Shown here: one piece after another, positions 1 through 64,000 of the stretch
How the letters are laid out: each line of letters begins with the position of its first letter
How positions within the stretch are numbered: position 1 is the stretch's first letter
Virus record (IMG/VR): IMGVR_UViG_3300032213_001988
Coordinates: 67,519-131,518 of that record
Direction: 5' to 3' (one strand)
DNA from: a virus
DNA: 64,000 nt
Notes under the pieces: generated by a model
Seen by the model: only the letters and a program-made list of their open reading frames with translations
Database searches by the model: none
What the model was told of the DNA's origin: nothing
Translations under genes and position numbers: made by a program

Positions 1-3000
1 GGCACGAGCAATAGGGAACCCAGGAACATTTACCTGGCAAACCGCTACTAGCTCAAGAGCACCCTTAATTGGGCGCCAGTCTCCTGAAGGAGCTGATGCG
101 CGAAGGGCACGGATTTGCTCCGGAGTTGCGCTAGGGCGTAGTGCTCCAGCAACCCAGATGCCATAAGCATCTTCTCCAGCGTGAACATCTGATACAGCAG
201 ATCCTGTGTCGTCATAGTGACGAGCAGCTGCTGCGGCGCTTGCCTCAAGTGATGCGTGACCACCGGCAAGTGTTAGTTGACCTACAGGAACATCGGTTCC
301 GTCGTCAGTGCGAACTACTCCTGTGTGGAAGTAGGCGTATTTGCTCTTTGAGCGTGGTGGCTTGGTTCCATATGCTAGGCCAATGTGATCTACATGCCAT
401 GCAGCAATGTGACCAAACACCTGACCTTCATCCGTAACTGTAAGTGGTGTTGCCTTCTTAAGTTCTGGATTTACAAACCAGCTCTTTGGTGGGGTGACGG
501 GGATTGCTCCAGCAACGAAACCGCATGCGACTAGCGACGCTGCTTCTGCCGGATCCACATCTTCCACATAGACTCCGTCAGGAATCACATCATCCTCCTG
601 TATCTCATTTTCTTCCTCAACGAGGAAAATCTTGCATTCTTGGAATGCAGGCTTAGGCACCATAGTAACTCCCATAACGCGTGCCTTAGTAATGTCCATT
701 TTACCATTACCAACTTTACCTGGCTTATCTTCTCCAGCCTTTAGTTCTTCTTCTTGTGCTTCAAACATATCCATGTCGGCTGAAACTCCACGGATAAAAC
801 CTTCGCGAACTAGACGTTCGGCTTCCTTACCATATTCACCAGTATCAAACACGCCCTTTGCGTTTCCAATACCTTGCTCAACGCGTTCCATAGTCTCAAT
901 GCGGCCTACGACTACAGAGCCCATGTGACCTTCGCCAGTCTTGATCTGCCACATCAAAGGAAGAGGTAGCTCGCGTAGGTTAATTGAATCTTTTCTAAAC
1001 TTGCGGCCATCGCCTGACTCAATTCCTTCAGGTATAACAAGAGGAATGGTAAACTTTGCGCCTGGTGTTTCGTGCCCTGTTGCAACTAGGCCCATACGAG
1101 ATCGAGCCTCATTTGCACGAGCAGATAGAGCTGCTTTTTCAATCATCTCTTCAGAGCTTACAACAACATCGGTGCTAAATGAGTTGCGGCCTTTTCCTTT
1201 TCTACCATAAAGTTGACGATGTTCCTTGTCGCCTGTCCACATTCCGGTCATTTCCTTATGACGGAGTGAGCAGTATCCTTTTGCGCGTGGACCCATGTAC
1301 TTTGAAAGTTGACGTACACAACGTGTCCAGTCGCCTCCAGTGTTCCAGCGAATCTTCATTCCACCCTTGCCAATAGTCCAATAACGACGTAAGGCTTCAG
1401 CGTTTCCACGATTACGGTCAAGGCCACCAGCTGCAGTTAACGTTGGCCCCCATAGAACAGTAAGAATGTGGTCTACATCTTCAGAGACGTAGATAGACGC
1501 TGTGACCGTGTTTGTGTCAATCTGTGTTAATACGTCCTGCAGCGTCTCGCTATCAAGAGGTACAACTGGCGGAGGTGTCGCCGAGTTAAGATCTGAGATG
1601 ATGCCTTCATCACGAACCCACTCTGCCTCAACTCGCTTGTAAGCCATTGGAAGATTTGATTTAGAGCTAGCAGGAACTAGTGCAATTAGATCCATCACAG
1701 CGCGAGGATCATCTGGAGAAACAAGAGCCATGAACAACGGCTGAACGTCAGAGTTATCCGGTGTTAGTTCAACAGCAGCGGCTGAGGACATCATTCCTGA
1801 TGCTCTAGTCACTGGCTGATACCAAAGACGATTTGGATAGGTAGTCTCACCAGTTTTCTTGTTTACAATTTTTTTATTTAACCACGACTTAAGAAGAGGG
1901 TGATCATACGCATCAAGAGTAAGCGTTTTGCCTGTCATCTTTAGGATGTCAGCGCCCTTAGTGCCAGAGATGTCAGGTGTACCAGCTCTATCAAGAGGAG
2001 TTGCACCTGCTGGAGCCTTGGTTGGAGTCTGCGTAGATGGTTTTGGCGCTCCTGGGACTGTTGTTCCTGGTTGCGCAGTAATAGAAGAGCCTGGAGCTAC
2101 TGGCGCAGGTGTATTTAACGGCTTAAACTGATCTCGTTGCGATTTAACCCAGGCTGGCCAGTTATTAACAATCTCCGACATGTCACTTGGGCGTAGCGCA
2201 GGTAAAGTTCCAGGGATTTGAACGTTTGGACGGTCAATCGGTGTACGTGGTTGCGCAAGTATCCCTGTAGTGTCAAAAGCAGGAGTGTCAACAGTCTCTC
2301 TTGAGATCGCGCCGATGTACTTGTCAACCTTTTCAGTTGATTGCGCTGGCACATCAGCGGTTGTTCCATTATCAAATTGAATCTTAACTGTATTAGCGTC
2401 AGGGTTAATCGCACGGATTGTTCCGACGCCATTTTGGACGTCACCTCCGACAACAACACGAGATCCTTGCGACGCAAACCGACCTGACGCATCACGAACT
2501 TGACGCGCTGCGTTCTTAGCGCGCTCCTCGGGTGAGTACTGGCCATCTCCTTCAGCAGGAGCTGCTACAGGAGCAGGTGCTGCTACCATTGCGCTGTCAA
2601 CATAATCCCAGTCGACTTCATTCATTGCACGTGCGACTAGGTGAGCCTCGTCGTAGTCAATGTCTTCAACAGAAACGTATCTGTCAGGGTTTTGCTGTAG
2701 TCGTGCTGAGATAATTATTGCAGAGTCTGGGTCAATTACAACGTGCGACTTCTCAACGTAGTCATCTACGTCATCAAGCTCACTGTCGTATAGATAAACA
2801 TCTCCGTTGTATAAGCCTAAGTCGTCCCAGCCTAAACCGTCCCAGACATAAACGCTGCTATCAAAATCAATCTTGTAAAGGCGGTCCATGCCGGTGCCGT
2901 CAAGTCGTACTCGAGCAAGAAACTCTGGTGCAGTCATTGCTGGCTTCTCTAGAGCTTCTTTAAATGCGTCTAAGTCAGAGGTGTAAAGACGCGGTGCGTC

Positions 3001-3597
3001 ATACTCGCTAATATCCTGTTGATGACCAGGAAGAATATAGCCATCAGCAGTTAGAGATTTTTTGTTTTCGCGTTCTACGATTGCTTGCGCCCATCGCCAT
3101 CCCGCGTCGCCGCCCCAGAGAGCCCACGCAATACGCCCACGAGAAGGAAAGCCCTTTTCACCTGGCTGGTATCCTTGCGCCTTCTTATCAATCTCATGAC
3201 GAGGAAAATACTTCGCAATATGACGGACCTTTTCGATCCCGATCTGCCCTCCCTTAGCAAGAGTGCGCGCGGTGTTGAGCCCAACTGGTGTACCTCCTCG
3301 CTTATGTTCTTTTCTCCATTCAATACCTTTTTTAGCTTCAACCTGAACTCCGCGAGGAATCGTGTACATACGTCCTGACGCAACGATAACCTTAATTTCT
3401 AGGTCTGCTAAAGCACCTTGTGCAAGATCAAACATTGCCTGAGGAATATCGTCAGAGCAAGGCGTCCAGCTGCTAGATGAAAACATCTGCTCTGCGTTAC
3501 CAGTCTCGATGACAAGGTTAACGTTCTTGTCTATTACGACAGCGTTATCTCCACTTTGGAATAAAACTAGTGAGTCATTAACTCCAAGTATATTCAC
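1..3597 (-). CDS. Multidomain capsid maturation (prohead) protease, >1199 aa, 3' end outside the window
   Basis: GTG at 3597. Frame translated by hand at several points and consistent with an open frame to the window edge. It is absent from the ORF track, presumably because there is no stop. HK97-like protease motifs GEGHMGSVVVGRI and RGVSADMD (about 700-1050). Actinophage protease C-domain GHIAAWHVDHIG...HYDDT...GIWVAGALRP...SGDWR...VNVPGFP. Also GNAEALRRYW and RIAWALWGGD modules. Confidence 0.85.
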   Translation of the reverse strand, partial: MNILGVNDSLVLFQSGDNAVVIDKNVNLVIETGNAEQMFSSSSWTPCSDDIPQAMFDLAQGALADLEIKVIVASGRMYTIPRGVQVEAKKGIEWRKEHKRGGTPVGLNTARTLAKGGQIGIEKVRHIAKYFPRHEIDKKAQGYQPGEKGFPSRGRIAWALWGGDAGWRWAQAIVERENKKSLTADGYILPGHQQDISEYDAPRLYTSDLDAFKEALEKPAMTAPEFLARVRLDGTGMDRLYKIDFDSSVYVWDGLGWDDLGLYNGDVYLYDSELDDVDDYVEKSHVVIDPDSAIIISARLQQNPDRYVSVEDIDYDEAHLVARAMNEVDWDYVDSAMVAAPAPVAAPAEGDGQYSPEERAKNAARQVRDASGRFASQGSRVVVGGDVQNGVGTIRAINPDANTVKIQFDNGTTADVPAQSTEKVDKYIGAISRETVDTPAFDTTGILAQPRTPIDRPNVQIPGTLPALRPSDMSEIVNNWPAWVKSQRDQFKPLNTPAPVAPGSSITAQPGTTVPGAPKPSTQTPTKAPAGATPLDRAGTPDISGTKGADILKMTGKTLTLDAYDHPLLKSWLNKKIVNKKTGETTYPNRLWYQPVTRASGMMSSAAAVELTPDNSDVQPLFMALVSPDDPRAVMDLIALVPASSKSNLPMAYKRVEAEWVRDEGIISDLNSATPPPVVPLDSETLQDVLTQIDTNTVTASIYVSEDVDHILTVLWGPTLTAAGGLDRNRGNAEALRRYWTIGKGGMKIRWNTGGDWTRCVRQLSKYMGPRAKGYCSLRHKEMTGMWTGDKEHRQLYGRKGKGRNSFSTDVVVSSEEMIEKAALSARANEARSRMGLVATGHETPGAKFTIPLVIPEGIESGDGRKFRKDSINLRELPLPLMWQIKTGEGHMGSVVVGRIETMERVEQGIGNAKGVFDTGEYGKEAERLVREGFIRGVSADMDMFEAQEEELKAGEDKPGKVGNGKMDITKARVMGVTMVPKPAFQECKIFLVEEENEIQEDDVIPDGVYVEDVDPAEAASLVACGFVAGAIPVTPPKSWFVNPELKKATPLTVTDEGQVFGHIAAWHVDHIGLAYGTKPPRSKSKYAYFHTGVVRTDDGTDVPVGQLTLAGGHASLEASAAAAARHYDDTGSAVSDVHAGEDAYGIWVAGALRPSATPEQIRALRASAPSGDWRPIKGALELVAVCQVNVPGFPIARA

Positions 3598-4656
3598 TTA
3601 CTCTTCCTCCGTAATAGGTCCACCAACAACCCACGCGTTACATGTACGAGATGCCGCACACTTGAAATCTAAAGCTTCGCAGTACCCAAGCTCTGCCGCG
3701 TCAACCGCGTCCCAGGCGTTATCACTTGAGGATCCACCTTGCTCAATACCAGTTGTAATACAGTCAAGCATCTTAGGAGTACGAATAAACATTACACAGT
3801 TTCCACATGTGCTCTTTCGTGCCTCGTCACCAGAGACTCCCCAGCGTGTTCCTTTATCGTCCCAGAACTCATCGTTTGGCTCGTTTGGATTTAGTGGGCC
3901 GTAGCCTGCGTTCTTAATTGCATATTCACGATTTTCAAGATTAACAACAATGTCCTGTGTTGCGGGAGGGCAGTCACCATCTGCAGCTGCAGTAATAGGC
4001 TCGGACTCTTCGTCCTCGTATTGCGCGGTGTCTTCCGTGGTAAGAGTTTCATCATTACCCTCAGCCATATCGTAGATTTTTATAAACTTAGGTGTTACCT
4101 CATGAACCTCTAGCCCGTCGATTGACTCGTCGTCTGCAGGTAGCTTAAACCATCCGCGATTTGAGCGGGTGTACATTCCAGCCTCTGATGAGTAGATTAA
4201 GTATTTAACCTCTTGAGACTCGGTGTCAACTGCTGCGTAAAGATTATCCTCTGGAGCAGGCGCGTTGGGAGTAAACGCTAGTTTTACATCTGCCATGTAC
4301 ATCTCCTCTAGTGCCTCAGCAGGGACGGTAGTCCGAAGGCTTGAAGCCCATCTACCATCTGTGTCTTGAAATGCTCGTACTGTATAAATCTTACCGTAAC
4401 TTGAGAAAGTTATGTCGCCTCTCGACTCATTTACACGCACATCTTCAGGCCGAACAAGTGGGTAGTAACGTATGCCGTCAATAGTTGAGGCTCCTGCGTG
4501 AGGCTTGTCGTCAATCATCTCGACGTGAACTCCGTAGACCGGTTGAAGCATGACCTGTCCATCTTCACCTTTAACTGTCATAACCGCAGGACCGGCTAGA
4601 AAGCCTTCATCAGTCTTCCACGCTGCCTCATCTGTAAACTTCAATTTATTTATCAC
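3598..4656 (-). CDS. Head-operon hypothetical protein with C-terminal Cys-rich module
   Basis: 352-aa ORF, GTGA overlap with the upstream gene. C-terminal CPPATQD...CGNC...GYC...FKCAASRTCNAW module. Confidence 0.8.
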   Translation of the reverse strand: MINKLKFTDEAAWKTDEGFLAGPAVMTVKGEDGQVMLQPVYGVHVEMIDDKPHAGASTIDGIRYYPLVRPEDVRVNESRGDITFSSYGKIYTVRAFQDTDGRWASSLRTTVPAEALEEMYMADVKLAFTPNAPAPEDNLYAAVDTESQEVKYLIYSSEAGMYTRSNRGWFKLPADDESIDGLEVHEVTPKFIKIYDMAEGNDETLTTEDTAQYEDEESEPITAAADGDCPPATQDIVVNLENREYAIKNAGYGPLNPNEPNDEFWDDKGTRWGVSGDEARKSTCGNCVMFIRTPKMLDCITTGIEQGGSSSDNAWDAVDAAELGYCEALDFKCAASRTCNAWVVGGPITEEE

Positions 4657-7600
4657 GACTTAGATGCTCCTGTTCCGGTAATGATAACCTCCTCGATAGG
4701 ACGTCCTCCGATGTAGTTAATTCCTCTAGCCTTTAGCCCCTCAATGACGCCCACATGAACTTCCTTTGAGACTACCATCACGTCAAGATCTTCCCAGGAG
4801 AGTCTTTGCTTAAACATAACCTCGTAGGCTCCAACCTGCGCAGCAGATATAACGTCCTTGTTCTTTGAGCGCTTGCCAAAGGCATCGGTGTAGTTTGCAT
4901 AGAAGTCTAAACGTTGATACACCTTCTTAGGGTCAAAGTATAGTGTAGGCACCCAGTCGGTAGTTCCGTATCTCTTTCTATCAGCACTTTTTACCGGGCG
5001 AGTAAACACGTAGTCAGCGCCACCAGTTCCAATATCAGCCGCGCTTGACTGACCGTTAACTCCAATTCCTTCTGTCCAGCGTGTTGTTGTTGAGAGAAGG
5101 CCTCCCTGTGGGTTATCAATGAATCCTACTATCCAGTCTGTCATTGCCTTTACTTTTTGCTCGTCACTCATGCTGTATTCAAGAACGCCAGGATTACGAA
5201 GGCCGTGACTCATAGCCTCTGGCTTGCCAGTTGCCTCCCAGATCTTTAACGCGCCTTCCTCAGAAAGGCGATATTCAATTCTTCCTGATGGGCCTGTCGT
5301 TACGATAACGTCGTCTACAGTTAGTCCCCACTTGTCCTTTACCTTTTCAAGACTTTCTGTTCTTGCCGCACCCTTAGGGTTTGTGTTCGCATCTGTCTTA
5401 GCATCAAAGATACTCATCAAGCGATTTTCAATAAGAACCTTTGCGTCTGCTGGTGTTGCAGGACGCACCTGACTTACTCCTGCTAGAGCTAGTGCGTTAG
5501 CAATCTGATCATCGGTGGCACCTGCTGGCGCTTGAATCTGCACCGTGTTGTGAAAGGCGCGAGCCGGAGCTCCACCGTATCCTTTTGAGAATGTGTCAGA
5601 CGCGTCTGGATTAGCACGATGAATATAGATAACAATTCCGTCCTTTGTAGTAATCTTATAAGTTCTTCCTGTTGGGCTTTCATAGGCTGTCTCAGATGCA
5701 GATAGATCTCCTACTCCGTCCTTGCCTACAGTTATTCTTGGAATACGTAGCTTACTGACTTCTATACCTGCGTCTGCTCTTTCCTGCTCAGTCATGCTTG
5801 CAATATCAGCGACTTTTCTCTTACCGGCCCAGTTCGTAAGCTTAAACTTTAGTTGAATGCCATCCACGCCTTCAGCGTTACGCACGTGCATAACTCGAAC
5901 ATCTAGGTCTTCAATTGAGTCTGCGTCAACAGCTGCAGACGCTCCACGCATTGCAGCTTTTTTGTCACCTGTGTCAAGAGCCTTTGCTATTGCGTCTGGA
6001 AGGGCAGGTACTGTCTCAAAGTTAGATAATGACCAGTCAGCTGGGCTGTCAACAATTACTGGCTCAGCGCCAGCGCCAGTTGCCTTTGTTGTAGACTTTT
6101 TAGTTGTAGGTCCCTTAAAGTTTTCATCGAGTGTATTTGTAGATTTTAGGGTCTTTCCTGAGCGCCACTTTACTACGCCATTTCCAAAGTCTACGAAGGC
6201 GTAGTTGTCCTTATTGACTTTTAGCACGGTACCAATTACGCCGTCCTTGTCTGCAACCTTTACTCCTGCAAAGATCTGATTACCAGTAGAATCAGCAATT
6301 GCTGTAAACCCATCAGGTACTTCAAGTTCATCAGTTGCGTCTACATCTTCTATAGGTTCTGACTCGGTACCGAAAGGCTCAGACTTGTTTTGAGCTATCT
6401 TTTCAAGCAGCGCATCATTTTCTTCCTTGGTTGGCTGACGCCACTGAAATACCTCAATGCCGTTTCCGCCAGGCTCAAAGAAATCAGGTTTAGAGTCAGG
6501 AGTGTAATTTGTCTTTTTCTTTGCATCAATGATGTATACAGTCTCGCCATCAGGGGTTGCAGCAATCATTCCGTCTTTCTCATGAACTGCAAGGATCTTT
6601 CCACCCTCTGGCATTCCGTATGAGAAAAGCTTAACTAGTTCGTTTGCTGCATCATTAAGAATAGGCTCGGTTGGGAAAGGAGTACTTGGAGATGGCTTGG
6701 TTGCTGCTGGCGTTACTTTTTCTCCAGCTGCAATTTCATCGCTAATATCAACTATGCCAGGAGCGACTATGTCGGTAATTGCTGAGATGACGTCTGCGTC
6801 TTCTGCCTCAGACCAGTCAACAAGACCTTCCTCATCTATAGCATCACGTATCTGATCTGCCTTTTCCTTAGAGATCTTAGTGCCTTGAGCGTCTAGTAGA
6901 TCTAGTATCATCTTTGAGTGAGCTTGGATTTTTTTATTATCGGTGTAGATGTCACCGTAGAACTCTTCAGGCACAAAGTCTTCATCAAGAACTGACTTGT
7001 ACTCTTTTGCAAAGTCGTCCATCTTGTCAAGTGGTACCTCTACTGTAATTTCATCAACGCCATCAACATCTAACTTAGAATCAACTACATACGGCAAAAC
7101 TTCTTCGTATCCAGCAGGTCCGTTACTATTAGGATTAAAAGGACGAGTCCCGTCGTGAACAAACGACACGCGAACTTTCTTACCATCTTCAGTTAGTTGC
7201 GCAGTTGGTTCAAACTGACCAATGTCATCTTGCGGAGTTTCTGGTGTTGGCGCTTCTGGAGCTTCTGGCTCGGGAGCGTCCGGAGCCTCAGGGGCTTTTG
7301 GGCCTTCGCCACCACCGCCATCGCCATCAATAACTGTTAGATACTTAGTGCTAAACACCTTGGGTTTGCCACCATCTGACATCTTAACCCAGACGTAGCC
7401 TGAGTTCTTGTCGTAGCGTGAGAGTACTCCTTCAAGAACCTCACCCTTCTTCTCATAGCGAATTTTTGCGCCTGGCTCAATAGGCGTTCCATTTTTATCC
7501 TTATAAGGATTTGTCACAGACTCAGTTGCGACTGGCTCTGGCGCTTCAGCAGGCGCTGTTGGCTCTGGCGCTGCAGGAGTGCTCTTATCATTATCTTCTT

Positions 7601-10600
7601 CAATGTAGTCTTTTAGAACGCGTAGTTGCTCATCAATATCATCTACGTTATTCATTAGACCAATATCATCTTTATCCCAGTCATAGGTGTCAAGCATACC
7701 GCGTAGCTCTTCAAGAACTCCTGGTAGCTCTTCATCAGAGATCTCGCCGTTACGCCAGTCAACTAACGCAGTGTCGATTTGATCTGCAACTGCTTGGAAC
7801 GCCTTTCGGTATACTGCAAGTTGTTTTTCGTCATCAGCGTACTCTTGTGCCCAACCACCAGCAGTATCAAGTGCGCTGTCAATCTCTGCTTTCTTTCCTT
7901 CGGGAGTTTGAACTGCCTCTGGGTCTGTGTCCTGCTCTTTGCTAATATCTGCGTTGTCAACTACAATAGATGTGTCCTCACTAAGGAGGTCGTATCTATC
8001 AAGAATAAACTGGCGACGAGCCTTTAGCTTATCCTTTATCTCTTGCGCTGCTTCTGTGTCTGTGACAATTCCATCAACCATTGAGTCAATGTCATCGTTT
8101 GATATGTCAAGAAGCTTGCGGGCTGACTCCTTCTGTTGCTCATCGGTCATTGAACCAAATACAGCAGCAGACTGTGGATTCATGCTAGGGTCACGCAGCG
8201 TGTCTAGTTCATTGACATCATTGCCAAACAAGGATCCCTTAGGTTTACCCATAGCGCGGAACAAAAGCGCTCCACCTGGGTCCACACGGACTGGATTACC
8301 ACTGCCATCGGACATTACGTTATCAAATCCTAAACCTGCAACGTCCCAGTTTCCAAGCCACGCATCAACTGCAAAGCCTTCCTGCAACTTAGCAAGATAC
8401 TCTGGGTTGTTTAATTGTTCCTGTAGATCTTGTTTTGATCCAATAATGTCTGGAGAGAACGTCATCTTAACTCCGTCATCTCCACTGCCAATTCCAATGT
8501 CCGCTGCATCAACTTTTAGAAGTTTATAGAACGCGGCAGCAAGAACTTCGTTCTGTGCGTGCAACTCTGACTTAGGCTTCTTTACATAGAAGCGATTTCC
8601 TTCAGCGTCTTCGTAGAAGCCACCTTCATTAGAACCAAGCTGTGGGCCAACCTTCTTCCAGCCTTCCATGTCGTACTCTGTTGAAAGTTCTTCAACTATG
8701 GAGTTAACTGGGTTGTCTACACTTTGTTCTACAGGCTCGGCTTCTTCATCAGACGCCTGTGCCTCTGGGTCTGCGTTTGCAATATCATCAAGCAACGCAT
8801 TTGTGTCAACACCTTGAATCTGCAAAGCATCACGAATAAGTTCTACGGCAACAGTGACTTCTTTCTCGTCTTCCCACTCAAGAACAACCTCGCCTGAACC
8901 ATCTTCAATTGCTTGTCTAAATGATTCAGCGAGAACGTCACGGTCGTAGCTGCGTGCAACAGCATCGGGCTTGTCTTCAAAATCGTCAGGGAAATCCTGT
9001 TCTGCTCTTGATTCGTATCGAGCAGGGTCAATCTTGTGGTAGCCTTCTGGCATCTCTGGAGATGCGTTATCCTTTATCAAAAGTTCATTGTATGAAGTGT
9101 CAAGTCCTTCGAGTACGGCATCGCGCTTTGACAGCATTTCAATTTCAACCTTAAAGACTTTTCTACCACTTGAGGTAGTTGTCTCTTTAACTTCTACTAT
9201 CTTAAAGTTTCCTAGCATTCTGTGCTCTTGCTCGTTAAAGGTAGATATCGTTGTTAGGTCAACTGATCTTCCTTTGTTAGGCTTTACTGTGAAGACGATT
9301 GATGTCTTATCAGTCGAATTAGAAAGCGCGCCTGCAAAGATCGAGGCGTTAATATCACTCGTTGAGAACGAACGCGCATCAAATGCTAAAACGTCACCAT
9401 TCTTAATTTTTTCTATAAGAGGGCTGTCGTTTGGCACCTGTAGGCCTCGGTGCAATGACACCTGGTTGTATCGAGAGGACTCAGTCATAAGTCTAAAGAA
9501 AGCGCCTGCAAATGATGTGTCGCTGTCAATAGATTCTCTTCCATCGATTAAAGCCTGCTTTGACTTAATAAGATCATTTATGCTTCCATTTTTGTCAAAG
9601 AACTCTTTTACCTCTGACCACTCAGCAGAGCCGTTGTACTTTTTAATTGCAGCGTAGACGCCGTTGGCTAGTCTAGTCCTTTCAACGCCATCACTAATTC
9701 CCTCATCAAGAGCAGTGATAGTTGCCCACAGAGCTTGGAATGCTTGCTTCTCTTCAGGAGTAGCGTCTGGGTTGAGCGCACCTCCGATATAGTCATCTAG
9801 TAATTTTTCAAGATCCTCTGAGATAGCAGAGTCGTTGTCATTTACAGGATTTCCCTTTGCTTTTCTAATTACATCTGCAAGTTCTACAATCTTAGGGTTT
9901 GGCTCGCCGTTTCTGTTGAGCTCCATTAGCTGTGATACAAGTGCAGATCCTGAGTCTGCAAGCGCAACATCAACGTTTGCTCTTGCGATAGCCTCTGCGT
10001 CCTCTGGGTCAATCGCGTCAAGCAATGGCGTTTCAGCTTGAACGTTCTCCTCCTTGCGAAGAGACTTAAGAAGGTCTTGGTTCTTGCTCTCGCCTAAGCC
10101 CGCGTCGTAGAGTTGCGCGAGTAAAAGGTCAGCGTCGTATCCTTGCTTCTTAAGCGCAAGATAGATTGCCTCTACTGGAACCCACTCTTCACCGTTATTA
10201 AAATCAAGAGCGCCAACACCTAGACCAACAGGTTTAGCTACTGGCTTCTTTTTCTTAGGGCCAGGCTTTCCTGGTTTCTTTTCAATAGGATCACCGTTGT
10301 CATCAACTTCTTCGTCGTCGCCATCATCCTCAAGGAGATCTAGCGCGTAATCTTTCTTACCAACGATACCTTGGATAAAACCGTCAACAAGCGCATCGGT
10401 TCCAAACTTGTTTGCAATAACTTCTGGATCATCTGAGAAGTCAGGACTCATCTCATCGTCAACGCGACCTTCAGGCTCAAATGCCTCAGGAGCTTTTAAC
10501 TTCCACGCACCTTCAGGAGGCGTAAGCTTTGAGATAACAGATGTTTCAGGTTCAGCAGCTGGAGCTGAGGGAGCTTCAGGGAGTTTTGCGATAACTTCGT

Positions 10601-12278
10601 CGTCTCCTGGACGAGGAAAGGCGATAGTTTCTTTCCACCAAGGATTTGCTGGGTCATGCAGTAAACTTTCGTGGTCACCAACCCAGTTAACAACATCTGG
10701 GATCTTTGCTTCAGCTTCTTCCCAGGTGTCATAGCCTAGAGCGTTTCCATCCTTGTTAAACCAAGAAGCGCGATGACCAAAATTGATCTGTCCTTTGCTG
10801 TTAACCTCAGCAATTATTTGAACTTGATTTTTTCCGTCTGCACTTGGAACAAGCTTTTGGAATGATCTAATCTCAGGAGCTCCGTCAACTGAATACTTGC
10901 TGATTGCAAGTTCCCAGCCGGCAGGAATGTCGCGGCCTTCAATGTCCTTGCCTTGTTCAAGCATAGCTTCAAACTTGTCAACTTCCTCGTTGTGCTTTAA
11001 TCTTTTTTCTTTAAAGAAAGCGTCATCGGCTGCTTTTTTGTCTTCCTGCACCTTAAGGATTTCTTTTGAGGATTCTGGCATCTTGTCATAAGGATCAACC
11101 TCAGAACCTGGAAGAACATCTGCATTTTGTGGCGCAGACATGATGCGCTTAAACTTGTCGTAGTCTTTTTCATCTGCGTTAGCAAGATCCTGTACCTGTG
11201 CCCAGTCATCAACTTGCTCGCCAACCTGTGCGCCCTTGTCACCGTTCTTGTCCTTGCGGAACAGTGTAAGCTTTCCATCAGACTCTTCTACAATGTAGTC
11301 GTCGTCAGAACCAAATGAACCATCTTCATTTTTCTTCCAGCCGAAAGGTGCGTCCATACGCATCTTAATCATGTCTTCCTTAGAGAAGATCTGCGCTCTC
11401 TTATCAAAGATAGACGAAAGCTTTCCTGTAAGTTTTCCAGCAACACTGTCTGGCAGAAGTGCCTTATACTCCTGAGCGTTACTTGACTCTACTGGGTAAA
11501 TACCGTCTGGTAGATTTGCGTCACCCTTAACTTGAACGAGTCCACGCTTACCATCAACACCAATAAACTTTCCATTGATAGGAACGTTGTTCCCACCGAT
11601 GTTAATCTTGAAGCCGATACCACGACCCATTTCAATCCAGCGACCTAAACGGTCACGCCATTGTAGATTTGCACGTGCGCTACGAGCAGCAGATGAATTG
11701 CCGGAGCCAAAGCTAAATGCAGCAGTAAGAGCTGATAGATAGATCTCGCGAGGAACTCCTCCTGCGACAAGAACTTGTAGAGATGCAATTGCATGTGAGT
11801 ACTCTGTTGAACTTCTGTCATAGAAGTATGCTGCTGCGACAATCTCTCTTGCTTCATCGTCAACACGTGGGTCTGCTGCGATCCAACGAGAACGAGCGTG
11901 ACGCAACGCTGAGGCAGTCATCGAGTTAGCGCGAGATGCTAAAGGGTGTCCTACTGGAAGTAGATCTCTATATGATACCTGTGAGTCAGTAGATATCTCT
12001 CCGGTGCATGCAAGACTAATAAAGGATGAAACTTCCTTATAGGCAACAAACTGACGAGTCTTTGTCTCTAGGCTTGCTGTCTTTGCCAGCGAGCGCTCTG
12101 CAACTAAAAAGACAGCCTGTTGAGAAACGCGACGCTCTGCAGGTACCTTTGCGTTTTCAGCTGCTGCAAGGTTGCGTAGCGACTGGCGAAATGACGTCTT
12201 GCTTCCACGAACGTTTGCCTTAGGAACAACCTTAGCCTTTTCTCTGTGTGAGATAAGTTCGTTAATTAGCTCGTACAT
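4653..12278 (-). CDS. 2541-aa multidomain protein: VIP2-like ADP-ribosyltransferase, PI3/4K/HipA-like kinase and C-terminal HYE-like ART; probable internal virion protein
   Basis: R-S-E motifs LHRGL / FSTS / NEQE (about 9150-9560). Kinase motifs YVKK, NEVLA, DAWLGNWD, DN, RVDPGG (about 8000-8680). C-terminal SHGL/GGLLS/DYVF/YEVMF. Lies between portal and protease. Confidence 0.8.
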   Translation of the reverse strand: MYELINELISHREKAKVVPKANVRGSKTSFRQSLRNLAAAENAKVPAERRVSQQAVFLVAERSLAKTASLETKTRQFVAYKEVSSFISLACTGEISTDSQVSYRDLLPVGHPLASRANSMTASALRHARSRWIAADPRVDDEAREIVAAAYFYDRSSTEYSHAIASLQVLVAGGVPREIYLSALTAAFSFGSGNSSAARSARANLQWRDRLGRWIEMGRGIGFKINIGGNNVPINGKFIGVDGKRGLVQVKGDANLPDGIYPVESSNAQEYKALLPDSVAGKLTGKLSSIFDKRAQIFSKEDMIKMRMDAPFGWKKNEDGSFGSDDDYIVEESDGKLTLFRKDKNGDKGAQVGEQVDDWAQVQDLANADEKDYDKFKRIMSAPQNADVLPGSEVDPYDKMPESSKEILKVQEDKKAADDAFFKEKRLKHNEEVDKFEAMLEQGKDIEGRDIPAGWELAISKYSVDGAPEIRSFQKLVPSADGKNQVQIIAEVNSKGQINFGHRASWFNKDGNALGYDTWEEAEAKIPDVVNWVGDHESLLHDPANPWWKETIAFPRPGDDEVIAKLPEAPSAPAAEPETSVISKLTPPEGAWKLKAPEAFEPEGRVDDEMSPDFSDDPEVIANKFGTDALVDGFIQGIVGKKDYALDLLEDDGDDEEVDDNGDPIEKKPGKPGPKKKKPVAKPVGLGVGALDFNNGEEWVPVEAIYLALKKQGYDADLLLAQLYDAGLGESKNQDLLKSLRKEENVQAETPLLDAIDPEDAEAIARANVDVALADSGSALVSQLMELNRNGEPNPKIVELADVIRKAKGNPVNDNDSAISEDLEKLLDDYIGGALNPDATPEEKQAFQALWATITALDEGISDGVERTRLANGVYAAIKKYNGSAEWSEVKEFFDKNGSINDLIKSKQALIDGRESIDSDTSFAGAFFRLMTESSRYNQVSLHRGLQVPNDSPLIEKIKNGDVLAFDARSFSTSDINASIFAGALSNSTDKTSIVFTVKPNKGRSVDLTTISTFNEQEHRMLGNFKIVEVKETTTSSGRKVFKVEIEMLSKRDAVLEGLDTSYNELLIKDNASPEMPEGYHKIDPARYESRAEQDFPDDFEDKPDAVARSYDRDVLAESFRQAIEDGSGEVVLEWEDEKEVTVAVELIRDALQIQGVDTNALLDDIANADPEAQASDEEAEPVEQSVDNPVNSIVEELSTEYDMEGWKKVGPQLGSNEGGFYEDAEGNRFYVKKPKSELHAQNEVLAAAFYKLLKVDAADIGIGSGDDGVKMTFSPDIIGSKQDLQEQLNNPEYLAKLQEGFAVDAWLGNWDVAGLGFDNVMSDGSGNPVRVDPGGALLFRAMGKPKGSLFGNDVNELDTLRDPSMNPQSAAVFGSMTDEQQKESARKLLDISNDDIDSMVDGIVTDTEAAQEIKDKLKARRQFILDRYDLLSEDTSIVVDNADISKEQDTDPEAVQTPEGKKAEIDSALDTAGGWAQEYADDEKQLAVYRKAFQAVADQIDTALVDWRNGEISDEELPGVLEELRGMLDTYDWDKDDIGLMNNVDDIDEQLRVLKDYIEEDNDKSTPAAPEPTAPAEAPEPVATESVTNPYKDKNGTPIEPGAKIRYEKKGEVLEGVLSRYDKNSGYVWVKMSDGGKPKVFSTKYLTVIDGDGGGGEGPKAPEAPDAPEPEAPEAPTPETPQDDIGQFEPTAQLTEDGKKVRVSFVHDGTRPFNPNSNGPAGYEEVLPYVVDSKLDVDGVDEITVEVPLDKMDDFAKEYKSVLDEDFVPEEFYGDIYTDNKKIQAHSKMILDLLDAQGTKISKEKADQIRDAIDEEGLVDWSEAEDADVISAITDIVAPGIVDISDEIAAGEKVTPAATKPSPSTPFPTEPILNDAANELVKLFSYGMPEGGKILAVHEKDGMIAATPDGETVYIIDAKKKTNYTPDSKPDFFEPGGNGIEVFQWRQPTKEENDALLEKIAQNKSEPFGTESEPIEDVDATDELEVPDGFTAIADSTGNQIFAGVKVADKDGVIGTVLKVNKDNYAFVDFGNGVVKWRSGKTLKSTNTLDENFKGPTTKKSTTKATGAGAEPVIVDSPADWSLSNFETVPALPDAIAKALDTGDKKAAMRGASAAVDADSIEDLDVRVMHVRNAEGVDGIQLKFKLTNWAGKRKVADIASMTEQERADAGIEVSKLRIPRITVGKDGVGDLSASETAYESPTGRTYKITTKDGIVIYIHRANPDASDTFSKGYGGAPARAFHNTVQIQAPAGATDDQIANALALAGVSQVRPATPADAKVLIENRLMSIFDAKTDANTNPKGAARTESLEKVKDKWGLTVDDVIVTTGPSGRIEYRLSEEGALKIWEATGKPEAMSHGLRNPGVLEYSMSDEQKVKAMTDWIVGFIDNPQGGLLSTTTRWTEGIGVNGQSSAADIGTGGADYVFTRPVKSADRKRYGTTDWVPTLYFDPKKVYQRLDFYANYTDAFGKRSKNKDVISAAQVGAYEVMFKQRLSWEDLDVMVVSKEVHVGVIEGLKARGINYIGGRPIEEVIITGTGASKS

Positions 12279-13370
12279 TTACTCGGTCTCCTTAACTGGC
12301 AAAAGGTCTGCGTCTTTTGACCCATAGAGAGCAGACGCAAGAACTGCTGCTCGATCAAATGGAGACTCGTTGTCACGTATGGCACGTAGCCAGGTTGCGC
12401 GTAGCGCTGGAACAATTTCATAACCTTGACCAGATAGCTCAGCCATCGCAAGTATGGCGTGCTCTGGTGAGTGATAATCTTCTTCATTCTGTAGTTCAAC
12501 GTATAGCTCTTGGCTAGCATAGAGTGATGCAATGATTGAGGCATCACCTTTACTTGAGCGTGGATGCTTTGCTGGCAAAAGATCATTGTCCTGCTTGTAG
12601 TTTGGATTTGCAGGACGCCCACTCTTTAATAAACGTAGGAACGCATTAACGCGAGCAAACGCCCAGCCGTCTCTTGTCATCCCTGGTCTGTGCGAGCTTG
12701 AGAACGCACCGGCGCCGCGACGATACACAGCCTTTAACATTCCAAGAGTTGCCTTACGACCTTCAGGCGCTTTCTCGTTGTGCTTCTTTACCTTCTCACG
12801 AAGAGTTGCCTCTGTTCGAGCGCTAAATACAATTTTCTTTCCACCCTTAGCAGATCCCTTAGGATTTTTCTTTGAGCCGTAGATGCGATCTTTCTTTGGA
12901 GCAGGGCGAGATCCGGCAGCGGTAATCTGACTGTCTTCAACTTGAACAACACCATCAGGGATAACTGCAAAACGGCACTTGCCATCATCTTCAATTGGCT
13001 GTGCAATAATCTTACAAACGCCAGGGCCTTCATACAAAACGCAGTTGATGCACTTAACACCAATTTCCTTGTATTCGTTTTCTGCGGCAGGCGTGTACCC
13101 TGCCCAGATTCCTGTGCGGTCCTCGTTAAACTTTCCGTGCTTTTCAGCAATTTCTAAGAGTGCCTGAGCAAGGTCTTGCTCTTCAGCAACAATAATCCCT
13201 GCAGCTGTAAGCGAGTCTGCAAAATCCTTTGGCACACAGTTGGGAACCATGTTCCCGTTCTTGCCCTTCTTCATACCGACTTGCTTATACCCGTCCCAGC
13301 AAGGACTCTTACCGGCAGCAGTAATAGCTGCTTCTTCTTCGTCTAAGAGAGTAACCCAGTCTTGTGCCAT
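12279..13370 (-). CDS. Modular head-operon protein (PCWDGY..VPNCVP module, HiPIP-like Cys module, basic HNE..KAVYRRG module)
   Basis: Start re-called to ATG 13370 (MAQDW), just after the Dps stop. Three modules are each preceded by (I/L)TAAG. Confidence 0.75.
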   Translation of the reverse strand: MAQDWVTLLDEEEAAITAAGKSPCWDGYKQVGMKKGKNGNMVPNCVPKDFADSLTAAGIIVAEEQDLAQALLEIAEKHGKFNEDRTGIWAGYTPAAENEYKEIGVKCINCVLYEGPGVCKIIAQPIEDDGKCRFAVIPDGVVQVEDSQITAAGSRPAPKKDRIYGSKKNPKGSAKGGKKIVFSARTEATLREKVKKHNEKAPEGRKATLGMLKAVYRRGAGAFSSSHRPGMTRDGWAFARVNAFLRLLKSGRPANPNYKQDNDLLPAKHPRSSKGDASIIASLYASQELYVELQNEEDYHSPEHAILAMAELSGQGYEIVPALRATWLRAIRDNESPFDRAAVLASALYGSKDADLLPVKETE

Positions 13371-13372
13371 GT

Positions 13373-13846
13373 TTAGAAACCGTAGTCTGATTTTTCTTCT
13401 GGTGTAAGGAATGCGTTTAACTGCCAACGCCACTTCTTGTGCATGTCAATACGACCACCGATGAAGTCAATAAGCCCTTGCTCGTTACTAGCATCTGCAA
13501 TATCAAAGGTCATGTTAAGAGACGCCAGCAAGATGTCATTTGCATCGTAAAGGTCCTTACACATTGCCATAGCGTTTTGTCCAACCTGCGCATCTTGAAT
13601 ATCTGCCGAACGAGCAAACTCAACAAGACGGTAAGGAGACGGAGAACCTAGCTTGAGAATCTCTTCTGCTGTAGGGTCAATAGCGCTATAGATGTCTTCA
13701 TAGATCTCGGCAAAGAAGTCATGAAACTGAGCAAAGTCACTACCAACAACATTCCAGTGATGTCCTTGAGCCTTAAAGTACATAACAACTTCGTTACCTA
13801 GCAGCTTCTTCAGCGCTTCAACGAGTTGTGGATTTTCTATGGCCAT
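13373..13846 (-). CDS. dps: Dps/ferritin-like protein
   Basis: HHWNVVGSDFAQFHDFFAEIYED...DPTAEEI Dps signature with ferroxidase His/Asp/Glu residues; 157 aa. Confidence 0.9.
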   Translation of the reverse strand: MAIENPQLVEALKKLLGNEVVMYFKAQGHHWNVVGSDFAQFHDFFAEIYEDIYSAIDPTAEEILKLGSPSPYRLVEFARSADIQDAQVGQNAMAMCKDLYDANDILLASLNMTFDIADASNEQGLIDFIGGRIDMHKKWRWQLNAFLTPEEKSDYGF

Positions 13847-15592
13847 TTACTGTGCTCCTTCTTCCGTTGCTGGAGGCGGTGCTCCATTGCCTTGTGGGCC
13901 AGTTGGCGTCTCTGTCTCCGCTGCTTCTGCTGCAATCTGCTGTGGTCCCTTAAGAAGTCGTTCAACCTCTGGCGGAATTGGTGCAAGTGATGTTGCCTGT
14001 GATGCAAGACGAGTTGCCTTCATAACGTCAGGAGCAACTGCTGCAAGCATTGCCTCTGTGAGCTCAGGTGTGATTGCACCCTTCTCTCTAAGCAGACGTA
14101 GTGCAACCTCCGTAGGAGTTGGACCGTCCTGTTCTGTAAATCCGTGTGATCTGCGCCATGCATCTCCAGAGATAACTCCCCGGTCAAATCCAGCATCTGC
14201 GTCGGCGGCGCGGTCATTACGCGTAGCCACCTGTGATGGGTCATACCATACGCAGATGCGTTCTACCTGTGCTGGGTCGAACCCATTTGCAATCAGGTAA
14301 GGACGCAGATAAACAACTGTAATAGCGTCTGCAATCAGAAGCATTAACGGTTCGATATGTGCTTTGTATAGTGACTCATCAATTTGAAGAGCATTGGAAT
14401 ACTTAACGTTTGCAAGACCTGTAACGATGTCCTTTGGAACATCAAGGCCTTGTAAAATTCTTTCTAGAACACGATCTGCGCGTTGTGCAAGTGCTGGGTC
14501 AAATGAACGCTCAAACTTGAATTGTTTAATCTTGTCGCCAAGTTCTGCTGGACCACGAATAATAAGTGGAACAACCGCAGACGCTGAATCCTCATCACGA
14601 ATAGGCGTTGTCATCGCATCCATAAGTTGATCCTCGAACTCGTCAGCCGCCTCCTCAGGAGTGTAGGCTTGATTCATTGAGTCATCATCATCATACGGAT
14701 AATCAGGATCTGGTGAACCTGCAACAGAAAGTCCGTCCGGAAGATACAAGGCGCCAGCATTTAGACGTGAGCGCGCTGTAGCACGGAACGTTCTGTTGAG
14801 GAGAAGTAGTTCTGAGCAAAGATCTAACAAGCCACGTAGGCTCGAGTCTGCTTCATCGGAGTAGCGTGGGTGCGCTCGCCAGATGCGACCGATAAACGCA
14901 TTGTTTGGAAGTATAATTTGACCAGGTTGTTTTTGTCCCGTGTAGGAACCTGTTTCACGTCGAGGAATAATTGTGTAGGCACCCTTTTGGTCAATCTGAA
15001 TCTCATCGACTGAACGGATATCCCATGTCTCAGGAAGACCTTGTCCTATGCGCTCTGGAATTTGAACAAGGTAGCACTCGCCAGCTACTGCAAGGTTGAG
15101 TGCTGCATCGCGAAGAAGACCAGCCTGACCGCCGTATGCTGAGTCAAGACGCACGATTGCGCGCTCTGCCGCTGAGGCAAGACGCTCATCGATGAGAGGA
15201 CTGTTTCGAACTGGAAGTGGAGGCTCTGCAGGATTGTCAATTACTGCTGCAAAGATACGAATACGAGATATTACCGAGCCAACTAGACTGAAGGCGTATT
15301 TAATTTCACCAATTGCATCATAGTATTCCCACGCCTCAGACTGCCAGGCGTTTGATCCTGATGTTCTGCGGCTACGGAATTGCTCGGCCTCACCTTTGTC
15401 ATTAAGACGAAGTTGAGATGCTGCTGCGGTAAGTCCACGAGGAGCTGAGTACGCAACTGGCGATGCAAAACCTGGAATGGTTGCTATCGAGCTAAGGGAA
15501 AGAGCAGGCGAGTTGATTGCACGACGAGTAGCTGCAGCCGACCTAGGGCGCTGTGATCTGTTGCCGCTTGAATCGCGACTAAATACTGCCAC
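13847..15592 (-). CDS. Portal protein
   Basis: 581 aa downstream of TerL. AWEYYDAIGEIKYA...SRIRIFAA and RLNAGALYLP motifs typical of actinophage portals. Confidence 0.85.
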   Translation of the reverse strand: MAVFSRDSSGNRSQRPRSAAATRRAINSPALSLSSIATIPGFASPVAYSAPRGLTAAASQLRLNDKGEAEQFRSRRTSGSNAWQSEAWEYYDAIGEIKYAFSLVGSVISRIRIFAAVIDNPAEPPLPVRNSPLIDERLASAAERAIVRLDSAYGGQAGLLRDAALNLAVAGECYLVQIPERIGQGLPETWDIRSVDEIQIDQKGAYTIIPRRETGSYTGQKQPGQIILPNNAFIGRIWRAHPRYSDEADSSLRGLLDLCSELLLLNRTFRATARSRLNAGALYLPDGLSVAGSPDPDYPYDDDDSMNQAYTPEEAADEFEDQLMDAMTTPIRDEDSASAVVPLIIRGPAELGDKIKQFKFERSFDPALAQRADRVLERILQGLDVPKDIVTGLANVKYSNALQIDESLYKAHIEPLMLLIADAITVVYLRPYLIANGFDPAQVERICVWYDPSQVATRNDRAADADAGFDRGVISGDAWRRSHGFTEQDGPTPTEVALRLLREKGAITPELTEAMLAAVAPDVMKATRLASQATSLAPIPPEVERLLKGPQQIAAEAAETETPTGPQGNGAPPPATEEGAQ

Positions 15593-15630
15593 TTATTACT
15601 CCTCGTCCTTGTTAACGGAACAGCTGGGCA

Positions 15631-15924
15631 TTACTTTTCCAGCCACGCGGTTATAACTCCTGCAGCTGCTGATAGCGCAAAAACAGCGCAAACGGCAATC
15701 GTAGGTATAGGTACTATAATATAGGAAACTATAACTAGTGATGAGATCCAAAATGACACACACCAGTAACAGGTGAGTAGATACCCAATTCCTCCGTCGG
15801 CTGGCTTAAACTTCTTCCAGACCTTCTTACGGAACTTGTCAAGAACTGTGTCCTCGATGATAAGGCGGCTAGCGCGGTATACTGCAAGTGCTAATATGAT
15901 GAAATTACCAAAGGCGATTTCCAT
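15631..15924 (-). CDS. DUF1360-like membrane protein
   Basis: RASRLIIED...GYLLTCYWCVSFW motif with hydrophobic helices. Start re-called to ATG 15924 behind AAAGGAA. Confidence 0.7.
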   Translation of the reverse strand: MEIAFGNFIILALAVYRASRLIIEDTVLDKFRKKVWKKFKPADGGIGYLLTCYWCVSFWISSLVIVSYIIVPIPTIAVCAVFALSAAAGVITAWLEK

Positions 15925-15935
15925 TGTTATTCCTT

Positions 15936-16304
15936 TCATTCGGTTGGATCTTGGTCTGAGTACACGTGGCGATACGGATTCCACGAGCGTAAACGTGAAC
16001 CGCAACCGCAGTTCTCGTCCTTCTTATAGGCGAGCATCTTGCCCGTATCGGTGAGGATATATGAATCCTCGGTTTTAACATTTGACTTGTGATGTTCGGT
16101 GTACCGTTCACGGAAGATAATCATTGGCCCTTCGTTTCCGTCAACCGCGACCATTACTACCTCATCGGTCACAACGATACGAGCCTTTGTTACCTGATAG
16201 GCACCGACTGTAATTGGCGCGGAGTGTAGGTCCTGTAGCGTAGGAACTAGGTCTGGCTGAGCAACTCCAACGAAAGCAGGGAATACATCGTGAACGATCT
16301 TCAT
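15936..16304 (-). CDS. Hypothetical protein with C-terminal CGCGS motif
   Basis: 122-aa ORF overlapping its neighbour by ATGA; CGCGSRLRSWNPY. Confidence 0.7.
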   Translation of the reverse strand: MKIVHDVFPAFVGVAQPDLVPTLQDLHSAPITVGAYQVTKARIVVTDEVVMVAVDGNEGPMIIFRERYTEHHKSNVKTEDSYILTDTGKMLAYKKDENCGCGSRLRSWNPYRHVYSDQDPTE

Positions 16305-16804
16305 TTGCCCAACCTTCTTGCCATTGCGCGATATGTAACGCCTGCCGCCTCGGCAAGCTCGCGAACTGGAACGTTTGACTCATAAAGACGAGTGCAGATA
16401 GCTGTAAGTTCTTCATTGGCTGCCGCCTGCGGAGAGAAGCCTGTCATCTTTGAACGGTAGCGACGAGCCAGCGGAGACAACTGCTCGATACGTGCGCGTT
16501 CTGCTTCACTTATTCCTGGAGAGACTGGGCGTCGTGATACGTAACCGCGAGGTCCTGTCTTAAGCTTAGGTAGAGGAACTGGTACATCAAGAGGAGAATG
16601 CTCGTGTTTACGGGCAACCCAAAACTTAACTGTAGAACGTCTACGCGGAGGGTTACACGCGTTACCGATACTTTGAAGAGGCCAACCTGCCTCGAACAAC
16701 TGTCCTACGCGGGTGTAGAACTCCTTGTGAAATAGAGTAGAGAGAAGCTCAACCTCAGACGCTGGTAGTTCCTGCTTACGTGCGGGACGACGCTTCTCTT
16801 CCAT
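16301..16804 (-). CDS. Double helix-turn-helix DNA-binding protein
   Basis: AGWPLQSIGNAC and VPVRELAEAAGVTYRAMARRL. Leaderless ATG 7 nt after TG-T-TATCGT. Confidence 0.7.
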   Translation of the reverse strand: MEEKRRPARKQELPASEVELLSTLFHKEFYTRVGQLFEAGWPLQSIGNACNPPRRRSTVKFWVARKHEHSPLDVPVPLPKLKTGPRGYVSRRPVSPGISEAERARIEQLSPLARRYRSKMTGFSPQAAANEELTAICTRLYESNVPVRELAEAAGVTYRAMARRLGK

Positions 16805-16831
16805 AAGGTACACGATAACATGTTGTGTACA

Positions 16832-18229
16832 CTAGCGAACTTTAAAAACGCCGCCGGTTCTATCACTTGGAATCTTGCGACCTGCCATCGAGCGTGCGGT
16901 GATCTTTCCACCAACGAAGCCAGCAGGAGGTTTAATGAGGAGCGCGGTTAATGCGTGTACCAATGCGTCAACGCGGTCTGGAGACTTACCTTCGCCAGGA
17001 ATCCACGAGATCATCTGTGATTCAAGGTCTGCAAGATAGTTAACGTGATGAACACGGCCTTGCTCATACGCGAGCGTAATTGGCTCTGCACGTAAAGCCT
17101 TTCCATACTTGGAGTGAACCTCTAAAACCTTAATGCTTGGATCGATAGTGTTAATTGCGTTGCGAACAAGCGCACCGCCTTGGTTAACTTCCGCGACCAC
17201 AGGGCAACCCCACTTGCGCGCCATTTGAACTACCTTGTTTGCCCACACGTCAGGAGATCCATGAACGGTTGCGTCTTCTAATACCCACGAGTTACGCTTA
17301 TACAAATCGCGCTCGCCAGTTGACGCACAAACTACAATTCCACACTCGTCGCGAGGATTCTCTGCAACAGACGGGTCAACGGCAACAACGCGCAACGGTG
17401 TTCCCATTGGTAGTTGAGACTCACGATTACGGTCAATAAGATCTGGTGTCCAGAGCGCACCCTCTACGTCCGAGAGCATCTCTCCGTATAGTTCCTGCTG
17501 TGCTAGTCGAGTTCCTTCGTACACACCCTTGATGGCGTCTAGATAGGCAGTAGACAGGTTTCCCTGGTTATCCATAGTTGAACCACGGGTAATGATAACC
17601 TTTCCAGTTTTTTCAGCCTCAGCCATTAGTTGATAAAGAAGAGGAACTCTCTTTGGAGTTGTGGTAACAACGATCTTAGGATTAGATCCAAGACGGGTAC
17701 CAACGCGTAAGTTATCAAACGCTGTCATACCTGCTGCGTCAGGAGTTTGACGCCAGGCAGCAACCTCGTCACCCCAGGCGTGCGTAAATTGTGGACCACG
17801 AAGTGAATCCGGCTCATCTGCGGTGAAGCAAGTAGCCGTGTTTCCATTTGGCCAAGTTAATCGTCTCTTTGACGGTTCATACAGCGGGCGCTCGCTTGGA
17901 GGCGTCACGTTGATGATTCCAGATTCACCTTCTACAATAACGTCACGAACGTCCGCGGCAGTACGAGCAACAAGCGCAAAACGTATTTGCCCCTTGTTCG
18001 TATACTTTGCTTCTTCTCTTATCCACTCTGCGGCGGTGCGAGTCTTTCCAGCACCGCGACCTGCAAGATAAAGCCAGATGTTCCAGTCATCGCCTTCAGG
18101 GCGCTGCTGCTCGGGACGACCCCAAAACGACCAGTCCCACTGTAAGCGCTCAGGATCAAATCCTTGAAGCGCTATAGCCTTTTGCTCGGGAGATAGTTTG
18201 GCGATTCTTTCTGCCATTGACTCTGCCAT
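16832..18229 (-). CDS. terL: Terminase large subunit
   Basis: Walker A GRGAGKT, Walker B AWGDE, nuclease motifs VVAVDPS and SPDRVDAL; 465 aa. Confidence 0.95.
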   Translation of the reverse strand: MAESMAERIAKLSPEQKAIALQGFDPERLQWDWSFWGRPEQQRPEGDDWNIWLYLAGRGAGKTRTAAEWIREEAKYTNKGQIRFALVARTAADVRDVIVEGESGIINVTPPSERPLYEPSKRRLTWPNGNTATCFTADEPDSLRGPQFTHAWGDEVAAWRQTPDAAGMTAFDNLRVGTRLGSNPKIVVTTTPKRVPLLYQLMAEAEKTGKVIITRGSTMDNQGNLSTAYLDAIKGVYEGTRLAQQELYGEMLSDVEGALWTPDLIDRNRESQLPMGTPLRVVAVDPSVAENPRDECGIVVCASTGERDLYKRNSWVLEDATVHGSPDVWANKVVQMARKWGCPVVAEVNQGGALVRNAINTIDPSIKVLEVHSKYGKALRAEPITLAYEQGRVHHVNYLADLESQMISWIPGEGKSPDRVDALVHALTALLIKPPAGFVGGKITARSMAGRKIPSDRTGGVFKVR

Positions 18230-18238
18230 GTTACTACC

Positions 18239-18829
18239 TTATTCTGTAGGACGAAGGTTGATGCGATTTTCTTCTAGGATTGGAGTGTACGCCTTTGACG
18301 CACCTGAAACGGGAGCCTTATATCCGTAACGTGCAAGACGAAAACGAAGAGCGCCGTGCGTGACGCCAAGACGCTTTGCAAGACGATACAGAGTCACACC
18401 CTCAACGGTGTGGGCATAGTTAATCAACCACGTATATTCCTCAGCCTCCTTGCGGTAAGCCTTTCCATATGAACGTACCTGTTGCGCATACGGTTGAAGC
18501 TCAAGTAGGCGCTTTAGCGTCTCCTCGGATGGTTCAACAAACTGCGGTGAAGATTTCTCAATGATCTTTGGCGGCTCAGGGATTGGATACCCATTTGCGG
18601 CGACACGAATTGCCTCACTCATTGGAACGGCAACAGCAATCTGACGAATACGCTCACGGGTGACCCCAACTGCAATACCAATTGAGTCGAGTGTCCAACC
18701 GCGCTCGCGAAGTGCCTTTATGTAGGCGTTGCGCTCAAGCTCGTTACTCGTGGTACGAGCGGAGAGCGAGGTGAAGGTGTCAAGTACCTCCTGTGGAAGA
18801 ACGTGACCTTGCTTAGTATGTTTTGTCAT
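18239..18829 (-). CDS. Double HTH DNA-binding protein
   Basis: GWTLDSIGIAVGVTRERIRQI and VTLYRLAKRLGVTHGALRFRL. Leaderless start after TG-T-TATAAT. Confidence 0.8.
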   Translation of the reverse strand: MTKHTKQGHVLPQEVLDTFTSLSARTTSNELERNAYIKALRERGWTLDSIGIAVGVTRERIRQIAVAVPMSEAIRVAANGYPIPEPPKIIEKSSPQFVEPSEETLKRLLELQPYAQQVRSYGKAYRKEAEEYTWLINYAHTVEGVTLYRLAKRLGVTHGALRFRLARYGYKAPVSGASKAYTPILEENRINLRPTE

Positions 18830-19371
18830 GTGTATATTATAACATGTTATCGTGCGCTCTAGAACCAGGGCGGAATACTTGTGTACTGACGAGTAATAAA
18901 TAGTACGTTAAGGCTAATTGCCTTGGGCGTGAGAGACCGAGGTTGTTTACTCGGGAGTAACTTAGAAGTGTCTCCAACAATTTTTTTATAAAAAGATTTT
19001 TCTACTGAGAAGTAGAAAAAACAACAGCAGGCACCTGCCTATGCCTGTCCTTCATAAGTTTTTGTAGCAAAAAGGCTGTAAAGTGACATAGATAAATAAT
19101 GTGTAGATATGCCTGTCTATGCTGTCTATAAGTAGTTTAGATTTATTTTTATAGTTGTAGTGTCTATGTCTTGTGTGTAGACAGACAGAGCTAGCGAGCT
19201 AGAGGCTAGCAGCTAGCAGACAGAACATCTGAGTGGAACTTAGATTACTTACGAGTAATGAGCAGACCTGCCAGCCTTCGTGTTGCGAGCTAGCCTACAG
19301 GCTAGGCGTCTATAGTTATAGAAATAGAAAGAGACCTGACATATAGCCAGGCCTCTTACTATTATTAACTG
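18830..19371. other. ~540-nt non-coding, AT- and CTAG-rich segment
   Basis: No ORF of 60 aa or more; short repeated words (gctag, tgtcta, agacag). Confidence 0.55.
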
Positions 19372-19893
19372 TTATTCTGGGACGACGACCATTACGTTTG
19401 GGTCGCCCTTGAAGATGCGCTTAAAGGTTTCAGCGTCCATGACGCCTGTTGCCTCAAGGTTGTTATCTCCTTGGTATTGCCTTACGGATTCCTTGGTTAG
19501 GTCACCGTACCAGCCATCAAGATCTGCTGAGGCATCGCCGTATCCTAGCTCCGCAAGGCGGCGCTGTAGATGATGTACGGTTAGTGACTTACGTGCATAC
19601 ATGTTCTTGTATACACACTGGGCAAGGAGTACCTCGTCCTTATCACCAAGGCCTACCACGTGGGCAGCCTCCGTATCCTCAACCCGCTCCTTTGCCTTAG
19701 CCTTTGGGGCTGGTGCTGGTTCAGGTTTAGGTTCAGGTGTTGGCTCAGGCTCGATAGCCTCAACCTCTACCACAGGTTCTTCAGAGGTAAACGTTGCTGA
19801 GTTAAACTCGTACAGCGGCTCCTCTGTAGCCTTAGGCTCGTCCATAGGGACACCAGCCGCATAGGACTGGTAGTTATCTTCGTTTTCGCTCAT
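19372..19893 (-). CDS. Peptidoglycan-binding domain protein
   Basis: VHHLQRRLAELGY...DGWYGDLTKESVRQYQ..NNLEATG (PG_binding_1 pattern) after an acidic/Pro-rich N-terminus. Confidence 0.8.
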   Translation of the reverse strand: MSENEDNYQSYAAGVPMDEPKATEEPLYEFNSATFTSEEPVVEVEAIEPEPTPEPKPEPAPAPKAKAKERVEDTEAAHVVGLGDKDEVLLAQCVYKNMYARKSLTVHHLQRRLAELGYGDASADLDGWYGDLTKESVRQYQGDNNLEATGVMDAETFKRIFKGDPNVMVVVPE

Positions 19894-19908
19894 AGGTTAA
19901 ATATATCC

Positions 19909-20532
19909 TTACTCTGGTAAAGTGACCTTAACGACACCAGGGTATTCGTTAAGCCTCTTTAATGTAGACATACCCGCACCTGAACGATATGCGTTAGGAC
20001 CTATGCCCCAAGAGCCAAAGTCCTTACCTCCGCCTGTCATCAGGTACATGACCTGTACATTAAGTACTGGGTCAAATAACTGCTCATTGGAAGTAAGCCC
20101 GAACTTCTTGCGACGTTCTGGTCCTAAATCGTAGATCATGTTGATTTGGTATATGCCGTATGAGCTGTCACCAGTTCTTGTACTCTTGTTAAGAGCTAGC
20201 GGACGGGCGTTTGATTCCCGCATTGCTATACCCCAGGCAATCCGATGTGCATCGCCTTCAAAGCCCACAGCTGAAAGAAGCTCTGAGAGTTGGCCACCGG
20301 ATAGAGGTATCTTGCTGTTCCGGTAGGAAGCAAATACCTCAGCTGAAGTACGAACTGATGCTGAAACTTCAGGTATGACCTTTGGTTCCAGCTTGCTATT
20401 TAGTTGTTCTGACTCGCTGGCGACTGCCTTTGAGTCAGCATTGAATTGCGACGACGCAGTCATTGCGACTGCAATCAGTGTCACCGCGTAAGCTACTGAC
20501 GTCACTGCTAATTTCATCTTCGAAACTCGCAT
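19909..20532 (-). CDS. Secreted lysozyme-like/transglycosylase (SLT-type)
   Basis: Signal-peptide-like N-terminus; IAMRES catalytic Glu motif; SYGIYQINM. Confidence 0.8.
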   Translation of the reverse strand: MRVSKMKLAVTSVAYAVTLIAVAMTASSQFNADSKAVASESEQLNSKLEPKVIPEVSASVRTSAEVFASYRNSKIPLSGGQLSELLSAVGFEGDAHRIAWGIAMRESNARPLALNKSTRTGDSSYGIYQINMIYDLGPERRKKFGLTSNEQLFDPVLNVQVMYLMTGGGKDFGSWGIGPNAYRSGAGMSTLKRLNEYPGVVKVTLPE

Positions 20533-20567
20533 GCTAGTTAGCCTCCTTTGTTAGGGGACAGGGACAA

Positions 20568-20585
20568 CCAAGCCCGCAGGCTTGG
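20568..20585 (-). promoter_or_regulatory. Perfect 7-bp hairpin in the leader of the transglycosylase gene
   Basis: CCAAGCC-TGCG-GGCTTGG, upstream of the AAAGGAGG RBS. Confidence 0.4.
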
Positions 20586-20600
20586 CGGAATGCGCTAGAG

Positions 20601-20972
20601 TTAGTTAAACCCCAACGACGATTCATATTCGCGAAGTCTTGAACGAGCTTCCTCGTCCTCAACTTCATGCATCGTCGACCACACGCTTCCCAACGTGTAG
20701 GCGTATTCCTTTCCTCGGGTAATGGCAACTTGGTTTTTGAAGTTGCTATATCCAAGGAAATCTATTGAGTCATTCATCCAGCTTTTGACGTCTTCCTTAC
20801 TCGCCACAAGGCGGTATGGGTAGTCGGCATCTGGCGTTGACTTGATCTCGATGCTCAGCATTGTAGCTAGCGGCTCGAGTGATTCACGGTCACGTGCACG
20901 GACCATAAGGTACTCAGGGTTTTCGCGATGCTGAACAGCAGACACGAATCCAGTCTCAGTAAATATCCACAT
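20601..20972 (-). CDS. Phage hypothetical protein
   Basis: MWIFTETGFVSAV...LMVRAR...ADYPYR...YSNFK; GAAAGG RBS. Confidence 0.8.
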   Translation of the reverse strand: MWIFTETGFVSAVQHRENPEYLMVRARDRESLEPLATMLSIEIKSTPDADYPYRLVASKEDVKSWMNDSIDFLGYSNFKNQVAITRGKEYAYTLGSVWSTMHEVEDEEARSRLREYESSLGFN

Positions 20973-21088
20973 CAGTATTACGTCCTTTCGTCATGCGTCC
21001 AATAATAACATCAGACGCTGTTTTTTGGAAACAAAAAGGGACAGAAATAGAACCTTTTTGTTTCATGTTTGTTTACGAACTAGACGCC

Positions 21089-21319
21089 TTAGGCGATGTC
21101 TAGTTCTACTCCTTCGGGTAGTTGATCCATTGCCTCAGCCTCAACCTGGTATCCCTCCTCAAAGGAATACATGTGTTTGACCTTGCGCATCTTGTCACCC
21201 GCAACGTAGAGTGTCATGTAAGTAGAGCCATCACTGTTATTGACGCTCAGCTTATAGTACTTTGCTACATCTTCCATAGGTGCCATAGTATCGCCTACCT
21301 TCCGAACTTCTTGCGGCAT
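21089..21319 (-). CDS. Hypothetical protein
   Basis: ORF track entry on the operon strand; start uncertain. Confidence 0.55.
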   Translation of the reverse strand: MPQEVRKVGDTMAPMEDVAKYYKLSVNNSDGSTYMTLYVAGDKMRKVKHMYSFEEGYQVEAEAMDQLPEGVELDIA

Positions 21320-21876
21320 TCAGGCCCAAGCTGAAGATCCCTTGAAACTGGATCTGTTAGCTCGGCTCCACAGCTACCACAGCAGCTGTAGTGTTGCCCA
21401 AAGATCTTTGCGTACTTGTATGGGTCCTGGCTGATTACGTTCATAATCGTGATTGAGTCCTGTGAAGGCACACGGTGACGCGTAAATCCACCTACTGAGC
21501 CAGTTAGTCGGCGCATGTATAGGTTACCCATATATTCCTTAACCTCGATGAAAAGGAGGTCACCAGTTAATGGAGTGCCCTCAAGAGAGATGTCCAGCTC
21601 ACCCGCAGGTATCGCATACTTAGATTTAGGCGCCTTCAAAAGTGCTTCCTGAAGAAGTGATTTGGTAGCTCCTGGAACCTTTGTAGCTTTCTGAGGCAGA
21701 CGGAGAAGAAGATCAATCGTGCTGGAAGCTTGCTTCTTAGTCAGCGTTGGAAGCATCGAGCGGAAGCTAGAAACTTGAATCGCATCGAGCTCACGCTCGG
21801 TAAGTAGTGAATCAATGAAGGCTACCTGCTTTTCGCTAGCGGCATCCTTCACGATTGGAAGAGTCATTTGAGTCAT
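21295..21876 (-). CDS. DUF6011-like zinc-binding domain protein
   Basis: C-terminal CCGSCGAELTDPVSRDLQLGPEC. Confidence 0.75.
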   Translation of the reverse strand: MTQMTLPIVKDAASEKQVAFIDSLLTERELDAIQVSSFRSMLPTLTKKQASSTIDLLLRLPQKATKVPGATKSLLQEALLKAPKSKYAIPAGELDISLEGTPLTGDLLFIEVKEYMGNLYMRRLTGSVGGFTRHRVPSQDSITIMNVISQDPYKYAKIFGQHYSCCGSCGAELTDPVSRDLQLGPECRKKFGR

Positions 21877-22073
21877 CGCGCGTCTCTTTTCTGTTTAGCT
21901 TCTTTGTACTTTACGTCTGACCACTCAGCGAAGTCATCAATAAGCTTTGAGAAGCGAGCCTTGAACTCTGGGCTAAAGAACCCAACGTCCTTCTTAGCTT
22001 TACGGCGTGCTTTCTTTGTCATCTTAACTCCTGCGTAAAGTATCGGGCTGTCTGGTACTAATCCGTGGAACAT
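21873..22073 (-). CDS. Hypothetical protein
   Basis: First ORF after the promoter cassette at 22109; GAAAGGAG RBS. Confidence 0.6.
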   Translation of the reverse strand: MFHGLVPDSPILYAGVKMTKKARRKAKKDVGFFSPEFKARFSKLIDDFAEWSDVKYKEAKQKRDAR

Positions 22074-22144
22074 GTTGGGCTCCTTTCCTGGGGTCCTCTT
22101 GATAGGTTAATTATATCAGGTAGGGCCAGGAAAGGAGCGAGAGG

Positions 22145-22315
22145 CTACGCCCTTTGAGCCAGCAGTGCCATAGTTATGCCTGCCATACCCAAGGAAACCA
22201 CCTTAGAGAGGCTCTCAGGGGAAATGAGGGCTACTCCTACGGAGAGCACGGCAAATACCAAGGCCAATACCGCAGGCCATACCAGCTCTTGGAGTCTAGT
22301 AATCCAGTTTGGCAT
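22145..22315 (-). CDS. Small membrane protein (56 aa)
   Basis: Hand-translated MPNWITRLQELVWPAVLALVFAVLSVG...; two hydrophobic helices. Confidence 0.6.
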   Translation of the reverse strand: MPNWITRLQELVWPAVLALVFAVLSVGVALISPESLSKVVSLGMAGITMALLAQRA

Positions 22316-22320
22316 GATTC

Positions 22321-22500
22321 CTACTTGACTGGGCGTGTTCGGCCCTTGAGACGGCTGGAGCCATCCCGAATGGTAGTTCCTGATGCGTCGATGAGCTTGC
22401 GAGCCTTACCATAGGTAATTCCTAGCTCCTTGGCTACCTCAACCACCGGCTTGCCTTGTGTGTAGAGCTGAGCTGCCGCTTGCGGCGTTGCTTCTGTCAT
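22321..22500 (-). CDS. Small HTH protein
   Basis: LYTQGKPVVEVAKELGITYGKARKLI; start re-called to ATG 22500 behind GAAAGG. Confidence 0.75.
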   Translation of the reverse strand: MTEATPQAAAQLYTQGKPVVEVAKELGITYGKARKLIDASGTTIRDGSSRLKGRTRPVK

Positions 22501-22622
22501 TTCAGTACCTTTCGTCAGTGTTTCCTTTAGTTCGGCTGGAGGTTCTGCCTCTAGCCAGGCTCGGGACTTCCTGTGAAGTTCCTCGGCCTCCTTGAGTAAC
22601 TGCAGCTGCGAGCTACCCAAAT

Positions 22623-22937
22623 CTATTTTTCTTCCAGCTTGAGAGTCTCGATGACGGCGCGACCGGTAACGGAATCCCGAATAAGGAATCCATCATCAGC
22701 GTGACAGCTCATACATAGATACTCGTTGCGTCGATGTGATGGGTCACGGAAAACCTTTTCTTGTTTGCCACACCTATCGCAGTAGGGTTTTAATGGATGT
22801 GAATGTGCGTATTGACGTGAGTGCTCAGCGCATAGCAGTTGCTCACCACACTCATAAACAAGTGCGTTGGTTTCCTGGCATCGTTCACATGTTCCGTAAA
22901 CGTATACCTGATCTTTCTGAATCGTACCTCGCGTCAT
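22623..22937 (-). CDS. Cys-rich zinc-finger-like protein
   Basis: CERC, C..H, CDRC and CMSC pairs. Confidence 0.6.
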   Translation of the reverse strand: MTRGTIQKDQVYVYGTCERCQETNALVYECGEQLLCAEHSRQYAHSHPLKPYCDRCGKQEKVFRDPSHRRNEYLCMSCHADDGFLIRDSVTGRAVIETLKLEEK

Positions 22938-22975
22938 TGCATCCTCCTGTAGTGGTAGAACTTTATCCTGAATCC

Positions 22976-23239
22976 TTATTCTTGTAAACCTTTATCCAAA
23001 ACCATCTGGCGTCGTGGTCCATATTCACTGGAAGGTAGCCCAATGTTAATGGATACCTGACAGTCGATGTGGTCCATGTGACGGGCAGACATCTTAAGGT
23101 TGCCCTTTGCCTTGTTGCCTAGCGGCACGAACTGAATCTCCTGAGCCACATAGATGTAGTGGCCGCAGGAGATACAGATCTCAAAACGATTGTCGTCTCT
23201 ACGACGAGGGACTCTTTGGTCCTTTGCTAGAAACTTCAA
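22976..23239 (-). CDS. Hypothetical protein
   Basis: ORF track; CISC motif. Confidence 0.55.
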   Translation of the reverse strand: MKFLAKDQRVPRRRDDNRFEICISCGHYIYVAQEIQFVPLGNKAKGNLKMSARHMDHIDCQVSINIGLPSSEYGPRRQMVLDKGLQE

Positions 23240-23240
23240 G

Positions 23241-23453
23241 TTAGATGTCTAGCTTTCGGCTGCCTGGCTTGTAGCTCTTATGAGAGGCTACGCCAAGAAG
23301 AGGTTGGATCTTTACTTCATCCTTCTTGTGCTTGTAGATCTTGCGAGCTACGAAGCCTAAGGCTACTGCTGCAATGACCCACGAGTGTAGGTACAGCTCA
23401 ATGGTGTTGGGAATGTATAGAGACACTACCCAGCTTTCAATTGTAAACTCCAT
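23241..23453 (-). CDS. Small membrane protein
   Basis: Hydrophobic helix; TAA-ATG junction. Confidence 0.6.
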   Translation of the reverse strand: MEFTIESWVVSLYIPNTIELYLHSWVIAAVALGFVARKIYKHKKDEVKIQPLLGVASHKSYKPGSRKLDI

Positions 23454-23687
23454 TTACTTTCCTTTCGTTAGGTTGAACTCGTCGTCCGCAACGTTGAAGC
23501 AGTGAAGTGCAAATACTAGAAGTGGAATACATCCACCAAGTACGAGAACTGCTGCCGCAACAAGCGATAGCAAACTAGGGAAGATGAAAAACGTGTGAGC
23601 TGCGTATGGGAACCAGGCAACTGCTGCTACGATTAGTGCTGCGCCATAGCGGCGGTAACGGTATCCACGAAACTTGTTTATTTTCAT
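23454..23687 (-). CDS. Small membrane protein
   Basis: Two TM helices; follows promoter 23733 and the RBS motif. Confidence 0.7.
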   Translation of the reverse strand: MKINKFRGYRYRRYGAALIVAAVAWFPYAAHTFFIFPSLLSLVAAAVLVLGGCIPLLVFALHCFNVADDEFNLTKGK

Positions 23688-23748
23688 TTGGGAAGTCCTT
23701 TCGTCATTTGCCGGAGGTTCCGGCGTTGGGATAATTATATCAGGTAGG

Positions 23749-23928
23749 TCAGGCAGATGGCTCCATTAGCTTGCTAATTGAATCCATTTTTTCTTTGATG
23801 ACGGCATACGCGTTGGCGCATGAGTAGCAGTATGTCTCGGTAGGAATCCCACCGAGCATGAAGGCGGCAACTCCTGAGTACACAAGCTCTGTGTTCTCGC
23901 AGTTAGGAACCTTGCACTGGCTCGCCAT
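23749..23928 (-). CDS. Small Cys-containing protein (59 aa)
   Basis: Hand-translated MASQCKVPNC...YCYSC; TAATG overlap. Confidence 0.6.
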   Translation of the reverse strand: MASQCKVPNCENTELVYSGVAAFMLGGIPTETYCYSCANAYAVIKEKMDSISKLMEPSA

Positions 23929-24041
23929 TATCGGCGAGCTTTCTTCATGCGACGCTCTTGCTTAGTTGTGTCGATGATGAATGGAGCTGCAATAAGTAGG
24001 ATTGCTGCGAAGTAGATTATGAATGCTGTTGTTTCTGTCAT
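23928..24041 (-). CDS. Small single-TM protein (37 aa)
   Basis: MTETTAFIIYFAAILLIAAPF...; GAAAGG RBS after promoter 24076. Confidence 0.6.
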   Translation of the reverse strand: MTETTAFIIYFAAILLIAAPFIIDTTKQERRMKKARR

Positions 24042-24100
24042 TTTGTATTACCTTTCGTAGTTGGGTTGTTGGAATAATTATATCAGGTAGGTTGGGAAGA

Positions 24101-24277
24101 TTAACTCTTTGTTCCCCAGGTAACCAGCGAGATCACCTTATCCGCAAGGAAGTTGCTACGGCTGTAAGCTTCGGCCCATGATTCCGCCTCTGCCTCTGAA
24201 CGGCAGTACTGGTAAAAGGTTTGGCCATTACTCATCGTGTAGTAGTACGTGGTTTGATTTCCAGGTATATTTTTCAT
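24101..24277 (-). CDS. Hypothetical protein
   Basis: Follows promoter 24307; start re-called to MKNIPG. Confidence 0.55.
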   Translation of the reverse strand: MKNIPGNQTTYYYTMSNGQTFYQYCRSEAEAESWAEAYSRSNFLADKVISLVTWGTKS

Positions 24278-24313
24278 TTGGAGCTCCAATCCCTTGTTGT
24301 TAGGACAATTATA

Positions 24314-24487
24314 TCAGGTAGGTTCTCCACGGCGCTTAAACTCTGGGCGTCTGCGTGAGATTTCACACTGGTCGGGTTTTAGCCCCTGGGACTTTAGCCA
24401 GCTCTTGGCGGCATCCTCATCAGTGAACTGTCCCGCCCAGACTCCGCTGGGTAGGAACACGTTCACCATTTCGTAGAGAGTACTCAC
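24314..24487 (-). CDS. Small hypothetical protein (57 aa)
   Basis: MSTLYEMVNVFLPSGVWAGQF...; its stop lies inside the promoter motif. Confidence 0.55.
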   Translation of the reverse strand: MSTLYEMVNVFLPSGVWAGQFTDEDAAKSWLKSQGLKPDQCEISRRRPEFKRRGEPT

Positions 24488-24588
24488 CAACGAACCTCTG
24501 GGTCGTTTTTGTTGATTTTGTGGTCGAGCTCAAGCACCGCAAACAGCAGTGCCATAGCAACGGCAACTACAATGACTACACCTATCAT
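24484..24588 (-). CDS. Small single-TM protein (34 aa)
   Basis: MIGVVIVVAVAMALLFAVL; ATGA/GTGA overlaps. Confidence 0.5.
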   Translation of the reverse strand: MIGVVIVVAVAMALLFAVLELDHKINKNDPEVRW

Positions 24589-24803
24589 TTGTGTTCTCCA
24601 AACATCTCTGTCCAGCATGTTGGATGATAACCAGTCATTAGTTGCTCACGTAGAGACTTATCTAAGTCTGGGTAAGCATCTTGGATTGCCGCACCAAGTT
24701 GGCGAGCAAAGAATCCCACTGCTGGAACCTCAACTACTCCACCCTTGTTGCACCAAGAACAGGTTGGTGTCTCCACCACATATGTTTCATCTATGAGTGC
24801 CAT
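24585..24803 (-). CDS. Phage zinc-binding hypothetical protein
   Basis: CSWC...IQDAYPDL...REQLMTGYHPTCW; RBS and promoter 24832. Confidence 0.75.
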   Translation of the reverse strand: MALIDETYVVETPTCSWCNKGGVVEVPAVGFFARQLGAAIQDAYPDLDKSLREQLMTGYHPTCWTEMFGEHK

Positions 24804-24838
24804 ACGTTGTCCTTTCGTAGTTTCTTAGGACAATTATA

Positions 24839-24988
24839 TCAGGCAGGTGGGTATTTAGAAGCGCCAATCACGAGCTTGTAGTCGTTAATGTCCTCGCCCT
24901 TGTCATCAAGATACGTCTCAACGGCATCAACCGAACGAAATTGGCCTACCCACGTGTTGTCGGCACTATAAAGATGAATGTAGCTCAT
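24839..24988 (-). CDS. Small hypothetical protein (49 aa), similar to 24314-24487
   Basis: MSYIHLYSADNTWVGQF...; ATGA overlap with the protease gene. Confidence 0.55.
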   Translation of the reverse strand: MSYIHLYSADNTWVGQFRSVDAVETYLDDKGEDINDYKLVIGASKYPPA

Positions 24989-25575
24989 TTTAGCTTCTTT
25001 CCGTATTGGATTCGTGTAATGATAGGAGCCTTAGTGTATACATCCCACTCACAGGCAACCGCAACTGATTTTTCAATAACCTTTTCGGCTTTCTCCGGGT
25101 TGTCCTTTAGCTTCTCGATTCCCAGGGCAACCAAAGCTCCAAGAGCTACATCACCACCTGAACCTCCGTAATAAATGTTACGTACTTCTCTGTCCCACGA
25201 GTAATCTTCAAAGATTGGATAGATAACACCGCGAACAATTACAAGTAAGTTCGAGTCTTGAAACGCCGCATCACCATCGTCCTTTGCATCGTAGCCAGCA
25301 TCTTGAAATGCACTACGCAAGGAAGGTATAAAGGAGCGAGTCATAAACTTATCGAGACCATCTTGCGTTACGTTCTTTGGTGGCGTTGGTGGCGTCCAAC
25401 CAAACTGCGAGATGTTTCCACCGCGTGATGCGCCGGAGACTGCAATAAGGTACTCACCATTCGCAACAACCTTTGGAGTCGCAAGATCCATTGCGCGACC
25501 ACCTTCGTCACTTGCACGTGAATCACAGCCAATGACTGCCCAGCCATTTCCTTGAAAAGCAGCAAGCGTTGTCAA
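24985..25575 (-). CDS. HslV/proteasome beta-like Ntn (threonine) peptidase
   Basis: TTG start gives (M)TTLAAFQGNGWAVIGCDSRAS...PKV...LIAVSG...YYGGSGGDVALGAL, with an N-terminal Thr nucleophile and DSR/K/GSG motifs. Confidence 0.8.
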   Translation of the reverse strand: MTTLAAFQGNGWAVIGCDSRASDEGGRAMDLATPKVVANGEYLIAVSGASRGGNISQFGWTPPTPPKNVTQDGLDKFMTRSFIPSLRSAFQDAGYDAKDDGDAAFQDSNLLVIVRGVIYPIFEDYSWDREVRNIYYGGSGGDVALGALVALGIEKLKDNPEKAEKVIEKSVAVACEWDVYTKAPIITRIQYGKKLK

Positions 25576-25653
25576 TAGAGTCTCCCAGGGTTTAGTCAAT
25601 TGTATCCTAAACCTACCGCACATGGCGGTAAGCTTAGGAACAACCTATCAAAG

Positions 25654-25986
25654 TTATGCTGGGTCTACTATGGAGATAGGGACTGTTATGTTGGCAGATT
25701 CAGTACCTGTCGGGGTATATCTTGCGAATCTACCCATAGGCTTTTCTAACTGAACCACAATCTTGGTTCTCTTCATACCGGTAACTCGTGCGTACTCACC
25801 CACGAGATAGCGGGTACCGCAACTGTTGTTGAATCGAACTCTGTCACCAATACCGAAATCGGTAGCTTTTTTAGTAGAACGGAGTGCCGCAAGTCGAGAC
25901 TCAACCGAGGTGTTCAGTGCTCCAAGGTCATTGTCCAACTCACCACTTTCGATGGCAGCCTTAACTGCCTCTAGTGTTAGCGTCAT
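25654..25986 (-). CDS. Hypothetical protein with SH3/KOW-like C-terminus
   Basis: FGIGDRVRF...ARVTG.KRTKIVVQL; follows promoter 26018. Confidence 0.7.
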   Translation of the reverse strand: MTLTLEAVKAAIESGELDNDLGALNTSVESRLAALRSTKKATDFGIGDRVRFNNSCGTRYLVGEYARVTGMKRTKIVVQLEKPMGRFARYTPTGTESANITVPISIVDPA

Positions 25987-26019
25987 TTTGTCCCTCCTTA
26001 GGGGTTGTCGTTAAGCTAA

Positions 26020-26484
26020 TTATATCAGGTAGGTCTCGACTTCGCCTTTAGCAAACGCGGCATACGTCACACCTGTGTGGTTGTTGCTGTCATCAACGCG
26101 TAGCTCACCTACATGCGCAGGCTCGAGTTGTGAATCATGAGTTAGATAGATCTCGTACACCAGCGAGTCATTGAGCCAACCGCAGGCGCTCTCAACCCAG
26201 GCAAGGCACTCATCTTCATATCTCGCTGGAACAGTGGTAACGAACTGCCGCGCAGTGAGATCAATCACGTTCCCCCACTCGGGTTCGGTAATAAAGTATC
26301 TGCCTTTAGCATCTTCACCAATGTCTTCATAGACTGCCCAGTGTTCTCTGCGTGTGTAGCTAAGACCTGTGACTCTAATCAGACCTAGCTTATGTTTCTC
26401 CGCATACATACTTGACTGCATCAAGCACTGACCGAAAGCTGTAGCTGGATCGGCAATACCTTTAGGCGCTAACCGCACGCTCAT
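26020..26484 (-). CDS. Hypothetical protein
   Basis: 154-aa ORF; EHWAV...VIDLTARQF; TAATG overlap. Confidence 0.65.
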   Translation of the reverse strand: MSVRLAPKGIADPATAFGQCLMQSSMYAEKHKLGLIRVTGLSYTRREHWAVYEDIGEDAKGRYFITEPEWGNVIDLTARQFVTTVPARYEDECLAWVESACGWLNDSLVYEIYLTHDSQLEPAHVGELRVDDSNNHTGVTYAAFAKGEVETYLI

Positions 26485-26798
26485 TAGTATTCCAAATCTG
26501 GATTTTTGTACTGTGGATACATTTTGTAGAATCCTTGCATGTCCCAGTTCATGTCAGTCTTGCAGATAGAGCATTCAGTAGGATAGATGTCATCTAGGTT
26601 TGACATGTCAAGCTCGACAAGTTGAAGACCACACTCGCCAAAATTAAGAGCTAGACTTTCAAGTAAACCTCTACCCTCTTCCTCGGCGCTCTTACGGAAC
26701 ACAATGGAAAGACGTTCGGGGCCAGTCAGAGTCGACCAGGGAACTCCTGGACCGCGACACCAGATAGATGCCATCACCTTTTCTTTTTTGTCACTCAT
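26484..26798 (-). CDS. Hypothetical protein (CxxC)
   Basis: Start re-called to ATG 26798, overlapping the upstream stop. Confidence 0.6.
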   Translation of the reverse strand: MSDKKEKVMASIWCRGPGVPWSTLTGPERLSIVFRKSAEEEGRGLLESLALNFGECGLQLVELDMSNLDDIYPTECSICKTDMNWDMQGFYKMYPQYKNPDLEY

Positions 26799-27051
26799 CG
26801 GACCAGAGCTCATCTCTGAGAGCTTCTTCGTATTTGTCTCCGCGAAACGAGTTAGAACCAAAAGTGATGTCTTCACTTTCAATAAGTTTATCGAGTGACA
26901 ACACCGCAGTGTGTCCTTCAGCTTCAAACATGATGACGAGTTTTGTGTCGCCTTCATTTGGGTCATCGACAAGAGCAACGCGGAATGGCATTCCCGCAAC
27001 TCCATTTCGGTGGTAGTCTGCGTTTACAATTTGTAAGTTAGTTAGAGTCAT
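26791..27051 (-). CDS. Phage hypothetical protein
   Basis: YHRNGVAGMPF...FGSNSFRGD; start ATG 27051 behind GAAAGG. Confidence 0.75.
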   Translation of the reverse strand: MTLTNLQIVNADYHRNGVAGMPFRVALVDDPNEGDTKLVIMFEAEGHTAVLSLDKLIESEDITFGSNSFRGDKYEEALRDELWSDE

Positions 27052-27067
27052 GTGTGTTCCTTTCCAC

Positions 27068-27334
27068 TCAACCATCGTATCCATCATCTTCGTACTCGCG
27101 CTCAAAGTCCGCGCTAGTACCGCAAGTTGGACACTTGTAAGTCCAGTACTCAAAGACCACGTTGTGGCTTCCGTACTCTTTTGTTAGAACGATTTCACGT
27201 TCCTCGAGCTTATCAAACTCAACGCACTCATCGTTTTGGCATGAAGCCTCACGATGGTCGATGTCTTCCCTTGAGTCGTAACCCGCAATTTGGGGTTCAA
27301 ATCCTGTGACGCCTGGTGGGTAGTTGCTTGCCAT
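27068..27334 (-). CDS. Hypothetical protein with Cys pairs
   Basis: MASNYPPGVTG...CQNDEC...CPTC; promoter 27361 and RBS. Confidence 0.75.
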   Translation of the reverse strand: MASNYPPGVTGFEPQIAGYDSREDIDHREASCQNDECVEFDKLEEREIVLTKEYGSHNVVFEYWTYKCPTCGTSADFEREYEDDGYDG

Positions 27335-27375
27335 GATTTGTCCTTTCGTCGTTATGGGATAATTATATCAGGTAG

Positions 27376-27410
27376 GTTATTGAAGAGGAGAGAGTCCCAC
27401 AACTCTCTCC
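27376..27410 (-). terminator. Hairpin downstream of small RNA copy 1
   Basis: gagagag...ctctctc inverted repeat just upstream of promoter 27361. Similar hairpins at about 27546-27577, 29186-29221, 30281-30306 and 34344-34370. Confidence 0.5.
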
Positions 27411-27437
27411 CCTTCCCCACCATCGCCTTAAAGTTAG

Positions 27438-27515
27438 ATACGCGGAGCGGCGTATTGTTTCCGACCCCTGCAGGTTTCGAGTCGTTCAGGTGACCAGCGC
27501 CTGTCCTCCGCGTAT
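27438..27515 (-). ncRNA. Unnamed structured small RNA, copy 1
   Basis: Starts at the predicted +1 of promoter 27521. 10-bp closing helix AUACGCGGAG/CUCCGCGUAU. Core shared with 36275-36350. No credible ORF before the next promoter. Confidence 0.75.
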
Positions 27516-27588
27516 AGGATAATTATATCAGGTTGGAAATGAGAAACTGGAGCTCCCAGTATCCGAGAGCTCCAGTCCTCAACTTTAG

Positions 27589-27831
27589 TTAGACAGCGTA
27601 GGCTAGTTCGTAACCCTTGTCAAGCTTTTCTTGAACCTTGATGAAAGCAAGTTGACGAGCATAAGACTCTGAGTAAACTTGCTTTACTGCAGTCTGACGC
27701 TGAGTCTTCTCAGCCATTCCCCAGACTGTGATTATCTTAGTTCCATCTACGATTACCTCGTACACTTTTTGCTTGCCATTGCTGCCACGTTCACCATCAC
27801 TGGTTTTTAGTAAACACCATTTCTTTTGCAT
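27589..27831 (-). CDS. WGR domain protein
   Basis: KVYEVIV...ITVWG...KVQEKLDKGY pattern. Confidence 0.75.
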   Translation of the reverse strand: MQKKWCLLKTSDGERGSNGKQKVYEVIVDGTKIITVWGMAEKTQRQTAVKQVYSESYARQLAFIKVQEKLDKGYELAYAV

Positions 27832-27913
27832 TTGGGTTTTCCTTTCGTCGTTGCGTCGTTGGGTTCGATATTAAGTTGTTAGGATAATTATATCAGGTAG
27901 GAAACTGGAGCGC

Positions 27914-28108
27914 CTATACGCTTCTATGATTTAGAAAATCTTCGATGACTTGGTGAATTGCATCATTGATGTCTTCAGCCAATTGGTCGATTTCTTCTTT
28001 CGTGTATTCCACGAAACCTTCTTCGTCTCCATTGCCCCACATCAGTCTCAACTGATCTGTCGTTAGAGATGAGTCATAGATTACTATGTCTTCTTTTTCT
28101 TCGGCCAT
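27914..28108 (-). CDS. Small acidic protein
   Basis: Promoter 28138 and RBS motif. Confidence 0.7.
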   Translation of the reverse strand: MAEEKEDIVIYDSSLTTDQLRLMWGNGDEEGFVEYTKEEIDQLAEDINDAIHQVIEDFLNHRSV

Positions 28109-28144
28109 TTTCAGTCCCTTCGTCGTTTGGTAAGGCTAATTATA

Positions 28145-28387
28145 TCAGGTAGGTTTTATGACGCCCGTCACCAAGTATGCATACGACACCATGCTGTCGT
28201 TGGGGTCGTAAATCGTAGCTGCTTGATTCGATAGAACTGACGAGTGTCTACGAGCGTGATGACCACAGAATAAAAGCATGCCCGTCAACATTGTTGCACG
28301 TACCTGTGCCTGCGAGCCACATCTGTCACATCGGTCCGTTGCCAGTAGCTGAGGCTGGGCTAATGCCGTTGTTACTTCTTCAACCAT
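28145..28387 (-). CDS. DUF7455-like actinobacterial zinc-binding protein
   Basis: DRCDRCGSQA...LLFCGHH. Confidence 0.7.
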   Translation of the reverse strand: MVEEVTTALAQPQLLATDRCDRCGSQAQVRATMLTGMLLFCGHHARRHSSVLSNQAATIYDPNDSMVSYAYLVTGVIKPT

Positions 28388-28391
28388 GCCG

Positions 28392-28586
28392 TTACGCTCC
28401 ATCCCACTCCGTTATGAATACCGCCTCGAAATCTGTAAGCGGTCGACCAAGCCCAATGTGAGCCATCTGCAAATACCGTGTTACATCAGCTTGCCGTCTT
28501 GCACGAAACCGGCTTATCTTCTCGCCCGTGTAGACATCGCGGATCTCCCAGATGCCCGCCGATGCGTTCTTCTTTTTAGTTGACAA
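28392..28586 (-). CDS. Hypothetical protein
   Basis: TTG start overlapping the upstream stop. Confidence 0.5.
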   Translation of the reverse strand: MSTKKKNASAGIWEIRDVYTGEKISRFRARRQADVTRYLQMAHIGLGRPLTDFEAVFITEWDGA

Positions 28587-28953
28587 CGTGCACCGTCGAC
28601 TCTCCGGCCCGTGCACTACGAAGCCGTTCAGCAAGTTCCTCGAGCTGTGCAAGCCAAGGAAAAGGAAGTGCAATCGTCTCGCCTTCATCGTCCGTGCCAC
28701 CTGTCAACACGATGTTGCCCATGATGACGTCCGTCATTGCGAAAGACTTCTCATATAGGTGCGTGCCGATGACATTTACTTCCATGCCGTTAATCAGCTT
28801 GCCTTCCTCATTACACCAAAGTGTAAGATCAGGTTTTAAGTCTACCGGCTGAATCAGTCCGCCGACCGCATCGCGCAGCTGCGCATACTCATCAGAGCTG
28901 AGATCAAGAACCTCGGTAGTAAAGTCAGTGTTGATGCGTAGCGCAGTTTTCAT
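28576..28953 (-). CDS. DUF3846-like protein
   Basis: AVGGLIQPV...LWCNEEGKL...GNIVLTG..D.EGE. Confidence 0.8.
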   Translation of the reverse strand: MKTALRINTDFTTEVLDLSSDEYAQLRDAVGGLIQPVDLKPDLTLWCNEEGKLINGMEVNVIGTHLYEKSFAMTDVIMGNIVLTGGTDDEGETIALPFPWLAQLEELAERLRSARAGESTVHVVN

Positions 28954-29132
28954 ATTGCCACGTCCACATCGGGAAACCATTTAATCATTGTTTGTAGTAG
29001 GTGGTCGTAATCGCCACTTGTCATTTCTGCAGTGAATGCAGCAACTTCGTCTCCGCGTCCAAGCTTCTCTAGCTCTCGGCGTCCTGCGCCAATAATTGCA
29101 AACGCATTTCCATCTGTAAGCATAATTGCCAT
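28950..29132 (-). CDS. Small phage protein
   Basis: DGNAFAIIG...MTSGDYDHLL; promoter 29161. Confidence 0.75.
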   Translation of the reverse strand: MAIMLTDGNAFAIIGAGRRELEKLGRGDEVAAFTAEMTSGDYDHLLQTMIKWFPDVDVAI

Positions 29133-29232
29133 CGGGCTATCCCTTCGTCGTTGTTAGGATAATTATATCAGGTGCGGAAATGGAGAAGAGAGCCAGCGAC
29201 TTCCCCAAGGCTGGCTCTCTTCAGAAGCTAGT

Positions 29233-29529
29233 TTACGCTGCTAGCTTCTTCTTTCCGCGACGCAATTCAGACATCAATTTTGATGCTTCCTTGGTGTTGG
29301 CTACCTGTGTCTTCATACCTGTTGAGATATCAAAGACCAAGTAGTGCGAGCGATTTGCCGCACGCAATACCGCAAGGGTCTTACGCTTGCGGAAGTAAGC
29401 TGGTTCGTAGCCAGAGGGAAGCTTCACACCTTTAGGAAGCGTTGGTAAAGTTTCAACGCGAGTGTAAGGCTTCGTCTGGACAAGAACCTTCTTGCTAGCT
29501 GTCTTCACAGCTGTTGGTTTCTTGGACAT
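29233..29529 (-). CDS. Basic hypothetical protein
   Basis: Lys/Arg-rich; GAAAGG RBS; upstream TATAAT at about 29583. Confidence 0.7.
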   Translation of the reverse strand: MSKKPTAVKTASKKVLVQTKPYTRVETLPTLPKGVKLPSGYEPAYFRKRKTLAVLRAANRSHYLVFDISTGMKTQVANTKEASKLMSELRRGKKKLAA

Positions 29530-29716
29530 GACTTGTCCTTTCGTCATTTTGTCTCCTCAGTCGATTTGGCTGAGGCTTGATCTATTATATACACGTTCCG
29601 CCTTAGAAGTAAACCCAAGACGAACCTGGAGTAATAGCCAATGATAAAGCGGAAGGTTCCGATCTCACCTTCCGAGTAGCGTCCGGAGACGTCCATCATG
29701 CTCCCTTGAAGGAGTC

Positions 29717-29914
29717 TTACGTTATTGCGCTGGGGTCGCATGTAGGAAGAGTGTGAGTTCGCCAATCGATGAGAATTTGATCTAAAGTTTCGGAGTACTC
29801 TATCGGCAGAGACTCAGAGACTTGTTTCATCATAAGAAGCGTCGCCATGTTTGCGGCAGCTCGCTCCTTGTGCCACTCTTTTGGGGAAAGGCACACCCCG
29901 CACTTCTCTTCCAT
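29717..29914 (-). CDS. Hypothetical protein
   Basis: TAATG overlap with the upstream gene. Confidence 0.5.
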   Translation of the reverse strand: MEEKCGVCLSPKEWHKERAAANMATLLMMKQVSESLPIEYSETLDQILIDWRTHTLPTCDPSAIT

Positions 29915-30234
29915 TACGAAAGAGAAACGGGAGTGTTGGCAAGTGCGTTTGTCACTTGAGAGACTGAAAGATCATTGTACCCACCAACGTGCCATTCGTA
30001 AATCTCACTCAGGGCAGGTGCACCTTCTTCGTATCGCTTCCAGTCATAGACTGTTGCAATGATTCCATTCTCAAACTGAATTACCCATTCTGTAGTAACC
30101 TTGTCATGCTCATCATCAGTTATGAATGTTGGCATACCAAATGTTTCAATTAGAGCGGCGCGTGTTGTAGTCACGTACCCTTGCAGGCTTGTGCCTACAC
30201 CATTGTCGATTACGTCTTTAGTTGTAAACTTCAT
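29914..30234 (-). CDS. Phage hypothetical protein
   Basis: TSLQGYV...FGMP...DKVTTEW...ATVYDWK...WHVGG. Confidence 0.8.
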   Translation of the reverse strand: MKFTTKDVIDNGVGTSLQGYVTTTRAALIETFGMPTFITDDEHDKVTTEWVIQFENGIIATVYDWKRYEEGAPALSEIYEWHVGGYNDLSVSQVTNALANTPVSLS

Positions 30235-30274
30235 TTGATTCCTTTCGTTGTCGTTAGGACAATTATATCATATA

Positions 30275-30596
30275 AGAAATGGAGCTGGGCTTTTACACCC
30301 AGCTCCACCTCGTGCACTTTTGAACTCGAGCTGCATACTCCGGACTGCGTCTCACTGACCGAACAAGAGGAGAGCGACTCCTCCGCTCACGTTCGGTAGG
30401 CTGTTGACCAGACCTATGCCCTTTGCACTGCGACCTGCGCCGCATACCCCAACGCCTCAATTGGCGCCAAGGAACTCTTCATCCCAGTTGCTCTTCTTTG
30501 GAGTACTCTGCCAGTGGCAGAACCATTATGGTCGGCTGGGAATTTGTTCAATCCTCACTGTGTTGTGAGGGGAGCCTTGCGACTCCCCTCCAACTT
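30275..30596 (-). ncRNA. Candidate ~320-nt structured non-coding RNA
   Basis: No minus-strand ORF in the track; dense nested hairpins (see findings). Confidence 0.45.
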
Positions 30597-30947
30597 TTAC
30601 AGTGCTTTTATGAAGTCGTAAGGTGTGGAGACTAGAGTCGCCACATACGCTTCTGGCCATCCGGCTTCAAGAGCCTTCCGATCAATTTTAGTGTTGCTGG
30701 AGTTTTGCAGTTTGAATCTTTCAACACCACGAATCATTCCGATTCCGGCAGTGCCTAGGAGTTCACGGAGGCGGGCTTCTGCCTTCTCCTTTTGTTCCTC
30801 GTGAGCTTTGATTGCTTCACGAGCAGCGATGAACTGGAACAGAACCTTTTCAGCGTCTGTTGCAGTAAGGTCGACTACGTCAACCTTCGTAGTTGCAGTT
30901 GCCACAGTTGTGACTGTTGTGACTGCGGATGATGTCTTTGTAGACAT
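30597..30947 (-). CDS. Coiled-coil hypothetical protein (Gam/Gp157-like architecture)
   Basis: Helical AREAIKAHEEQKEKAEARLRELLG followed by TKIDRKAL; promoter 30993. Confidence 0.65.
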   Translation of the reverse strand: MSTKTSSAVTTVTTVATATTKVDVVDLTATDAEKVLFQFIAAREAIKAHEEQKEKAEARLRELLGTAGIGMIRGVERFKLQNSSNTKIDRKALEAGWPEAYVATLVSTPYDFIKAL

Positions 30948-31012
30948 ATATGTCCCTTCGTCATTTACCATCGGGCGTTCCGATGATAGGATAATTATAT
31001 CAGGCAGGAAAC

Positions 31013-31246
31013 CTATTTTGGAGCTAGACGTCTTTCAGCTTCATCAATACAGTATTGAAGACCAAACTCTTCAGCGCCTGGCGCATCCTTATCAAAGAGT
31101 CTCACTGCTTCTTCCCACACTTCTTTCGAGTACGGGTTGTCTTCGTCCATGTATTCAGCATGCTCTTTTGAGAACCACTGAATCATGATTTCCTCGTTTG
31201 GGTCGAGTTCCATCAAGTTCTTTATTGCGTCTGCGACTGTCGTCAT
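31013..31246 (-). CDS. Small acidic protein
   Basis: Promoter 31279 and RBS motif. Confidence 0.7.
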   Translation of the reverse strand: MTTVADAIKNLMELDPNEEIMIQWFSKEHAEYMDEDNPYSKEVWEEAVRLFDKDAPGAEEFGLQYCIDEAERRLAPK

Positions 31247-31285
31247 ACTGTTCCTTTCGTCGTTTGGTCGTTAGGTGCAATTATA

Positions 31286-31693
31286 TCAGGTAGGAATCTT
31301 AGTCTCAGTTCCATACTCGAAAATCTCATCCTCGAACTTATCGCCTTCAACCTCGACGTCTCCTGGTAGCTCGTATTCGTGAAGTACGTGTACCACGTTC
31401 GAACCTTCCCACCAGTCTCCATTAGGAGATGCGAACCACGTCCTGTACTCCTTAGGCTTTACGAATTGCCCCGTCTCATCACGGTCAAAGGGAGCTTCTA
31501 GTCTAGGGTCGTCTGACTGTATTACCAGCGGGACGAATAGCCCGTCATTATCGATGGTCAGGCCTGAGCGTATTACAACCTCGCCCGTCATCTCATCCAG
31601 CTCTATGGTGAAGCCTGCAAGCCGTTCATCAACGAATCGACCTAAGGCGCTAAGGGACAGTAGATCCTTGCCTTCAAGATTCATGCCCGTCAC
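31286..31693 (-). CDS. Acidic hypothetical protein
   Basis: GTGA overlap; stop lies inside the promoter motif. Confidence 0.65.
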   Translation of the reverse strand: MTGMNLEGKDLLSLSALGRFVDERLAGFTIELDEMTGEVVIRSGLTIDNDGLFVPLVIQSDDPRLEAPFDRDETGQFVKPKEYRTWFASPNGDWWEGSNVVHVLHEYELPGDVEVEGDKFEDEIFEYGTETKIPT

Positions 31694-31854
31694 CCTACCT
31701 GTAGTAGTTCATTACAAAGATTGCAATAATAAGCGTCTCCAAGAATAGAGTCTTCATCGTACAAATGGAATACGTCAGGGCTGCCGTTGTGATAGTTTTC
31801 TCTGCAGGTGTCACACCCGTTGAGGCAATCGCCTGCGTGTATCGTGGTCGCCAT
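31690..31854 (-). CDS. Small zinc-finger-like protein (54 aa)
   Basis: Hand-translated: DCLNGCDTC...YYCNLC; TAATG overlap. Confidence 0.6.
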   Translation of the reverse strand: MATTIHAGDCLNGCDTCRENYHNGSPDVFHLYDEDSILGDAYYCNLCNELLQVG

Positions 31855-32081
31855 TATCGAATCATCTTCTCTACGAAGATGTGTCCTGGCCCGTTTCCTT
31901 CTGGGTCCTGGCTAGGTACGAAACCCAAGCCATTGTCAAGTGTGAACACCACTGGTAGCGAACCGCCACCGTGTTCCCAACCAAAATCTTCTACCTCGCC
32001 GTCCGTCATTTCACGAACGCCGGTGATGGTTCGCCCGATAAGCGAGCCCCATTCTTTTTTGATGTATGCGTCGTATGTCAT
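31854..32081 (-). CDS. Phage hypothetical protein
   Basis: LIGRTITGVREMT...SQDPEGNGPG; promoter 32147. Confidence 0.75.
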   Translation of the reverse strand: MTYDAYIKKEWGSLIGRTITGVREMTDGEVEDFGWEHGGGSLPVVFTLDNGLGFVPSQDPEGNGPGHIFVEKMIR

Positions 32082-32164
32082 TGGTTTCCTTCCGTCGTTG
32101 TTGGTATCCTACCGAGCCACAGGCCCGTGACCCGGTAGGATAGGACAATTATATCAGGTAGGAA

Positions 32165-32404
32165 TTAGTCTTCGACGTCAGCACGCAAGTACTGAACACC
32201 GTCATCACGCTCGTCCACTACCCAAGGGAGACGACTGCGTGACAGGTCACCCATGCTATTGGCTAGCTCAACCGCAGCCTTCTTAGCGGCGCCTAGGCTT
32301 GTCCTAGCTGCGTGACGTGACTCACCTGTGACAGCGTACTTGACTGATATTAGCCAAGCCGATTGTGGAGCTTTGTTCTTCAAGAGTGTCGCTGTGATAC
32401 TCAT
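32165..32404 (-). CDS. Hypothetical protein
   Basis: Start re-called to ATG 32404 behind GAAAGG. Confidence 0.7.
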   Translation of the reverse strand: MSITATLLKNKAPQSAWLISVKYAVTGESRHAARTSLGAAKKAAVELANSMGDLSRSRLPWVVDERDDGVQYLRADVED

Positions 32405-32422
32405 GTCGTTCCTTTCGTTAGA

Positions 32423-32486
32423 TTCCGTCATTGGAATTTTGGACCGGAGCACTTGGATAATCTGACGGAAGAACCAAGCACTCCGG
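32423..32486 (-). promoter_or_regulatory. Intercistronic H-type RNA pseudoknot candidate
   Basis: 13-bp stem with tandem G-U pairs (32444-56/32474-86); loop 8-mer complementary to 32423-30. Confidence 0.5.
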
Positions 32487-32493
32487 ATTCTAT

Positions 32494-34281
32494 TTATGCT
32501 GCAGTTCGTGAAGTCACTTTCTCAAGTGCTTTCGCTGCTGCTCTGCCAATTTCAAGTGCTGCCTTTGCTGGATCATTTACATCTGCAAGCATCACCGCAT
32601 CAGTACCTTTGATGATATCTTCTGCGTAGTAATCTCTTGGACCCATCGGCAACCAGAGAACTGCTACTCCAGTCTCGTGGCAACGACGTATCCAACGCTT
32701 AGCTTTCTCGATCTCTTCACCTGTGTAGCAACCATCACTCACAACTACAAGTAGGCGAGCGCCAGTGCCATGCAGAAGATTTAGAGAACCATCGAGTGCC
32801 TTGAATGCTTTGTTGAACTTTTCAGTTCCATCAGGTGCAGTGTAAACAGTTACCTCTGAAAGACTTTGCCCTGGCTTTAGTGTAGGGAACACGTCCTGAC
32901 CATAGTAGACCATTGCGCAACGTGCTTGAACTCGCTTAGCAGCCTCAGACATAACCCAGGCAGTTGCTGCCATAGGTTGCATTGCACTTGACATAGAACC
33001 TGAGATGTCAACCATCACACCTACTGTAAGTGTTGGGTCATCAGTGTGCTTACGAATAGTACGCTTCCAAGGTTCTGTCTTTGACAGAATACCCTTAGAC
33101 TTTTCTGCCGCACCTTGCACCATAGCTCGAGTGCGCAACTTGCCAGGAGGAAGTTGAGAGACGATGTCGTGCTCATCACGCTCACGATACTTTGCCTTCT
33201 CAAGTAATTGAGCAACCTTAACTGCTGCTGCTCGCTCTGGACCTGTAGGCATACGTCTTTCGTGTAAACGTGATGATGTGCGTGACTCTGGGCTTGGGCC
33301 AGTGCCTTTCATAAAGACTTCCTGTGCTTCCTTCTTGTGGTCGTGGCGTTCCTTTGTTGCAGAAGACTTTGCCTGCACTTCTTCTGCCCACTCTTCAGAA
33401 GTCTGCTGATCATTTAGATCATCCTGCGCACCAATCGATGCAGACTCTGCTGCATCTTGTAGAGCGTCAAGTAGTACTCTAATAAATTCTTGTCCTTCTT
33501 CTGACTGAGTTCCATCCTCGGGCTCGCCACGTTCTGCGGCAGCGTCCTTCACAAGCTTTGCCCATTCGCGAGCAAGTTCATATAGAGGTTCTGGGTTTGT
33601 GTGCATCTCATGCATTTGGAATCTATTCCAGATAGAACGCAGACCCTTTAGTAGATCTTCGCCAAGGAACAACTCTAATTCTTCTGCGATGAACTCAACG
33701 TCTGATCGCTCAAGAACGTCTGCATCAATTCGTGCAAGTGTAAGTGCGGCAAGGGTTGCTGCAGATGATGTAGTTGAAAGACCTTTGACACCTTCGAACG
33801 CATCTGCAAGTACGATGTCGATAGCGCAAGCGCGGAGGAACCCACGATTGTGTGGAAGTACTTGAACTCCTAGAGCCTCGATGCGAGATTCCTCAAGCAT
33901 CATCAGTGCATGAACCTCTTCCTTTGAAAGAACCTTTGCTGCTTCTGGAAGACTGTATAGTGAGAAGCGAGCATGCATTGCCTCGTGAAGGATTGCACCT
34001 GTTGCACGTGGCCAGTCATATTGAACTGAACGCTCTGTGATGTCACCAATCTGTTCTGGCAAGATGCCCTTGCCGAACGCGATGGTGCAGTTGACTTCTA
34101 CTTCTGAAAGTGATGGGTTGAATGCTGCAGGAGCGCCATCGCCAGCGTTAGGGCCAACGTATGCAACGATGTTGTCGCGACCGGCCAACGTATTGGTAAG
34201 GCGTCCTATCTGTGACCCAACCTTTAGCCACTCCATAGGAGTTGCCTCAGCGCGGGTTGCTGAATGCTTGATGTGTGCCAT
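32494..34281 (-). CDS. vWA (MIDAS) domain protein with N-terminal HExxH metallopeptidase-like domain (CobT-like)
   Basis: ILHEAMH...LEESRIE; DISGSM and VVVSDG. Confidence 0.85.
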   Translation of the reverse strand: MAHIKHSATRAEATPMEWLKVGSQIGRLTNTLAGRDNIVAYVGPNAGDGAPAAFNPSLSEVEVNCTIAFGKGILPEQIGDITERSVQYDWPRATGAILHEAMHARFSLYSLPEAAKVLSKEEVHALMMLEESRIEALGVQVLPHNRGFLRACAIDIVLADAFEGVKGLSTTSSAATLAALTLARIDADVLERSDVEFIAEELELFLGEDLLKGLRSIWNRFQMHEMHTNPEPLYELAREWAKLVKDAAAERGEPEDGTQSEEGQEFIRVLLDALQDAAESASIGAQDDLNDQQTSEEWAEEVQAKSSATKERHDHKKEAQEVFMKGTGPSPESRTSSRLHERRMPTGPERAAAVKVAQLLEKAKYRERDEHDIVSQLPPGKLRTRAMVQGAAEKSKGILSKTEPWKRTIRKHTDDPTLTVGVMVDISGSMSSAMQPMAATAWVMSEAAKRVQARCAMVYYGQDVFPTLKPGQSLSEVTVYTAPDGTEKFNKAFKALDGSLNLLHGTGARLLVVVSDGCYTGEEIEKAKRWIRRCHETGVAVLWLPMGPRDYYAEDIIKGTDAVMLADVNDPAKAALEIGRAAAKALEKVTSRTAA

Positions 34282-34386
34282 TTGGTATCCTTCCGTCGTT
34301 TGTGCTTATGGGATAATTATATCAGGTAAGAAAGTTATGGAGAGGGTGGGCACCCAATGAGCCCACCCTTCCGGTGCCAGGATTGT

Positions 34387-35370
34387 TTAGATCTTGGCTG
34401 GACGGCACTCTTCGCCGAACACCCTAGTGAACACGTCCGCTACGACGGGGCGGTCGAGTTCAGGTGCTGCAGCGAGTAAGTTCGCGATTGCGAACTTTGT
34501 GCCGAAACTTTTCACAAGATCACGGAACCCAAGGAGTTCACGCATCTGTGGTGCCCAGGAGACTTCTCCTGTTTGCTGCTTCTTTGCTAGGTTTTGAGCA
34601 GCAGTGACAATTGTTGAAGGAGCGCCCAACTTGCGAGCAAGACTCCAGTCTGTTGTCATCTCGGCATGAATAGTAAATCGAGATAGAAGCGCTTCTGAAA
34701 GTCGAACTCCAGGAGCGTTTGGGTTGGTTGCAGCGATTACATAGAACCCAGGTTTAGCTTTTACTATGCCACGCTCTGGGTTTGCAGTAACTGCGTAGGT
34801 GCCAGTGCCATCCATGAATGAATAGACAACAGACATAACCTTTGGATCAACGAGACCTACCTCATCAATTAGAAGTGGTACACCACGCTCCGCAGCTTTT
34901 AGGAGTGGACCATCGACCCACTCGAATCCACCTGAAGGAGTTTGGATATATCCACCAATGAAGTCGGCGATCTCTGTGTCGCCTGTACCAAGAATTGTTT
35001 CGAAGTCATCGAATGATGCTTGGACAAGTGCAGTCTTACCACAACCTGGAGCGCCATAGAGAAGAATGAATTGCTTGTCCTCGCGCGCCTTGCGTAGTAC
35101 TGCTACATCGTGGTGTTCGCCCCACTGACGTGTGTAGTACCACTCGCCATTTGGACGTAGATACTTCTCATCGGCAGTAAGTGAATCTGGTGAGATCATA
35201 GGAACAACTTTCTTTGTAGCAACAGTTCGGGCAGTAGCCTTACCTGGTGCCGGCATGAAAGCATCTAGCTTTGCACTCATCTCAGCATTGACGCTTGATG
35301 ACGCAGCACTAGATAAGATCTCTGCAAGCCCTGGGTGGAGCTTGTCGTAATCTATCGTAAGTGTAGACAT
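34387..35370 (-). CDS. MoxR-family AAA+ ATPase (CbbQ/NorQ/CobS-like)
   Basis: GAPGCGKT, LLIDE, AATNP, ALLSRF. Confidence 0.9.
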   Translation of the reverse strand: MSTLTIDYDKLHPGLAEILSSAASSSVNAEMSAKLDAFMPAPGKATARTVATKKVVPMISPDSLTADEKYLRPNGEWYYTRQWGEHHDVAVLRKAREDKQFILLYGAPGCGKTALVQASFDDFETILGTGDTEIADFIGGYIQTPSGGFEWVDGPLLKAAERGVPLLIDEVGLVDPKVMSVVYSFMDGTGTYAVTANPERGIVKAKPGFYVIAATNPNAPGVRLSEALLSRFTIHAEMTTDWSLARKLGAPSTIVTAAQNLAKKQQTGEVSWAPQMRELLGFRDLVKSFGTKFAIANLLAAAPELDRPVVADVFTRVFGEECRPAKI

Positions 35371-35416
35371 TGGGTGTCCTTTCGTCGTTGGGTATTGCGT
35401 GTCTAATTATATCAGG

Positions 35417-35875
35417 TCAGGAAACGAATAACGCTTCGCCGAACCCTAAGGTCCTACGGCAACGTGTAATTCGACCTAGAATCTTGTATGGTGTCTTGCC
35501 TAGACGCACGTCATCGAGATCTTCTGGAGTAACCTCCACCACGATTGGTTGCTTGTAGACAACCCAGCCATTGTTGACTAGTTGGTTGAATAGGGAATCT
35601 GTGAATGAGACTTTGTCTCGTGCCACAAGGTTTGCCTGTTCAATTGAGTATTGAGCGATCTTGCCCATTGAATCACACTCTGGAGATTGGTTAGCAGATA
35701 TCTGCTTCCAAGTCTTTCGAGGTTGAACCTTACTGATCCTGCGACGATAAAGCGTCAACGGGACGAGTTTGTTTGAGGTTGTGAAACCTTCAGGCGTCAA
35801 TATAAGTTGAGTAGTGTAATCGCCACTGCGCAACTCTAGATATAGTGCTTTTCCTGCGACTGCTGTAGTCTGCAT
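35417..35875 (-). CDS. Hypothetical protein
   Basis: 152 aa; promoter 35905 and RBS motif. Confidence 0.75.
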   Translation of the reverse strand: MQTTAVAGKALYLELRSGDYTTQLILTPEGFTTSNKLVPLTLYRRRISKVQPRKTWKQISANQSPECDSMGKIAQYSIEQANLVARDKVSFTDSLFNQLVNNGWVVYKQPIVVEVTPEDLDDVRLGKTPYKILGRITRCRRTLGFGEALFVS

Positions 35876-35922
35876 TGGGTGTCCTTTCGTCGTTGGTACT
35901 GGATAATTATATCAGGCAGGAT

Positions 35923-36078
35923 TTAAGAATAGAGCGGGGGCTTCTCCATAAAGTCGTTACTCACGAGTATCGAGGTAACGCGCTCGACCTTTTCATAGTC
36001 TTCTCTGTTACCTTCCATCACGTAGACTATATCTTTTAAGATAGCCTCATAGATCTCTTCCCAATTTCTGTCGTTCAT
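35923..36078 (-). CDS. Small hypothetical protein (51 aa)
   Basis: MNDRNWEEIYEAIL...; ATGA overlap. Confidence 0.55.
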   Translation of the reverse strand: MNDRNWEEIYEAILKDIVYVMEGNREDYEKVERVTSILVSNDFMEKPPLYS

Positions 36079-36245
36079 GCGTATTCCTCTTCCATCGCAT
36101 CATCAAAGTCTGCTGAGTAAACGCGATATGCAATTGGGTCACACTTGTAAAGGATGTCTGCTGCATCAAATGTTAGTCCTAGAATAACTACAGGACCACT
36201 GATGTCATTTATTGAATCATCAAATCGTTCGTTGCGTTCTATCAT
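36075..36245 (-). CDS. Small acidic phage protein
   Basis: FDAADILYKCDPIAYR; RBS motif; lies downstream of small RNA copy 2. Confidence 0.7.
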   Translation of the reverse strand: MIERNERFDDSINDISGPVVILGLTFDAADILYKCDPIAYRVYSADFDDAMEEEYA

Positions 36246-36274
36246 TGGGTATTCCTTTCGTCGTTTGATTAGGT

Positions 36275-36350
36275 ATACACAGGGCGCCGGGATTGTTTCC
36301 GTCCCGCATGCGTTACGAACGTTCAGGTGACCACCGGTCACCCTGTGTAT
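36275..36350 (-). ncRNA. Unnamed structured small RNA, copy 2
   Basis: Starts at the predicted +1 of promoter 36356. Closing helix AUACACAGGG/CCCUGUGUAU. Invariant core shared with copy 1. Confidence 0.75.
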
Positions 36351-36374
36351 GGTCTAATTATATCAGGCAGGAAG

Positions 36375-37028
36375 TTATGAAAGCAACTTCTTAAATTCTG
36401 CCAGCTTTGAGTTTGCGTCATCCAATTTCTTTTGGAGTTCCGCTGTGCGTTCAGCGACTAGCTTCTCAATCATAAAATCAAGAGCTGCCATGTCGCTAGA
36501 CGGGCGAGGCGCGCCAAGTACTTCTTCGGCAGTTGCCTTTGGGTTGAATGCTTTTTTAGATGCGGCCTTTGGACGACCAGCATGAGAGCCTTGCCCCTTT
36601 AGTGTTACGCCAGGGACTAGTTCGGCTGACTTTCGGAAAGGAACTCCGATTCCTTTACGGAAGAACATGAATGCAGGTTTGTTCATTGTTACGGGGACGC
36701 CATTCGCACGTAACTGGCGTTCCTCAAGAGACTCTTGTCGCATCAGGATATCTCCTGCTTTTACGAGAGCTTCAAGGTTGTAGCGAACTATAGCGTCGCT
36801 GTATGTCATTGAGCCGGAGAAGGCGTTGTTGATGTGAGCTGTGATCTCGAGAACTGAGAGTGGCTCGTTGTACTCATATACAGTTGCAAGTGCTAGCTCA
36901 CGAACATGAGCGCCAGTGCCTAGCTCTTTGACTGTCTTATAAGTTATCGATGTTATCGATGGTTTTGCGTTTCCATTGGCATCTTTCGTCAATGAAGTGA
37001 GTCTTGCTATTTCTTGTATTTTCGTCAT
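36375..37028 (-). CDS. Winged-HTH-like DNA-binding protein
   Basis: PLSVLEITAHIN...DAIVRYNLEALVKAGDI; leaderless ATG 7 nt after TATAAT. Confidence 0.65.
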   Translation of the reverse strand: MTKIQEIARLTSLTKDANGNAKPSITSITYKTVKELGTGAHVRELALATVYEYNEPLSVLEITAHINNAFSGSMTYSDAIVRYNLEALVKAGDILMRQESLEERQLRANGVPVTMNKPAFMFFRKGIGVPFRKSAELVPGVTLKGQGSHAGRPKAASKKAFNPKATAEEVLGAPRPSSDMAALDFMIEKLVAERTAELQKKLDDANSKLAEFKKLLS

Positions 37029-37075
37029 GGGGCGAATTATATCAGGTGGGAAATTATAATTGAAGCAGGCTTTTG

Positions 37076-37102
37076 AAAGTTGATATGGCTCATATCAACT
37101 TT
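37076..37102. repeat. Perfect 12-bp inverted repeat
   Basis: AAAGTTGATATG-gct-CATATCAACTTT. Confidence 0.8.
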
Positions 37103-37247
37103 GGACTTCTGCTAGCTGCGGCATCGAGCTTGTTCTTAGTAGTCTTACACGGAAGTTATAGCTACAAGCGGGCTACTGGTCCAAAATGTCCGGATTGTCC
37201 GGATTGGAAGCTGGGATGCCCCTAGATCTGAACTTCTACACGGAAGT

Positions 37248-38003
37248 CTAGCTAGCAGCAGCTGTGAACGTTCCGGTCTCACGACCAAGCCGTTGGAGTG
37301 AATCGATGTCGGGAATCCCGTTAGCGTCGTTTCCGACGAATCCAATTATCCGTTGGTAGTGCGCGTATGCTGCTAGCATGTGTCCGTCGAACAATCCGTC
37401 CTTACCTATACGCATGCCGACACGTTGAACCAACGCCCGTTGAACCAGCTCGATCTCCCTATTACGCTTGCCAGGCCTGATGTTTCCAACGTTGATCTCA
37501 GGCAAGCCCGTCTGCCCTGTGGCAATGGGCTTATACCCAGGCCGCCCAAATCCAAGTACATCGTGTCTAGTTCGTACCCGTCTGTACACACCGTCATTAA
37601 CCTTGCTGGCCCTAGGCAGGCCGCTATTAACGTTTGCCTCGATTGTCTGGATGTACCCGTCAGGCCTCCATGCCTGTGAATCGGCTACCAGGCCGACATG
37701 CAACATTCCAAAAGCTTCATCCGTCGCGAAGTTAAAGAACACAACGTCTCCAGGCTGGGGATTCTCACGCCACGCCCGTTGACGAATAAACTCAGCCAGG
37801 CCGCTAGGAGAGTAAACGCAGGCCGGTGATTGAAAGCCTGCCTCACGAAAAACAACATCGATAAACGCGCCCGACCATGCCAGGCCGCTATAGCCAACCG
37901 TCTCTCCAAACACAGAGACATTACCAGGCCTGCATTGATAACCGAGATATTTTTCGGCAGCGGCAATTACAAGACCAGGAGCGTCGGACGTCTTTTTAAG
38001 CAT
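37248..38003 (-). CDS. CHAP/NlpC-like amidase domain (catalytic Cys replaced by Ser) plus PG-binding-like domain
   Basis: AWSGAFID...PQPGDVVFF...HVGLV...TIEAN; C-terminal LVQRAL...DGLFD...AYAHYQR. Confidence 0.7.
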   Translation of the reverse strand: MLKKTSDAPGLVIAAAEKYLGYQCRPGNVSVFGETVGYSGLAWSGAFIDVVFREAGFQSPACVYSPSGLAEFIRQRAWRENPQPGDVVFFNFATDEAFGMLHVGLVADSQAWRPDGYIQTIEANVNSGLPRASKVNDGVYRRVRTRHDVLGFGRPGYKPIATGQTGLPEINVGNIRPGKRNREIELVQRALVQRVGMRIGKDGLFDGHMLAAYAHYQRIIGFVGNDANGIPDIDSLQRLGRETGTFTAAAS

Positions 38004-38007
38004 GCCG

Positions 38008-38193
38008 TTATCCTAACGTGTCAGCCGCCGCCAAGGAAACAATATATTGATACAGATCGTTGGCAATAGTCTCAGCCTCGTTTGCCCGTGCCGTTAGGCG
38101 AACGTGTTCCTCACGTGTTGAGCATAGCTCGAGATCACTTGCCATACGGTCAGCGTGTTCGCGTGCCGCAATCATTAAATCGTCAATGTCCAC
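38008..38193 (-). CDS. Small coiled-coil protein
   Basis: TAGTG overlap; 61 aa. Confidence 0.6.
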   Translation of the reverse strand: MDIDDLMIAAREHADRMASDLELCSTREEHVRLTARANEAETIANDLYQYIVSLAAADTLG

Positions 38194-39107
38194 TAGTCTT
38201 CCTTATCCTTTACCTCTTCAGCATCCTGGATGTCGCTAGTGTCATTTTCAACTACGCCTGCCTCTATTAAATCAAGCGCCCGTTGTCCAGCAGATGCTGC
38301 TAGACGGTCAAGCCGCTCTTGAATAATTATTGCCGCAGGCCTATCGTCTGTGACCTTAATGCTCGCGTCGAACTCTATACCGCCACGGACACCAGCGCGA
38401 TCTAGAATCTCCGTTGCCGCCTTAAGTTTTACCGGCTCAGAGACTGCGTTCTCCATCATGTCCTCTAACATGTCAACCGCGTAGGGAGCCGCCTGAGTTA
38501 GCTTTTGCCGTGCCCGTTCAATATCCTCGCCTGGTCTCTTCTTTACACTCCGGAGATGTACTCGACATAGTCCGTCATCCTTTGGCCGTCCGCTGCTCCA
38601 TAGCATGCAACGGATGTTGTCATCCTTGATTGTTCGACAGCGAGAGGGAAGCGCCGTTGGCTGTCTCTTTGCGGAGGCTACCGGTTCGTCCTGTTCCTTG
38701 ACCCACATCCGTGTCGCTCCGATGACCCAAGGTGGAACTAGGTAGTCCGTCGCCGCCTCGGCTAAAAGATCCAGGCCGGTTAAATAATCTGAGTTAATTG
38801 AGTCTGGGTCGACCATGATGGGCTTCTTCTCTGAGAGAGAAAGCATCCGCCGTTCCTTGGCCATCTCCATAGACCGTGCCATGATAAGACCGGTAGGCAC
38901 GCCGTTGGAGGAGTAGACCGTATCCCAGCCCATCTTGCCGTTGCGAAGAAGCTTACGGTTCTCGAAGGTATCCTCACAGACACCGCGCTCAACCTCAATG
39001 ATGCCGTAGGTTGAAAGATCCGGACGCAGGTTAATTGGCTCGTCAATTTCAATGACGGGCTTTTCTTCCTCCGTGGGCTGACCAAATAGATCTACATCTG
39101 TACTCAT
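38193..39107 (-). CDS. Putative terminase small subunit-like protein
   Basis: CRTIKDDNIRC...GLCRVH zinc knuckle followed by AVDMLEDMM...VKLKAATEILDRAG, as in actinophage TerS-like proteins. Confidence 0.5.
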   Translation of the reverse strand: MSTDVDLFGQPTEEEKPVIEIDEPINLRPDLSTYGIIEVERGVCEDTFENRKLLRNGKMGWDTVYSSNGVPTGLIMARSMEMAKERRMLSLSEKKPIMVDPDSINSDYLTGLDLLAEAATDYLVPPWVIGATRMWVKEQDEPVASAKRQPTALPSRCRTIKDDNIRCMLWSSGRPKDDGLCRVHLRSVKKRPGEDIERARQKLTQAAPYAVDMLEDMMENAVSEPVKLKAATEILDRAGVRGGIEFDASIKVTDDRPAAIIIQERLDRLAASAGQRALDLIEAGVVENDTSDIQDAEEVKDKED

Positions 39108-39201
39108 AGAAAACTATAGTATCTTTAAACAAAAAAGGAGACAGTCTCCGATCCGCGGGGGAGAGGACTGGGACCGGAGACTGCCTCGAGCTAAACCGTC
39201 T

Positions 39202-39462
39202 TTACTTCGCTACTTTTTTCTTAGCCTTCTTAGCAACCTCGGACTGCGCCGCAGCCAGAACCTTGCCGGCGATAAGACCAAATGCTGGATCCTTCTTGTT
39301 TAGGAAGCGAATGATGACTGGAACCACTGCTGCGATTCCGGCGTTTAGTAACATGGCAGGATCTGTTTGACCTGCTGAGTATAGGGCTACAACCGCTGCA
39401 ATAAAGGAACGTGCCCATGAAGCAAGCATTGCCTTTACCTGAGGTGTTAGTAGTTTATCCAT
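39202..39462 (-). CDS. Holin-like membrane protein
   Basis: Two TM helices (SWARSFIAAVVALY; AGIAAVVPVIIRFLN) and a basic tail. Confidence 0.65.
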   Translation of the reverse strand: MDKLLTPQVKAMLASWARSFIAAVVALYSAGQTDPAMLLNAGIAAVVPVIIRFLNKKDPAFGLIAGKVLAAAQSEVAKKAKKKVAK

Positions 39463-39616
39463 TAAGATATCTCCTTATGTGGACATAGGTTGTCCAACGA
39501 GATAACTGTATCGGGAATCTCGAGAAGTATTTTTGGAGAGAGAAGAGAAAAGACCTCGCTATGGTATCCTCAGAAACAGATTATATGAATACGAACGTGA
39601 CGGGGCGTCAAACTGC

Positions 39617-39910
39617 TTAGGGAGTACCTATCGACTTATCACCGCGAAGCAAGTCCTGTACACGACGAATCCCTAAAGTATAGAAGGTTTCCTCACCTTC
39701 CATACGAGATTCCCAGTCCTTAATCATCTCAGTCAAGGCGCCGTCTGTAGACTCAAACCAGTCCTTAAGAATGCTTCGTACTGCTCGCTCGGCTAGCTCA
39801 AGCTCAACCATAGGCTGTTCACCTTCTGAAGAGACAGCCATCGTCTTCATCGCATAGGTAACCCTCTGTATGAGTTGCTCTAGCTCGATGTTGCTATCTG
39901 TAGGGGTCAT
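39617..39910 (-). CDS. Hypothetical protein
   Basis: ORF track; operon strand. Confidence 0.65.
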   Translation of the reverse strand: MTPTDSNIELEQLIQRVTYAMKTMAVSSEGEQPMVELELAERAVRSILKDWFESTDGALTEMIKDWESRMEGEETFYTLGIRRVQDLLRGDKSIGTP

Positions 39911-40211
39911 ACTCGCCTGAGTCTTTCTTCCTGCTCCTGGATGTAGTTTCTAATGTCATCATAGTCACGTCAAGCTCTTCTGTAAGAACCTTAGGAAGAA
40001 GGATCGGAGGCTCAGGAGCGGGAGGAACATCTCGTATCTCTACTTCAAATAGTGGCTCACTGTCGTGAGGAGTCAGCGTCAGTACCATCTGGCCATCTCT
40101 CCAGACTACCTTCGCCGTCTTGCACGTCGGGTTTCCGCAAGTCTCCGCTTGGACTGCTAGCTTCTCCAGGTTGTCCGGGTTCTCCTGGAAGTTGCATATC
40201 TCGCACTTCAT
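39894..40211 (-). CDS. Hypothetical protein (Cys pairs)
   Basis: ATGA overlap upstream. Confidence 0.55.
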   Translation of the reverse strand: MKCEICNFQENPDNLEKLAVQAETCGNPTCKTAKVVWRDGQMVLTLTPHDSEPLFEVEIRDVPPAPEPPILLPKVLTEELDVTMMTLETTSRSRKKDSGEYDPYR

Positions 40212-40966
40212 ATAACATTCTCCTGTATCTCTTTTAAGACCCTGTCATGCATACCAGTCTCGTGAAATCTAGTATAGAGCTCTTCCATACTTTGATGAGG
40301 CTTAATGTACTTGTGCTGCAGGCAGGCGTCTATTTGATTTATTATGGTAGGTGTTAGCTTAAATGCCTTAAACACTACTTTCTTTTTAGTGTTAAACTTG
40401 ATGTATGCGATAGGCTCGCCCTCTTCTATAGTCAGGCGGTTGATTCCTTCCCAGAGTTGATATATCAAGACAAATGGTCTAAACCAGGAAGATATATCAA
40501 ATCCAATTGAAGAGATAAACCCCTGAGTGGCTTGAGAAGTCTTGTGCATGTAAGGTGGAGTGATTGACACCTCAAGAGGTTCGGAAGAGAAAAACATGTA
40601 AGACATATCAAAATCTACAGAATGTGCACCTTGTATAGAAGATATGCGTTCTCTAAACCATCCTCCGTACTTCTGATTCTGTTCTATCACACCGTTTTGG
40701 TCTAGGTATATGTCGCATGGGAAGGGAGATCTCACAACAAAGGTATTTTCTACAAGAGTATGCAAAGCAGAGCATGATTGGTACTCTCCTGGATGTGGTT
40801 GCTCATACGCGGGTGGGACGGGAGGATTGATTGCTCGTCTTTTTTGGATGTCGCCCATTAAAGACTTGGGCTGTATATCCAACAAGATCTGCTGGTGCTG
40901 TCTATCAAGAAGAGCGTGAGGTGACCAATAGACTATTACCTCTTCTTGTTTAGTTTTATTAACCAT
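40208..40966 (-). CDS. Hypothetical protein (possible dUTPase-like/beta fold, DUF6065-related)
   Basis: 252 aa; ISSWFRPF...IEEGEPIAYIKF. Confidence 0.65.
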   Translation of the reverse strand: MVNKTKQEEVIVYWSPHALLDRQHQQILLDIQPKSLMGDIQKRRAINPPVPPAYEQPHPGEYQSCSALHTLVENTFVVRSPFPCDIYLDQNGVIEQNQKYGGWFRERISSIQGAHSVDFDMSYMFFSSEPLEVSITPPYMHKTSQATQGFISSIGFDISSWFRPFVLIYQLWEGINRLTIEEGEPIAYIKFNTKKKVVFKAFKLTPTIINQIDACLQHKYIKPHQSMEELYTRFHETGMHDRVLKEIQENVI

Positions 40967-41186
40967 CTTGCTCTCTCCTCTTCTTTGTTTTAGTGGCTGA
41001 TCCTAAATCTTGTGGTACCCAATCTTTGTTGCATTCACAACAACAGATCCAAAGCTTCTCATAGTACGGAAGCTCGTGACGACATACCTCGTGATCTCCT
41101 GCATTGCAGAATCCACACGGATGCTTCATAACAATAGCCTCTCGTGGACCTTTGTAGTCCTGAGGCTTTTCTTCTGGTCTCGCCAT
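40959..41186 (-). CDS. Small Cys-rich protein
   Basis: CGFC...HEVC...WICCCEC. Confidence 0.65.
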   Translation of the reverse strand: MARPEEKPQDYKGPREAIVMKHPCGFCNAGDHEVCRHELPYYEKLWICCCECNKDWVPQDLGSATKTKKRREQDG

Positions 41187-41869
41187 TAAATCTCATAGAC
41201 TGTCTCTTTATGATGACGAACCTTTACCGTTGGGTCTAGCCAGATCTTATATCCGTTAGCCTTAGCAAGTTCGCACCAGGAGTAGTCCTCTCCCATGTTA
41301 ACCCTTAGGTCGCGAGTAGGTTCCCACTGAATCTTTGCGATAAGAAACCAAGGACGAGGAAGATCTTCAAAGACTCCAGTCTTCACCGCAAGAAAACCAA
41401 ACCCAACACCACCGACCTCTACAGGTTCTTCATGGAGAATAAACTCGATCTTGTTTACGCGAGTAGGAACTCCATGCTTGTTAGGGAAACCTACTGCAAC
41501 AGACCCAGCAGGGTCAAGTTGATAAAGCCCAGAGACTACAGGAAGATCGGAACTGTACAACTTTATGAAGTCAACAGGCTCCCACTCAATATCGGAGTCA
41601 ATCCAAAAAATCTTGTTGTACGTAAATCTACCTGAAGCAATGGAAGATACATTGTAATCGTGCACAGCTGAATCAATGGCAGTTAGCTCGCGGGCAGTCG
41701 CCACAAAGGAAGACTGGCGATTGAGAAACGTGTAGGTAATTCCTAGATCATCAAGAGTCGCGCATGTACTCACCAAGCTCTTCACGTACTCGGCCTTCAT
41801 GGAAGTACCTGGAGTAGCGATAACCACATCATAGTGAGGAACGTCCTCAGCGCTACTTACCGCTGACAT
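41186..41869 (-). CDS. GT-A fold glycosyltransferase-like protein
   Basis: IATPG...FWIDSD...GFGFLAV...GEDYSWC...H. Confidence 0.8.
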   Translation of the reverse strand: MSAVSSAEDVPHYDVVIATPGTSMKAEYVKSLVSTCATLDDLGITYTFLNRQSSFVATARELTAIDSAVHDYNVSSIASGRFTYNKIFWIDSDIEWEPVDFIKLYSSDLPVVSGLYQLDPAGSVAVGFPNKHGVPTRVNKIEFILHEEPVEVGGVGFGFLAVKTGVFEDLPRPWFLIAKIQWEPTRDLRVNMGEDYSWCELAKANGYKIWLDPTVKVRHHKETVYEI

Positions 41870-42321
41870 CAGACCTCCTGTCTACACTTCTGGCACAGCA
41901 AGGCATCAAACCCAGTCGCCTTACTTGTTGATATACCTCGTTGGGTTACAGGCACAGGGGACACTGGACCTTCAGTCCCACAACGGTCACACTGCTTATC
42001 GACCAGCCAACGTATCTCTAGTCCCTTAGTCACCGCAGCAGCAAGTCCTCGACCCAACGCGTGCATTGGACCTGCACCTTCAGTCTTCCTTAGGAAAGGC
42101 CTCACATCGTTACACTCGATAACCGCACGGTTCTTCTTGCATGGGCATTCCATACGGGTCGGTTTACAGAACACCAGACCATTGATAATTGTGTGACGCG
42201 ACATTGGGTGCCCACACAGGCAGATCCTTCCATCACGCTCTGGCGGCTTCTGTCTTAGACGTATGTCCTCGTCAGTTGCTTCCTCAAGCGTAAAGTCCAT
42301 AAACTCAAAGGGATTACTCAC
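41869..42321 (-). CDS. Cys-rich hypothetical protein
   Basis: Start re-called to GTG 42321; CLCGH...CPC and CDRC...CQKC. Confidence 0.65.
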   Translation of the reverse strand: MSNPFEFMDFTLEEATDEDIRLRQKPPERDGRICLCGHPMSRHTIINGLVFCKPTRMECPCKKNRAVIECNDVRPFLRKTEGAGPMHALGRGLAAAVTKGLEIRWLVDKQCDRCGTEGPVSPVPVTQRGISTSKATGFDALLCQKCRQEV

Positions 42322-42512
42322 TATGGGTTTACGCCTGACATGCGAAGACCAAAGTACATTGCTACCGATAACATAATAAGAGCAGGCACAAGGAACTGAA
42401 ACCATCTACCTGTCTTTGTCTTGCTAAACTCATCTCTACCAACGTACATGACAAACGTACCGGCCACAACTGCAATGGCTATTGCGATCTCGGTACTCCA
42501 GTTTTCAATCAT
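42321..42512 (-). CDS. Small two-TM protein
   Basis: GAAAGGA RBS; hydrophobic. Confidence 0.65.
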   Translation of the reverse strand: MIENWSTEIAIAIAVVAGTFVMYVGRDEFSKTKTGRWFQFLVPALIMLSVAMYFGLRMSGVNP

Positions 42513-42860
42513 AAAAATCCTTTCGTTGGAGTCATAATATACTGCTTCTTACAAAATGTATACTATATTAGTTAACTTTGTGAAACTATAATTAGAGACT
42601 ATTATTCTAGTTAGCCCCACTCCTAGATCACGTACACGTAAACTAAATATAATCTTAATTCATAGATACATAATATACTAGTATCGGCATACTAAGCGCT
42701 TTTACTATTTTATTTTTACTTTTACGCTTAGTGCCACCTTCCTAATCTTCCCTCCTCTAACTTTTTATTTTCTGCTATTTCCGCTTAGTATGTTCTAGGG
42801 CGCTCGTCTTTTTACGCCCCCCTATTTTGCCTCCTGGCCCTGTCCTGATATAATTCGTTT
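42513..42860. other. AT-rich non-coding divergence point between minus- and plus-strand arms
   Basis: No ORF; pyrimidine-rich plus strand 42680-42830; plus-strand promoter CCTGATATAATT at 42844. Confidence 0.7.
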
Positions 42861-43202
42861 ATGCTACTTACGTTGTTCGCCTACCTCATCTGGAAGGACG
42901 GTCGTGACCGTGACCGGAACCCAGATGTCGATGAGGCATGGAACCGGCTAATTATCTCCTTCCTATTTCTAATGTTTCTTTGGCCCTTTATTCTTATAAA
43001 GCTTGGCGAGCAGCTAGAGCAGGATAAGCACCGAAACGTCTGGGTAGTATCAATCACCTGTTTTACTCTTCTGCTATCTGCCTTCTCAGGAATCGGCGGA
43101 TACCTGGCGTTTGGAATCTTTATTGCACTTGCAAAGGGAATCGGATACCTGTACTACGCATACAAGATTAACGCAGAATCTCAAAAAGAAACACAGGAGT
43201 AA
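42861..43202 (+). CDS. Membrane protein
   Basis: Leaderless ATG 6 nt after TATAAT; 3-4 TM helices. Confidence 0.7.
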   Translation: MLLTLFAYLIWKDGRDRDRNPDVDEAWNRLIISFLFLMFLWPFILIKLGEQLEQDKHRNVWVVSITCFTLLLSAFSGIGGYLAFGIFIALAKGIGYLYYAYKINAESQKETQE

Positions 43203-43240
43203 GCAAGTCATACCCTGCTTTATCGTGTAAAATTATCTAC

Positions 43241-43516
43241 ATGCAGGAAGATGTTATCTATAACCACCCGCTGTTTGTAGAGGCAGTTAGCCGTAACCTA
43301 CAGCGCGTATCTGCATGTTCACACACTGTCGCAATGGTTCGAGAGAACCTTGTAGACCCCATTAGCTTAGAGCGCAGAGCGGATCTTCTCATCGCGGTAG
43401 AGGATCTTGTCAACGAGGTTATGACCCTTGCATTTGACGTTCGCGCATTGACGTGGCCAGACAAAGAAGCTCACCCGTCCTATATACCTGACTCCGACTC
43501 AGACACCCAATACTAG
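43241..43516 (+). CDS. Hypothetical protein
   Basis: Leaderless start after TAAAAT. Confidence 0.7.
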   Translation: MQEDVIYNHPLFVEAVSRNLQRVSACSHTVAMVRENLVDPISLERRADLLIAVEDLVNEVMTLAFDVRALTWPDKEAHPSYIPDSDSDTQY

Positions 43517-43530
43517 CAATAAGGAAGTAA

Positions 43531-46500
43531 ATGCAGCTCCGCCCAAAAGGCGAGGGAGAGCGCGCACTAAGTAGCAAGACCAAATTATTACTTACCGCAG
43601 GTATGGTAGGTACAGGCGTTGCCCTGTCTTCTTCATCTTCCTACGCAAATGAAAGTACCACCAGTACCCAAAACACGGATACTAGTGGCACTTCAACAAA
43701 TACTACTTCTTCTTCTCAGCAAGGGTCTTCAGCGCCATCACAGTCGCAAGAATCCCAAGGAACGCAAAGTTCGCAAGGAACCCAACAGCAAACGACATCC
43801 AGTCCATCAACATCCCTCTCTTCATCGGTTGATACTAATAGTACCACGTTAACTGCAAAAGTAGAACAAATCAACACAGTTCTATCTACCGTTACCCAAC
43901 CAACCGAGACTGTCACAACAACTGTTGCAAATGCAACCACTCAGGTCACCGAGGCAGCCACAGCCCAACAAGCAACTACTACTGCACAGGCAACCCTTGC
44001 TACTGCGACAACAAGTGTGGCTACCGCAACCCAGGAAGTCGCAACAGCAACCACACAGGTTACGACTGCGCAGGTAGCTGCAGGTGAAGCAGCCAGCACA
44101 GCCGCGACCGCTGAGGCAGCAGTAACTACTGCCACGACAACTTTCTATCAAGAGAACGCAAATCTAGGAACTGCAACCTCTACGCTTTCTACTGCCCAGA
44201 CTACAGCAGCAACTACGCAGGCGGCAGCAGACGCTTCCGCGGCACCAACAACAGTTGTTCGCACTGAGACCTTTACAGGGAATCAGGTCAACAACACATC
44301 TGGCACAGGAGCTGTTGCAGTTGAGATAAATGGAACAACACCCGTTACCTCATCAAATCAGTCAGGAACCTTCATTGGTGGTAACCACAATCCACAGGGT
44401 GGAATTGTTTCCGGTGCAGGTCTTAACCTTCAATTCGCTTCTCAACCAGTTGTTATTCGTTTCCTTAACTCCTCAGTTCATACTGTTGACAAGGTAGAGT
44501 TTGGCGTCTACGCGACAAACGGTGACAGCTCAGCAACTGTTACCTACACCGATGGAACAACATCTAACTTTACAATTGAAAATAACGTTGGAACTCAAAA
44601 CGGTCAGCCAAATACTACGTACACTCACATTGAGACAGTTACCGCTTCCGGTGACAAGAAGATTCACGAGATTCGTCTTAACCCTAATACAAATGACTGG
44701 TACATCGTTGACAACATTGCCGTAACAACACAGGTAGCAGGAACACCAGATCCTCAGGCAATTGCAGCAGCCGAGGCAGCAGCCGCAGCTCTTGTTGCAG
44801 CGCAGGCAGCGTATGACGCACAACTCGCAGTTCGCGATGCATCACATGCAGCGTGGGGCGCAGCGCACGTTGCTGCCAATGCTGCCAACGCAACGCTTGC
44901 AACAGCGACTCAAGCAGTTACCTCTGCAGAGACAGTTTTATCTACTGCGCAGGCAGCTGCGTCTACTGCACAGGCACAGGTTGTTTCTGCCACCATAGAG
45001 GTAGCAGCAGCTACCGTTACTCAAAAGACTGAAGGAGATCAGGCAGCGGTTGCGGTTGCTAACGCGCAGGTTGCAGTATCAAATGCAGTCATTCCAGTTA
45101 TTACTACAACATTGAATGAGACCAAGGCAGTTGACATTACCCCAACAACAATTACAAATACTGTTGTTGCTATTGCTGAAACAGCCATTGCGGATGCAAG
45201 TACTGCAATCGTTGCTGCGGAAACAAAGAAAACTATTGCAGATGGTTTACAGGCAGCTGCAGGTGCAACTACAACTGTTACATCAGCTACCGAGGTTGTT
45301 GCTGACAAGACGCAGGTACTTGCAGCTGCTACTACAGCAGTTGATGCCCAAGAGGTAGTTGTTGATACTGCGCAGGCTGCAAAGGATGCGGCACAGACAG
45401 TTGTTAACGCTGCAACATCACAAGGTTTACAGGTAACCGTCTACAACGTGCAAGGACAAAACAACGCACCAATTGTTAACTCAGGTACTCCTGTTCTTCG
45501 CACGTTTACAGATACAAATGGAGTTAACGAGCAGTGGGGCAGTGGTTTAGTTGCAGGTTCATCTCGTGCAGAAGATGTTGTTGTTAAGTATGAAGGAACA
45601 TGGACACCAACAGAGTCAGGAACACAGGTGTGGCACACACCAGCAGATGACGGTGTAAAACTTTTCCTTGATGGAACACAGGTTGTCTTTGACTGGTTTG
45701 ATAAAGGCGGCGGAGGTTCCGTAATCAACGTGCAAGCTACCGCGGGAACATCAAAGACATTCACGATGTGGTACTACGAAAATGGTGGTGGTGCGTTTGT
45801 TCAGCTTCTGCGTAATACAGGTTCTGGTTGGCAGGTAATCCCTGGAACTGAGTTCACAACATCATCTGCAACTCAAGAACAAAAGAATACACTTGCAGCA
45901 GCGGTTGCAGCTCTTAACACCGAGACAACTATTCTTACGTCTCTTGAGGCAACAGAAGCTCAGGCACAAACAAATCTTACATCTGCGCAGGCAACTCTTG
46001 TTCTAGCCCAGTCCGCTGAGACTGCACGCACAGAGTACGTCTCACTTGCGCAGATAGCAATAACAGCTACCGCCGTTGCAGTTGACGCGGTACAGGACGC
46101 ACAAATTGTTGTGTATCAAACAAAGGCTCAACAGGAAGCAGATCAAGCAGCTGCAGATGCAGCAGCGGCGTATGCAGCTCAAGTTGCTGCTCAGCAACAG
46201 GCAGCACAGATTGCAGCTCAACAAGCAGCATTAAGAGCTCAGGCAGACGCTCAGGCAGCAGAGGCTGCACGTCAAGCAGCGCTAGCAGAGCAGGCAAGAA
46301 TTGCAGCTGAACTTGCTGAGGCACAGGCATTAGCTCAAAAGGCTGCGGCAGAAGCTGCAGAGGCTGCACAACAAGAACAAGCACGTCAACAAGCTATTGA
46401 ATTACAAAAAGCTGCAGCAGAAGAAGCAGCACGTCAACAAGCGTTAGCAGAAGCTGCTAAGGTTGCAGCGGAGGCTGCGGCGGCTCAAGCTGCTCTTGAC

Positions 46501-47796
46501 GCAGAGGCGGCTGCTGTTGCAGAGGCTGCTCGTCTTGCAGCTGAGTTAGCTGCTCAGCAACAAGCTCAACAAGATGCTGATCAGTCGAACTCAAACTCAG
46601 ATGCCACTGAATCCACTGATAATACGGATCCGAATACAGACTCATCTAATCAGAATCCGGATCAAGATCAAGATCCTCAAGGGCCTGACTCAGAGACCGA
46701 GCAGCCAGGTGACCAAGAAGAGCAGCCAGGAGACCAAACAGACTCGTCGCAAGAACAAACAAACCCAGACGATGACTCTTCTTCAACTGACGACTCCTCT
46801 AATCCAACGGATGAAACTGATACCAACACTGAAGATAATTCTGAAGACTCAGAAGCTGAGACTCCAGACACAGAAGATCCAGAGACAACTGATCCGACTG
46901 AGAATCCAGATGATTCAGAGTCGTCTCAAGAAGAGGATGTTCCACTAGAAGATAATAACACTTCTGAGGAAGAAGTAAACGCCGAGGTTGATGACGCTCT
47001 TGAAGACGGAAAAGTTACTGCCGACGAGGTTGAAGCTATTGCCGAGTCAATGGCAGCTGACGGAGAAGTTAGCGCGGAGGAAACAGATCAACTCGTTGAA
47101 GCTCTATCCGAGGACGGAAAACTTACAACCAATGAGGTTGCATCTGTTCTTGACGCTCTCGCAGGAGACGGTGAAGTTTCCAAGGAGGATGTTGCGGCAA
47201 TCGTTGCGCTTGTCTCCGGTGATGGCAACCTAACCAATGCTGAAAAAGATATTGTTGCAGATGCGCTCGTTGAACAGTTTGCCGGTGAAAAGGGTGTAGA
47301 TGTTAACGCGGTTGCAGAGGCAGGCATTGACCTTGCAGATCTACCTCCTGATACACCTATTGAACTTAATAACGGCGTGGTAATTACCGCCGAGGTTGGC
47401 AATGCTTTTGAGACACTTGCGAACCCTGACGAGTTACTTGGCGCAATACTCACAGACCCTGGACAGGTCCTCTTAGCCCTTGGAAGTCTGGGCGCGGATA
47501 TGTCTGAGGAGGAACGTCGAGAGTCCGAGCAAGTCATTGTGGCAGCCGTTGTTGCTACAGGTATTGCCGTTCAATCAGCGGTTGCAGCGGCGGGAGCAGC
47601 AACTCAGGCAGCGGCGGCTGCAGCAACTTCTGGAGGCGGTGCTCCTTCAGGTGGAGGATCTAAGGGTGGCGGTGCAGGTGGACCTGCTGCTCCACGTAAC
47701 GATGCAGGTGGTCCTGTTGGACGTGAAGGCGGCACCAAACCTAAGAAGACAGTTAAGAAACAAAATAAAATAAGAATAAGAAGGAGACCTAAATAA
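43531..47796 (+). CDS. 1421-aa secreted/membrane-anchored Ala/Thr-rich protein with PA14 domain
   Basis: Signal-like N-terminus. PA14 motifs ADDGVKLFLDG and YYENGGGA. Ala/Gln coiled coil, acidic linker, DGxxxxxE repeats, C-terminal hydrophobic helix and basic tail. Confidence 0.85.
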   Translation: MQLRPKGEGERALSSKTKLLLTAGMVGTGVALSSSSSYANESTTSTQNTDTSGTSTNTTSSSQQGSSAPSQSQESQGTQSSQGTQQQTTSSPSTSLSSSVDTNSTTLTAKVEQINTVLSTVTQPTETVTTTVANATTQVTEAATAQQATTTAQATLATATTSVATATQEVATATTQVTTAQVAAGEAASTAATAEAAVTTATTTFYQENANLGTATSTLSTAQTTAATTQAAADASAAPTTVVRTETFTGNQVNNTSGTGAVAVEINGTTPVTSSNQSGTFIGGNHNPQGGIVSGAGLNLQFASQPVVIRFLNSSVHTVDKVEFGVYATNGDSSATVTYTDGTTSNFTIENNVGTQNGQPNTTYTHIETVTASGDKKIHEIRLNPNTNDWYIVDNIAVTTQVAGTPDPQAIAAAEAAAAALVAAQAAYDAQLAVRDASHAAWGAAHVAANAANATLATATQAVTSAETVLSTAQAAASTAQAQVVSATIEVAAATVTQKTEGDQAAVAVANAQVAVSNAVIPVITTTLNETKAVDITPTTITNTVVAIAETAIADASTAIVAAETKKTIADGLQAAAGATTTVTSATEVVADKTQVLAAATTAVDAQEVVVDTAQAAKDAAQTVVNAATSQGLQVTVYNVQGQNNAPIVNSGTPVLRTFTDTNGVNEQWGSGLVAGSSRAEDVVVKYEGTWTPTESGTQVWHTPADDGVKLFLDGTQVVFDWFDKGGGGSVINVQATAGTSKTFTMWYYENGGGAFVQLLRNTGSGWQVIPGTEFTTSSATQEQKNTLAAAVAALNTETTILTSLEATEAQAQTNLTSAQATLVLAQSAETARTEYVSLAQIAITATAVAVDAVQDAQIVVYQTKAQQEADQAAADAAAAYAAQVAAQQQAAQIAAQQAALRAQADAQAAEAARQAALAEQARIAAELAEAQALAQKAAAEAAEAAQQEQARQQAIELQKAAAEEAARQQALAEAAKVAAEAAAAQAALDAEAAAVAEAARLAAELAAQQQAQQDADQSNSNSDATESTDNTDPNTDSSNQNPDQDQDPQGPDSETEQPGDQEEQPGDQTDSSQEQTNPDDDSSSTDDSSNPTDETDTNTEDNSEDSEAETPDTEDPETTDPTENPDDSESSQEEDVPLEDNNTSEEEVNAEVDDALEDGKVTADEVEAIAESMAADGEVSAEETDQLVEALSEDGKLTTNEVASVLDALAGDGEVSKEDVAAIVALVSGDGNLTNAEKDIVADALVEQFAGEKGVDVNAVAEAGIDLADLPPDTPIELNNGVVITAEVGNAFETLANPDELLGAILTDPGQVLLALGSLGADMSEEERRESEQVIVAAVVATGIAVQSAVAAAGAATQAAAAAATSGGGAPSGGGSKGGGAGGPAAPRNDAGGPVGREGGTKPKKTVKKQNKIRIRRRPK

Positions 47797-47975
47797 TGAA
47801 AGACTTTATCCGCGACATGCTTGACCAGACATGGACGCTACTTGGCATGTTTATTGCCTGGCTAGTTCTTGATGGATCAGCTCGCACAATTGTTGGTTAC
47901 GCTATTATCTGGTCTACCTTCATCTGGGTAGCAACCTATCGTATTCGTAATCCAAAAGAAGACGACGAAGAATGA
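47796..47975 (+). CDS. Small two-TM protein (59 aa)
   Basis: Hand-translated MKDFIRDMLDQTWTLLGMFIAWLVLDGSA...; TAATG overlap. Confidence 0.75.
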   Translation: MKDFIRDMLDQTWTLLGMFIAWLVLDGSARTIVGYAIIWSTFIWVATYRIRNPKEDDEE

Positions 47976-48241
47976 AAAAGATTTTATTCCTTGCATCTCT
48001 TCTTTTAATAACAACCTCACTCCCTGCTCAGGCTGAAAACACGCCACCTGTCTTAGTTGTTGACAAGTGCCCAGAGTTTTGTCCTCCAGGAGTTACTGTT
48101 CCAAACATTAAAGGACCAGTTAATCCGCCTAAGCGTGTGTGTGCTCAAGTTCTTATTCCTGTTCCAGGAAAAAGAGGTTGGTTTTGGACTGATTCGTGCA
48201 AGACAAAAATGGTTAACAGTAACACCGGGAAAAAGCGCTAA
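47972..48241 (+). CDS. Small secreted protein
   Basis: Signal peptide MKKILFLASLLLITTSLPAQA. Confidence 0.65.
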   Translation: MKKILFLASLLLITTSLPAQAENTPPVLVVDKCPEFCPPGVTVPNIKGPVNPPKRVCAQVLIPVPGKRGWFWTDSCKTKMVNSNTGKKR

Positions 48242-48273
48242 TAAAACACTAAGGGGACTAAGGGGAGAATCAC

Positions 48274-48435
48274 ATGCACGACCACAACGTAGAGCTTGTT
48301 GCATCTTCTTCCTCAGGAATTAGCTCAATGACAGTCATGTGGATCCTTATGGGAATCATGGCTGTTCACCATCTCCTCATGTGGAGAGAGATGAAGAAGA
48401 TGAAAAACAAAAAGGAGTGTGGCTGCAATGTATGA
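48274..48435 (+). CDS. Small single-TM protein (53 aa)
   Basis: Hand-translated; GGGGAG RBS. Confidence 0.5.
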   Translation: MHDHNVELVASSSSGISSMTVMWILMGIMAVHHLLMWREMKKMKNKKECGCNV

Positions 48436-48898
48436 GTATCACGTAAGAAAAGTAACTAAGGTAGTAGACGGGGACACCATTGATGTTGACATTGATCTTG
48501 GTTTTGACATTTCATTTTCTTCCCGTGTTCGTCTTGCAGGTATCGACACTCCTGAGTCTCGCACCACTGACAAGATGGAAAAGGCGCTTGGCTTAGAGGT
48601 CAAGAAGAAACTTACTGATCTTATTGCTAACGCAAAAAGCATTGTTATTCGCACAGAGAAGATGGATTCAAGTGAGAAGTATGGAAGAATCCTTGGCTGG
48701 CTTTATCTTGATGGTGAAGCCCTATCAGTGAATGAAGCTCTTGTTGCAGGTGGATACGCCTGGGGCTACCTCGGTGATACGAAGGTTAAGGACTTTGACG
48801 CTCTCTTGAACATCAGAAAGACTAACGAAATGAGAGACTCCTTAGCTTTAAAGTACCCGCCGGTTGATCCAAAAGAATCAGGCAAATCAAAGAAGTAG
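48428..48898 (+). CDS. Thermonuclease (SNase-like)
   Basis: KVVDGDTIDV...VRLAGIDTPE...KYGRILG. Confidence 0.9.
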   Translation: MYEYHVRKVTKVVDGDTIDVDIDLGFDISFSSRVRLAGIDTPESRTTDKMEKALGLEVKKKLTDLIANAKSIVIRTEKMDSSEKYGRILGWLYLDGEALSVNEALVAGGYAWGYLGDTKVKDFDALLNIRKTNEMRDSLALKYPPVDPKESGKSKK

Positions 48899-48950
48899 CT
48901 TAAGTTGTATAAATCCTCCAGTTCACGTTATAATAAAACCACTAACGTGA

Positions 48951-49277
48951 ATGATACAAGGAGGAATATACATGGCTGCGCTCGCGGTCGAGATAGTAAA
49001 TGTAGACGAGGACGCAGCCGAGAAGGTGGCGCGTCAAGCTATAGACCTAATCTCGAAGATAGCAAAGGTAAATAGTAAGACTCTAGAAGTACAACCACAC
49101 GACGATTATCGTGGTGTTTGGTTGCGAGTCGATATTGAATTACCAAGCGATGTTAATAAGTCGTATAAGACCTCCCTTGTGTCTACACTAAAAGGGATAA
49201 TTGAAAATTCACTTTATCTAAACAATAAGGCTGGGATCCACGTGTCCATAGGAGAAACTACAAAGGGAGATAAATAA
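48951..49277 (+). CDS. Hypothetical protein
   Basis: TATAAT upstream; probable ATG at about 48972. Confidence 0.65.
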   Translation: MIQGGIYMAALAVEIVNVDEDAAEKVARQAIDLISKIAKVNSKTLEVQPHDDYRGVWLRVDIELPSDVNKSYKTSLVSTLKGIIENSLYLNNKAGIHVSIGETTKGDK

Positions 49278-49759
49278 TGCCGACTGCGGCACCAGATAAA
49301 CTGTTGGAAACATATTCAAAGAAGATTAAACCAATCTTGCCACTGGCAAAGAAAGCTTTCGGATCGAGAACACACATGACACCAGAACATAAGGCTAGTC
49401 GTGAGTACACTGAATTACTTGTAGAGTACTACAAGAAGGGTGGATCTCTAGTTGCACTAGCAGAAGAACTAGGCGTTACCTATGCAGGGTTGCGTCGTCG
49501 TGTTATTACAGCGGACATTCCCGCTGAGCCAACACGCAAACGAAGTGTGCTAACAGATGCACAAACACAAAAGGGTATTGAGAGAATCAAAAAGGCTAAG
49601 GAAAAATCACCAGACGCTTACCACGATGCGCTTGCAGCTGAGTATGACAAAGGCATCTCTCTTGCAAAGGTTGCATTAGCTCTAAACATCTCTTCATCTC
49701 AACCACTGTACTGGGGAGTACACCGTGCCAAACTTAGAGAACAATCACCTCTCGATTAA
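49277..49759 (+). CDS. Double HTH DNA-binding protein
   Basis: GGSLVALAEELGVTYAGLRRRV and GISLAKVALAL. Confidence 0.8.
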   Translation: MPTAAPDKLLETYSKKIKPILPLAKKAFGSRTHMTPEHKASREYTELLVEYYKKGGSLVALAEELGVTYAGLRRRVITADIPAEPTRKRSVLTDAQTQKGIERIKKAKEKSPDAYHDALAAEYDKGISLAKVALALNISSSQPLYWGVHRAKLREQSPLD

Positions 49760-49916
49760 GAAGACACCACATACGTATCTTATCTGCATTGAATGCAAAG
49801 GTAAGGTTGCGTATCGTAGGACTCATCTCTGGGATGAGACTGCACAAGGACATCGGTGCCAGGACTGCTGGTATCTATTTATTGACGGACGAGGACAGGA
49901 AAAACAAGTACAATGA
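49725..49916 (+). CDS. Possible small zinc-finger protein
   Basis: CIEC...CQDC; start uncertain. Confidence 0.4.
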   Translation: MPNLENNHLSIKKTPHTYLICIECKGKVAYRRTHLWDETAQGHRCQDCWYLFIDGRGQEKQVQ

Positions 49917-49931
49917 ACAGGATGAACCGAG

Positions 49932-50306
49932 ATGAATAGAGAATCGTTTAGAAAGTACGTGAAGTACGCTAAGTCAAAGGGAATTGACGTGAACAATCCT
50001 GACTTAGGTATTGTTACACATCACTACGAGTCTGACTACATACAGGTCATTACCGAGCAGAGTTCATATCTAATTGACCTTAAAGGTAAGCGCGCACTTC
50101 GTATTCCAGGTGATGATGCGTCTCATCAAAGCACTGATGACATCTGGTATGGATACGACACGATTTACTCGTGTTCAGTATCCTTCCCTCTGCGTATGAC
50201 GTGGCAGGACGGTGATAATCTCATTATGAGAACTACCACACCAATCACAGTTGTTAATGAGCTATCAGCATCCGAGGCGCTCGCGATTGCAGGTAGACTA
50301 GAATGA
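49932..50306 (+). CDS. Hypothetical protein
   Basis: 124-aa ORF in the plus-strand operon. Confidence 0.7.
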   Translation: MNRESFRKYVKYAKSKGIDVNNPDLGIVTHHYESDYIQVITEQSSYLIDLKGKRALRIPGDDASHQSTDDIWYGYDTIYSCSVSFPLRMTWQDGDNLIMRTTTPITVVNELSASEALAIAGRLE

Positions 50307-50494
50307 TAACTCTGTTAGCAATAATTGTTACCTGGTATCTCTCTAAGGTTTTCTACACTAAGAAACTCTCTATTGACTTTAACAATCTAGCCGAGCGAGG
50401 TCTCTGCCAGCTCAAGTGCTATAAATGTGCTAGAACACATGTTGTTAAAGAAGAACACAGAAGAAACCCCTTCTATTGCAACGGCTGTAAATAA
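50303..50494 (+). CDS. Small TM plus zinc-ribbon protein
   Basis: CYKC...CNGC. Confidence 0.65.
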   Translation: MITLLAIIVTWYLSKVFYTKKLSIDFNNLAERGLCQLKCYKCARTHVVKEEHRRNPFYCNGCK

Positions 50495-50742
50495 TGACGC
50501 CTAAGAAAAAACAAGAGCTACCCGTCTTTGTCGTAGTTGATATGCCAGAGTGGAAGACTAAGATTCTCAACGTCATGCTTTGGCTTCTACGAATTAAAGG
50601 TCAAGCTTGGGTAATTGCGGTTGAAGGAACCGGCTTTACCTATGATGGTAATTATTACACAGACACAACAACCAACACAAAGATATCAAGAAAGGTTCTC
50701 AATGATTCCAATAAAAGTAAAAAAGAACAAAAAGAATCCTAA
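50494..50742 (+). CDS. Hypothetical protein
   Basis: TAATG overlap. Confidence 0.6.
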   Translation: MTPKKKQELPVFVVVDMPEWKTKILNVMLWLLRIKGQAWVIAVEGTGFTYDGNYYTDTTTNTKISRKVLNDSNKSKKEQKES

Positions 50743-50986
50743 ATCGATCTACTACGAGCCATCTGATGAAGAGCTTCGCGCTCGTGGTTACATGACCACA
50801 GACGAGTTTGTTGACACACTTATCCCTGGACTTAAGGATTACATGGCAAACAACTGGCGTTTTGGTGGAGAAGATAATCTTCATCACCCTGCAGATCTAG
50901 CATCAACAGCAAGTATCTACACTGATAGTCTTTACAACATCATAGAGACGTTTGGTGTTCAACCATATAAGAGAGAAGGTTTCTAG
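50702..50986 (+). CDS. Hypothetical protein
   Basis: Start uncertain (ATG 50702 chosen). Confidence 0.55.
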   Translation: MIPIKVKKNKKNPKSIYYEPSDEELRARGYMTTDEFVDTLIPGLKDYMANNWRFGGEDNLHHPADLASTASIYTDSLYNIIETFGVQPYKREGF

Positions 50987-51162
50987 TGGATATCGCAAAG
51001 GAAAGCACAAAGAAGATTCGGCAGCTCGAGTTTGTTGTAAACGAACTTCAACAGCGTCTAGGGCAAATTGCAATGTCCTATGAGCTTGAGGTTGCAATGC
51101 TAAAGTCAAACGTAGTAGAGCTAACAAATGCGCTTAAGACTCAGGCAGAAGAGGTTGATTAG
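50986..51162 (+). CDS. Small coiled-coil protein (58 aa)
   Basis: TAGTG overlap; heptad pattern. Confidence 0.55.
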   Translation: MDIAKESTKKIRQLEFVVNELQQRLGQIAMSYELEVAMLKSNVVELTNALKTQAEEVD

Positions 51163-51168
51163 ATCTAA

Positions 51169-51870
51169 ATGAATCTAGAGATCTACTACCCACAGGAGGA
51201 CTACAAACCTGAGATATATCAGTCAAGTCCTAAACGTCCTTGGATGGATGCAGCAGGAGATAAGCATCCTTATAAGTGCATTCCTGTTGTGCGAGCAAAC
51301 TCCCACGGTTGGGAGATGCGGCTTCCTCAAGATGTAACAGTTTGGTGGGACGGCGGAGAGCTCCCTGGTGCAGTAACATTTGATGATAGTTCTCATGAAT
51401 ACGAAACAGGACACCCTCTTGTTAGTAACAACTTAGGTAGTGGAGTTCTTAGTTTTATAGTCTATGCATTAGTAAAAACACCAAAACCATACAACCTATA
51501 CGTTACAGGAGCTCCTAATTCTCTTATCCGTGGCGCAGTGCCGTTGACTGGTGTAGTAGAAACGTGGTGGTCACCATACACATTTACAATGAATTGGAAG
51601 CTTAGATATACAGATCGTCCAGTGACATTTCCAAAAGGCTTTCCATTTGTGCATTTCTTTCCAATAAACTCCGTAGAGCTTGAACAATGGGAACCAGTCT
51701 ACAAGGACATAAAGGATCACGAGTACGCAGATGAATACCTAGAATGGAATACGGATAGATATCTGAATCCAACTAAAAGACATGATTATTACAAGCATGG
51801 AACTCTTCCAAATGGCTGCCCAATAGCAGACCCAGAGTTTCACAAGTTAAAGCTAAACTTAAACGACTAG
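51169..51870 (+). CDS. DUF6065-like protein
   Basis: RPWMD...YKCIPVVRANSHGW...TGVVETWWSPYTFTMNWK...PF..FFP. Confidence 0.8.
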   Translation: MNLEIYYPQEDYKPEIYQSSPKRPWMDAAGDKHPYKCIPVVRANSHGWEMRLPQDVTVWWDGGELPGAVTFDDSSHEYETGHPLVSNNLGSGVLSFIVYALVKTPKPYNLYVTGAPNSLIRGAVPLTGVVETWWSPYTFTMNWKLRYTDRPVTFPKGFPFVHFFPINSVELEQWEPVYKDIKDHEYADEYLEWNTDRYLNPTKRHDYYKHGTLPNGCPIADPEFHKLKLNLND

Positions 51871-51968
51871 TTGTGTTTTTCTTCACACATTCTTGCTAGA
51901 TCAGGAACTACCCAACGTTTTCCACATACAGAGCACGTCCACTGCTTAAGGCGTTCTGCGTCACTCAC
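51867..51968 (-). CDS. Small zinc-binding protein (33 aa)
   Basis: WTCSVCGKRWVVPDLARMCEEKH. Confidence 0.55.
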   Translation of the reverse strand: MSDAERLKQWTCSVCGKRWVVPDLARMCEEKHN

Positions 51969-52056
51969 GCTCCACCCACCAGAAACCAATAAGTGTAGCA
52001 ACAACTAAAGTTACGATAGCCACTCCTTGGAATGTGATGTGAGTTAAGTAATACAT
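51961..52056 (-). CDS. Small TM peptide (31 aa)
   Basis: MYYLTHITFQGVAIVTLVV... Confidence 0.45.
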   Translation of the reverse strand: MYYLTHITFQGVAIVTLVVATLIGFWWVERE

Positions 52057-52342
52057 TTATCCGAATGTCTTATCCCAACCAGGGCCATCTGGTAATCCTA
52101 CTATTAGTCCAGTTACAGGAGAGTGGCAATGTGGTGCAAAAATTGAGTGGTTTGCGTAGTGTGTATAATGCCAATTCCAATGTGAGCCAAGTGTAGTATC
52201 ACTCATAAGAACTAAAGCAGAACATATGCCACACAAACCTACTGGCCCGACATAACCACAACTAGGGTTAGGGTTTTCAAATACAACTTGGCATGAAGAT
52301 TTGAACGCTTCCCAATCTTCTATTAGATTACTAATTGTTCAT
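52057..52342 (-). pseudogene. Cys/His-rich ORF with apparent frameshift right after its ATG
   Basis: ATG-AAC-AAT-TAG at 52342. Removing one A gives MTISNLIEDW... open for 94 codons. Confidence 0.35.
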
Positions 52343-52917
52343 CACTTCCCACAGGTAGGACACTTCGTTGTTTTTGCGGCTGAAGATTTTGCAGCAGCTG
52401 GTTTAGCAGCAGGTGCACTACCAAACTTAGGACGACCAAAGCCTACAATTGAAATCATTACTCCAGCCTTGTTCTTCTTAAAGGCACGAAGTTGCTTGCA
52501 CACTTCTCCGCCATTTCTTTGGCTTCCAGATTTCTTCGATGACGTATTGCCTTCGATACACCAAACAGTCCCATCTTCATTATCCTTTACAACTATACCT
52601 ACATGTGAAATTCGGTCTACGCCGTCTGATGGGAAGTCAAAGTAAACAATGTCGCCTGGTTCTGGATCTGCAAGATCTCCGTCAATCCACTGCCCAGCTT
52701 TCTTAAACGCCTGTGCTCCACCTGGAGTGTACACAGTGTTAGGCACCTTTACTCCAGCTTCATTAGCGCACCAGTTTATAAAGCTTCCACACCAAGGTTG
52801 AAAGTTAGCCTTAGTATAAGCGCCATACTTTGTTTCATTGTCCTTAGGACCTTCAATGGTTCCAAGCTCTGCTGTAGCAACCTCAATTAAACGAGCTGCT
52901 GTACCTTGTTCTGCCAC
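52342..52917 (-). CDS. CHAP-domain endolysin/amidase
   Basis: PWCGSFINWC...PGDIVYF...SHVGIV...CIEGNTS. Confidence 0.9.
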   Translation of the reverse strand: MAEQGTAARLIEVATAELGTIEGPKDNETKYGAYTKANFQPWCGSFINWCANEAGVKVPNTVYTPGGAQAFKKAGQWIDGDLADPEPGDIVYFDFPSDGVDRISHVGIVVKDNEDGTVWCIEGNTSSKKSGSQRNGGEVCKQLRAFKKNKAGVMISIVGFGRPKFGSAPAAKPAAAKSSAAKTTKCPTCGK

Positions 52918-52986
52918 TTTTACTTGCCTCCCTTAGGCTTTGGCTTTGGCTTAGGCTTTGACTTACATCCACACGTTGCGCACATA

Positions 52987-53394
52987 TTATTTATCCCAAT
53001 CTGCATCAACTGGTTGTTCTTCTGGCATTGCGCCATCTGGCTTAGCAGCTAAACGGGCTGCGGTTGCATCAATCTCTGCCTCAAGCTTCTTATCAGCCTG
53101 GGTGTTCTTAGCGTCCATTTCCTTATTGGCAAGTTGCGCAGACATAATGTCCTTTGCGCCGGAGTTACCAATTAGTAATCCTGCAAGGGTTCCTGTAATG
53201 AATGTGGCAACGCTTCCTAGCACGTTAAAGAACATTTTGTCGTTCTCTGACTGTGCGCCAATTGGCTGCGTTACGAAGATTAGTGCGTAGAGAATTCCAA
53301 GGGTTGTAGCCAATAGAATAGTTCCAAGCGTAATACCAAGTATAAACTTAAGTCGCGCGTCTAAATCAGCTGCGGTGTATTTGTCTCTAGCCAT
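52987..53394 (-). CDS. Two-TM membrane protein with coiled-coil tail
   Basis: Start re-called to MARDK; overlaps the lipoprotein stop. Confidence 0.75.
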   Translation of the reverse strand: MARDKYTAADLDARLKFILGITLGTILLATTLGILYALIFVTQPIGAQSENDKMFFNVLGSVATFITGTLAGLLIGNSGAKDIMSAQLANKEMDAKNTQADKKLEAEIDATAARLAAKPDGAMPEEQPVDADWDK

Positions 53395-53632
53395 TTGTTC
53401 CTCCCGTTGTTGAAGATGAACCATCCGTTGGAGCGGCAGGGTCAAATCCAAGTATGTCCTTCGTGCATAATCCTAACGCTAAGCACTCAGGAACTACACA
53501 CTCTTTGGCCTCCCAGTTTACAGGATCTTGGCACTTATAACGATAACCGCCTTGATACCCACAACTAGAAAGTAGTAAGGCTACTAGTGTAGCGCCTACA
53601 ATTGTGGCACTCTTAATATAAACTTTTTTCAT
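53387..53632 (-). CDS. Small lipoprotein
   Basis: Lipobox LLSSC; YRYKCQDP.NW...C..PEC...C. Confidence 0.75.
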   Translation of the reverse strand: MKKVYIKSATIVGATLVALLLSSCGYQGGYRYKCQDPVNWEAKECVVPECLALGLCTKDILGFDPAAPTDGSSSTTGGTNG

Positions 53633-53696
53633 ACATGCATCTCCCGGGAAGATAGTAGTTACCCTCTCCCCAGAGGTTACATGTTTATCCTATCAC

Positions 53697-53999
53697 TTAA
53701 GAAGCAAGGCGTCTTTGTCGTCTAAGGCTTCTTCTATCCTTCTGGGTAGTTCCACCCCAGATACCAATTTCGTCGTTAGCAACCGCCCACGAAAGGCACT
53801 CTGCCAGGTAAGGGCAGGTCTTACATATCTTCTTTGCAACTGCTACATCTTTAGGAGATCCGCTTGAGTTTCCTTTGTCTGGAAAGTATAGCTCGGGATC
53901 TACCTCTGAGCAAGGAGGGTGTCCGTTCTGCGTAAAGTCTGGGTACCGTCCAATAAAACCACGAACCTCAACTTGAGTTTTACGGATTCTCTGTTCCAT
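53697..53999 (-). CDS. whiB: WhiB family transcription factor
   Basis: PCSEVDPELYFP...AKKICKTCP...CL..A...GIWGG. Confidence 0.9.
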   Translation of the reverse strand: MEQRIRKTQVEVRGFIGRYPDFTQNGHPPCSEVDPELYFPDKGNSSGSPKDVAVAKKICKTCPYLAECLSWAVANDEIGIWGGTTQKDRRSLRRQRRLAS

Positions 54000-54014
54000 T
54001 AAGCGCTTGTCTCC

Positions 54015-54194
54015 CTATCCACGCGAGCTGTAAAAACCTGACCCCTTAAAGATTACCGCTGAGCTACTATATACACGTTGTAAATTCTTTGTACATATTT
54101 CGCATGCAGATCCTACTACTGTGTCCTCCTGCGCCATCGGGCGCTCGTCAATATACACATGCTTGTTTTCACAAGTGTATTCGTACACCGCCAT
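54015..54194 (-). CDS. FmdB-like zinc ribbon protein
   Basis: YEYTCENKH...CEIC...LQRVYS...IFKGSGFYS. Confidence 0.8.
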   Translation of the reverse strand: MAVYEYTCENKHVYIDERPMAQEDTVVGSACEICTKNLQRVYSSSAVIFKGSGFYSSRG

Positions 54195-54196
54195 AG

Positions 54197-54352
54197 TTAC
54201 GCTAGTCGTGCACTAACTGACTTATCAACTGTTGCAGTAAGTGTTGTCGTATTAACTGCAATTGCGGCTGAAAGTGCAGCCTCGTATGACGCAGCCTCAA
54301 CCTCAGTCTGATAGTTCTTTGACTCCGTGATGTATACAGTATATGTTGCCAT
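54197..54352 (-). CDS. Small hypothetical protein (51 aa)
   Basis: GAGGA RBS; hand-translated. Confidence 0.55.
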   Translation of the reverse strand: MATYTVYITESKNYQTEVEAASYEAALSAAIAVNTTTLTATVDKSVSARLA

Positions 54353-54360
54353 CGTTCCTC

Positions 54361-54675
54361 CTAGTTGTAGTTGCTAACTCGAATGGTATTATGCACAATA
54401 CCACTTTGTTCTATAAGTACTTGCCTTTGATCTTCAGTCATACCACCCCAGACGCCATAGACCTCTGGAATGCTGAGTGCATGATTAAGACACGCTTGCT
54501 TAACAGGACATGTTTTGCAGACAGAAAGAGCTGTCTCTTCTTTCTCTCGCTTGGTCTTTCCTCGTGCTGATGGCTCAAGAAAGAAAGTTTCAGGGTCAAC
54601 ATTGTTACAAGACCCTTGGTACTGCCATTCCCAATTATCAGCAATTGGTTTTAAAGTCGTGCCTACAGCTGTCAT
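54361..54675 (-). CDS. whiB: WhiB family transcription factor
   Basis: WEWQYQGSC...DPETFF...ALSVCKTCPV...CL...GVWGG. Confidence 0.92.
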   Translation of the reverse strand: MTAVGTTLKPIADNWEWQYQGSCNNVDPETFFLEPSARGKTKREKEETALSVCKTCPVKQACLNHALSIPEVYGVWGGMTEDQRQVLIEQSGIVHNTIRVSNYN

Positions 54676-54702
54676 TGTGTTCTTGTCCTTAGTTACTTGT
54701 AG

Positions 54703-56742
54703 TTACTGGTTGTCTTTAATAAGTTTGATTTCACATGCATCAGTTGTGCAGTACATTTCTCCAACAGCGTCCGCGGCCATACCTGCGTACACACCGGCGA
54801 AGTCAATAGGGAACAGCTTCATGATTGCGTCCTCGTACTCCTCCTCGGTGATTTGAGTATAAGGCATCTGTGGGTAAACAAAGTTACCTGACGGTAAGAA
54901 GGACACAGTCTTTAACTGGCCGTCGTACATATGCAATACTGTTCCTACATGCTCAGATTCCTTCTCAGGGTCAAATGAGACGGTTACAGAGACAGAGTTG
55001 TCAGACCAGTAACGTTGTGCGGTTGCAGCAAGAGACATCTTTTCAAAGATGGTTACATCCTTCTCAGCACGTTCTGCGAGAGACTTGATAGGGAAGAACA
55101 CGACGCTTGTAGAGTCTGGTGACTCTGATGCAGGCTCAACTCGATAGTTTGCCATCTTGAATAGTGGAAGCATTGGATCTGAGTTTGCAAAGCGAATAGC
55201 ACGGTTAAAGAACTTACCGCCCACTGTCCAGTGTACTCCTGGTGACTCACCAGCAAGAATTGAAACTGTTCCTGATGGCTTAACTGTTGTCATCTTAATT
55301 GACTCACGAATACCAAGCCACTCTGAATAAGTGTTGTCGTATCCCTTGACTACTTTGTACCCTTCATCCATCCAATCACGAAGTGTAGGAAGTCCCTTAC
55401 GGTCTGCAAAGTTAGCAACTCCGGAGATTGATGTTCCGATGCGGCGATTACGTTGCATGATGGCGTTTGTCTCTTCCCAGTGTGTAGGGAGCAGGGTTAC
55501 GGTCTTTGCGTATAGATACGCAAACTTAAGCGTGCGCTTAAAATCATCTAGGTCATCGTGACGATTTAGATATGTCTCAACAAGCGTGCAGCACTCATAT
55601 GATTCTAATGACTGCTCTGCACAAGGGTTGTATCCAGCAATACGCCAGTCCTTGTTGTTGATTGGATCTACAAGACGGCCATACTTACGGGATACGTCCA
55701 TCCAAATAACACCAGGCTCACCATTTAATGCAATACCTGGAACAATCTTATCTAGGTCCTGACCTACGGTTGTTTCAACTGAGTTGTTTGACATCCAGCC
55801 CCAACCAGGTGCTGCAGGGTCATAGCTGTTACGCTCTGGGAACTTCTCTGCGTTCTTTAAGCTTAAGAACGTGTCATCATCTAGTCGGCCAATAAGAAGC
55901 TCTGCCGAGCGGCGAACGTTGCCCGAGACTACGCAAACACCAATAAGATTTCCAATATCAGCAATGTCCGTGCGAGTAACCTTCTCACCAGCACGACCGT
56001 TAAATACCTTACGGATATAGTTGTGCAGCTTCTCTAGCGGCTCATGTCCTGCGGCGGTTCCACCAAATGTCTTGATTGGGACGCCAGCAGGGCGAACTTC
56101 AGAGTAGTCAAACTTCATAGTAGCTTGATCTGGCTTCAAGTATGAGTTAAGAATCATTGATAGTGACTCAACCCAGCCTTCGCGAGTATCTGGAATAACG
56201 TATGTGTTCTCTGCAGCTTGCGGTGCATAGATTGTAAAGTCCTTGTCTGCACCCTTATCATCAAAGCCAACACCAACGCCAAGCATTGATGCTTCCATTA
56301 GAAATGCAAATGGACGTGCAGGGTTTGCCTTTGTCATTTCCATTGTTGAAACAAATGCACAGTTTTGCAGTGCAGCAGAGTTGCGTTGCTTGTTTACAAT
56401 GTCTGTTCCCATTACCCAAAGCCCACGGCCAGGAGGTGTCCACTTTAGATTAAATAAGCGGTCAAAGCCGTCCTTGGCAGAAGCCTGCGCCTTTGCATCG
56501 TTCCACGGAAGTCTTTGACTTTTGCAGTGATCTTTCTGAATAGAGTACATGCCATTGATGACACGCTCACAAACGTCAACCCATGTTTCCTTGGTGCCAT
56601 CTTCTTTTAGTCTAGAGTACGTGCGTAAAAAGGTAATCTCTCCGACAGAGTTTCCAGCTGCATCTGTGTAACCAAATGGTGCTTTCTTTCCTTTATATCC
56701 TGCTACGAATTCTTCATTTAGACGAAAAGAGAAAAGGCTCAC
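54703..56742 (-). CDS. nrdJ: Class II (adenosylcobalamin) ribonucleotide reductase
   Basis: PPGRGLW, NCAF, GNVRRSA, NPCAEQSLE, TTVKPSGTVS; 679 aa. Confidence 0.95.
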   Translation of the reverse strand: MSLFSFRLNEEFVAGYKGKKAPFGYTDAAGNSVGEITFLRTYSRLKEDGTKETWVDVCERVINGMYSIQKDHCKSQRLPWNDAKAQASAKDGFDRLFNLKWTPPGRGLWVMGTDIVNKQRNSAALQNCAFVSTMEMTKANPARPFAFLMEASMLGVGVGFDDKGADKDFTIYAPQAAENTYVIPDTREGWVESLSMILNSYLKPDQATMKFDYSEVRPAGVPIKTFGGTAAGHEPLEKLHNYIRKVFNGRAGEKVTRTDIADIGNLIGVCVVSGNVRRSAELLIGRLDDDTFLSLKNAEKFPERNSYDPAAPGWGWMSNNSVETTVGQDLDKIVPGIALNGEPGVIWMDVSRKYGRLVDPINNKDWRIAGYNPCAEQSLESYECCTLVETYLNRHDDLDDFKRTLKFAYLYAKTVTLLPTHWEETNAIMQRNRRIGTSISGVANFADRKGLPTLRDWMDEGYKVVKGYDNTYSEWLGIRESIKMTTVKPSGTVSILAGESPGVHWTVGGKFFNRAIRFANSDPMLPLFKMANYRVEPASESPDSTSVVFFPIKSLAERAEKDVTIFEKMSLAATAQRYWSDNSVSVTVSFDPEKESEHVGTVLHMYDGQLKTVSFLPSGNFVYPQMPYTQITEEEYEDAIMKLFPIDFAGVYAGMAADAVGEMYCTTDACEIKLIKDNQ

Positions 56743-56828
56743 GCTACGCTCCCACTGGTTGATTTGTATGTTGATTAAAAGTTAGATTGCAAATTATACT
56801 TAGTTTGTACTAAAGTGTAAACCTTTAT

Positions 56829-57059
56829 CTAGCCTAAAAATAAAGCGTCGTATATTTCTTTACAGGTAGGACATACCTTAAACTTCTCTGGGTCCCGAGA
56901 AGGAACCCATATCTTCCCGCAAAGAGCAATCACCGGCGTGCCATTTACATAAGCCTCGGCAATGTCTTCCTTATTTACAAAGTGCGCAAAACGGTCGTGG
57001 TCACCGTTGTCGGTGCTCACATCTGCTTGAGTCTCTTCCGAGGTGTCAATAAATCCCAT
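56829..57059 (-). CDS. DUF3039 family protein
   Basis: DHDRFAHFV...GTPVIALCGKIWVPSRDP...VCPTCKEIY; leaderless start. Confidence 0.85.
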   Translation of the reverse strand: MGFIDTSEETQADVSTDNGDHDRFAHFVNKEDIAEAYVNGTPVIALCGKIWVPSRDPEKFKVCPTCKEIYDALFLG

Positions 57060-57110
57060 AGTAGTATTATAATGTACTCAAGACAATACATAATACAAAG
57101 GAGAAGCCCT

Positions 57111-57494
57111 ATGGCACTGCACAACCACATACTGCTTAACGGGTATGTTACTAATCCTCCTACCAATGAGGAAGAAACAATCGCGTGGATGAAGCAACTA
57201 GTATCAGATATTGATATGAAGATAATCCAAGGTCCATACGCATCGTATGTTAACAAAGAAGGAAACCGCGGTCTTACTGCTACAGTAATGATTGAAACCT
57301 CGCACATTGCCTTACACGTTTGGGACGAAGAACAACCTGCGCTAATCCAGTTTGATCTTTACACCTGCTCGACGTTGCCTGTGCCGACTGTCATTGATAG
57401 CATCAACAAGTACATGGGACTTGAAAAATACTGGTACATGGTAATGGAACGTCGCAACGGCTTCAATGTTGTAGAAACTCATACCGTTGCCTAG
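57111..57494 (+). CDS. speD: S-adenosylmethionine decarboxylase proenzyme-like
   Basis: GLTATVMIETSHIALHVW...DLYTC; pyruvoyl self-cleavage-type motif. Confidence 0.8.
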   Translation: MALHNHILLNGYVTNPPTNEEETIAWMKQLVSDIDMKIIQGPYASYVNKEGNRGLTATVMIETSHIALHVWDEEQPALIQFDLYTCSTLPVPTVIDSINKYMGLEKYWYMVMERRNGFNVVETHTVA

Positions 57495-58338
57495 ACATAA
57501 AAGTCCTTTCTCAAAGGAAGAGCTAGCCTACCTGCGTAGTACCCACACTCTTATTGCAACTCCTTGCTACGGAGAGATGTGCTCCTCTAATTACATGCGG
57601 TCAGTAGTCTCCTTGTTCGAATTTGCGGCTGAACAAAAGATCCCTCTCGGTCTTCAAACGATAGGAAATGAAAGTCTTATCACGCGCGCTCGTAATCAGA
57701 TGGTCTTTAACTTTATGGAACTAGAACACTTAACTCATCTTATGTTTATTGACGCTGACATCTCCTTTAATCCAGCAGACGTTTTTAAGCTTCTACTTCA
57801 CAAGAAAGATCTAGTTGCCGTGGCGTATCCTATGAAGGGTATTGCCTGGGACAGAGTTCTTGGCGCAAAGACAGTAGAAGAGGCAAGACGAAACTCGCTA
57901 GACTACGTAATAAATCTGCCACCAGAGATTGCAGAGTCTAAGGAAGTAAAAGAAAAAGGAACAATTGACGTTAAACTGTACAACGGACTACTTGAGGTGT
58001 ATGACGCTGGCACTGGCTTTATGCTTATTAGTCGATTCACGATACAGGCGCTTATTGATAACTACGGCGACGAGGTCTCATACACCGCGGATCAAAAGAC
58101 AAGACTAGACGATGGCACGATAGAAAGATCGACAAACAAGTTGCACGCACTTTTTGATACATCAATTGATCTTAAGACTGATAGGTACCTTTCAGAGGAC
58201 TACACCTTCTGTCGTCGTTGGCAATCGCTTGGTGGAAAGATCTGGATAGACCCAACCATAGTTCTAACGCACCACGGTTCTTACTCCTATCAAGGATACC
58301 CGATATTTACTTCTAACAAGGATATAGATGAAGTCTAA
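57487..58338 (+). CDS. GT-A fold glycosyltransferase-like protein
   Basis: IATPCYG, SLITRARN, FIDADI, GTGFMLI, SEDYTFC. Confidence 0.8.
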   Translation: MPRHKSPFSKEELAYLRSTHTLIATPCYGEMCSSNYMRSVVSLFEFAAEQKIPLGLQTIGNESLITRARNQMVFNFMELEHLTHLMFIDADISFNPADVFKLLLHKKDLVAVAYPMKGIAWDRVLGAKTVEEARRNSLDYVINLPPEIAESKEVKEKGTIDVKLYNGLLEVYDAGTGFMLISRFTIQALIDNYGDEVSYTADQKTRLDDGTIERSTNKLHALFDTSIDLKTDRYLSEDYTFCRRWQSLGGKIWIDPTIVLTHHGSYSYQGYPIFTSNKDIDEV

Positions 58339-59116
58339 CCCATATGAAAACGTTCATCCTTCGATACGCGTAGTTCTTACAGACTTAATTGCGGCTGATG
58401 ATTCGTATCACAAAGGACATGAACGTCGTATAGCTCGCACCTTACAGGTCGTAATTGACCAGTCGCCAAAAGGTAAACTCCTAGAGCTTGGCACGGGTGC
58501 AATTGTACCTTTAGCCTTGAAAAGGTTAATTCCCGACCTTGAAGTGCATGTTACCGACTTTAGTCTTGACTTGCCTTCTGTTGATAACATTTATCTAGAA
58601 CTTTGCGGTGATAGCATCACGGTTCCAGGTTATCGCGTTAATCTTGAGGAGACGCCTTTACCAATACCTGACGAGACATTTGATGTTGTTTTATGTTGCG
58701 AGGTTATTGAGCACATGGACGTTGATCCGATGTTTATGTTGTCCGAGGCTAATCGCGTCTTAAAGCCTGGTGGAACACTTATCATTACTACACCTAACGC
58801 AGTATCCACTTGGGCAGTTACAAAGATTCTGAGAGGCATTGAGCCATACTTCTACATGCAGTATCGCAAGCACAATGATCCGTGGAGACATAACTACGAA
58901 TACTCAATCCACTCGCTAGTCTCCGTGATAAAGGCTGCAGGATTTGATGGAAGTGCTTGGACAGAGGATTCGTTTGAGGAACCTAACTACACCGAGGTAA
59001 ATAAGCTTAAGGCAATTGGATACCCAATGAATCACGTTGGAGATAACATCTTTGCGGTGTCAAGAAAGATTGGACCAGTTAAGGATAGGTACCCGTCAGT
59101 TATCTACTGCGACTAA
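58328..59116 (+). CDS. Class I SAM-dependent methyltransferase
   Basis: LLELGTG; FDVVLCCEVIEHM; RVLKPGGTLIITTPN. Confidence 0.9.
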   Translation: MKSNPYENVHPSIRVVLTDLIAADDSYHKGHERRIARTLQVVIDQSPKGKLLELGTGAIVPLALKRLIPDLEVHVTDFSLDLPSVDNIYLELCGDSITVPGYRVNLEETPLPIPDETFDVVLCCEVIEHMDVDPMFMLSEANRVLKPGGTLIITTPNAVSTWAVTKILRGIEPYFYMQYRKHNDPWRHNYEYSIHSLVSVIKAAGFDGSAWTEDSFEEPNYTEVNKLKAIGYPMNHVGDNIFAVSRKIGPVKDRYPSVIYCD

Positions 59117-60040
59117 CATCCTTAACGCCTTGGACTTAGGAATGCGCGCGTAGTGACTTGATACATCGTCCTTACCAAATGTAATCACAAGATCATCACC
59201 CATCTCTACCATTCCTGCAGCAAACTCAATTCCAGGACTAATGAACTTAAATTCGTTCCCTAGTTCTATCAACTGGCCGCGCTCGTCATATCGCGCGAAC
59301 AAGTGCGTGTAATCCTTGTTCAAGCCGTCTCGCATTCCAAACATGCGCCCGTCCCAGGTTCTTGTCTTAGTCGTGTAAAGTATATGCACCACTGCAAGGT
59401 ACGTACCATCGTTTAATGAGTGTAGGTTGGTGTTGCCTCGCAGTGGTGCAATCTTAAGATTGTCATTTAGAGAGAAGATAATCTCATCTCCTTTGACAAT
59501 TGAATTTGGACCATGAATAAAATCAAAGTTCTTATTTACTTGGTAGCACGTCATCCAGTTCTTTTCTGGCTTCTTAGCTCCTTGACCCTTGTACAACTTA
59601 ACTAGCTTTGCGGTTGAAGTTTTAAGGTCTAACGTAAAGACTCCCATGCGCGCTGCTGGAATGTTGCGTTCCATAATGACGCCAGTAAAGTGCCACTGGT
59701 TGTCTCGCCAAAATAGCTTAGCGTCCTCAACCCCACGTTCTACTTTAAGACCCGAGTCCTTAAAACTAATCTCACGGAGATCTAGTAGCTCCATGTTCTC
59801 GTTTGTCTCAGTAAAGAAGACCTTGTTCTTAATTGGTCCACCTGTCTGAACGGAAAGTTCTCCCGACTCTGGCAGGATGACGTAGTTGCTACTTCGAAAG
59901 GTTATGGCATAACCCTGCGGTGAAGATCCGATACTTGGGTTAAATAGGCTCCAGGTCTTATCGTCAGGGTAGGCAAAGCGCTTAACGTTAAACACCTCGC
60001 CGCCAACCTTAGACAGAAGAGGAATCGCTTTGTTAGACAT
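59096..60040 (-). CDS. Five-bladed beta-propeller glycoside hydrolase-like (GH130/GH43-like)
   Basis: FNPSI, GVEDAKLF, EKNW, IEFAAG. Confidence 0.7.
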   Translation of the reverse strand: MSNKAIPLLSKVGGEVFNVKRFAYPDDKTWSLFNPSIGSSPQGYAITFRSSNYVILPESGELSVQTGGPIKNKVFFTETNENMELLDLREISFKDSGLKVERGVEDAKLFWRDNQWHFTGVIMERNIPAARMGVFTLDLKTSTAKLVKLYKGQGAKKPEKNWMTCYQVNKNFDFIHGPNSIVKGDEIIFSLNDNLKIAPLRGNTNLHSLNDGTYLAVVHILYTTKTRTWDGRMFGMRDGLNKDYTHLFARYDERGQLIELGNEFKFISPGIEFAAGMVEMGDDLVITFGKDDVSSHYARIPKSKALRMLVAVDN

Positions 60041-60069
60041 AGGTTTATCATAGGGCATAAGATTTACGC

Positions 60070-60279
60070 ATGACCGAAGTATCAGTTGAAGAAGATCTTG
60101 ACATCCTCACCGTTCACGATAGATGTGATGCGTGTGGCAGTCAAGCATATGTGCTAGTTATCTTTCCAGATGACAAGGCGCTTATGTTTTGCTCTCACCA
60201 CTGGAACATGCACAGTGAAAAGCTGATCGAGAAGGCTATAGATATTGTTGACGAAACCGACAAGTTAAGCAGAAAGTAG
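60070..60279 (+). CDS. DUF7455-like protein (second copy)
   Basis: DRCDACGSQAYV...LMFCSHH. Confidence 0.75.
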   Translation: MTEVSVEEDLDILTVHDRCDACGSQAYVLVIFPDDKALMFCSHHWNMHSEKLIEKAIDIVDETDKLSRK

Positions 60280-60286
60280 GAGAGGC

Positions 60287-60433
60287 ATGGCAGCAGGTAA
60301 AGGTGGTGGAGGTCGTCCTCCTGTAAAGGGAGCAAATGACCGTCGACCAAACGGCAAGGCTTGGAAGAAGTTTATCAAGCAATGGGACCCCGAAAAAGAA
60401 CGTATGGTGCGAATACCTAATCCAAACAAGTAG
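60287..60433 (+). CDS. Small basic protein (48 aa)
   Basis: AGGAGAGG RBS; MAAGKGGGGRPP... Confidence 0.55.
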   Translation: MAAGKGGGGRPPVKGANDRRPNGKAWKKFIKQWDPEKERMVRIPNPNK

Positions 60434-60451
60434 TCGGTATATAGTCCTCTC

Positions 60452-60988
60452 GTGAGGAAAGCTGATCTACGCAAAAAGCGTTTTTGGGAAAAGGTAAGCA
60501 TTCGCGGTGACGATGAGTGCTGGCCTTGGCTTGCAGCTCGTCATGTTCAAGGGTATGGCGCGTTTGCGTTTACCAAGTATAAGATCACAACTGCTCATCG
60601 TGTTGCGTGGGCAATCACATACAATCGAAGTCGGTTGCCATCTGTTAAGTTTCAAGTCATGCACATATGCGACAACAAGATCTGCGTTAACCCTAGACAC
60701 CTAGAGCTTGGCACCGCTGCAAAAAATAATCGTGATGCATACGAACGCTGGAAGAAGTTTCCACGTCGTCCTATTCTTCAAAAAACCTGCAAGCGCGGGC
60801 ATCCTCGCACGCACTTAAACACGATTATAAAGACAGGCGGCAGGCATAGAAAGCCTCACCCTGTTTGCAAGGTCTGCGTTCGAGAAAACGATAGTCTAAG
60901 TAAGCAAAGACGCAAAAGCCCAGAGCTCACAAGAAAGAACACAGAGTACATGCGCCAGTACCGCGCTCGTAAAAAAGCTACTGCTTAG
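60452..60988 (+). CDS. HNH endonuclease
   Basis: AHRVAW...VMHICDNKICVNPRHL..GT...NN.D plus CKRGH...CKVC. Confidence 0.9.
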   Translation: MRKADLRKKRFWEKVSIRGDDECWPWLAARHVQGYGAFAFTKYKITTAHRVAWAITYNRSRLPSVKFQVMHICDNKICVNPRHLELGTAAKNNRDAYERWKKFPRRPILQKTCKRGHPRTHLNTIIKTGGRHRKPHPVCKVCVRENDSLSKQRRKSPELTRKNTEYMRQYRARKKATA

Positions 60989-61470
60989 GCACTAGATTCC
61001 ATTTCTTTATCGCATGTGCGGTGAAGATTGCATCTCCATTCCAGTGCCATACTCCATTTTCCTTCCAAGTCGTATTTACAGAGTACTTCTCATAGAGTGA
61101 ACTAACCCACTTAAGGTTGTCTCCTTCAAGTGACCCTCCAGCCTCGTGAGCAACTATGTACTCGACGTTAGGAAGTACTTCCTCTATGGTAAGAATCACG
61201 TTTGACTTACTTGGTTTCATCTCCTCAGGCACCATCTCATCTACAAGGTACTGACAGCGAAATGTTTTGCATGGGTCTTCTGGGCGCTCGTCGTACACGC
61301 CACAACCTTTTCCAATTTCCACAAATACGCAAGGGTTGCCAGGCGCCATCTCGTGCACGGTGGCTCTACTTTCAATCTTGATAGTTGCACTTAAAGTCCC
61401 GCTGCAACACTTAGTGCACCCTTCGCAACTACGCCCTAATACGTTGGGGCCAAGAGGTACTATTGCCATA
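60978..61470 (-). CDS. YkgJ-like Cys-cluster (Fe-S/zinc) protein
   Basis: CEGCTKCC...PCVF...GCGVYDERP..PC..FRC. Confidence 0.75.
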
Positions 61471-61518
61471 CGTCTCTCCAAATGTGTACTTATCGAGTAA
61501 TTAGTATATTATAACCAT

Positions 61519-61809
61519 ATGTCAACTCCAAAGTTAACACATGACACAGCCAAGGCTATCTACGAGTACGCTGGAACCGATGGGCTTCCTGCGTATAGTG
61601 ATCTTGCGCCTACAATTCAGATATCCTACATCGAGGAGGCCGAGGCAGCTCTTAGCTGTATCGGCGAGTACATTAGAAAACTAGGCAGCGATGTTGAGCT
61701 AGATAGTGATGACGCCTATATAGTTAAGGGAGTAATACTTTCTATAGCACACATACTAGACCCAAAGCAGCCCGAGCTTGAGCCAGACGAAGAAGAAGAG
61801 GAAGACTAA
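61519..61809 (+). CDS. Acidic hypothetical protein
   Basis: ORF track; -10-like element upstream. Confidence 0.65.
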   Translation: MSTPKLTHDTAKAIYEYAGTDGLPAYSDLAPTIQISYIEEAEAALSCIGEYIRKLGSDVELDSDDAYIVKGVILSIAHILDPKQPELEPDEEEEED

Positions 61810-62153
61810 GCTCTTCCGTAGTTATCTTCGTATCTTATAATGTCATCTTCACCTAAGTAATCTCCAGTTTGAACTTCATAAAAAGTAAGTTCTCCTGCAA
61901 GAGACTTGATACGGTGCTTTTCTCCACGAAGAATCTGAATTGAATCACCTGGGTTAAAAGGAATTTCCATTCCCTCAACAGTAACAAGACCAACCCCACG
62001 AGCACAGAACCAGTTCTCTTGTCTGTGTTCGTGCGACTGGTAGCTTAACTGCTGCTGGTCACGCACAACGATTTTCTTGATCTGCGTCTTATAATCCGTC
62101 ACTAAGATCTCATAGTAGCCCCAAGGGCGCTCATCTCTGGTTAATTCATCCAT
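61806..62153 (-). CDS. Mannose-6-phosphate isomerase type II C-terminal cupin
   Basis: RPWGYY...LSYQSHEHRQENW...EVQTG.YLGEDDIIRYEDNYGR. Confidence 0.9.
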   Translation of the reverse strand: MDELTRDERPWGYYEILVTDYKTQIKKIVVRDQQQLSYQSHEHRQENWFCARGVGLVTVEGMEIPFNPGDSIQILRGEKHRIKSLAGELTFYEVQTGDYLGEDDIIRYEDNYGRA

Positions 62154-62198
62154 AGCCCTAACTTTATCATGTATTTAGCGATTTGATAAAATAGACCT

Positions 62199-62528
62199 AT
62201 GATTATCGAATCCAGCGCCAGCGCCTTTCCCAATGACGTTCTCCTCTCTCCTACCCCTGTTCTTGTTGATTTCTGGGCAGAGTGGTGTAATCCTTGTAAG
62301 GTGATGCTTCCTGTATTAGAACAACTTGCGGCGGAAAAAGCAGACTTTATAAAGGTAGTCAAGGTTAACGTAGATGACTACTCTAGCCTTACCGCGACAT
62401 ACTCAGTTCGCTCGATCCCGACGCTAATCTTGTTTATTGATGGTAAGGTTATTCATACGATGACGGGGGCAAAGCCGATGCCTGCGCTTATCGCAGAGCT
62501 ATCAGATTTCGTGGAAGGACTACAGTGA
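62199..62528 (+). CDS. trxA: Thioredoxin
   Basis: VLVDFWAEWCNPCK...VRSIPTL; leaderless start. Confidence 0.92.
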   Translation: MIIESSASAFPNDVLLSPTPVLVDFWAEWCNPCKVMLPVLEQLAAEKADFIKVVKVNVDDYSSLTATYSVRSIPTLILFIDGKVIHTMTGAKPMPALIAELSDFVEGLQ

Positions 62529-62617
62529 ACAGCGACATGTTCTTAATGTTTATGACATTTTTTGGAATGGCGTGCGGAATGACAGTTATGTACATCTGGA
62601 TGAAGTATGGAAAGTAA
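62525..62617 (+). CDS. Small TM peptide (30 aa)
   Basis: GTGA overlap; hydrophobic. Confidence 0.45.
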   Translation: MNSDMFLMFMTFFGMACGMTVMYIWMKYGK

Positions 62618-62759
62618 TTGTTCGTTCTGCAGTCGTCCTGCGTATGTGACAAAGATGGAACCAATGACGTGGAAGGCGTATCGCTACTGCGTTGACTGCA
62701 TCAAAAAGGACAAGGCCGAGCTAGACGCTGGCGGGGACTTCATAACTGATAGCCTGTAA
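62607..62759 (+). CDS. Small zinc-finger protein (50 aa)
   Basis: CSFC...YCVDC. Confidence 0.55.
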   Translation: MESNCSFCSRPAYVTKMEPMTWKAYRYCVDCIKKDKAELDAGGDFITDSL

Positions 62760-62760
62760 G

Positions 62761-63030
62761 CTATCTCCCCTGTTATTAGGTCAGCGCTTCTATGACTTCA
62801 AAGCACCCCACGTGTCTTCACCTACCCCAACATTGGCTACCTAACCAGCGTCTAGCACTCTAACCTGCGGTGTCAATAAGTCACCTTGGCCGTTTGGGAT
62901 AACAGTTGTACGTCATGTTCAGGACGATATGCCTTCTTCATTTGTAGGGTTTTATAGACTTACGCTATCTTCCGTCCACCTTGGACTAGCTGCGACCTAC
63001 GCCTTTAGGGCAATACGTAATTATATCGCC
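62761..63030 (-). ncRNA. Candidate ~250-nt non-coding transcript
   Basis: Promoter variant CGATATAATTA at 63019-63030; no minus-strand ORF of 60 aa or more; 5'/3' complementarity UAGGUC/GACCUA. Confidence 0.3.
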
Positions 63031-63152
63031 TCTTGGTGCCAAAATGTACAATTGGAGCGGAACTTTAAAAAAGCCCTACTTTGTTTAACTTTCAACTTCT
63101 TTGCTTCTACCGGGAAGTTCCTACTAAGAAGCGATATAAATAACCTACCCTA

Positions 63153-63998
63153 TTAAGCAGGACCTATAGTTGTAACTGTCCCTGAGGAGCCTCGGTACTT
63201 TAGGGCTCCAGCTTCTACATAAAGGATACCGCCGCCTGCTAAGTTGGCAGAAGGAGCTGCTCCGTTTTGCATAAGAAGTCTGTCTGCGTTGACATATTGG
63301 AAGTAGTCAATAGCCCCTGTAGGACCACCAGTGCCAGATAGCGCTACTAGAGTTGAGGTAGGTTTATCAAACACACAGTTTAGTATTGAGTAGTAACCGT
63401 TCAATACGACGGGGGCAACGTTGTTTAATGCTGAGGTTAGTATTTGGCAGTTTGCTAAGGTAATAACACTTGAAGCAGCAGAGGTAACGGCATTGGTCAC
63501 AGCGGCTGCCACGACGGAGTCAACAAGGCTTAAGGTTCCAGCAGTTAAGACTGGGGCAACAGTCACAGCACTTTTAACAATTACATTTGCGCTAGCGCCG
63601 TTAACTGTTATAAAGTTCGGGTTACCGCCAAAGATGGCAACTAGACCGCCACCAGTAATACTAGCAGCGCCAAGGTCACATAAACGAATAACAGTATAGT
63701 CAGCATTACTAGTTTTTGTAAGAGTTCCTGAAATTTCACAGTTAAGGATGTTTACATTTCCTGTGCCACTTGGTGTAGTAATAGTCAGGTTTGTCATCTT
63801 TATGCCAGAAATGGTGCAACCAGTGTTTGTGCTTACAGTTCCAGAGATTACGATGTTTCCACCAATAAGCCCAGGACCAGTTATGGTTGTGTACTGAGTT
63901 GTTATTGATGGGCTTTCAGTATAAGTTCCTGGATGAACAATAATTGTTTTGCGTTGTGCGGTTATTAAAGTTAGTGCTTTGGTAATAGAAGCAACTGG
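63153..63998 (-). CDS. Beta-helix minor tail/fibre protein (5' end outside the window)
   Basis: Frame open to the window edge: [12 protein letters not shown] beta-helix start; C-terminal [23 protein letters not shown] typical of actinophage tail proteins. Confidence 0.8.
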
Positions 63999-64000
63999 AG

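Follow-up and report, generated by a model that had tools for sequence, protein, structure and literature searches.

A giant phage head-operon protein with a predicted atypical kinase and two putative ADP-ribosyltransferases

Phage proteins that are injected with the DNA act ahead of phage gene expression. To our knowledge, they are almost unstudied, save for T4 Alt and a few others. Polyvalent proteins, described in phages and conjugative elements by Iyer, Burroughs, Anand, de Souza and Aravind in 2017, combine 2-15 distinct effector domains in one polypeptide and are predicted to be delivered in a manner coupled to the DNA (PMC5512222). Virion delivery is predicted for such effector proteins (PMC5512222, PMC9503650). 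[quoted passage not shown]

The protein discussed here has 2541 amino acids (aa). It is encoded in a window of 64,000 nt, the whole stretch of DNA that was analysed, which covers positions 67,519 to 131,518 of the virus record IMGVR_UViG_3300032213_001988. The complete record is 131.5 kb long and has terminal repeats.

The giant gene and its non-enzymatic modules

An earlier note on this DNA had placed a giant head-operon protein between portal and protease. The assignment holds in both respects, since the reading frame is uninterrupted over 2541 aa, with the portal gene on one side, and the genes for a 1615-aa protease-like protein and the major head protein on the other. The gene order is terminase, portal, Dps-like protein, DUF5824 protein, the 2541-aa gene, a 352-aa protein, the protease-like protein and the major head protein. 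Related contigs and phage DSL-LC01 have an identical operon order around the giant gene, and in many distant relatives the gene strictly keeps its place directly behind the portal gene. The sequence motifs that had been quoted are all found in place (LHRGL at aa 942, FSTS at 971, NEQE at 1015, VKKP at 1232, GNWD at 1309, FDNV at 1318 and DPGG at 1333), and the translation directly shows the acidic, Pro-rich linkers. Pfam, PHROG, NCBIfam, PADLOC and PDB-sequence models do not recognize any part of the protein. Besides three enzyme domains, it contains at least four additional conserved modules. The gene and its non-enzymatic parts are as follows:

4653..12278, (-): whole ORF P0001, a single intact frame of 2541 aa; giant polyvalent-type protein
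10599..12278, (-): module at the N-terminus (aa 1-560), conserved, its core at about aa 20-380
11718..11921, (-): [LIVM][TV]A[AS] motifs starting at aa 120, 146 and 184, all three conserved; candidate prohead-protease sites
10179..10601, (-): low-complexity linker rich in acidic residues, Pro and Lys, aa ~560-700, read from the translation
8697..9068, (-): spacer module (aa 1071-1194), conserved, which recurs among relatives as a BLAST block of its own
6282..7943, (-): middle region (aa 1446-1999), variable, containing Pro/Glu/Ala linkers
7329-7505, (-): putative SH3-like barrel, aa ~1592-1650
6108..6281, (-): SH3/KOW/Tudor-like beta-barrel, aa 2000-2057 (AF2 model mfe36abca44b6, residues 1-58)
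5262..6011, (-): conserved alpha/beta domain, aa ~2090-2339, with a confident AF2 model

The N-terminal module forms the N-terminus of most relatives and is possibly a capsid-targeting or anchor region. Searches of Pfam, PHROG, NCBIfam, PADLOC and the ESM Atlas with this module gave no match, and its alignment by hhalign to a PF06152 (MuF-type Phage_min_cap2) domain is weak (E 0.28). With the Pfam models, neither MuF (PF04233, PF06152) nor another known capsid-targeting domain was detected in the 2541-aa protein. The [LIVM][TV]A[AS] motif is enriched in the head-operon proteins (12 observed, 2.4 expected); the remainder of the window has 8, with 6.3 expected. Most relatives retain MTAS at about aa 118-120, even where the identity has fallen to about 30%. 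In the giant protein the motif is confined to aa 120-187 and absent between the enzyme domains, so that cleavage would remove at most an N-terminal propeptide, and would not cut the enzymes apart. The idea of a protease-processed cassette is thus weakly supported by the N-terminal motifs, and finds no counterpart in the linkers between the enzymes.

The linker at aa ~560-700 is an insertion breakpoint among relatives, according to a BLAST block map, and the variable middle region is replaced or deleted in some of them. A family search with the spacer module gave no match. Two SH3-like barrels had been proposed. For the one at nt 6140-6300, the model matches KOW, Tudor and ribosomal eL14-type barrels (Z 7.7-6, about 7.5 for the fold match), and the barrel is confirmed. 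The other, at nt 7330-7500, is putative, and has a weak in-register alignment to the first. Invariant residues of the alpha/beta domain include D2118, E2123, N2244, E2284, N2285 and R2306. The fold-search lists for the model that spans this domain are filled by the barrel, and contain no match for the alpha/beta domain itself.

Three predicted enzyme domains

The three enzyme domains and their catalytic codons are located as follows:

9069..9626, (-): divergent R-S-E ADP-ribosyltransferase (ART) module, aa 885-1070, assigned by its conserved triad and profile comparisons
9447-9449, 9363-9365, 9231-9233 and 9225-9227, (-): codons of R944, S972, E1016 and E1018 of the first ART
7944..8696, (-): atypical protein-kinase-like domain of the CtkA/HipA/PI4K branch, aa 1195-1445, assigned by AF2 and fold search
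8580-8582, 8343-8345, 8319-8321 and 8280-8282, (-): codons of K1233, D1312, N1320 and D1333 of the kinase
4656..5261, (-): C-terminal DarT-like H-Y-E ART domain, aa 2340-2541
5205-5207, 5010-5012 and 4821-4823, (-): codons of H2358, Y2423 and E2486 of the second ART

For the kinase, AF2 gives a confident model, with a pLDDT of 89.5 and a pTM of 0.88. A Foldseek search with the model finds CtkA (E 1e-6), and VIA-align superimposes 212 aa on CtkA with a Z of 16.8 and an rmsd of 3.4, followed by CotH (Z 14.7), PI4KIIα (13.4) and HipA (12.0). The ATP-binding Lys (K1233), the helix-C Glu (E1244), the catalytic Asp and Asn (D1312, N1320) and the metal-binding Asp (D1333) are all present, and together with D1305 they are invariant across 56 relatives of the kinase module. 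As far as the model goes, a bilobal atypical kinase fold of aa 1195-1445 is thus confirmed, and the PI3/4K-HipA-like kinase that the earlier note had read from the letters stands up to the fold comparison. The HipA_C and PI3_PI4_kinase models of Pfam do not match the protein; their only signal is a sub-threshold HipA_C match (E 7e-4) in one relative (L105). The domain shares the atypical kinase fold (Z 16.8-12) and the key residues with CtkA of Helicobacter pylori, the HipA/HipT toxin kinases, PI4KIIα and CotH, but the sequence identity is just 10-16%. Moreover, the phage kinase differs from them by an unusual catalytic loop (DAWLGNWD-x6-DN), by a D-x-G-G equivalent of the DFG motif (DPGG in the 2541-aa protein), and by being one module within giant phage proteins.

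The first ART has the Arg, Ser-x-Ser and Glu-x-Glu motifs in the R-S-E order. R944, E1016 and E1018 are invariant in all 46 relatives compared, and position 972 is Ser or Thr in 43 of them, which bears out the VIP2/C2-type triad proposed before. In an hhalign comparison with PF03496 segments the motifs are in register (E 0.07), and the language-model neighbours in the ESM Atlas are PF03496 clusters (score 0.96). Two of ten short, distant profile matches (P0114 and P0135) carry PF01129 over the same residues. The Pfam ART models do not match the module at E values up to 5, and a profile search of PDB sequences recovered no ART. Taken together, the motifs and profile comparisons support the assignment of aa 885-1070 as a putative divergent R-S-E ART.

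DarT is the DNA ADP-ribosyltransferase toxin of DarTG. The model of the C-terminal region resembles DarT1 (8baq, Z 6.8 over 156 aa) and the DarT structures 7omu, 7yk3 and 7omv (Z 6.4, 6.0 and 5.9), values that are middling on the scale of the tool and were obtained with a multi-domain query model. These four DarT entries are the only large-domain fold matches. Foldseek adds 7omx with a probability of 0.94. H2358, Y2423 and E2486 are invariant in 43 sequences and occupy strand positions in the model. When the domain is compared by hhalign with 12 DarTs of PF14487 (E 1.6e-4, probability 50%), E2486 aligns with the Glu of the DarT 'AE' motif. The DarT family models (Pfam PF14487 and PADLOC) have no match in the 2541-aa protein. 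The suggestion of a C-terminal ART-like domain is thus sustained at moderate strength, and the model points to a DarT-like ART at aa 2340-2541. The domain resembles DarT in its putative ART fold, in the invariant H, Y and E, and in the aligned catalytic-motif Glu. Unlike DarT of DarTG, it is encoded by a phage and not as part of a host defence system, and it is always preceded by the conserved ~250-aa domain without a fold match.

In each of the three enzymes the catalytic residues are under purifying selection, and since they are invariant or nearly so among relatives, the motifs are not chance matches. This bears on the possibility that the protein is mainly structural, as an internal head, scaffold or ejection-conduit component in which the enzyme-like domains are relics or non-catalytic binding modules. 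The very large size, the conserved non-enzymatic domains in the N-terminal and middle C-terminal parts, and the location of the gene at the usual site of minor capsid or scaffold genes would fit such a role. Nevertheless, we consider it very improbable, because the invariance of the catalytic residues in relatives down to about 30% identity argues for retained catalysis.

Mosaic relatives and proposed function

Metagenomes contain 66 giant mosaic relatives of the 2541-aa protein, which swap in PF03496 ARTs, an RNase T exonuclease, NUDIX, a UvrD helicase, ArdC and an ATLF peptidase. Such domain swapping is a signature of polyvalent proteins (PMC5512222). The kinase module recurs with an ART: of 82 distinct complete ORFs that bear the kinase, those of cultured phages included, 54 have a VIP2-like or DarT-like ART at their C-terminal end. 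The kinase family is thus habitually paired with C-terminal ARTs, which are of two different clades. In the literature on polyvalent and MuF-VIP2 proteins we found no description of this recurrent dyad. The kinase module also occurs in two fusions with delivery domains: in a Virgisporangium genome its partner is a MuF-type Phage_min_cap2 head protein, and in Nonomuraea it is a WXG100-like secretion domain. Relatives of the kinase in cultured Gordonia, Pseudomonas, Yersinia and Aeromonas phages are annotated as 'hypothetical' or only as 'ADP-ribosyltransferase'. This large and widespread atypical kinase family is invisible to all curated family libraries, and the cultured relatives make the packaging and enzyme predictions directly testable.

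The protein is probably a polyvalent effector, a late head-operon polypeptide with several host-directed enzymes that is packaged and injected with the DNA. The R-S-E ART, the CtkA/HipA/PI4K-type kinase and the DarT-like ART would be strung between the conserved N- and C-terminal modules, and set apart by SH3-like barrels and flexible acidic, Pro-rich linkers. The protein would enter the prohead, perhaps by means of its N-terminal ~120-190 aa, which the prohead protease may trim, and would leave the capsid together with the DNA. Once inside a new host cell, its R-S-E ART would use NAD+ to modify host proteins, like T4 Alt, and its kinase would phosphorylate host proteins in the manner of HipA, CtkA and the T7 kinase; the DarT-like ART would modify nucleic acid or another host target. 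Host functions or defences could thus be shut down ahead of any phage gene expression. It counts against injection that a polypeptide of ~270 kDa would have to pass the portal and tail unfolded, of which we know no demonstration for such proteins.

Alternatively, the protein could be made late with the head proteins and remain unpackaged, with a cytoplasmic role in the producing cell, such as the modification of host or phage proteins during assembly or a late shut-off of defences; the operon position would then reflect timing only. The lack of a recognisable capsid-targeting or MuF domain would be in line with this, as would the kinase-ART protein of Pseudomonas phage Jeremy, which is found among non-structural genes. 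Such a role appears unlikely, since it does not explain the conserved modules that frame the protein at both ends, the strict conservation of the post-portal slot, or the fusion of the same kinase-ART module to a MuF-type minor capsid protein.

Less likely still is a packaged protein whose targets are the DNA or virion of the phage itself, with the DarT-like ART shielding phage DNA from restriction, or the kinase modifying capsid or ejection proteins. DarT enzymes modify DNA (LeRoux 2022, as cited in PMC9503650), the protein would share the capsid with the DNA, and the same operon encodes a Dps-like DNA-binding protein. However, R-S-E ARTs, like HipA/CtkA-type kinases, are known to modify proteins, and in a bacterium the kinase-ART module follows a WXG100-like secretion domain, which suggests that it acts on another cell.

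It is tempting to go further. The kinase and its C-terminal VIP2-like or DarT-like ART might be an obligate, mechanistically coupled effector unit that has spread among head proteins of phages, polyvalent giants and toxins secreted by bacteria, with the DarT-like version hitting host nucleic acid at entry. We offer this rather doubtful proposal tentatively. If it were true, the kinase could prime or lock the target of the ART, or phosphorylate the ADP-ribose adduct, and the DarT-like version would turn a known anti-phage weapon on the host. A phage-borne DarT-like enzyme, if confirmed, would mirror the DarTG defence of bacteria.

Comparison with polyvalent and MuF-VIP2 proteins

As in polyvalent proteins, many effector domains, here three enzymes, are combined in a single giant polypeptide, the gene adjoins portal and terminase genes of a phage, and domains are shuffled between relatives that share hub domains and bear ARTs, kinases, NUDIX, helicases and ArdC. 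Whereas the kinase family of polyvalent proteins is a Ser/Thr/Tyr kinase that lacks the C-terminal subdomain, the kinase here is CtkA/HipA/PI4K-like and has a helical C-lobe. In further contrast, the 2541-aa protein has both an R-S-E and a DarT-like H-Y-E ART, and MPTase, ArdC and MuF domains were not detected in it. With T4 Alt and MuF-VIP2 proteins (PMC9503650, PMC7302621) it shares an R-S-E ART whose gene lies among head genes and which is expected to be carried inside the capsid. Here, however, the R-S-E ART is missed by PF03496, lies in the middle of the protein rather than at the C-terminus, and shares the polypeptide with a kinase and a second ART, but not with a detectable MuF domain.

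The earlier note had seen a candidate for an undescribed system. As a category the system is not new, since polyvalent multi-enzyme proteins (PMC5512222), MuF-VIP2 fusions and giant virion-associated proteins (PMC7302621) are already known. The 2541-aa protein is predicted to be a variant of the polyvalent proteins, which are thought to be packed into the capsid and injected. What differs from the described proteins is the particular set of domains and the pairing of the kinase with an ART.

The giant gene and its surroundings

The giant gene, window:4653-12278(-), is a single unbroken ORF of 2541 codons. It belongs to a virus record of 131,518 bp with direct terminal repeats, which is graded complete and of which the window is the right-hand half. 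No megablast match was found among cultured phages. Judged by the portal, the nearest cultured or named relatives are Actinomycetia phage DSL-LC01 (metagenome-assembled, 74%), followed by large Microbacterium, Arthrobacter and Gordonia phages.

Gene order around the giant gene (window positions unless a locus is named)
16832-18229 (-), large terminase, first in minus-strand order
13847-15592 (-), portal, after the large terminase
13373-13846 (-), Dps/ferritin-like gene (PF00210, E 2e-17), immediately following the portal
12279-13433 (-), DUF5824 protein, 384 aa, directly before the giant ORF
after the giant ORF and before the 1615-aa protein (-), 352-aa protein
L098:11269-16116, continuing window 1-3597 (-), 1615-aa protein, after the 352-aa protein
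after the 1615-aa protein (-), major head protein, then major tail and tape-measure genes

The giant protein had been placed between portal and protease, and this position is borne out by an intact ORF that is preceded by the portal and followed by the 1615-aa protein, whose matches are confined to aa 850-1270 and involve PHROGs that carry the label portal, head maturation protease or virion structural protein. The gene order listed above is also found around distant relatives. DSL-LC01 has the same gene order, with a counterpart of 3289 aa that is annotated as 'hypothetical protein'.

The Dps/ferritin-like gene occupies the same slot in six loci (L089, L091, L092, L093, L094 and L097), and is sometimes fused (373-385 aa protein). 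In the relatives, the DUF5824 protein is always the upstream neighbour of the giant gene. In one of them it has a faint HiPIP match, and a nearby gene of DSL-LC01 is annotated as a high-potential iron-sulfur protein.

A word-seeded search identified 66 giant relatives of 1400-4400 aa, all metagenomic. The module borders were drawn from a BLAST block map against these relatives.

Modules of the giant protein (all encoded on the minus strand)
aa 1-560, N-terminal module, core ~20-380
after the N-terminal module, low-complexity linker
aa 560-1062, block with the first ART-like region at its end
aa 1071-1194, spacer module
aa 1203-1431, kinase-like module, the most widely shared of all modules
aa 1446-1999, variable middle
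aa 2000-2541, C-terminal module, the last module in nearly all relatives

The acidic, Pro-rich linkers described earlier are plainly visible in the translation. For the N-terminal module, the ESM Atlas gave no usable match, and hhalign against a MuF-type domain gave an E of 0.28. Pfam-detectable domains that are swapped or inserted in the relatives include VIP2-type ARTs (PF03496), a PF01129 ART, RNase T exonuclease, NUDIX, UvrD helicase, ArdC, 2H phosphoesterase and an anthrax-LF-like peptidase. Domain mosaics of this type have been termed 'polyvalent proteins' (Iyer et al. 2017, PMC5512222).

The kinase and the two probable ADP-ribosyltransferase domains

Pfam searches with the whole giant protein and with ten 300-aa tiles returned only noise, PHROGs gave no match to the whole protein, and NCBIfam and PADLOC gave none to its separate modules. 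Against PDB sequences, neither phmmer with the whole protein nor a profile search, whether for the kinase, the full-length family or the first ART, gave a significant match; the sole weak lead was LepB (E 0.19, kinase profile). Since no curated library detects any domain, the domain calls of the earlier note, made from sequence alone, needed other tests. A JGI relative that is 93% identical, P0003, is named 'ribosomal protein L35AE/L33A', which may be a mis-annotation.

The kinase module was aligned with 55 relatives from viral contigs at 26-96% identity. Invariant in this alignment are K1233, E1244, the DAWLGNWD loop (D1305 to D1312), N1320 and D1333-x-G-G. The AF2 model, which is confident (pLDDT 89.5, pTM 0.88), was matched by Foldseek to Helicobacter CtkA (E 1e-6), HipT, actin-fragmin kinase, LepB and PI3Ks. 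VIA-align, an aligner independent of Foldseek, gave Z scores that all lie well over the stated background of the tool.

VIA-align matches of the kinase model
CtkA, Z 16.8 (212 aa aligned, rmsd 3.4)
CotH, Z 14.7
PI4KIIα, Z 13.4
MavQ, Z 12.5
HipA, Z 12.0
actin-fragmin kinase, Z 11.5

The predicted fold and the active site both identify aa 1195-1445 as an atypical kinase, and the original description as 'PI3/4K-HipA-like' was right in both respects.

In the first ART (aa 885-1070), R944, E1016 and E1018 are kept by all of 46 relatives, 43 of which have S or T at the position of S972. The R-S-E pattern is kept in a cleaner alignment of 16 sequences with identity down to 27%. In the language-model atlas (ESM Atlas), the neighbours of this region are PF03496 clusters (score 0.96, 187 shared features), the best 10 being one family. 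The profile had 323 matches at E < 1e-3 among 1.84 billion representatives, and PF01129 (NAD:arginine ART) lies over exactly the matched residues in two of ten short distant profile matches. A profile found no ART among PDB sequences. When three relatives with ARTs that Pfam recognises were used for a small profile-profile comparison, R, S and ExE were in register, but only at E 0.07. The Pfam-recognised ARTs of the relatives were rejected as counterparts of the first ART; they are located at other positions. With the motif invariance, the PF03496 neighbours and the PF01129 overlaps in favour of the R-S-E ART that had been claimed, aa 885-1070 are likely an ADP-ribosyltransferase.

The AF2 model of the C-terminal module is also confident (42 relatives in the alignment, pLDDT 86.9) and has three parts. 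The first, aa 2000-2057 (window 6108-6281(-)), is an SH3/KOW/Tudor-like barrel (Z 7.7-6), as had been proposed for nt 6140-6300. The second, aa ~2090-2339, is a well-modelled alpha/beta domain with no match among those listed, the lists being saturated by the barrel; in a second VIA-align comparison of the C-terminal model, the list was once more occupied by the small barrel. The third, aa 2340-2541, matched four different DarT structures and, apart from these, no large domain.

VIA-align matches of aa 2340-2541
E. coli DarT1, Z 6.8 (156 aa, rmsd 4.4)
Thermosipho DarTG, Z 6.4
M. tuberculosis DarT, Z 6.0
Thermus DarT, Z 5.9

Foldseek with the C-terminal model found 7omx (probability 0.94); against viral predicted structures it returned only uncharacterised proteins, none at E <= 0.001. 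H2358, Y2423 and E2486 are invariant (43/43 sequences), and the model places them at one strand end and two other strand starts, as expected for an H-Y-E ART. Compared by hhalign with 12 genes for true DarTs (PF14487), taken from genomes of actinobacteria, the C-terminal family gave a match (E 1.6e-4, probability 50%) that put Y-V-F opposite the 'fVfsD' strand of DarT and E2486 opposite its 'AE' glutamate. The fold matches, the invariant H-Y-E residues and the hhalign result support the C-terminal ART-like domain that was originally suspected, and point to a probable DarT-like ART, short of membership of DarT proper.

Two further segments, aa ~1592-1650 (window 7329-7505(-)) and aa ~207-265 (window 11484-11660(-)), give a weak, in-register alignment to the confirmed barrel, and are plausible barrels. 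The latter starts with RDxxGRW, a motif that appears to mark the start of an SH3-like barrel. All three segments share a D-x-x-G-x-x-I-x-x-G lead-in; the fold is confirmed by a model for aa 2000-2057 only.

Kinase-ART pairing and the candidate cleavage motif

Every kinase-bearing open frame in the collected viral and bacterial loci (L013-L111) was scanned with crude HMMs, which represented the kinase, the first ART, the VIP2-like ARTs and the DarT-like domain. An ART closes 54 of the 82 distinct frames whose 3' end is complete (34 VIP2-like, 20 DarT-like); its median distance from the kinase is 173 or 410 residues, and it lies within 5-24 residues of the C-terminus. In the other 28 frames no ART was detected. 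In one viral relative (L014:1925-5767), the kinase module occurs twice in tandem, followed by a VIP2-like ART.

In bacterial copies, the kinase-ART unit can stand behind delivery domains, either MuF-type Phage_min_cap2 (Virgisporangium) or WXG100-like plus NUDIX (Nonomuraea), as seen in loci L103:4630-7326 and L099:3550-7317. These fusions therefore suggest one effector unit on two delivery systems. Other bacterial copies have NUDIX, 2H or WGR domains ahead. The module is also present in cultured phages (L112:3099-6740 and L113:6683-12215). In Pseudomonas phage Jeremy, it lies inside a 1213-aa protein annotated 'ADP-ribosyltransferase' (XTK87773). Gordonia phage Mareelih has the kinase protein (gp77) directly behind the portal, with a separate 'ADP-ribosyltransferase' (gp79) after it. 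Microbacterium phage Pumpernickel (gp82/gp84) is a further cultured relative. The kinase has gone unrecognised in cultured phages because the annotations read only 'ADP-ribosyltransferase' or 'hypothetical'.

The candidate cleavage motif [LIVM][TV]A[AS] is about five-fold enriched in the head-operon proteins (window 1-15592 and L098:9117-16116), with 12 copies observed and 2.4 expected from composition; the other 40 ORFs of the window have 8 copies, with 6.3 expected. In the major head protein, it occurs at aa 202 and 243, near the start (aa 164) of the major-head-protein family match. The 1615-aa protein, the second giant of the head operon, has six copies, together with two of RDxxG[RK]F. 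In the giant protein, all three copies are within aa 120-187, and an MTAS site at aa ~118-120 is retained by most relatives. The earlier note had envisaged a protease-processed cassette. With the motif limited to this region, separation of the enzymes by the prohead protease is unsupported; should the motif serve as a protease site, only an N-terminal segment would be lost, and the enzymes would remain on one chain.

Comparison with polyvalent proteins

A giant head-operon protein with several enzymes that is co-delivered with the DNA corresponds to the polyvalent-protein concept (PMC5512222), which has been widened to ARTs generally (PMC9503650). Microbacterium phages have MuF-VIP2 fusions, and a protein of >4,400 aa described as 'likely processed, and virion associated' (PMC7302621). 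By analogy, we infer that the giant protein may be delivered with the phage DNA. The original interpretation is supported in part: its domain calls are supported, but the proposed 'undescribed system' is not, since both the polyvalent concept and MuF-VIP2 fusions were already described.

The kinase-ART pairing is not mentioned in the surveys of polyvalent proteins and ARTs consulted for this comparison, and a literature search found no paper on it. Set beside the polyvalent proteins, the giant protein has a divergent R-S-E ART, and its relatives have several PF03496 domains. The polyvalent kinase of 2017 lacks a C-lobe (PMC5512222), whereas the kinase described here is CtkA/HipA-like. In contrast to previously described polyvalent proteins, the conserved C-terminal unit appears to be DarT-like. 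The main interest lies in a widespread, unrecognised kinase family that is habitually paired with ARTs.

Follow-up and report, generated by a model that had tools for sequence, protein, structure and literature searches.

The uncultured 131-kb phage considered here probably delivers to its host, by injection, an enzyme that is related to DarT and uses NAD. This putative enzyme is the C-terminal domain of P0001, a giant protein encoded in the head-assembly cluster, within the window of 64,000 nucleotides that was analysed. DarT is a bacterial toxin that ADP-ribosylates DNA, by which phage replication is blocked; a DarT-related family on phage head giants would mean that the same chemistry enters the cell as pre-made cargo.

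In the explanation preferred here, P0001 would be made alongside the head proteins, packed in the capsid and carried into the host with the phage DNA, like T4 Alt and effectors of the polyvalent or MuF-fused kind. The C-terminal domain of P0001 would be a catalytically competent ADP-ribosyltransferase (ART) of the H-Y-E class, in which host NAD+ would be bound by the strand-1 His and the loop with R2400 and D2415, and Glu2486 would drive the transfer of ADP-ribose to a target held by the RLDFYAN..D..G region. If one target had to be named, it would be nucleic acid and, by analogy with DarT, most likely a base of the host's single-stranded DNA; host replication would then be stalled, or host nucleic acid marked, as infection begins. 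An active, virion-delivered enzyme is considered likely. The explanation as a whole, in which the domain belongs to an unannotated branch far out in the DarT (DUF4433) lineage and the target is nucleic acid, is a tentative proposal and a real possibility, just short of probable.

Extent and motifs of the C-terminal domain

An earlier note had proposed a DarT-like H-Y-E ART, possibly DNA-modifying, in the span 4653-5260 from a likeness to the DarT motif pattern. This span corresponds to aa 2340-2541 of P0001 plus the stop codon and matches the extent of the ART domain as defined by structure comparison (Table 1). The motifs SHGL, GGLLS, DYVF and YEVMFKQRLSWEDLDVMVV were all located in the sequence in the order given, and the DarT pattern that the note described was recovered from a broad DarT alignment, with the strand-1 H, G-G-L-x-S after helix 1, YVPFYF, and QAEFLV…VPW..I..I.V. 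This motif pattern is not a product of chance, since H2358, Y2423 and E2486 are kept in 114, 109 and 114, respectively, of the 116 relatives over which residue conservation was counted.

Table 1 Features of the P0001 gene and of its C-terminal region, in coordinates of the window
Feature	Position	Strand	Basis or remark
P0001 giant ORF, 2,541 aa	4653..12278	-	frame open for 2,541 codons
Second ART-like motif set (LHRGL, FSTS, NEQEH; R-S-E type), mid-P0001	9222..9455	-	motifs located
Kinase-like module, aa 1200-1440	7959..8681	-	motifs YVKKPK, GNWDV read from sequence
Curved-sheet alpha/beta subdomain, aa about 2092-2270	5469..6005	-	travels with the ART domain
Helical linker and small beta-hairpin, aa 2271-2340	5259..5468	-	always N-terminal to the ART domain
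C-terminal ART-fold domain, aa about 2341-2538	4665..5258	-	structure comparison
SHGL motif, aa 2357-2360	5199-5210	-	sequence
His2358 codon	5205..5207	-	candidate NAD-ribose-binding His, first core strand
GGLLS motif, aa 2392-2396	5091-5105	-	sequence
Arg2400 codon	5079..5081	-	invariant Arg between GGLLS and DYVF
DYVF strand, aa 2422-2425 (Y2423, F2425)	5004..5015	-	candidate Tyr strand of the H-Y-E motif
R-L-D-F-Y-A-N-x-x-D-x-x-G block, aa 2456-2468	4875..4913	-	most conserved stretch
Glu2486 codon	4821..4823	-	predicted catalytic Glu
YEVMFKQRLSWEDLDVMVV, aa 2485-2503	4770-4826	-	sequence

The linker and hairpin in front of the ART domain carry a conserved RPAT…D…L.EN motif and were modelled with high confidence.

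Fold and distant homology to DarT

The domain very likely has a DarT-related ART fold. In structure comparison of the model, its nearest solved relatives were DarT1 and DarT2, the single-stranded DNA ADP-ribosyltransferase toxins of the DarTG systems (PF14487/DUF4433; PDB 8BAQ, 7OMV, 7OMU and 7YK3), with TM-scores of just 0.42-0.48 and a sequence identity of 10-14%. Profile alignment by hhalign against 36 sequences of a diverse DarT set, gathered from 401 genomes, gave Prob 86% and P 5.2e-6 over 125 columns, against P 0.056-0.52 for reversed or block-shuffled controls. The match was convincing only with this diverse set, since close DarT2 sequences alone gave Prob 25% and P 7.6e-4. The part from the Glu strand onward, aligned alone, reached P 1.2e-7 (Prob 94%), and E2486 was paired in the profile alignment with E170 in the QAE motif of EPEC DarT; the equivalent Glu residues E152 of DarT1 and E160 of DarT2 are sites of catalytic-null mutation (PMC11543638).

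The profile alignments of the N-terminal half, with the His, Arg and Tyr, were non-significant (P about 0.1) and fell into two conflicting registers. H2358 and the DarT His were not paired in them; the offset of H2358 from the start of the structural alignment fits H17 of DarT1 (PMC11543638), a match by alignment ranges that suggests the residue equivalence. R2400 and D2415 fall in the region corresponding to the NAD-binding loop of DarT, which contains the catalytic Arg (R51/R52) and, in DarT1, D54 (PMC11543638), and the registers of the N-terminal half disagree on their pairing. Near-invariant N2462 lies in the region corresponding to the base-contacting His119/Asn104 at the start of the DarT ARTT loop (PMC11543638), with no equivalence fixed by the alignments. 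The Tyr of the H-Y-E motif, which is Y71 in DarT2 and Ser in DarT1, is located on the strand before the Met helix. DYVF was paired with DYVPFYF of DarT in the non-significant N-half alignments and with the later DarT strand FVFTD in the significant full-length alignment; if DYVF is the Tyr strand, the ARTT region of the phage domain is shorter than that of DarT.

The Pfam DarT model, PF14487/DUF4433 (cut-off 22.5 bits), gave no match to the domain by hmmscan at E up to 10 and none in a six-frame search of the phage genome; the same search scored the EPEC DarT gene, the positive control, at 181 bits. Of the reading in the earlier note, the structural part is supported by the fold and by the profile match with the aligned Glu; modification of DNA or other nucleic acid is a possible function, beside a protein target or NADase activity. 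Because the catalytic Arg and the base-contacting His/Asn are unmapped and the Pfam DarT model is unmatched, "DarT-like" is a statement of fold and distant homology, not of family membership. Net charge and pI fail to separate the ART-domain family from DarT (median pI 5.8 vs 6.6) and are no guide to DNA binding.

Searches with the domain against Pfam at E up to 10 (PF03496 included), PHROGs and PADLOC gave nothing, and those against PDB sequences, with a single sequence and two profiles, gave spurious helical matches only. For ART-PolyVal (PF18760), neither a six-frame genome search (E up to 1) nor hmmscan gave a match. Only unnamed clusters with scores near chance were returned from the ESM Atlas. 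A single-protein scan of 185,579 species genomes, which is sensitive to close relatives only and does not bear on prophage occurrence, yielded no relative, and megablast against phage records yielded no match.

Conservation of the active site

R2400 and D2415 are kept in all 116 relatives, as is an aromatic residue at position 2425, and the two relatives without E at position 2486 have Q there. In the domain model, H2358 falls within a predicted strand (40-44). This pattern of conservation of the catalytic residues indicates an active site under selection. The domain might otherwise be a dead ART fold with a structural or NAD/ADP-ribose-binding role in the capsid or during ejection, and head proteins can indeed hold inactive enzyme domains, such as the inactive PBECR of Mu F (PMC5512222); however, with the expected catalytic His and Glu each kept in nearly all relatives and five more polar residues invariant or nearly so, this is very improbable. 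H2358, R2400, D2415, N2462, D2465 and E2486 are the conserved residues supplied for mutation.

The family comprises at least 565 clusters at 50% identity, unannotated, which end phage head giants and usually stand beside a kinase-like module. A look for free-standing short forms gave no evidence of stand-alone genes, the 320-aa "proteins" being derived from contig fragments of 1.0-1.4 kb.

P0001 and the head-assembly cluster

P0001 is a multi-module, polyvalent-type protein of the head-assembly cluster. Upstream of its gene lie, in order, TerL, portal, a ferritin/Dps-like gene and a 384-aa ORF, and beyond it a 352-aa ORF, a 1,615-aa protease/virion-structural-like protein and the major head protein; in phage DSL-LC01, a P0001-type gene occupies the same position in the head cluster. 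The position of the gene points to the presence of P0001 in the virion. The 352-aa downstream ORF does not obviously encode an immunity protein or a hydrolase; its product is a conserved Cys-rich head-cluster protein.

In relatives of P0001 with 2,373-2,544 aa, the C-terminal domain is 94-98% identical. The modules of P0001 (aa 1-350, 700-1050, 1200-1440 and 2050-2535) are each found in different subsets of relatives, some of which have extra domains: PF03496, PF00929, GNAT, NUDIX or ParB_N. One PF03496-carrying relative aligns over aa 686-1058. Among relatives that have the ART module and reach a length of 1,400 aa or more, 84 of 99 also contain the kinase-like module. P0001 itself has zero Pfam matches, MuF (PF04233) included; among 41 relatives scanned, the ART module forms the end of MuF proteins in two, and in Pseudanabaena phage Pan1 a MuF "head morphogenesis protein" terminates in the same module. 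The R-S-E-type motif set in the middle of P0001 differs from the C-terminal ART domain of the same polypeptide.

Self-protection of the phage

No match to Macro, NADAR or ARH was obtained in the six frames of the complete 131.5-kb genome; as positive controls, 14 genomes were searched with these models, and matches were obtained in 9, 3 and 7 of them, respectively. The absence of a macrodomain antitoxin, first remarked for the window, therefore extends to the whole genome, and NADAR is absent likewise. An antitoxin may be unneeded if the enzyme is made late, and perhaps kept inactive in cis, either through the subdomain in front of it or for as long as proteolytic maturation is still to come. 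Alternatively, the phage DNA could be chemically different. The phage encodes a TS-fold enzyme with Asp at the position of ThyA Asn177, a dCMP deaminase, a dUTPase_2-family enzyme and a C5-MTase homologue, and, given these genes, its DNA may carry a modified cytosine.

A bolder reading follows this line, according to which the phage reverses a bacterial anti-phage weapon: the injected DarT-type enzyme would ADP-ribosylate bases in unmodified host DNA, the cytosines of the phage itself being replaced, and host replication and repair would be stalled within seconds of entry. The phage genome would be exempt by means of a modified base from the pathway of the TS-fold (Asp-type) enzyme, so that base modification, not an antitoxin, would provide the discrimination of self from non-self. 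This reading is considered unlikely.

The substrate-side block and the target

In the domain model, the RLDFYAN..D..G block occupies the final strand ahead of the Glu strand and the residues that follow it; the block is probably the substrate-side (ARTT) region. D2465 and G2468 are kept in all 116 relatives, and R2456, D2458 and N2462 in 106, 104 and 105 of them. The invariance of this block, though the relatives are only 25-35% identical, suggests, from sequence comparison, an invariant substrate.

With the same delivery, the domain could instead be a mono-ADP-ribosyltransferase that acts on protein, in the way of T4 Alt and Bxa, and would modify a conserved host protein (e.g., RNA polymerase, a translation factor or a defence protein) and so lead to cell takeover. 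The invariant block is compatible with a universally conserved protein target, and it speaks against nucleic acid that most characterised virion/MuF ARTs, T4 Alt and Bxa among them, modify proteins (PMC5512222, PMC11699363). However, a substrate-side block invariant over very diverse phages is unusual where effectors track variable host proteins, both closest structural families work on nucleic acids, and P0001 already possesses the R-S-E set, an Alt/VIP2-like one, which argues for a different target of the C-terminal domain. A protein target is a serious alternative, to which limited credence is given.

It is quite improbable that the domain is mainly an NAD+ glycohydrolase, which on entry would use up or cleave the NAD+ of the host, or break down immune signals derived from NAD, without ADP-ribose transfer to any macromolecule. 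Its closest relatives are transferases, the big invariant block with the attached conserved subdomain suggests macromolecular recognition, and a few injected molecules would be poorly suited to draining a millimolar pool, even though conflict systems have seen ART folds converted repeatedly to NADases (PMC9503650), a 2026 preprint reports NAD(P)+ glycohydrolases that form a clade of Rhs toxins with an ART fold (bioRxiv 10.64898/2026.01.26.701734), and the genome searches revealed neither a hydrolase that would reverse the modification nor an immunity gene.

If the target is DNA or RNA, the phage would shut off its host by a new route, and the family would be a new source of enzymes for base-specific ADP-ribosylation, a class that currently attracts interest through genome editing with DarT2 (PMC13368585). 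If the target is protein, a widespread, unstudied family would join the repertoire of injected effectors.

Comparison with known systems

DarT is a free-standing 200-aa toxin from a bacterial anti-phage system and is paired with DarG or NADAR, whereas the domain described here is phage-encoded, has neither partner, and ends a 2,541-aa head-cluster protein behind a conserved extra subdomain. The polyvalent or head-packaged ARTs (T4 Alt, ART-PolyVal PF18760, N4-like ART; PMC5512222, PMC9503650) have the same giant multi-module architecture; like P0001, polyvalent phage proteins are coded among packaging and head genes, and their ART modules are predicted to be injected with the DNA. The ART families named in these papers are N4-like, PART, ORF28, p0068 and Alt/Mod, with no DarT-related module on a head giant (PMC5512222, PMC9503650). 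Baculo-, asco- and iridoviruses have the ORF28 family, which the literature relates to DarT-like ARTs (PMC9503650) and which is compared here by description alone. It is similar in being a virus-encoded DarT relative; unlike the phage domain, ORF28 proteins are small, free-standing and from arthropod viruses. The iridovirus protein IIV6 422L ranked with the best fold matches from viruses (prob 0.96), which does not imply ORF28 membership.

Bxa, a MuF-linked ART from a prophage of Bacteroides stercoris (PMC11699363), similarly occupies the C-terminus of a polymorphic toxin scaffold of the phage-head (MuF) type. It is a promiscuous protein ART guarded by two immunity proteins, Bsi and BAH, of which one acts by binding and one is an ADP-ribosylhydrolase (PMC11699363), whereas the phage genome has no hydrolase gene and the gene downstream of P0001 is that of the Cys-rich head-cluster protein. 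Finally, the RNA 2'-phosphotransferase Tpt1/KptA (PDB 7YW4) belongs to the H-H-h clade and is without the catalytic Glu; the phage ART family, unlike it, retains a Glu aligned to that of DarT.

Structure and conservation of the C-terminal domain

According to the structure models, the C-terminal domain of the giant protein has an ART fold, with DarT, as a distant relative, clearly nearest among solved structures; this follows from the ranking of the structure comparison. On its own, the 226-aa domain was modelled at pLDDT 91.0 and pTM 0.88; for the 497-aa module, with 40 relatives as input, the values were pLDDT 88.8 and pTM 0.90. In Foldseek, DarT chains took all of the top eight rows for the domain model (E 6.5e-4 to 2.9e-2, TM 0.42-0.48); their sources were Thermus, E. 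coli C7, Thermosipho and M. tuberculosis. The cholera, pertussis and Scabin-type ARTs ranked below them, and the larger model gave the same order with lower Z. The best viral fold matches were uncharacterised proteins of a mycobacteriophage, giant viruses and an iridovirus (IIV6 422L).

Across 116 relatives, mostly 25-50% identical, R2400, G2404, D2415, D2465 and G2468 are invariant, and position 2425 is always aromatic. Conservation is nearly as strict at H2358 (114/116), S2411 (115/116), Y2423 (109/116), E2486 (114/116, Q in the other two) and K/R2490 (114/116), and the probable substrate-side block also contains R2456 (106/116), D2458 (104/116) and N2462 (105/116). Read from the alignment, the pattern is one expected of an active site and an unchanging substrate pocket rather than of a domain in decay. 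We consider an inactive domain very improbable, and one acting as a NADase unlikely.

Features of the giant protein, its surroundings and the genomes compared
Feature	Position in giant (aa)	DNA coordinates	Strand	Remarks
Giant protein ORF, 2,541 codons		window 4653-12278	-	ART domain at 3' end
R-S-E-type motif set	942-1019	window 9222-9455	-	LHRGL, FSTS, NEQEH
Kinase-like module	1200-1440	window 7959-8681	-	YVKKPK, GNWDV
Conserved unit	about 2050-2535
Motif SHGL	2357-2360
Motif GGLLS	2392-2396
Motif DYVF	2422-2425
Motif YEVMFKQRLSWEDLDVMVV	2485-2503
Ferritin/Dps-like gene		window 13373-13846	-	PF00210, E 2e-17
352-aa ORF		window 3598-4656	-	GTG start overlaps giant's TGA stop (GTGA)
Thymidylate-synthase-fold enzyme (PF00303)		phage genome G000:C1:48256-49134; locus L005:12259-13134	-	motif RSNDVWLGAAYDF
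Tandem DarT-family ORFs, Enterobacter		G001:C1:1972765-1973963
Tandem DarT-family ORFs, Gemmatimonadetes		G003:C84:28192-29395

Relationship to DarT

The ART domain and the giant protein had no match in Pfam (E up to 10), PHROGs, PADLOC or PDB sequences, and the Pfam DarT, ART-PolyVal and ADPrib_exo_Tox models matched nothing in six frames of the phage genome; the same DarT search gave 181 bits on the EPEC gene as a positive control. The earlier note's reading of a DarT-like ART is borne out in part, by the fold and by a profile match that is strongest from the Glu strand on, but not by the Pfam DarT model. The four motifs on which it relied were all found in the giant's translation in the order proposed, the span it gave being equal to aa 2340-2541, and the DarT pattern cited there proved accurate for that family in a wide-ranging alignment of genuine DarT proteins from 401 bacterial genomes. 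This alignment has [YF]H.T in strand 1, the first helix followed by G-G-L-x-S, and also IG…I..RR, YVPFYF, F[TS]..[NH]A and QAEFLV…VPW..I..I.V. Both tandem DarT-family ORF pairs in the table consist of one strong match (about 175 bits) and one divergent match (70-98 bits).

For profile comparison, EPEC DarT (NC_011601) and its close relatives made up the DarT set together with 20 diverse matches to the family collected across 401 Pseudomonadota genomes. With hhalign, the 116-sequence family gave Prob 25% and P 7.6e-4 against close DarT2 sequences only, and Prob 86% and P 5.2e-6 over 125 columns against the diverse profile; reversed or block-shuffled DarT alignments gave P 0.056-0.52. Most of the signal lay in the Glu strand and the residues after it (Prob 94% and P 1.2e-7 over 41 columns), with YEVMFKQ-LSW-DLDVMVV-SKE…L…GI of the phage aligned to QAE.L…PW..I..I.V… of DarT. 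E2486 falls on EPEC DarT E170, the equivalents of which, E160 and E152, are catalytic-null positions in DarT (PMC11543638).

Two registers compete in the middle of the domain, which when aligned alone gave P 0.032. The significant full-length alignment sets DYVFT against the later FVFTD strand of DarT and RLDF against its IDW motif. The N-terminal halves (P about 0.1) instead pair GGLLS with G-G-L-x-S and GG-DYV-F-T-P with GG..DYVPFYFTP, as the earlier note had proposed. In the domain model, the His and Glu strands are separated by four others; DarT, read from its sequence, may also have four at this place, in which case the latter scheme would pair the strands one to one. It would also place N2462 at the base-contacting His119/Asn104 of DarT, a candidate equivalence.

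Family, module architecture and locus

When the giant's last 299 residues were searched exhaustively with HMMER against 1.84 billion cluster representatives, 565 proteins passed E≤1e-3, 86 of them also E≤1e-30. Nearly all measure 1,400-7,000 aa and carry the match at their C-terminus or close to it. Short relatives, considered as stand-alone proteins, were rejected as fragments from 1-kb contigs. The conserved unit exceeds the span first proposed: in the model, the ART domain is preceded by a helical linker and, before that, by a curved-sheet subdomain. Among the 99 relatives 1,400 aa or longer, the module ends within 30 residues of the terminus in 66, the kinase-like module is present in 84 and the R-S-E-motif region in 41. 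The second, R-S-E-type ART-like motif set had no Pfam match in the giant itself and PF03496 in some relatives; the kinase-like module had no PDB sequence match. Relatives are named 'hypothetical protein', save a few names that are evidently wrong or denote another module, and their precomputed Pfam matches (PF03496, PF00929, GNAT, ATLF) fall on other modules only. In deposited phages, the module lies within a 3,289-aa protein just upstream of the capsid genes (Actinomycetia phage DSL-LC01) and forms the C-terminus of a 927-aa 'head morphogenesis' protein (Pseudanabaena phage Pan1). The Pfam MuF domain was found in 2 of 41 relatives scanned.

The virus record is 131,518 bp long with direct terminal repeats, the window being its second half. 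The minus-strand order is large terminase, portal, ferritin/Dps-like protein, 384-aa ORF, giant, 352-aa Cys-rich ORF, a 1,615-aa protein with protease/virion-structural-like matches and the major head protein, with the major tail protein and head-tail adaptor further on. Internal head proteins of phages, those of MuF type included, are usually encoded at the giant's position. The best-supported reading is that the giant would be packaged in the phage head and its ART, of a DarT-related branch, injected into the host. The ferritin/Dps-like gene, between those for portal and giant, is an unusual head-cluster member.

Possible target and self-protection

We tentatively favour nucleic acid as the target. 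Nucleic acids (DNA, RNA) are the substrates of the two nearest structural families, DarT and Tpt1; the substrate-side block does not vary; and a division of labour is suggested by the protein's other, R-S-E-type ART motif set. However, the DarT-specific residues, among them the Tyr, the catalytic Arg and the base-contact residue, are not mapped with confidence onto the domain, and the characterised virion and MuF ARTs (T4 Alt, Bxa) act on proteins (PMC5512222, PMC11699363). A protein target is a lesser but appreciable possibility. Charge was uninformative.

A DNA-directed enzyme made during phage DNA replication would pose a real self-protection problem. The earlier note had seen no macrodomain in the window and called for a search of the rest of the genome; Macro, NADAR and ADP-ribosylglycohydrolase profiles were unmatched across the complete genome, although run in this way they recovered hits in 9, 3 and 7, respectively, of 14 control genomes. 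Nor is the translationally coupled 352-aa ORF downstream an evident immunity protein. Neither Pfam nor PHROG offers a match for it; the C-terminal half is rich in Cys (CPPATQD…CGNC…YCEALDFKCAASRTC), and the last 228 residues share 46% identity with a gene of DSL-LC01 whose annotation reads 'high potential iron-sulfur protein'. The attached subdomain might inhibit the ART in cis until maturation, or the phage DNA might be chemically distinct. The thymidylate-synthase-fold enzyme carries Asp at the position of E. coli ThyA Asn177, a residue characteristic there of dCMP-specific relatives, T4 gp42 among them. Because a dCMP deaminase, a dUTPase_2-family enzyme and a C5-methyltransferase homologue are also encoded near this gene, modified cytosine in the phage DNA is plausible from gene content; two putative glycosyltransferases had no Pfam match.

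Comparison with known systems

Polyvalent proteins and head-packaged ARTs were described by Iyer et al. (PMC5512222), who later listed N4-like, PART, ORF28, p0068, Alt/VIP2 and Mod as viral ART families, the ORF28 family of arthropod viruses being noted as DarT-related (PMC9503650). In a full-text literature search combining DarT-like and phage, none of the papers dealt with a DarT-related module in the head giants of phages. The delivery theme and the enzyme superfamily are known, and the present variant is an unannotated, widespread DarT-related family on the phage side.
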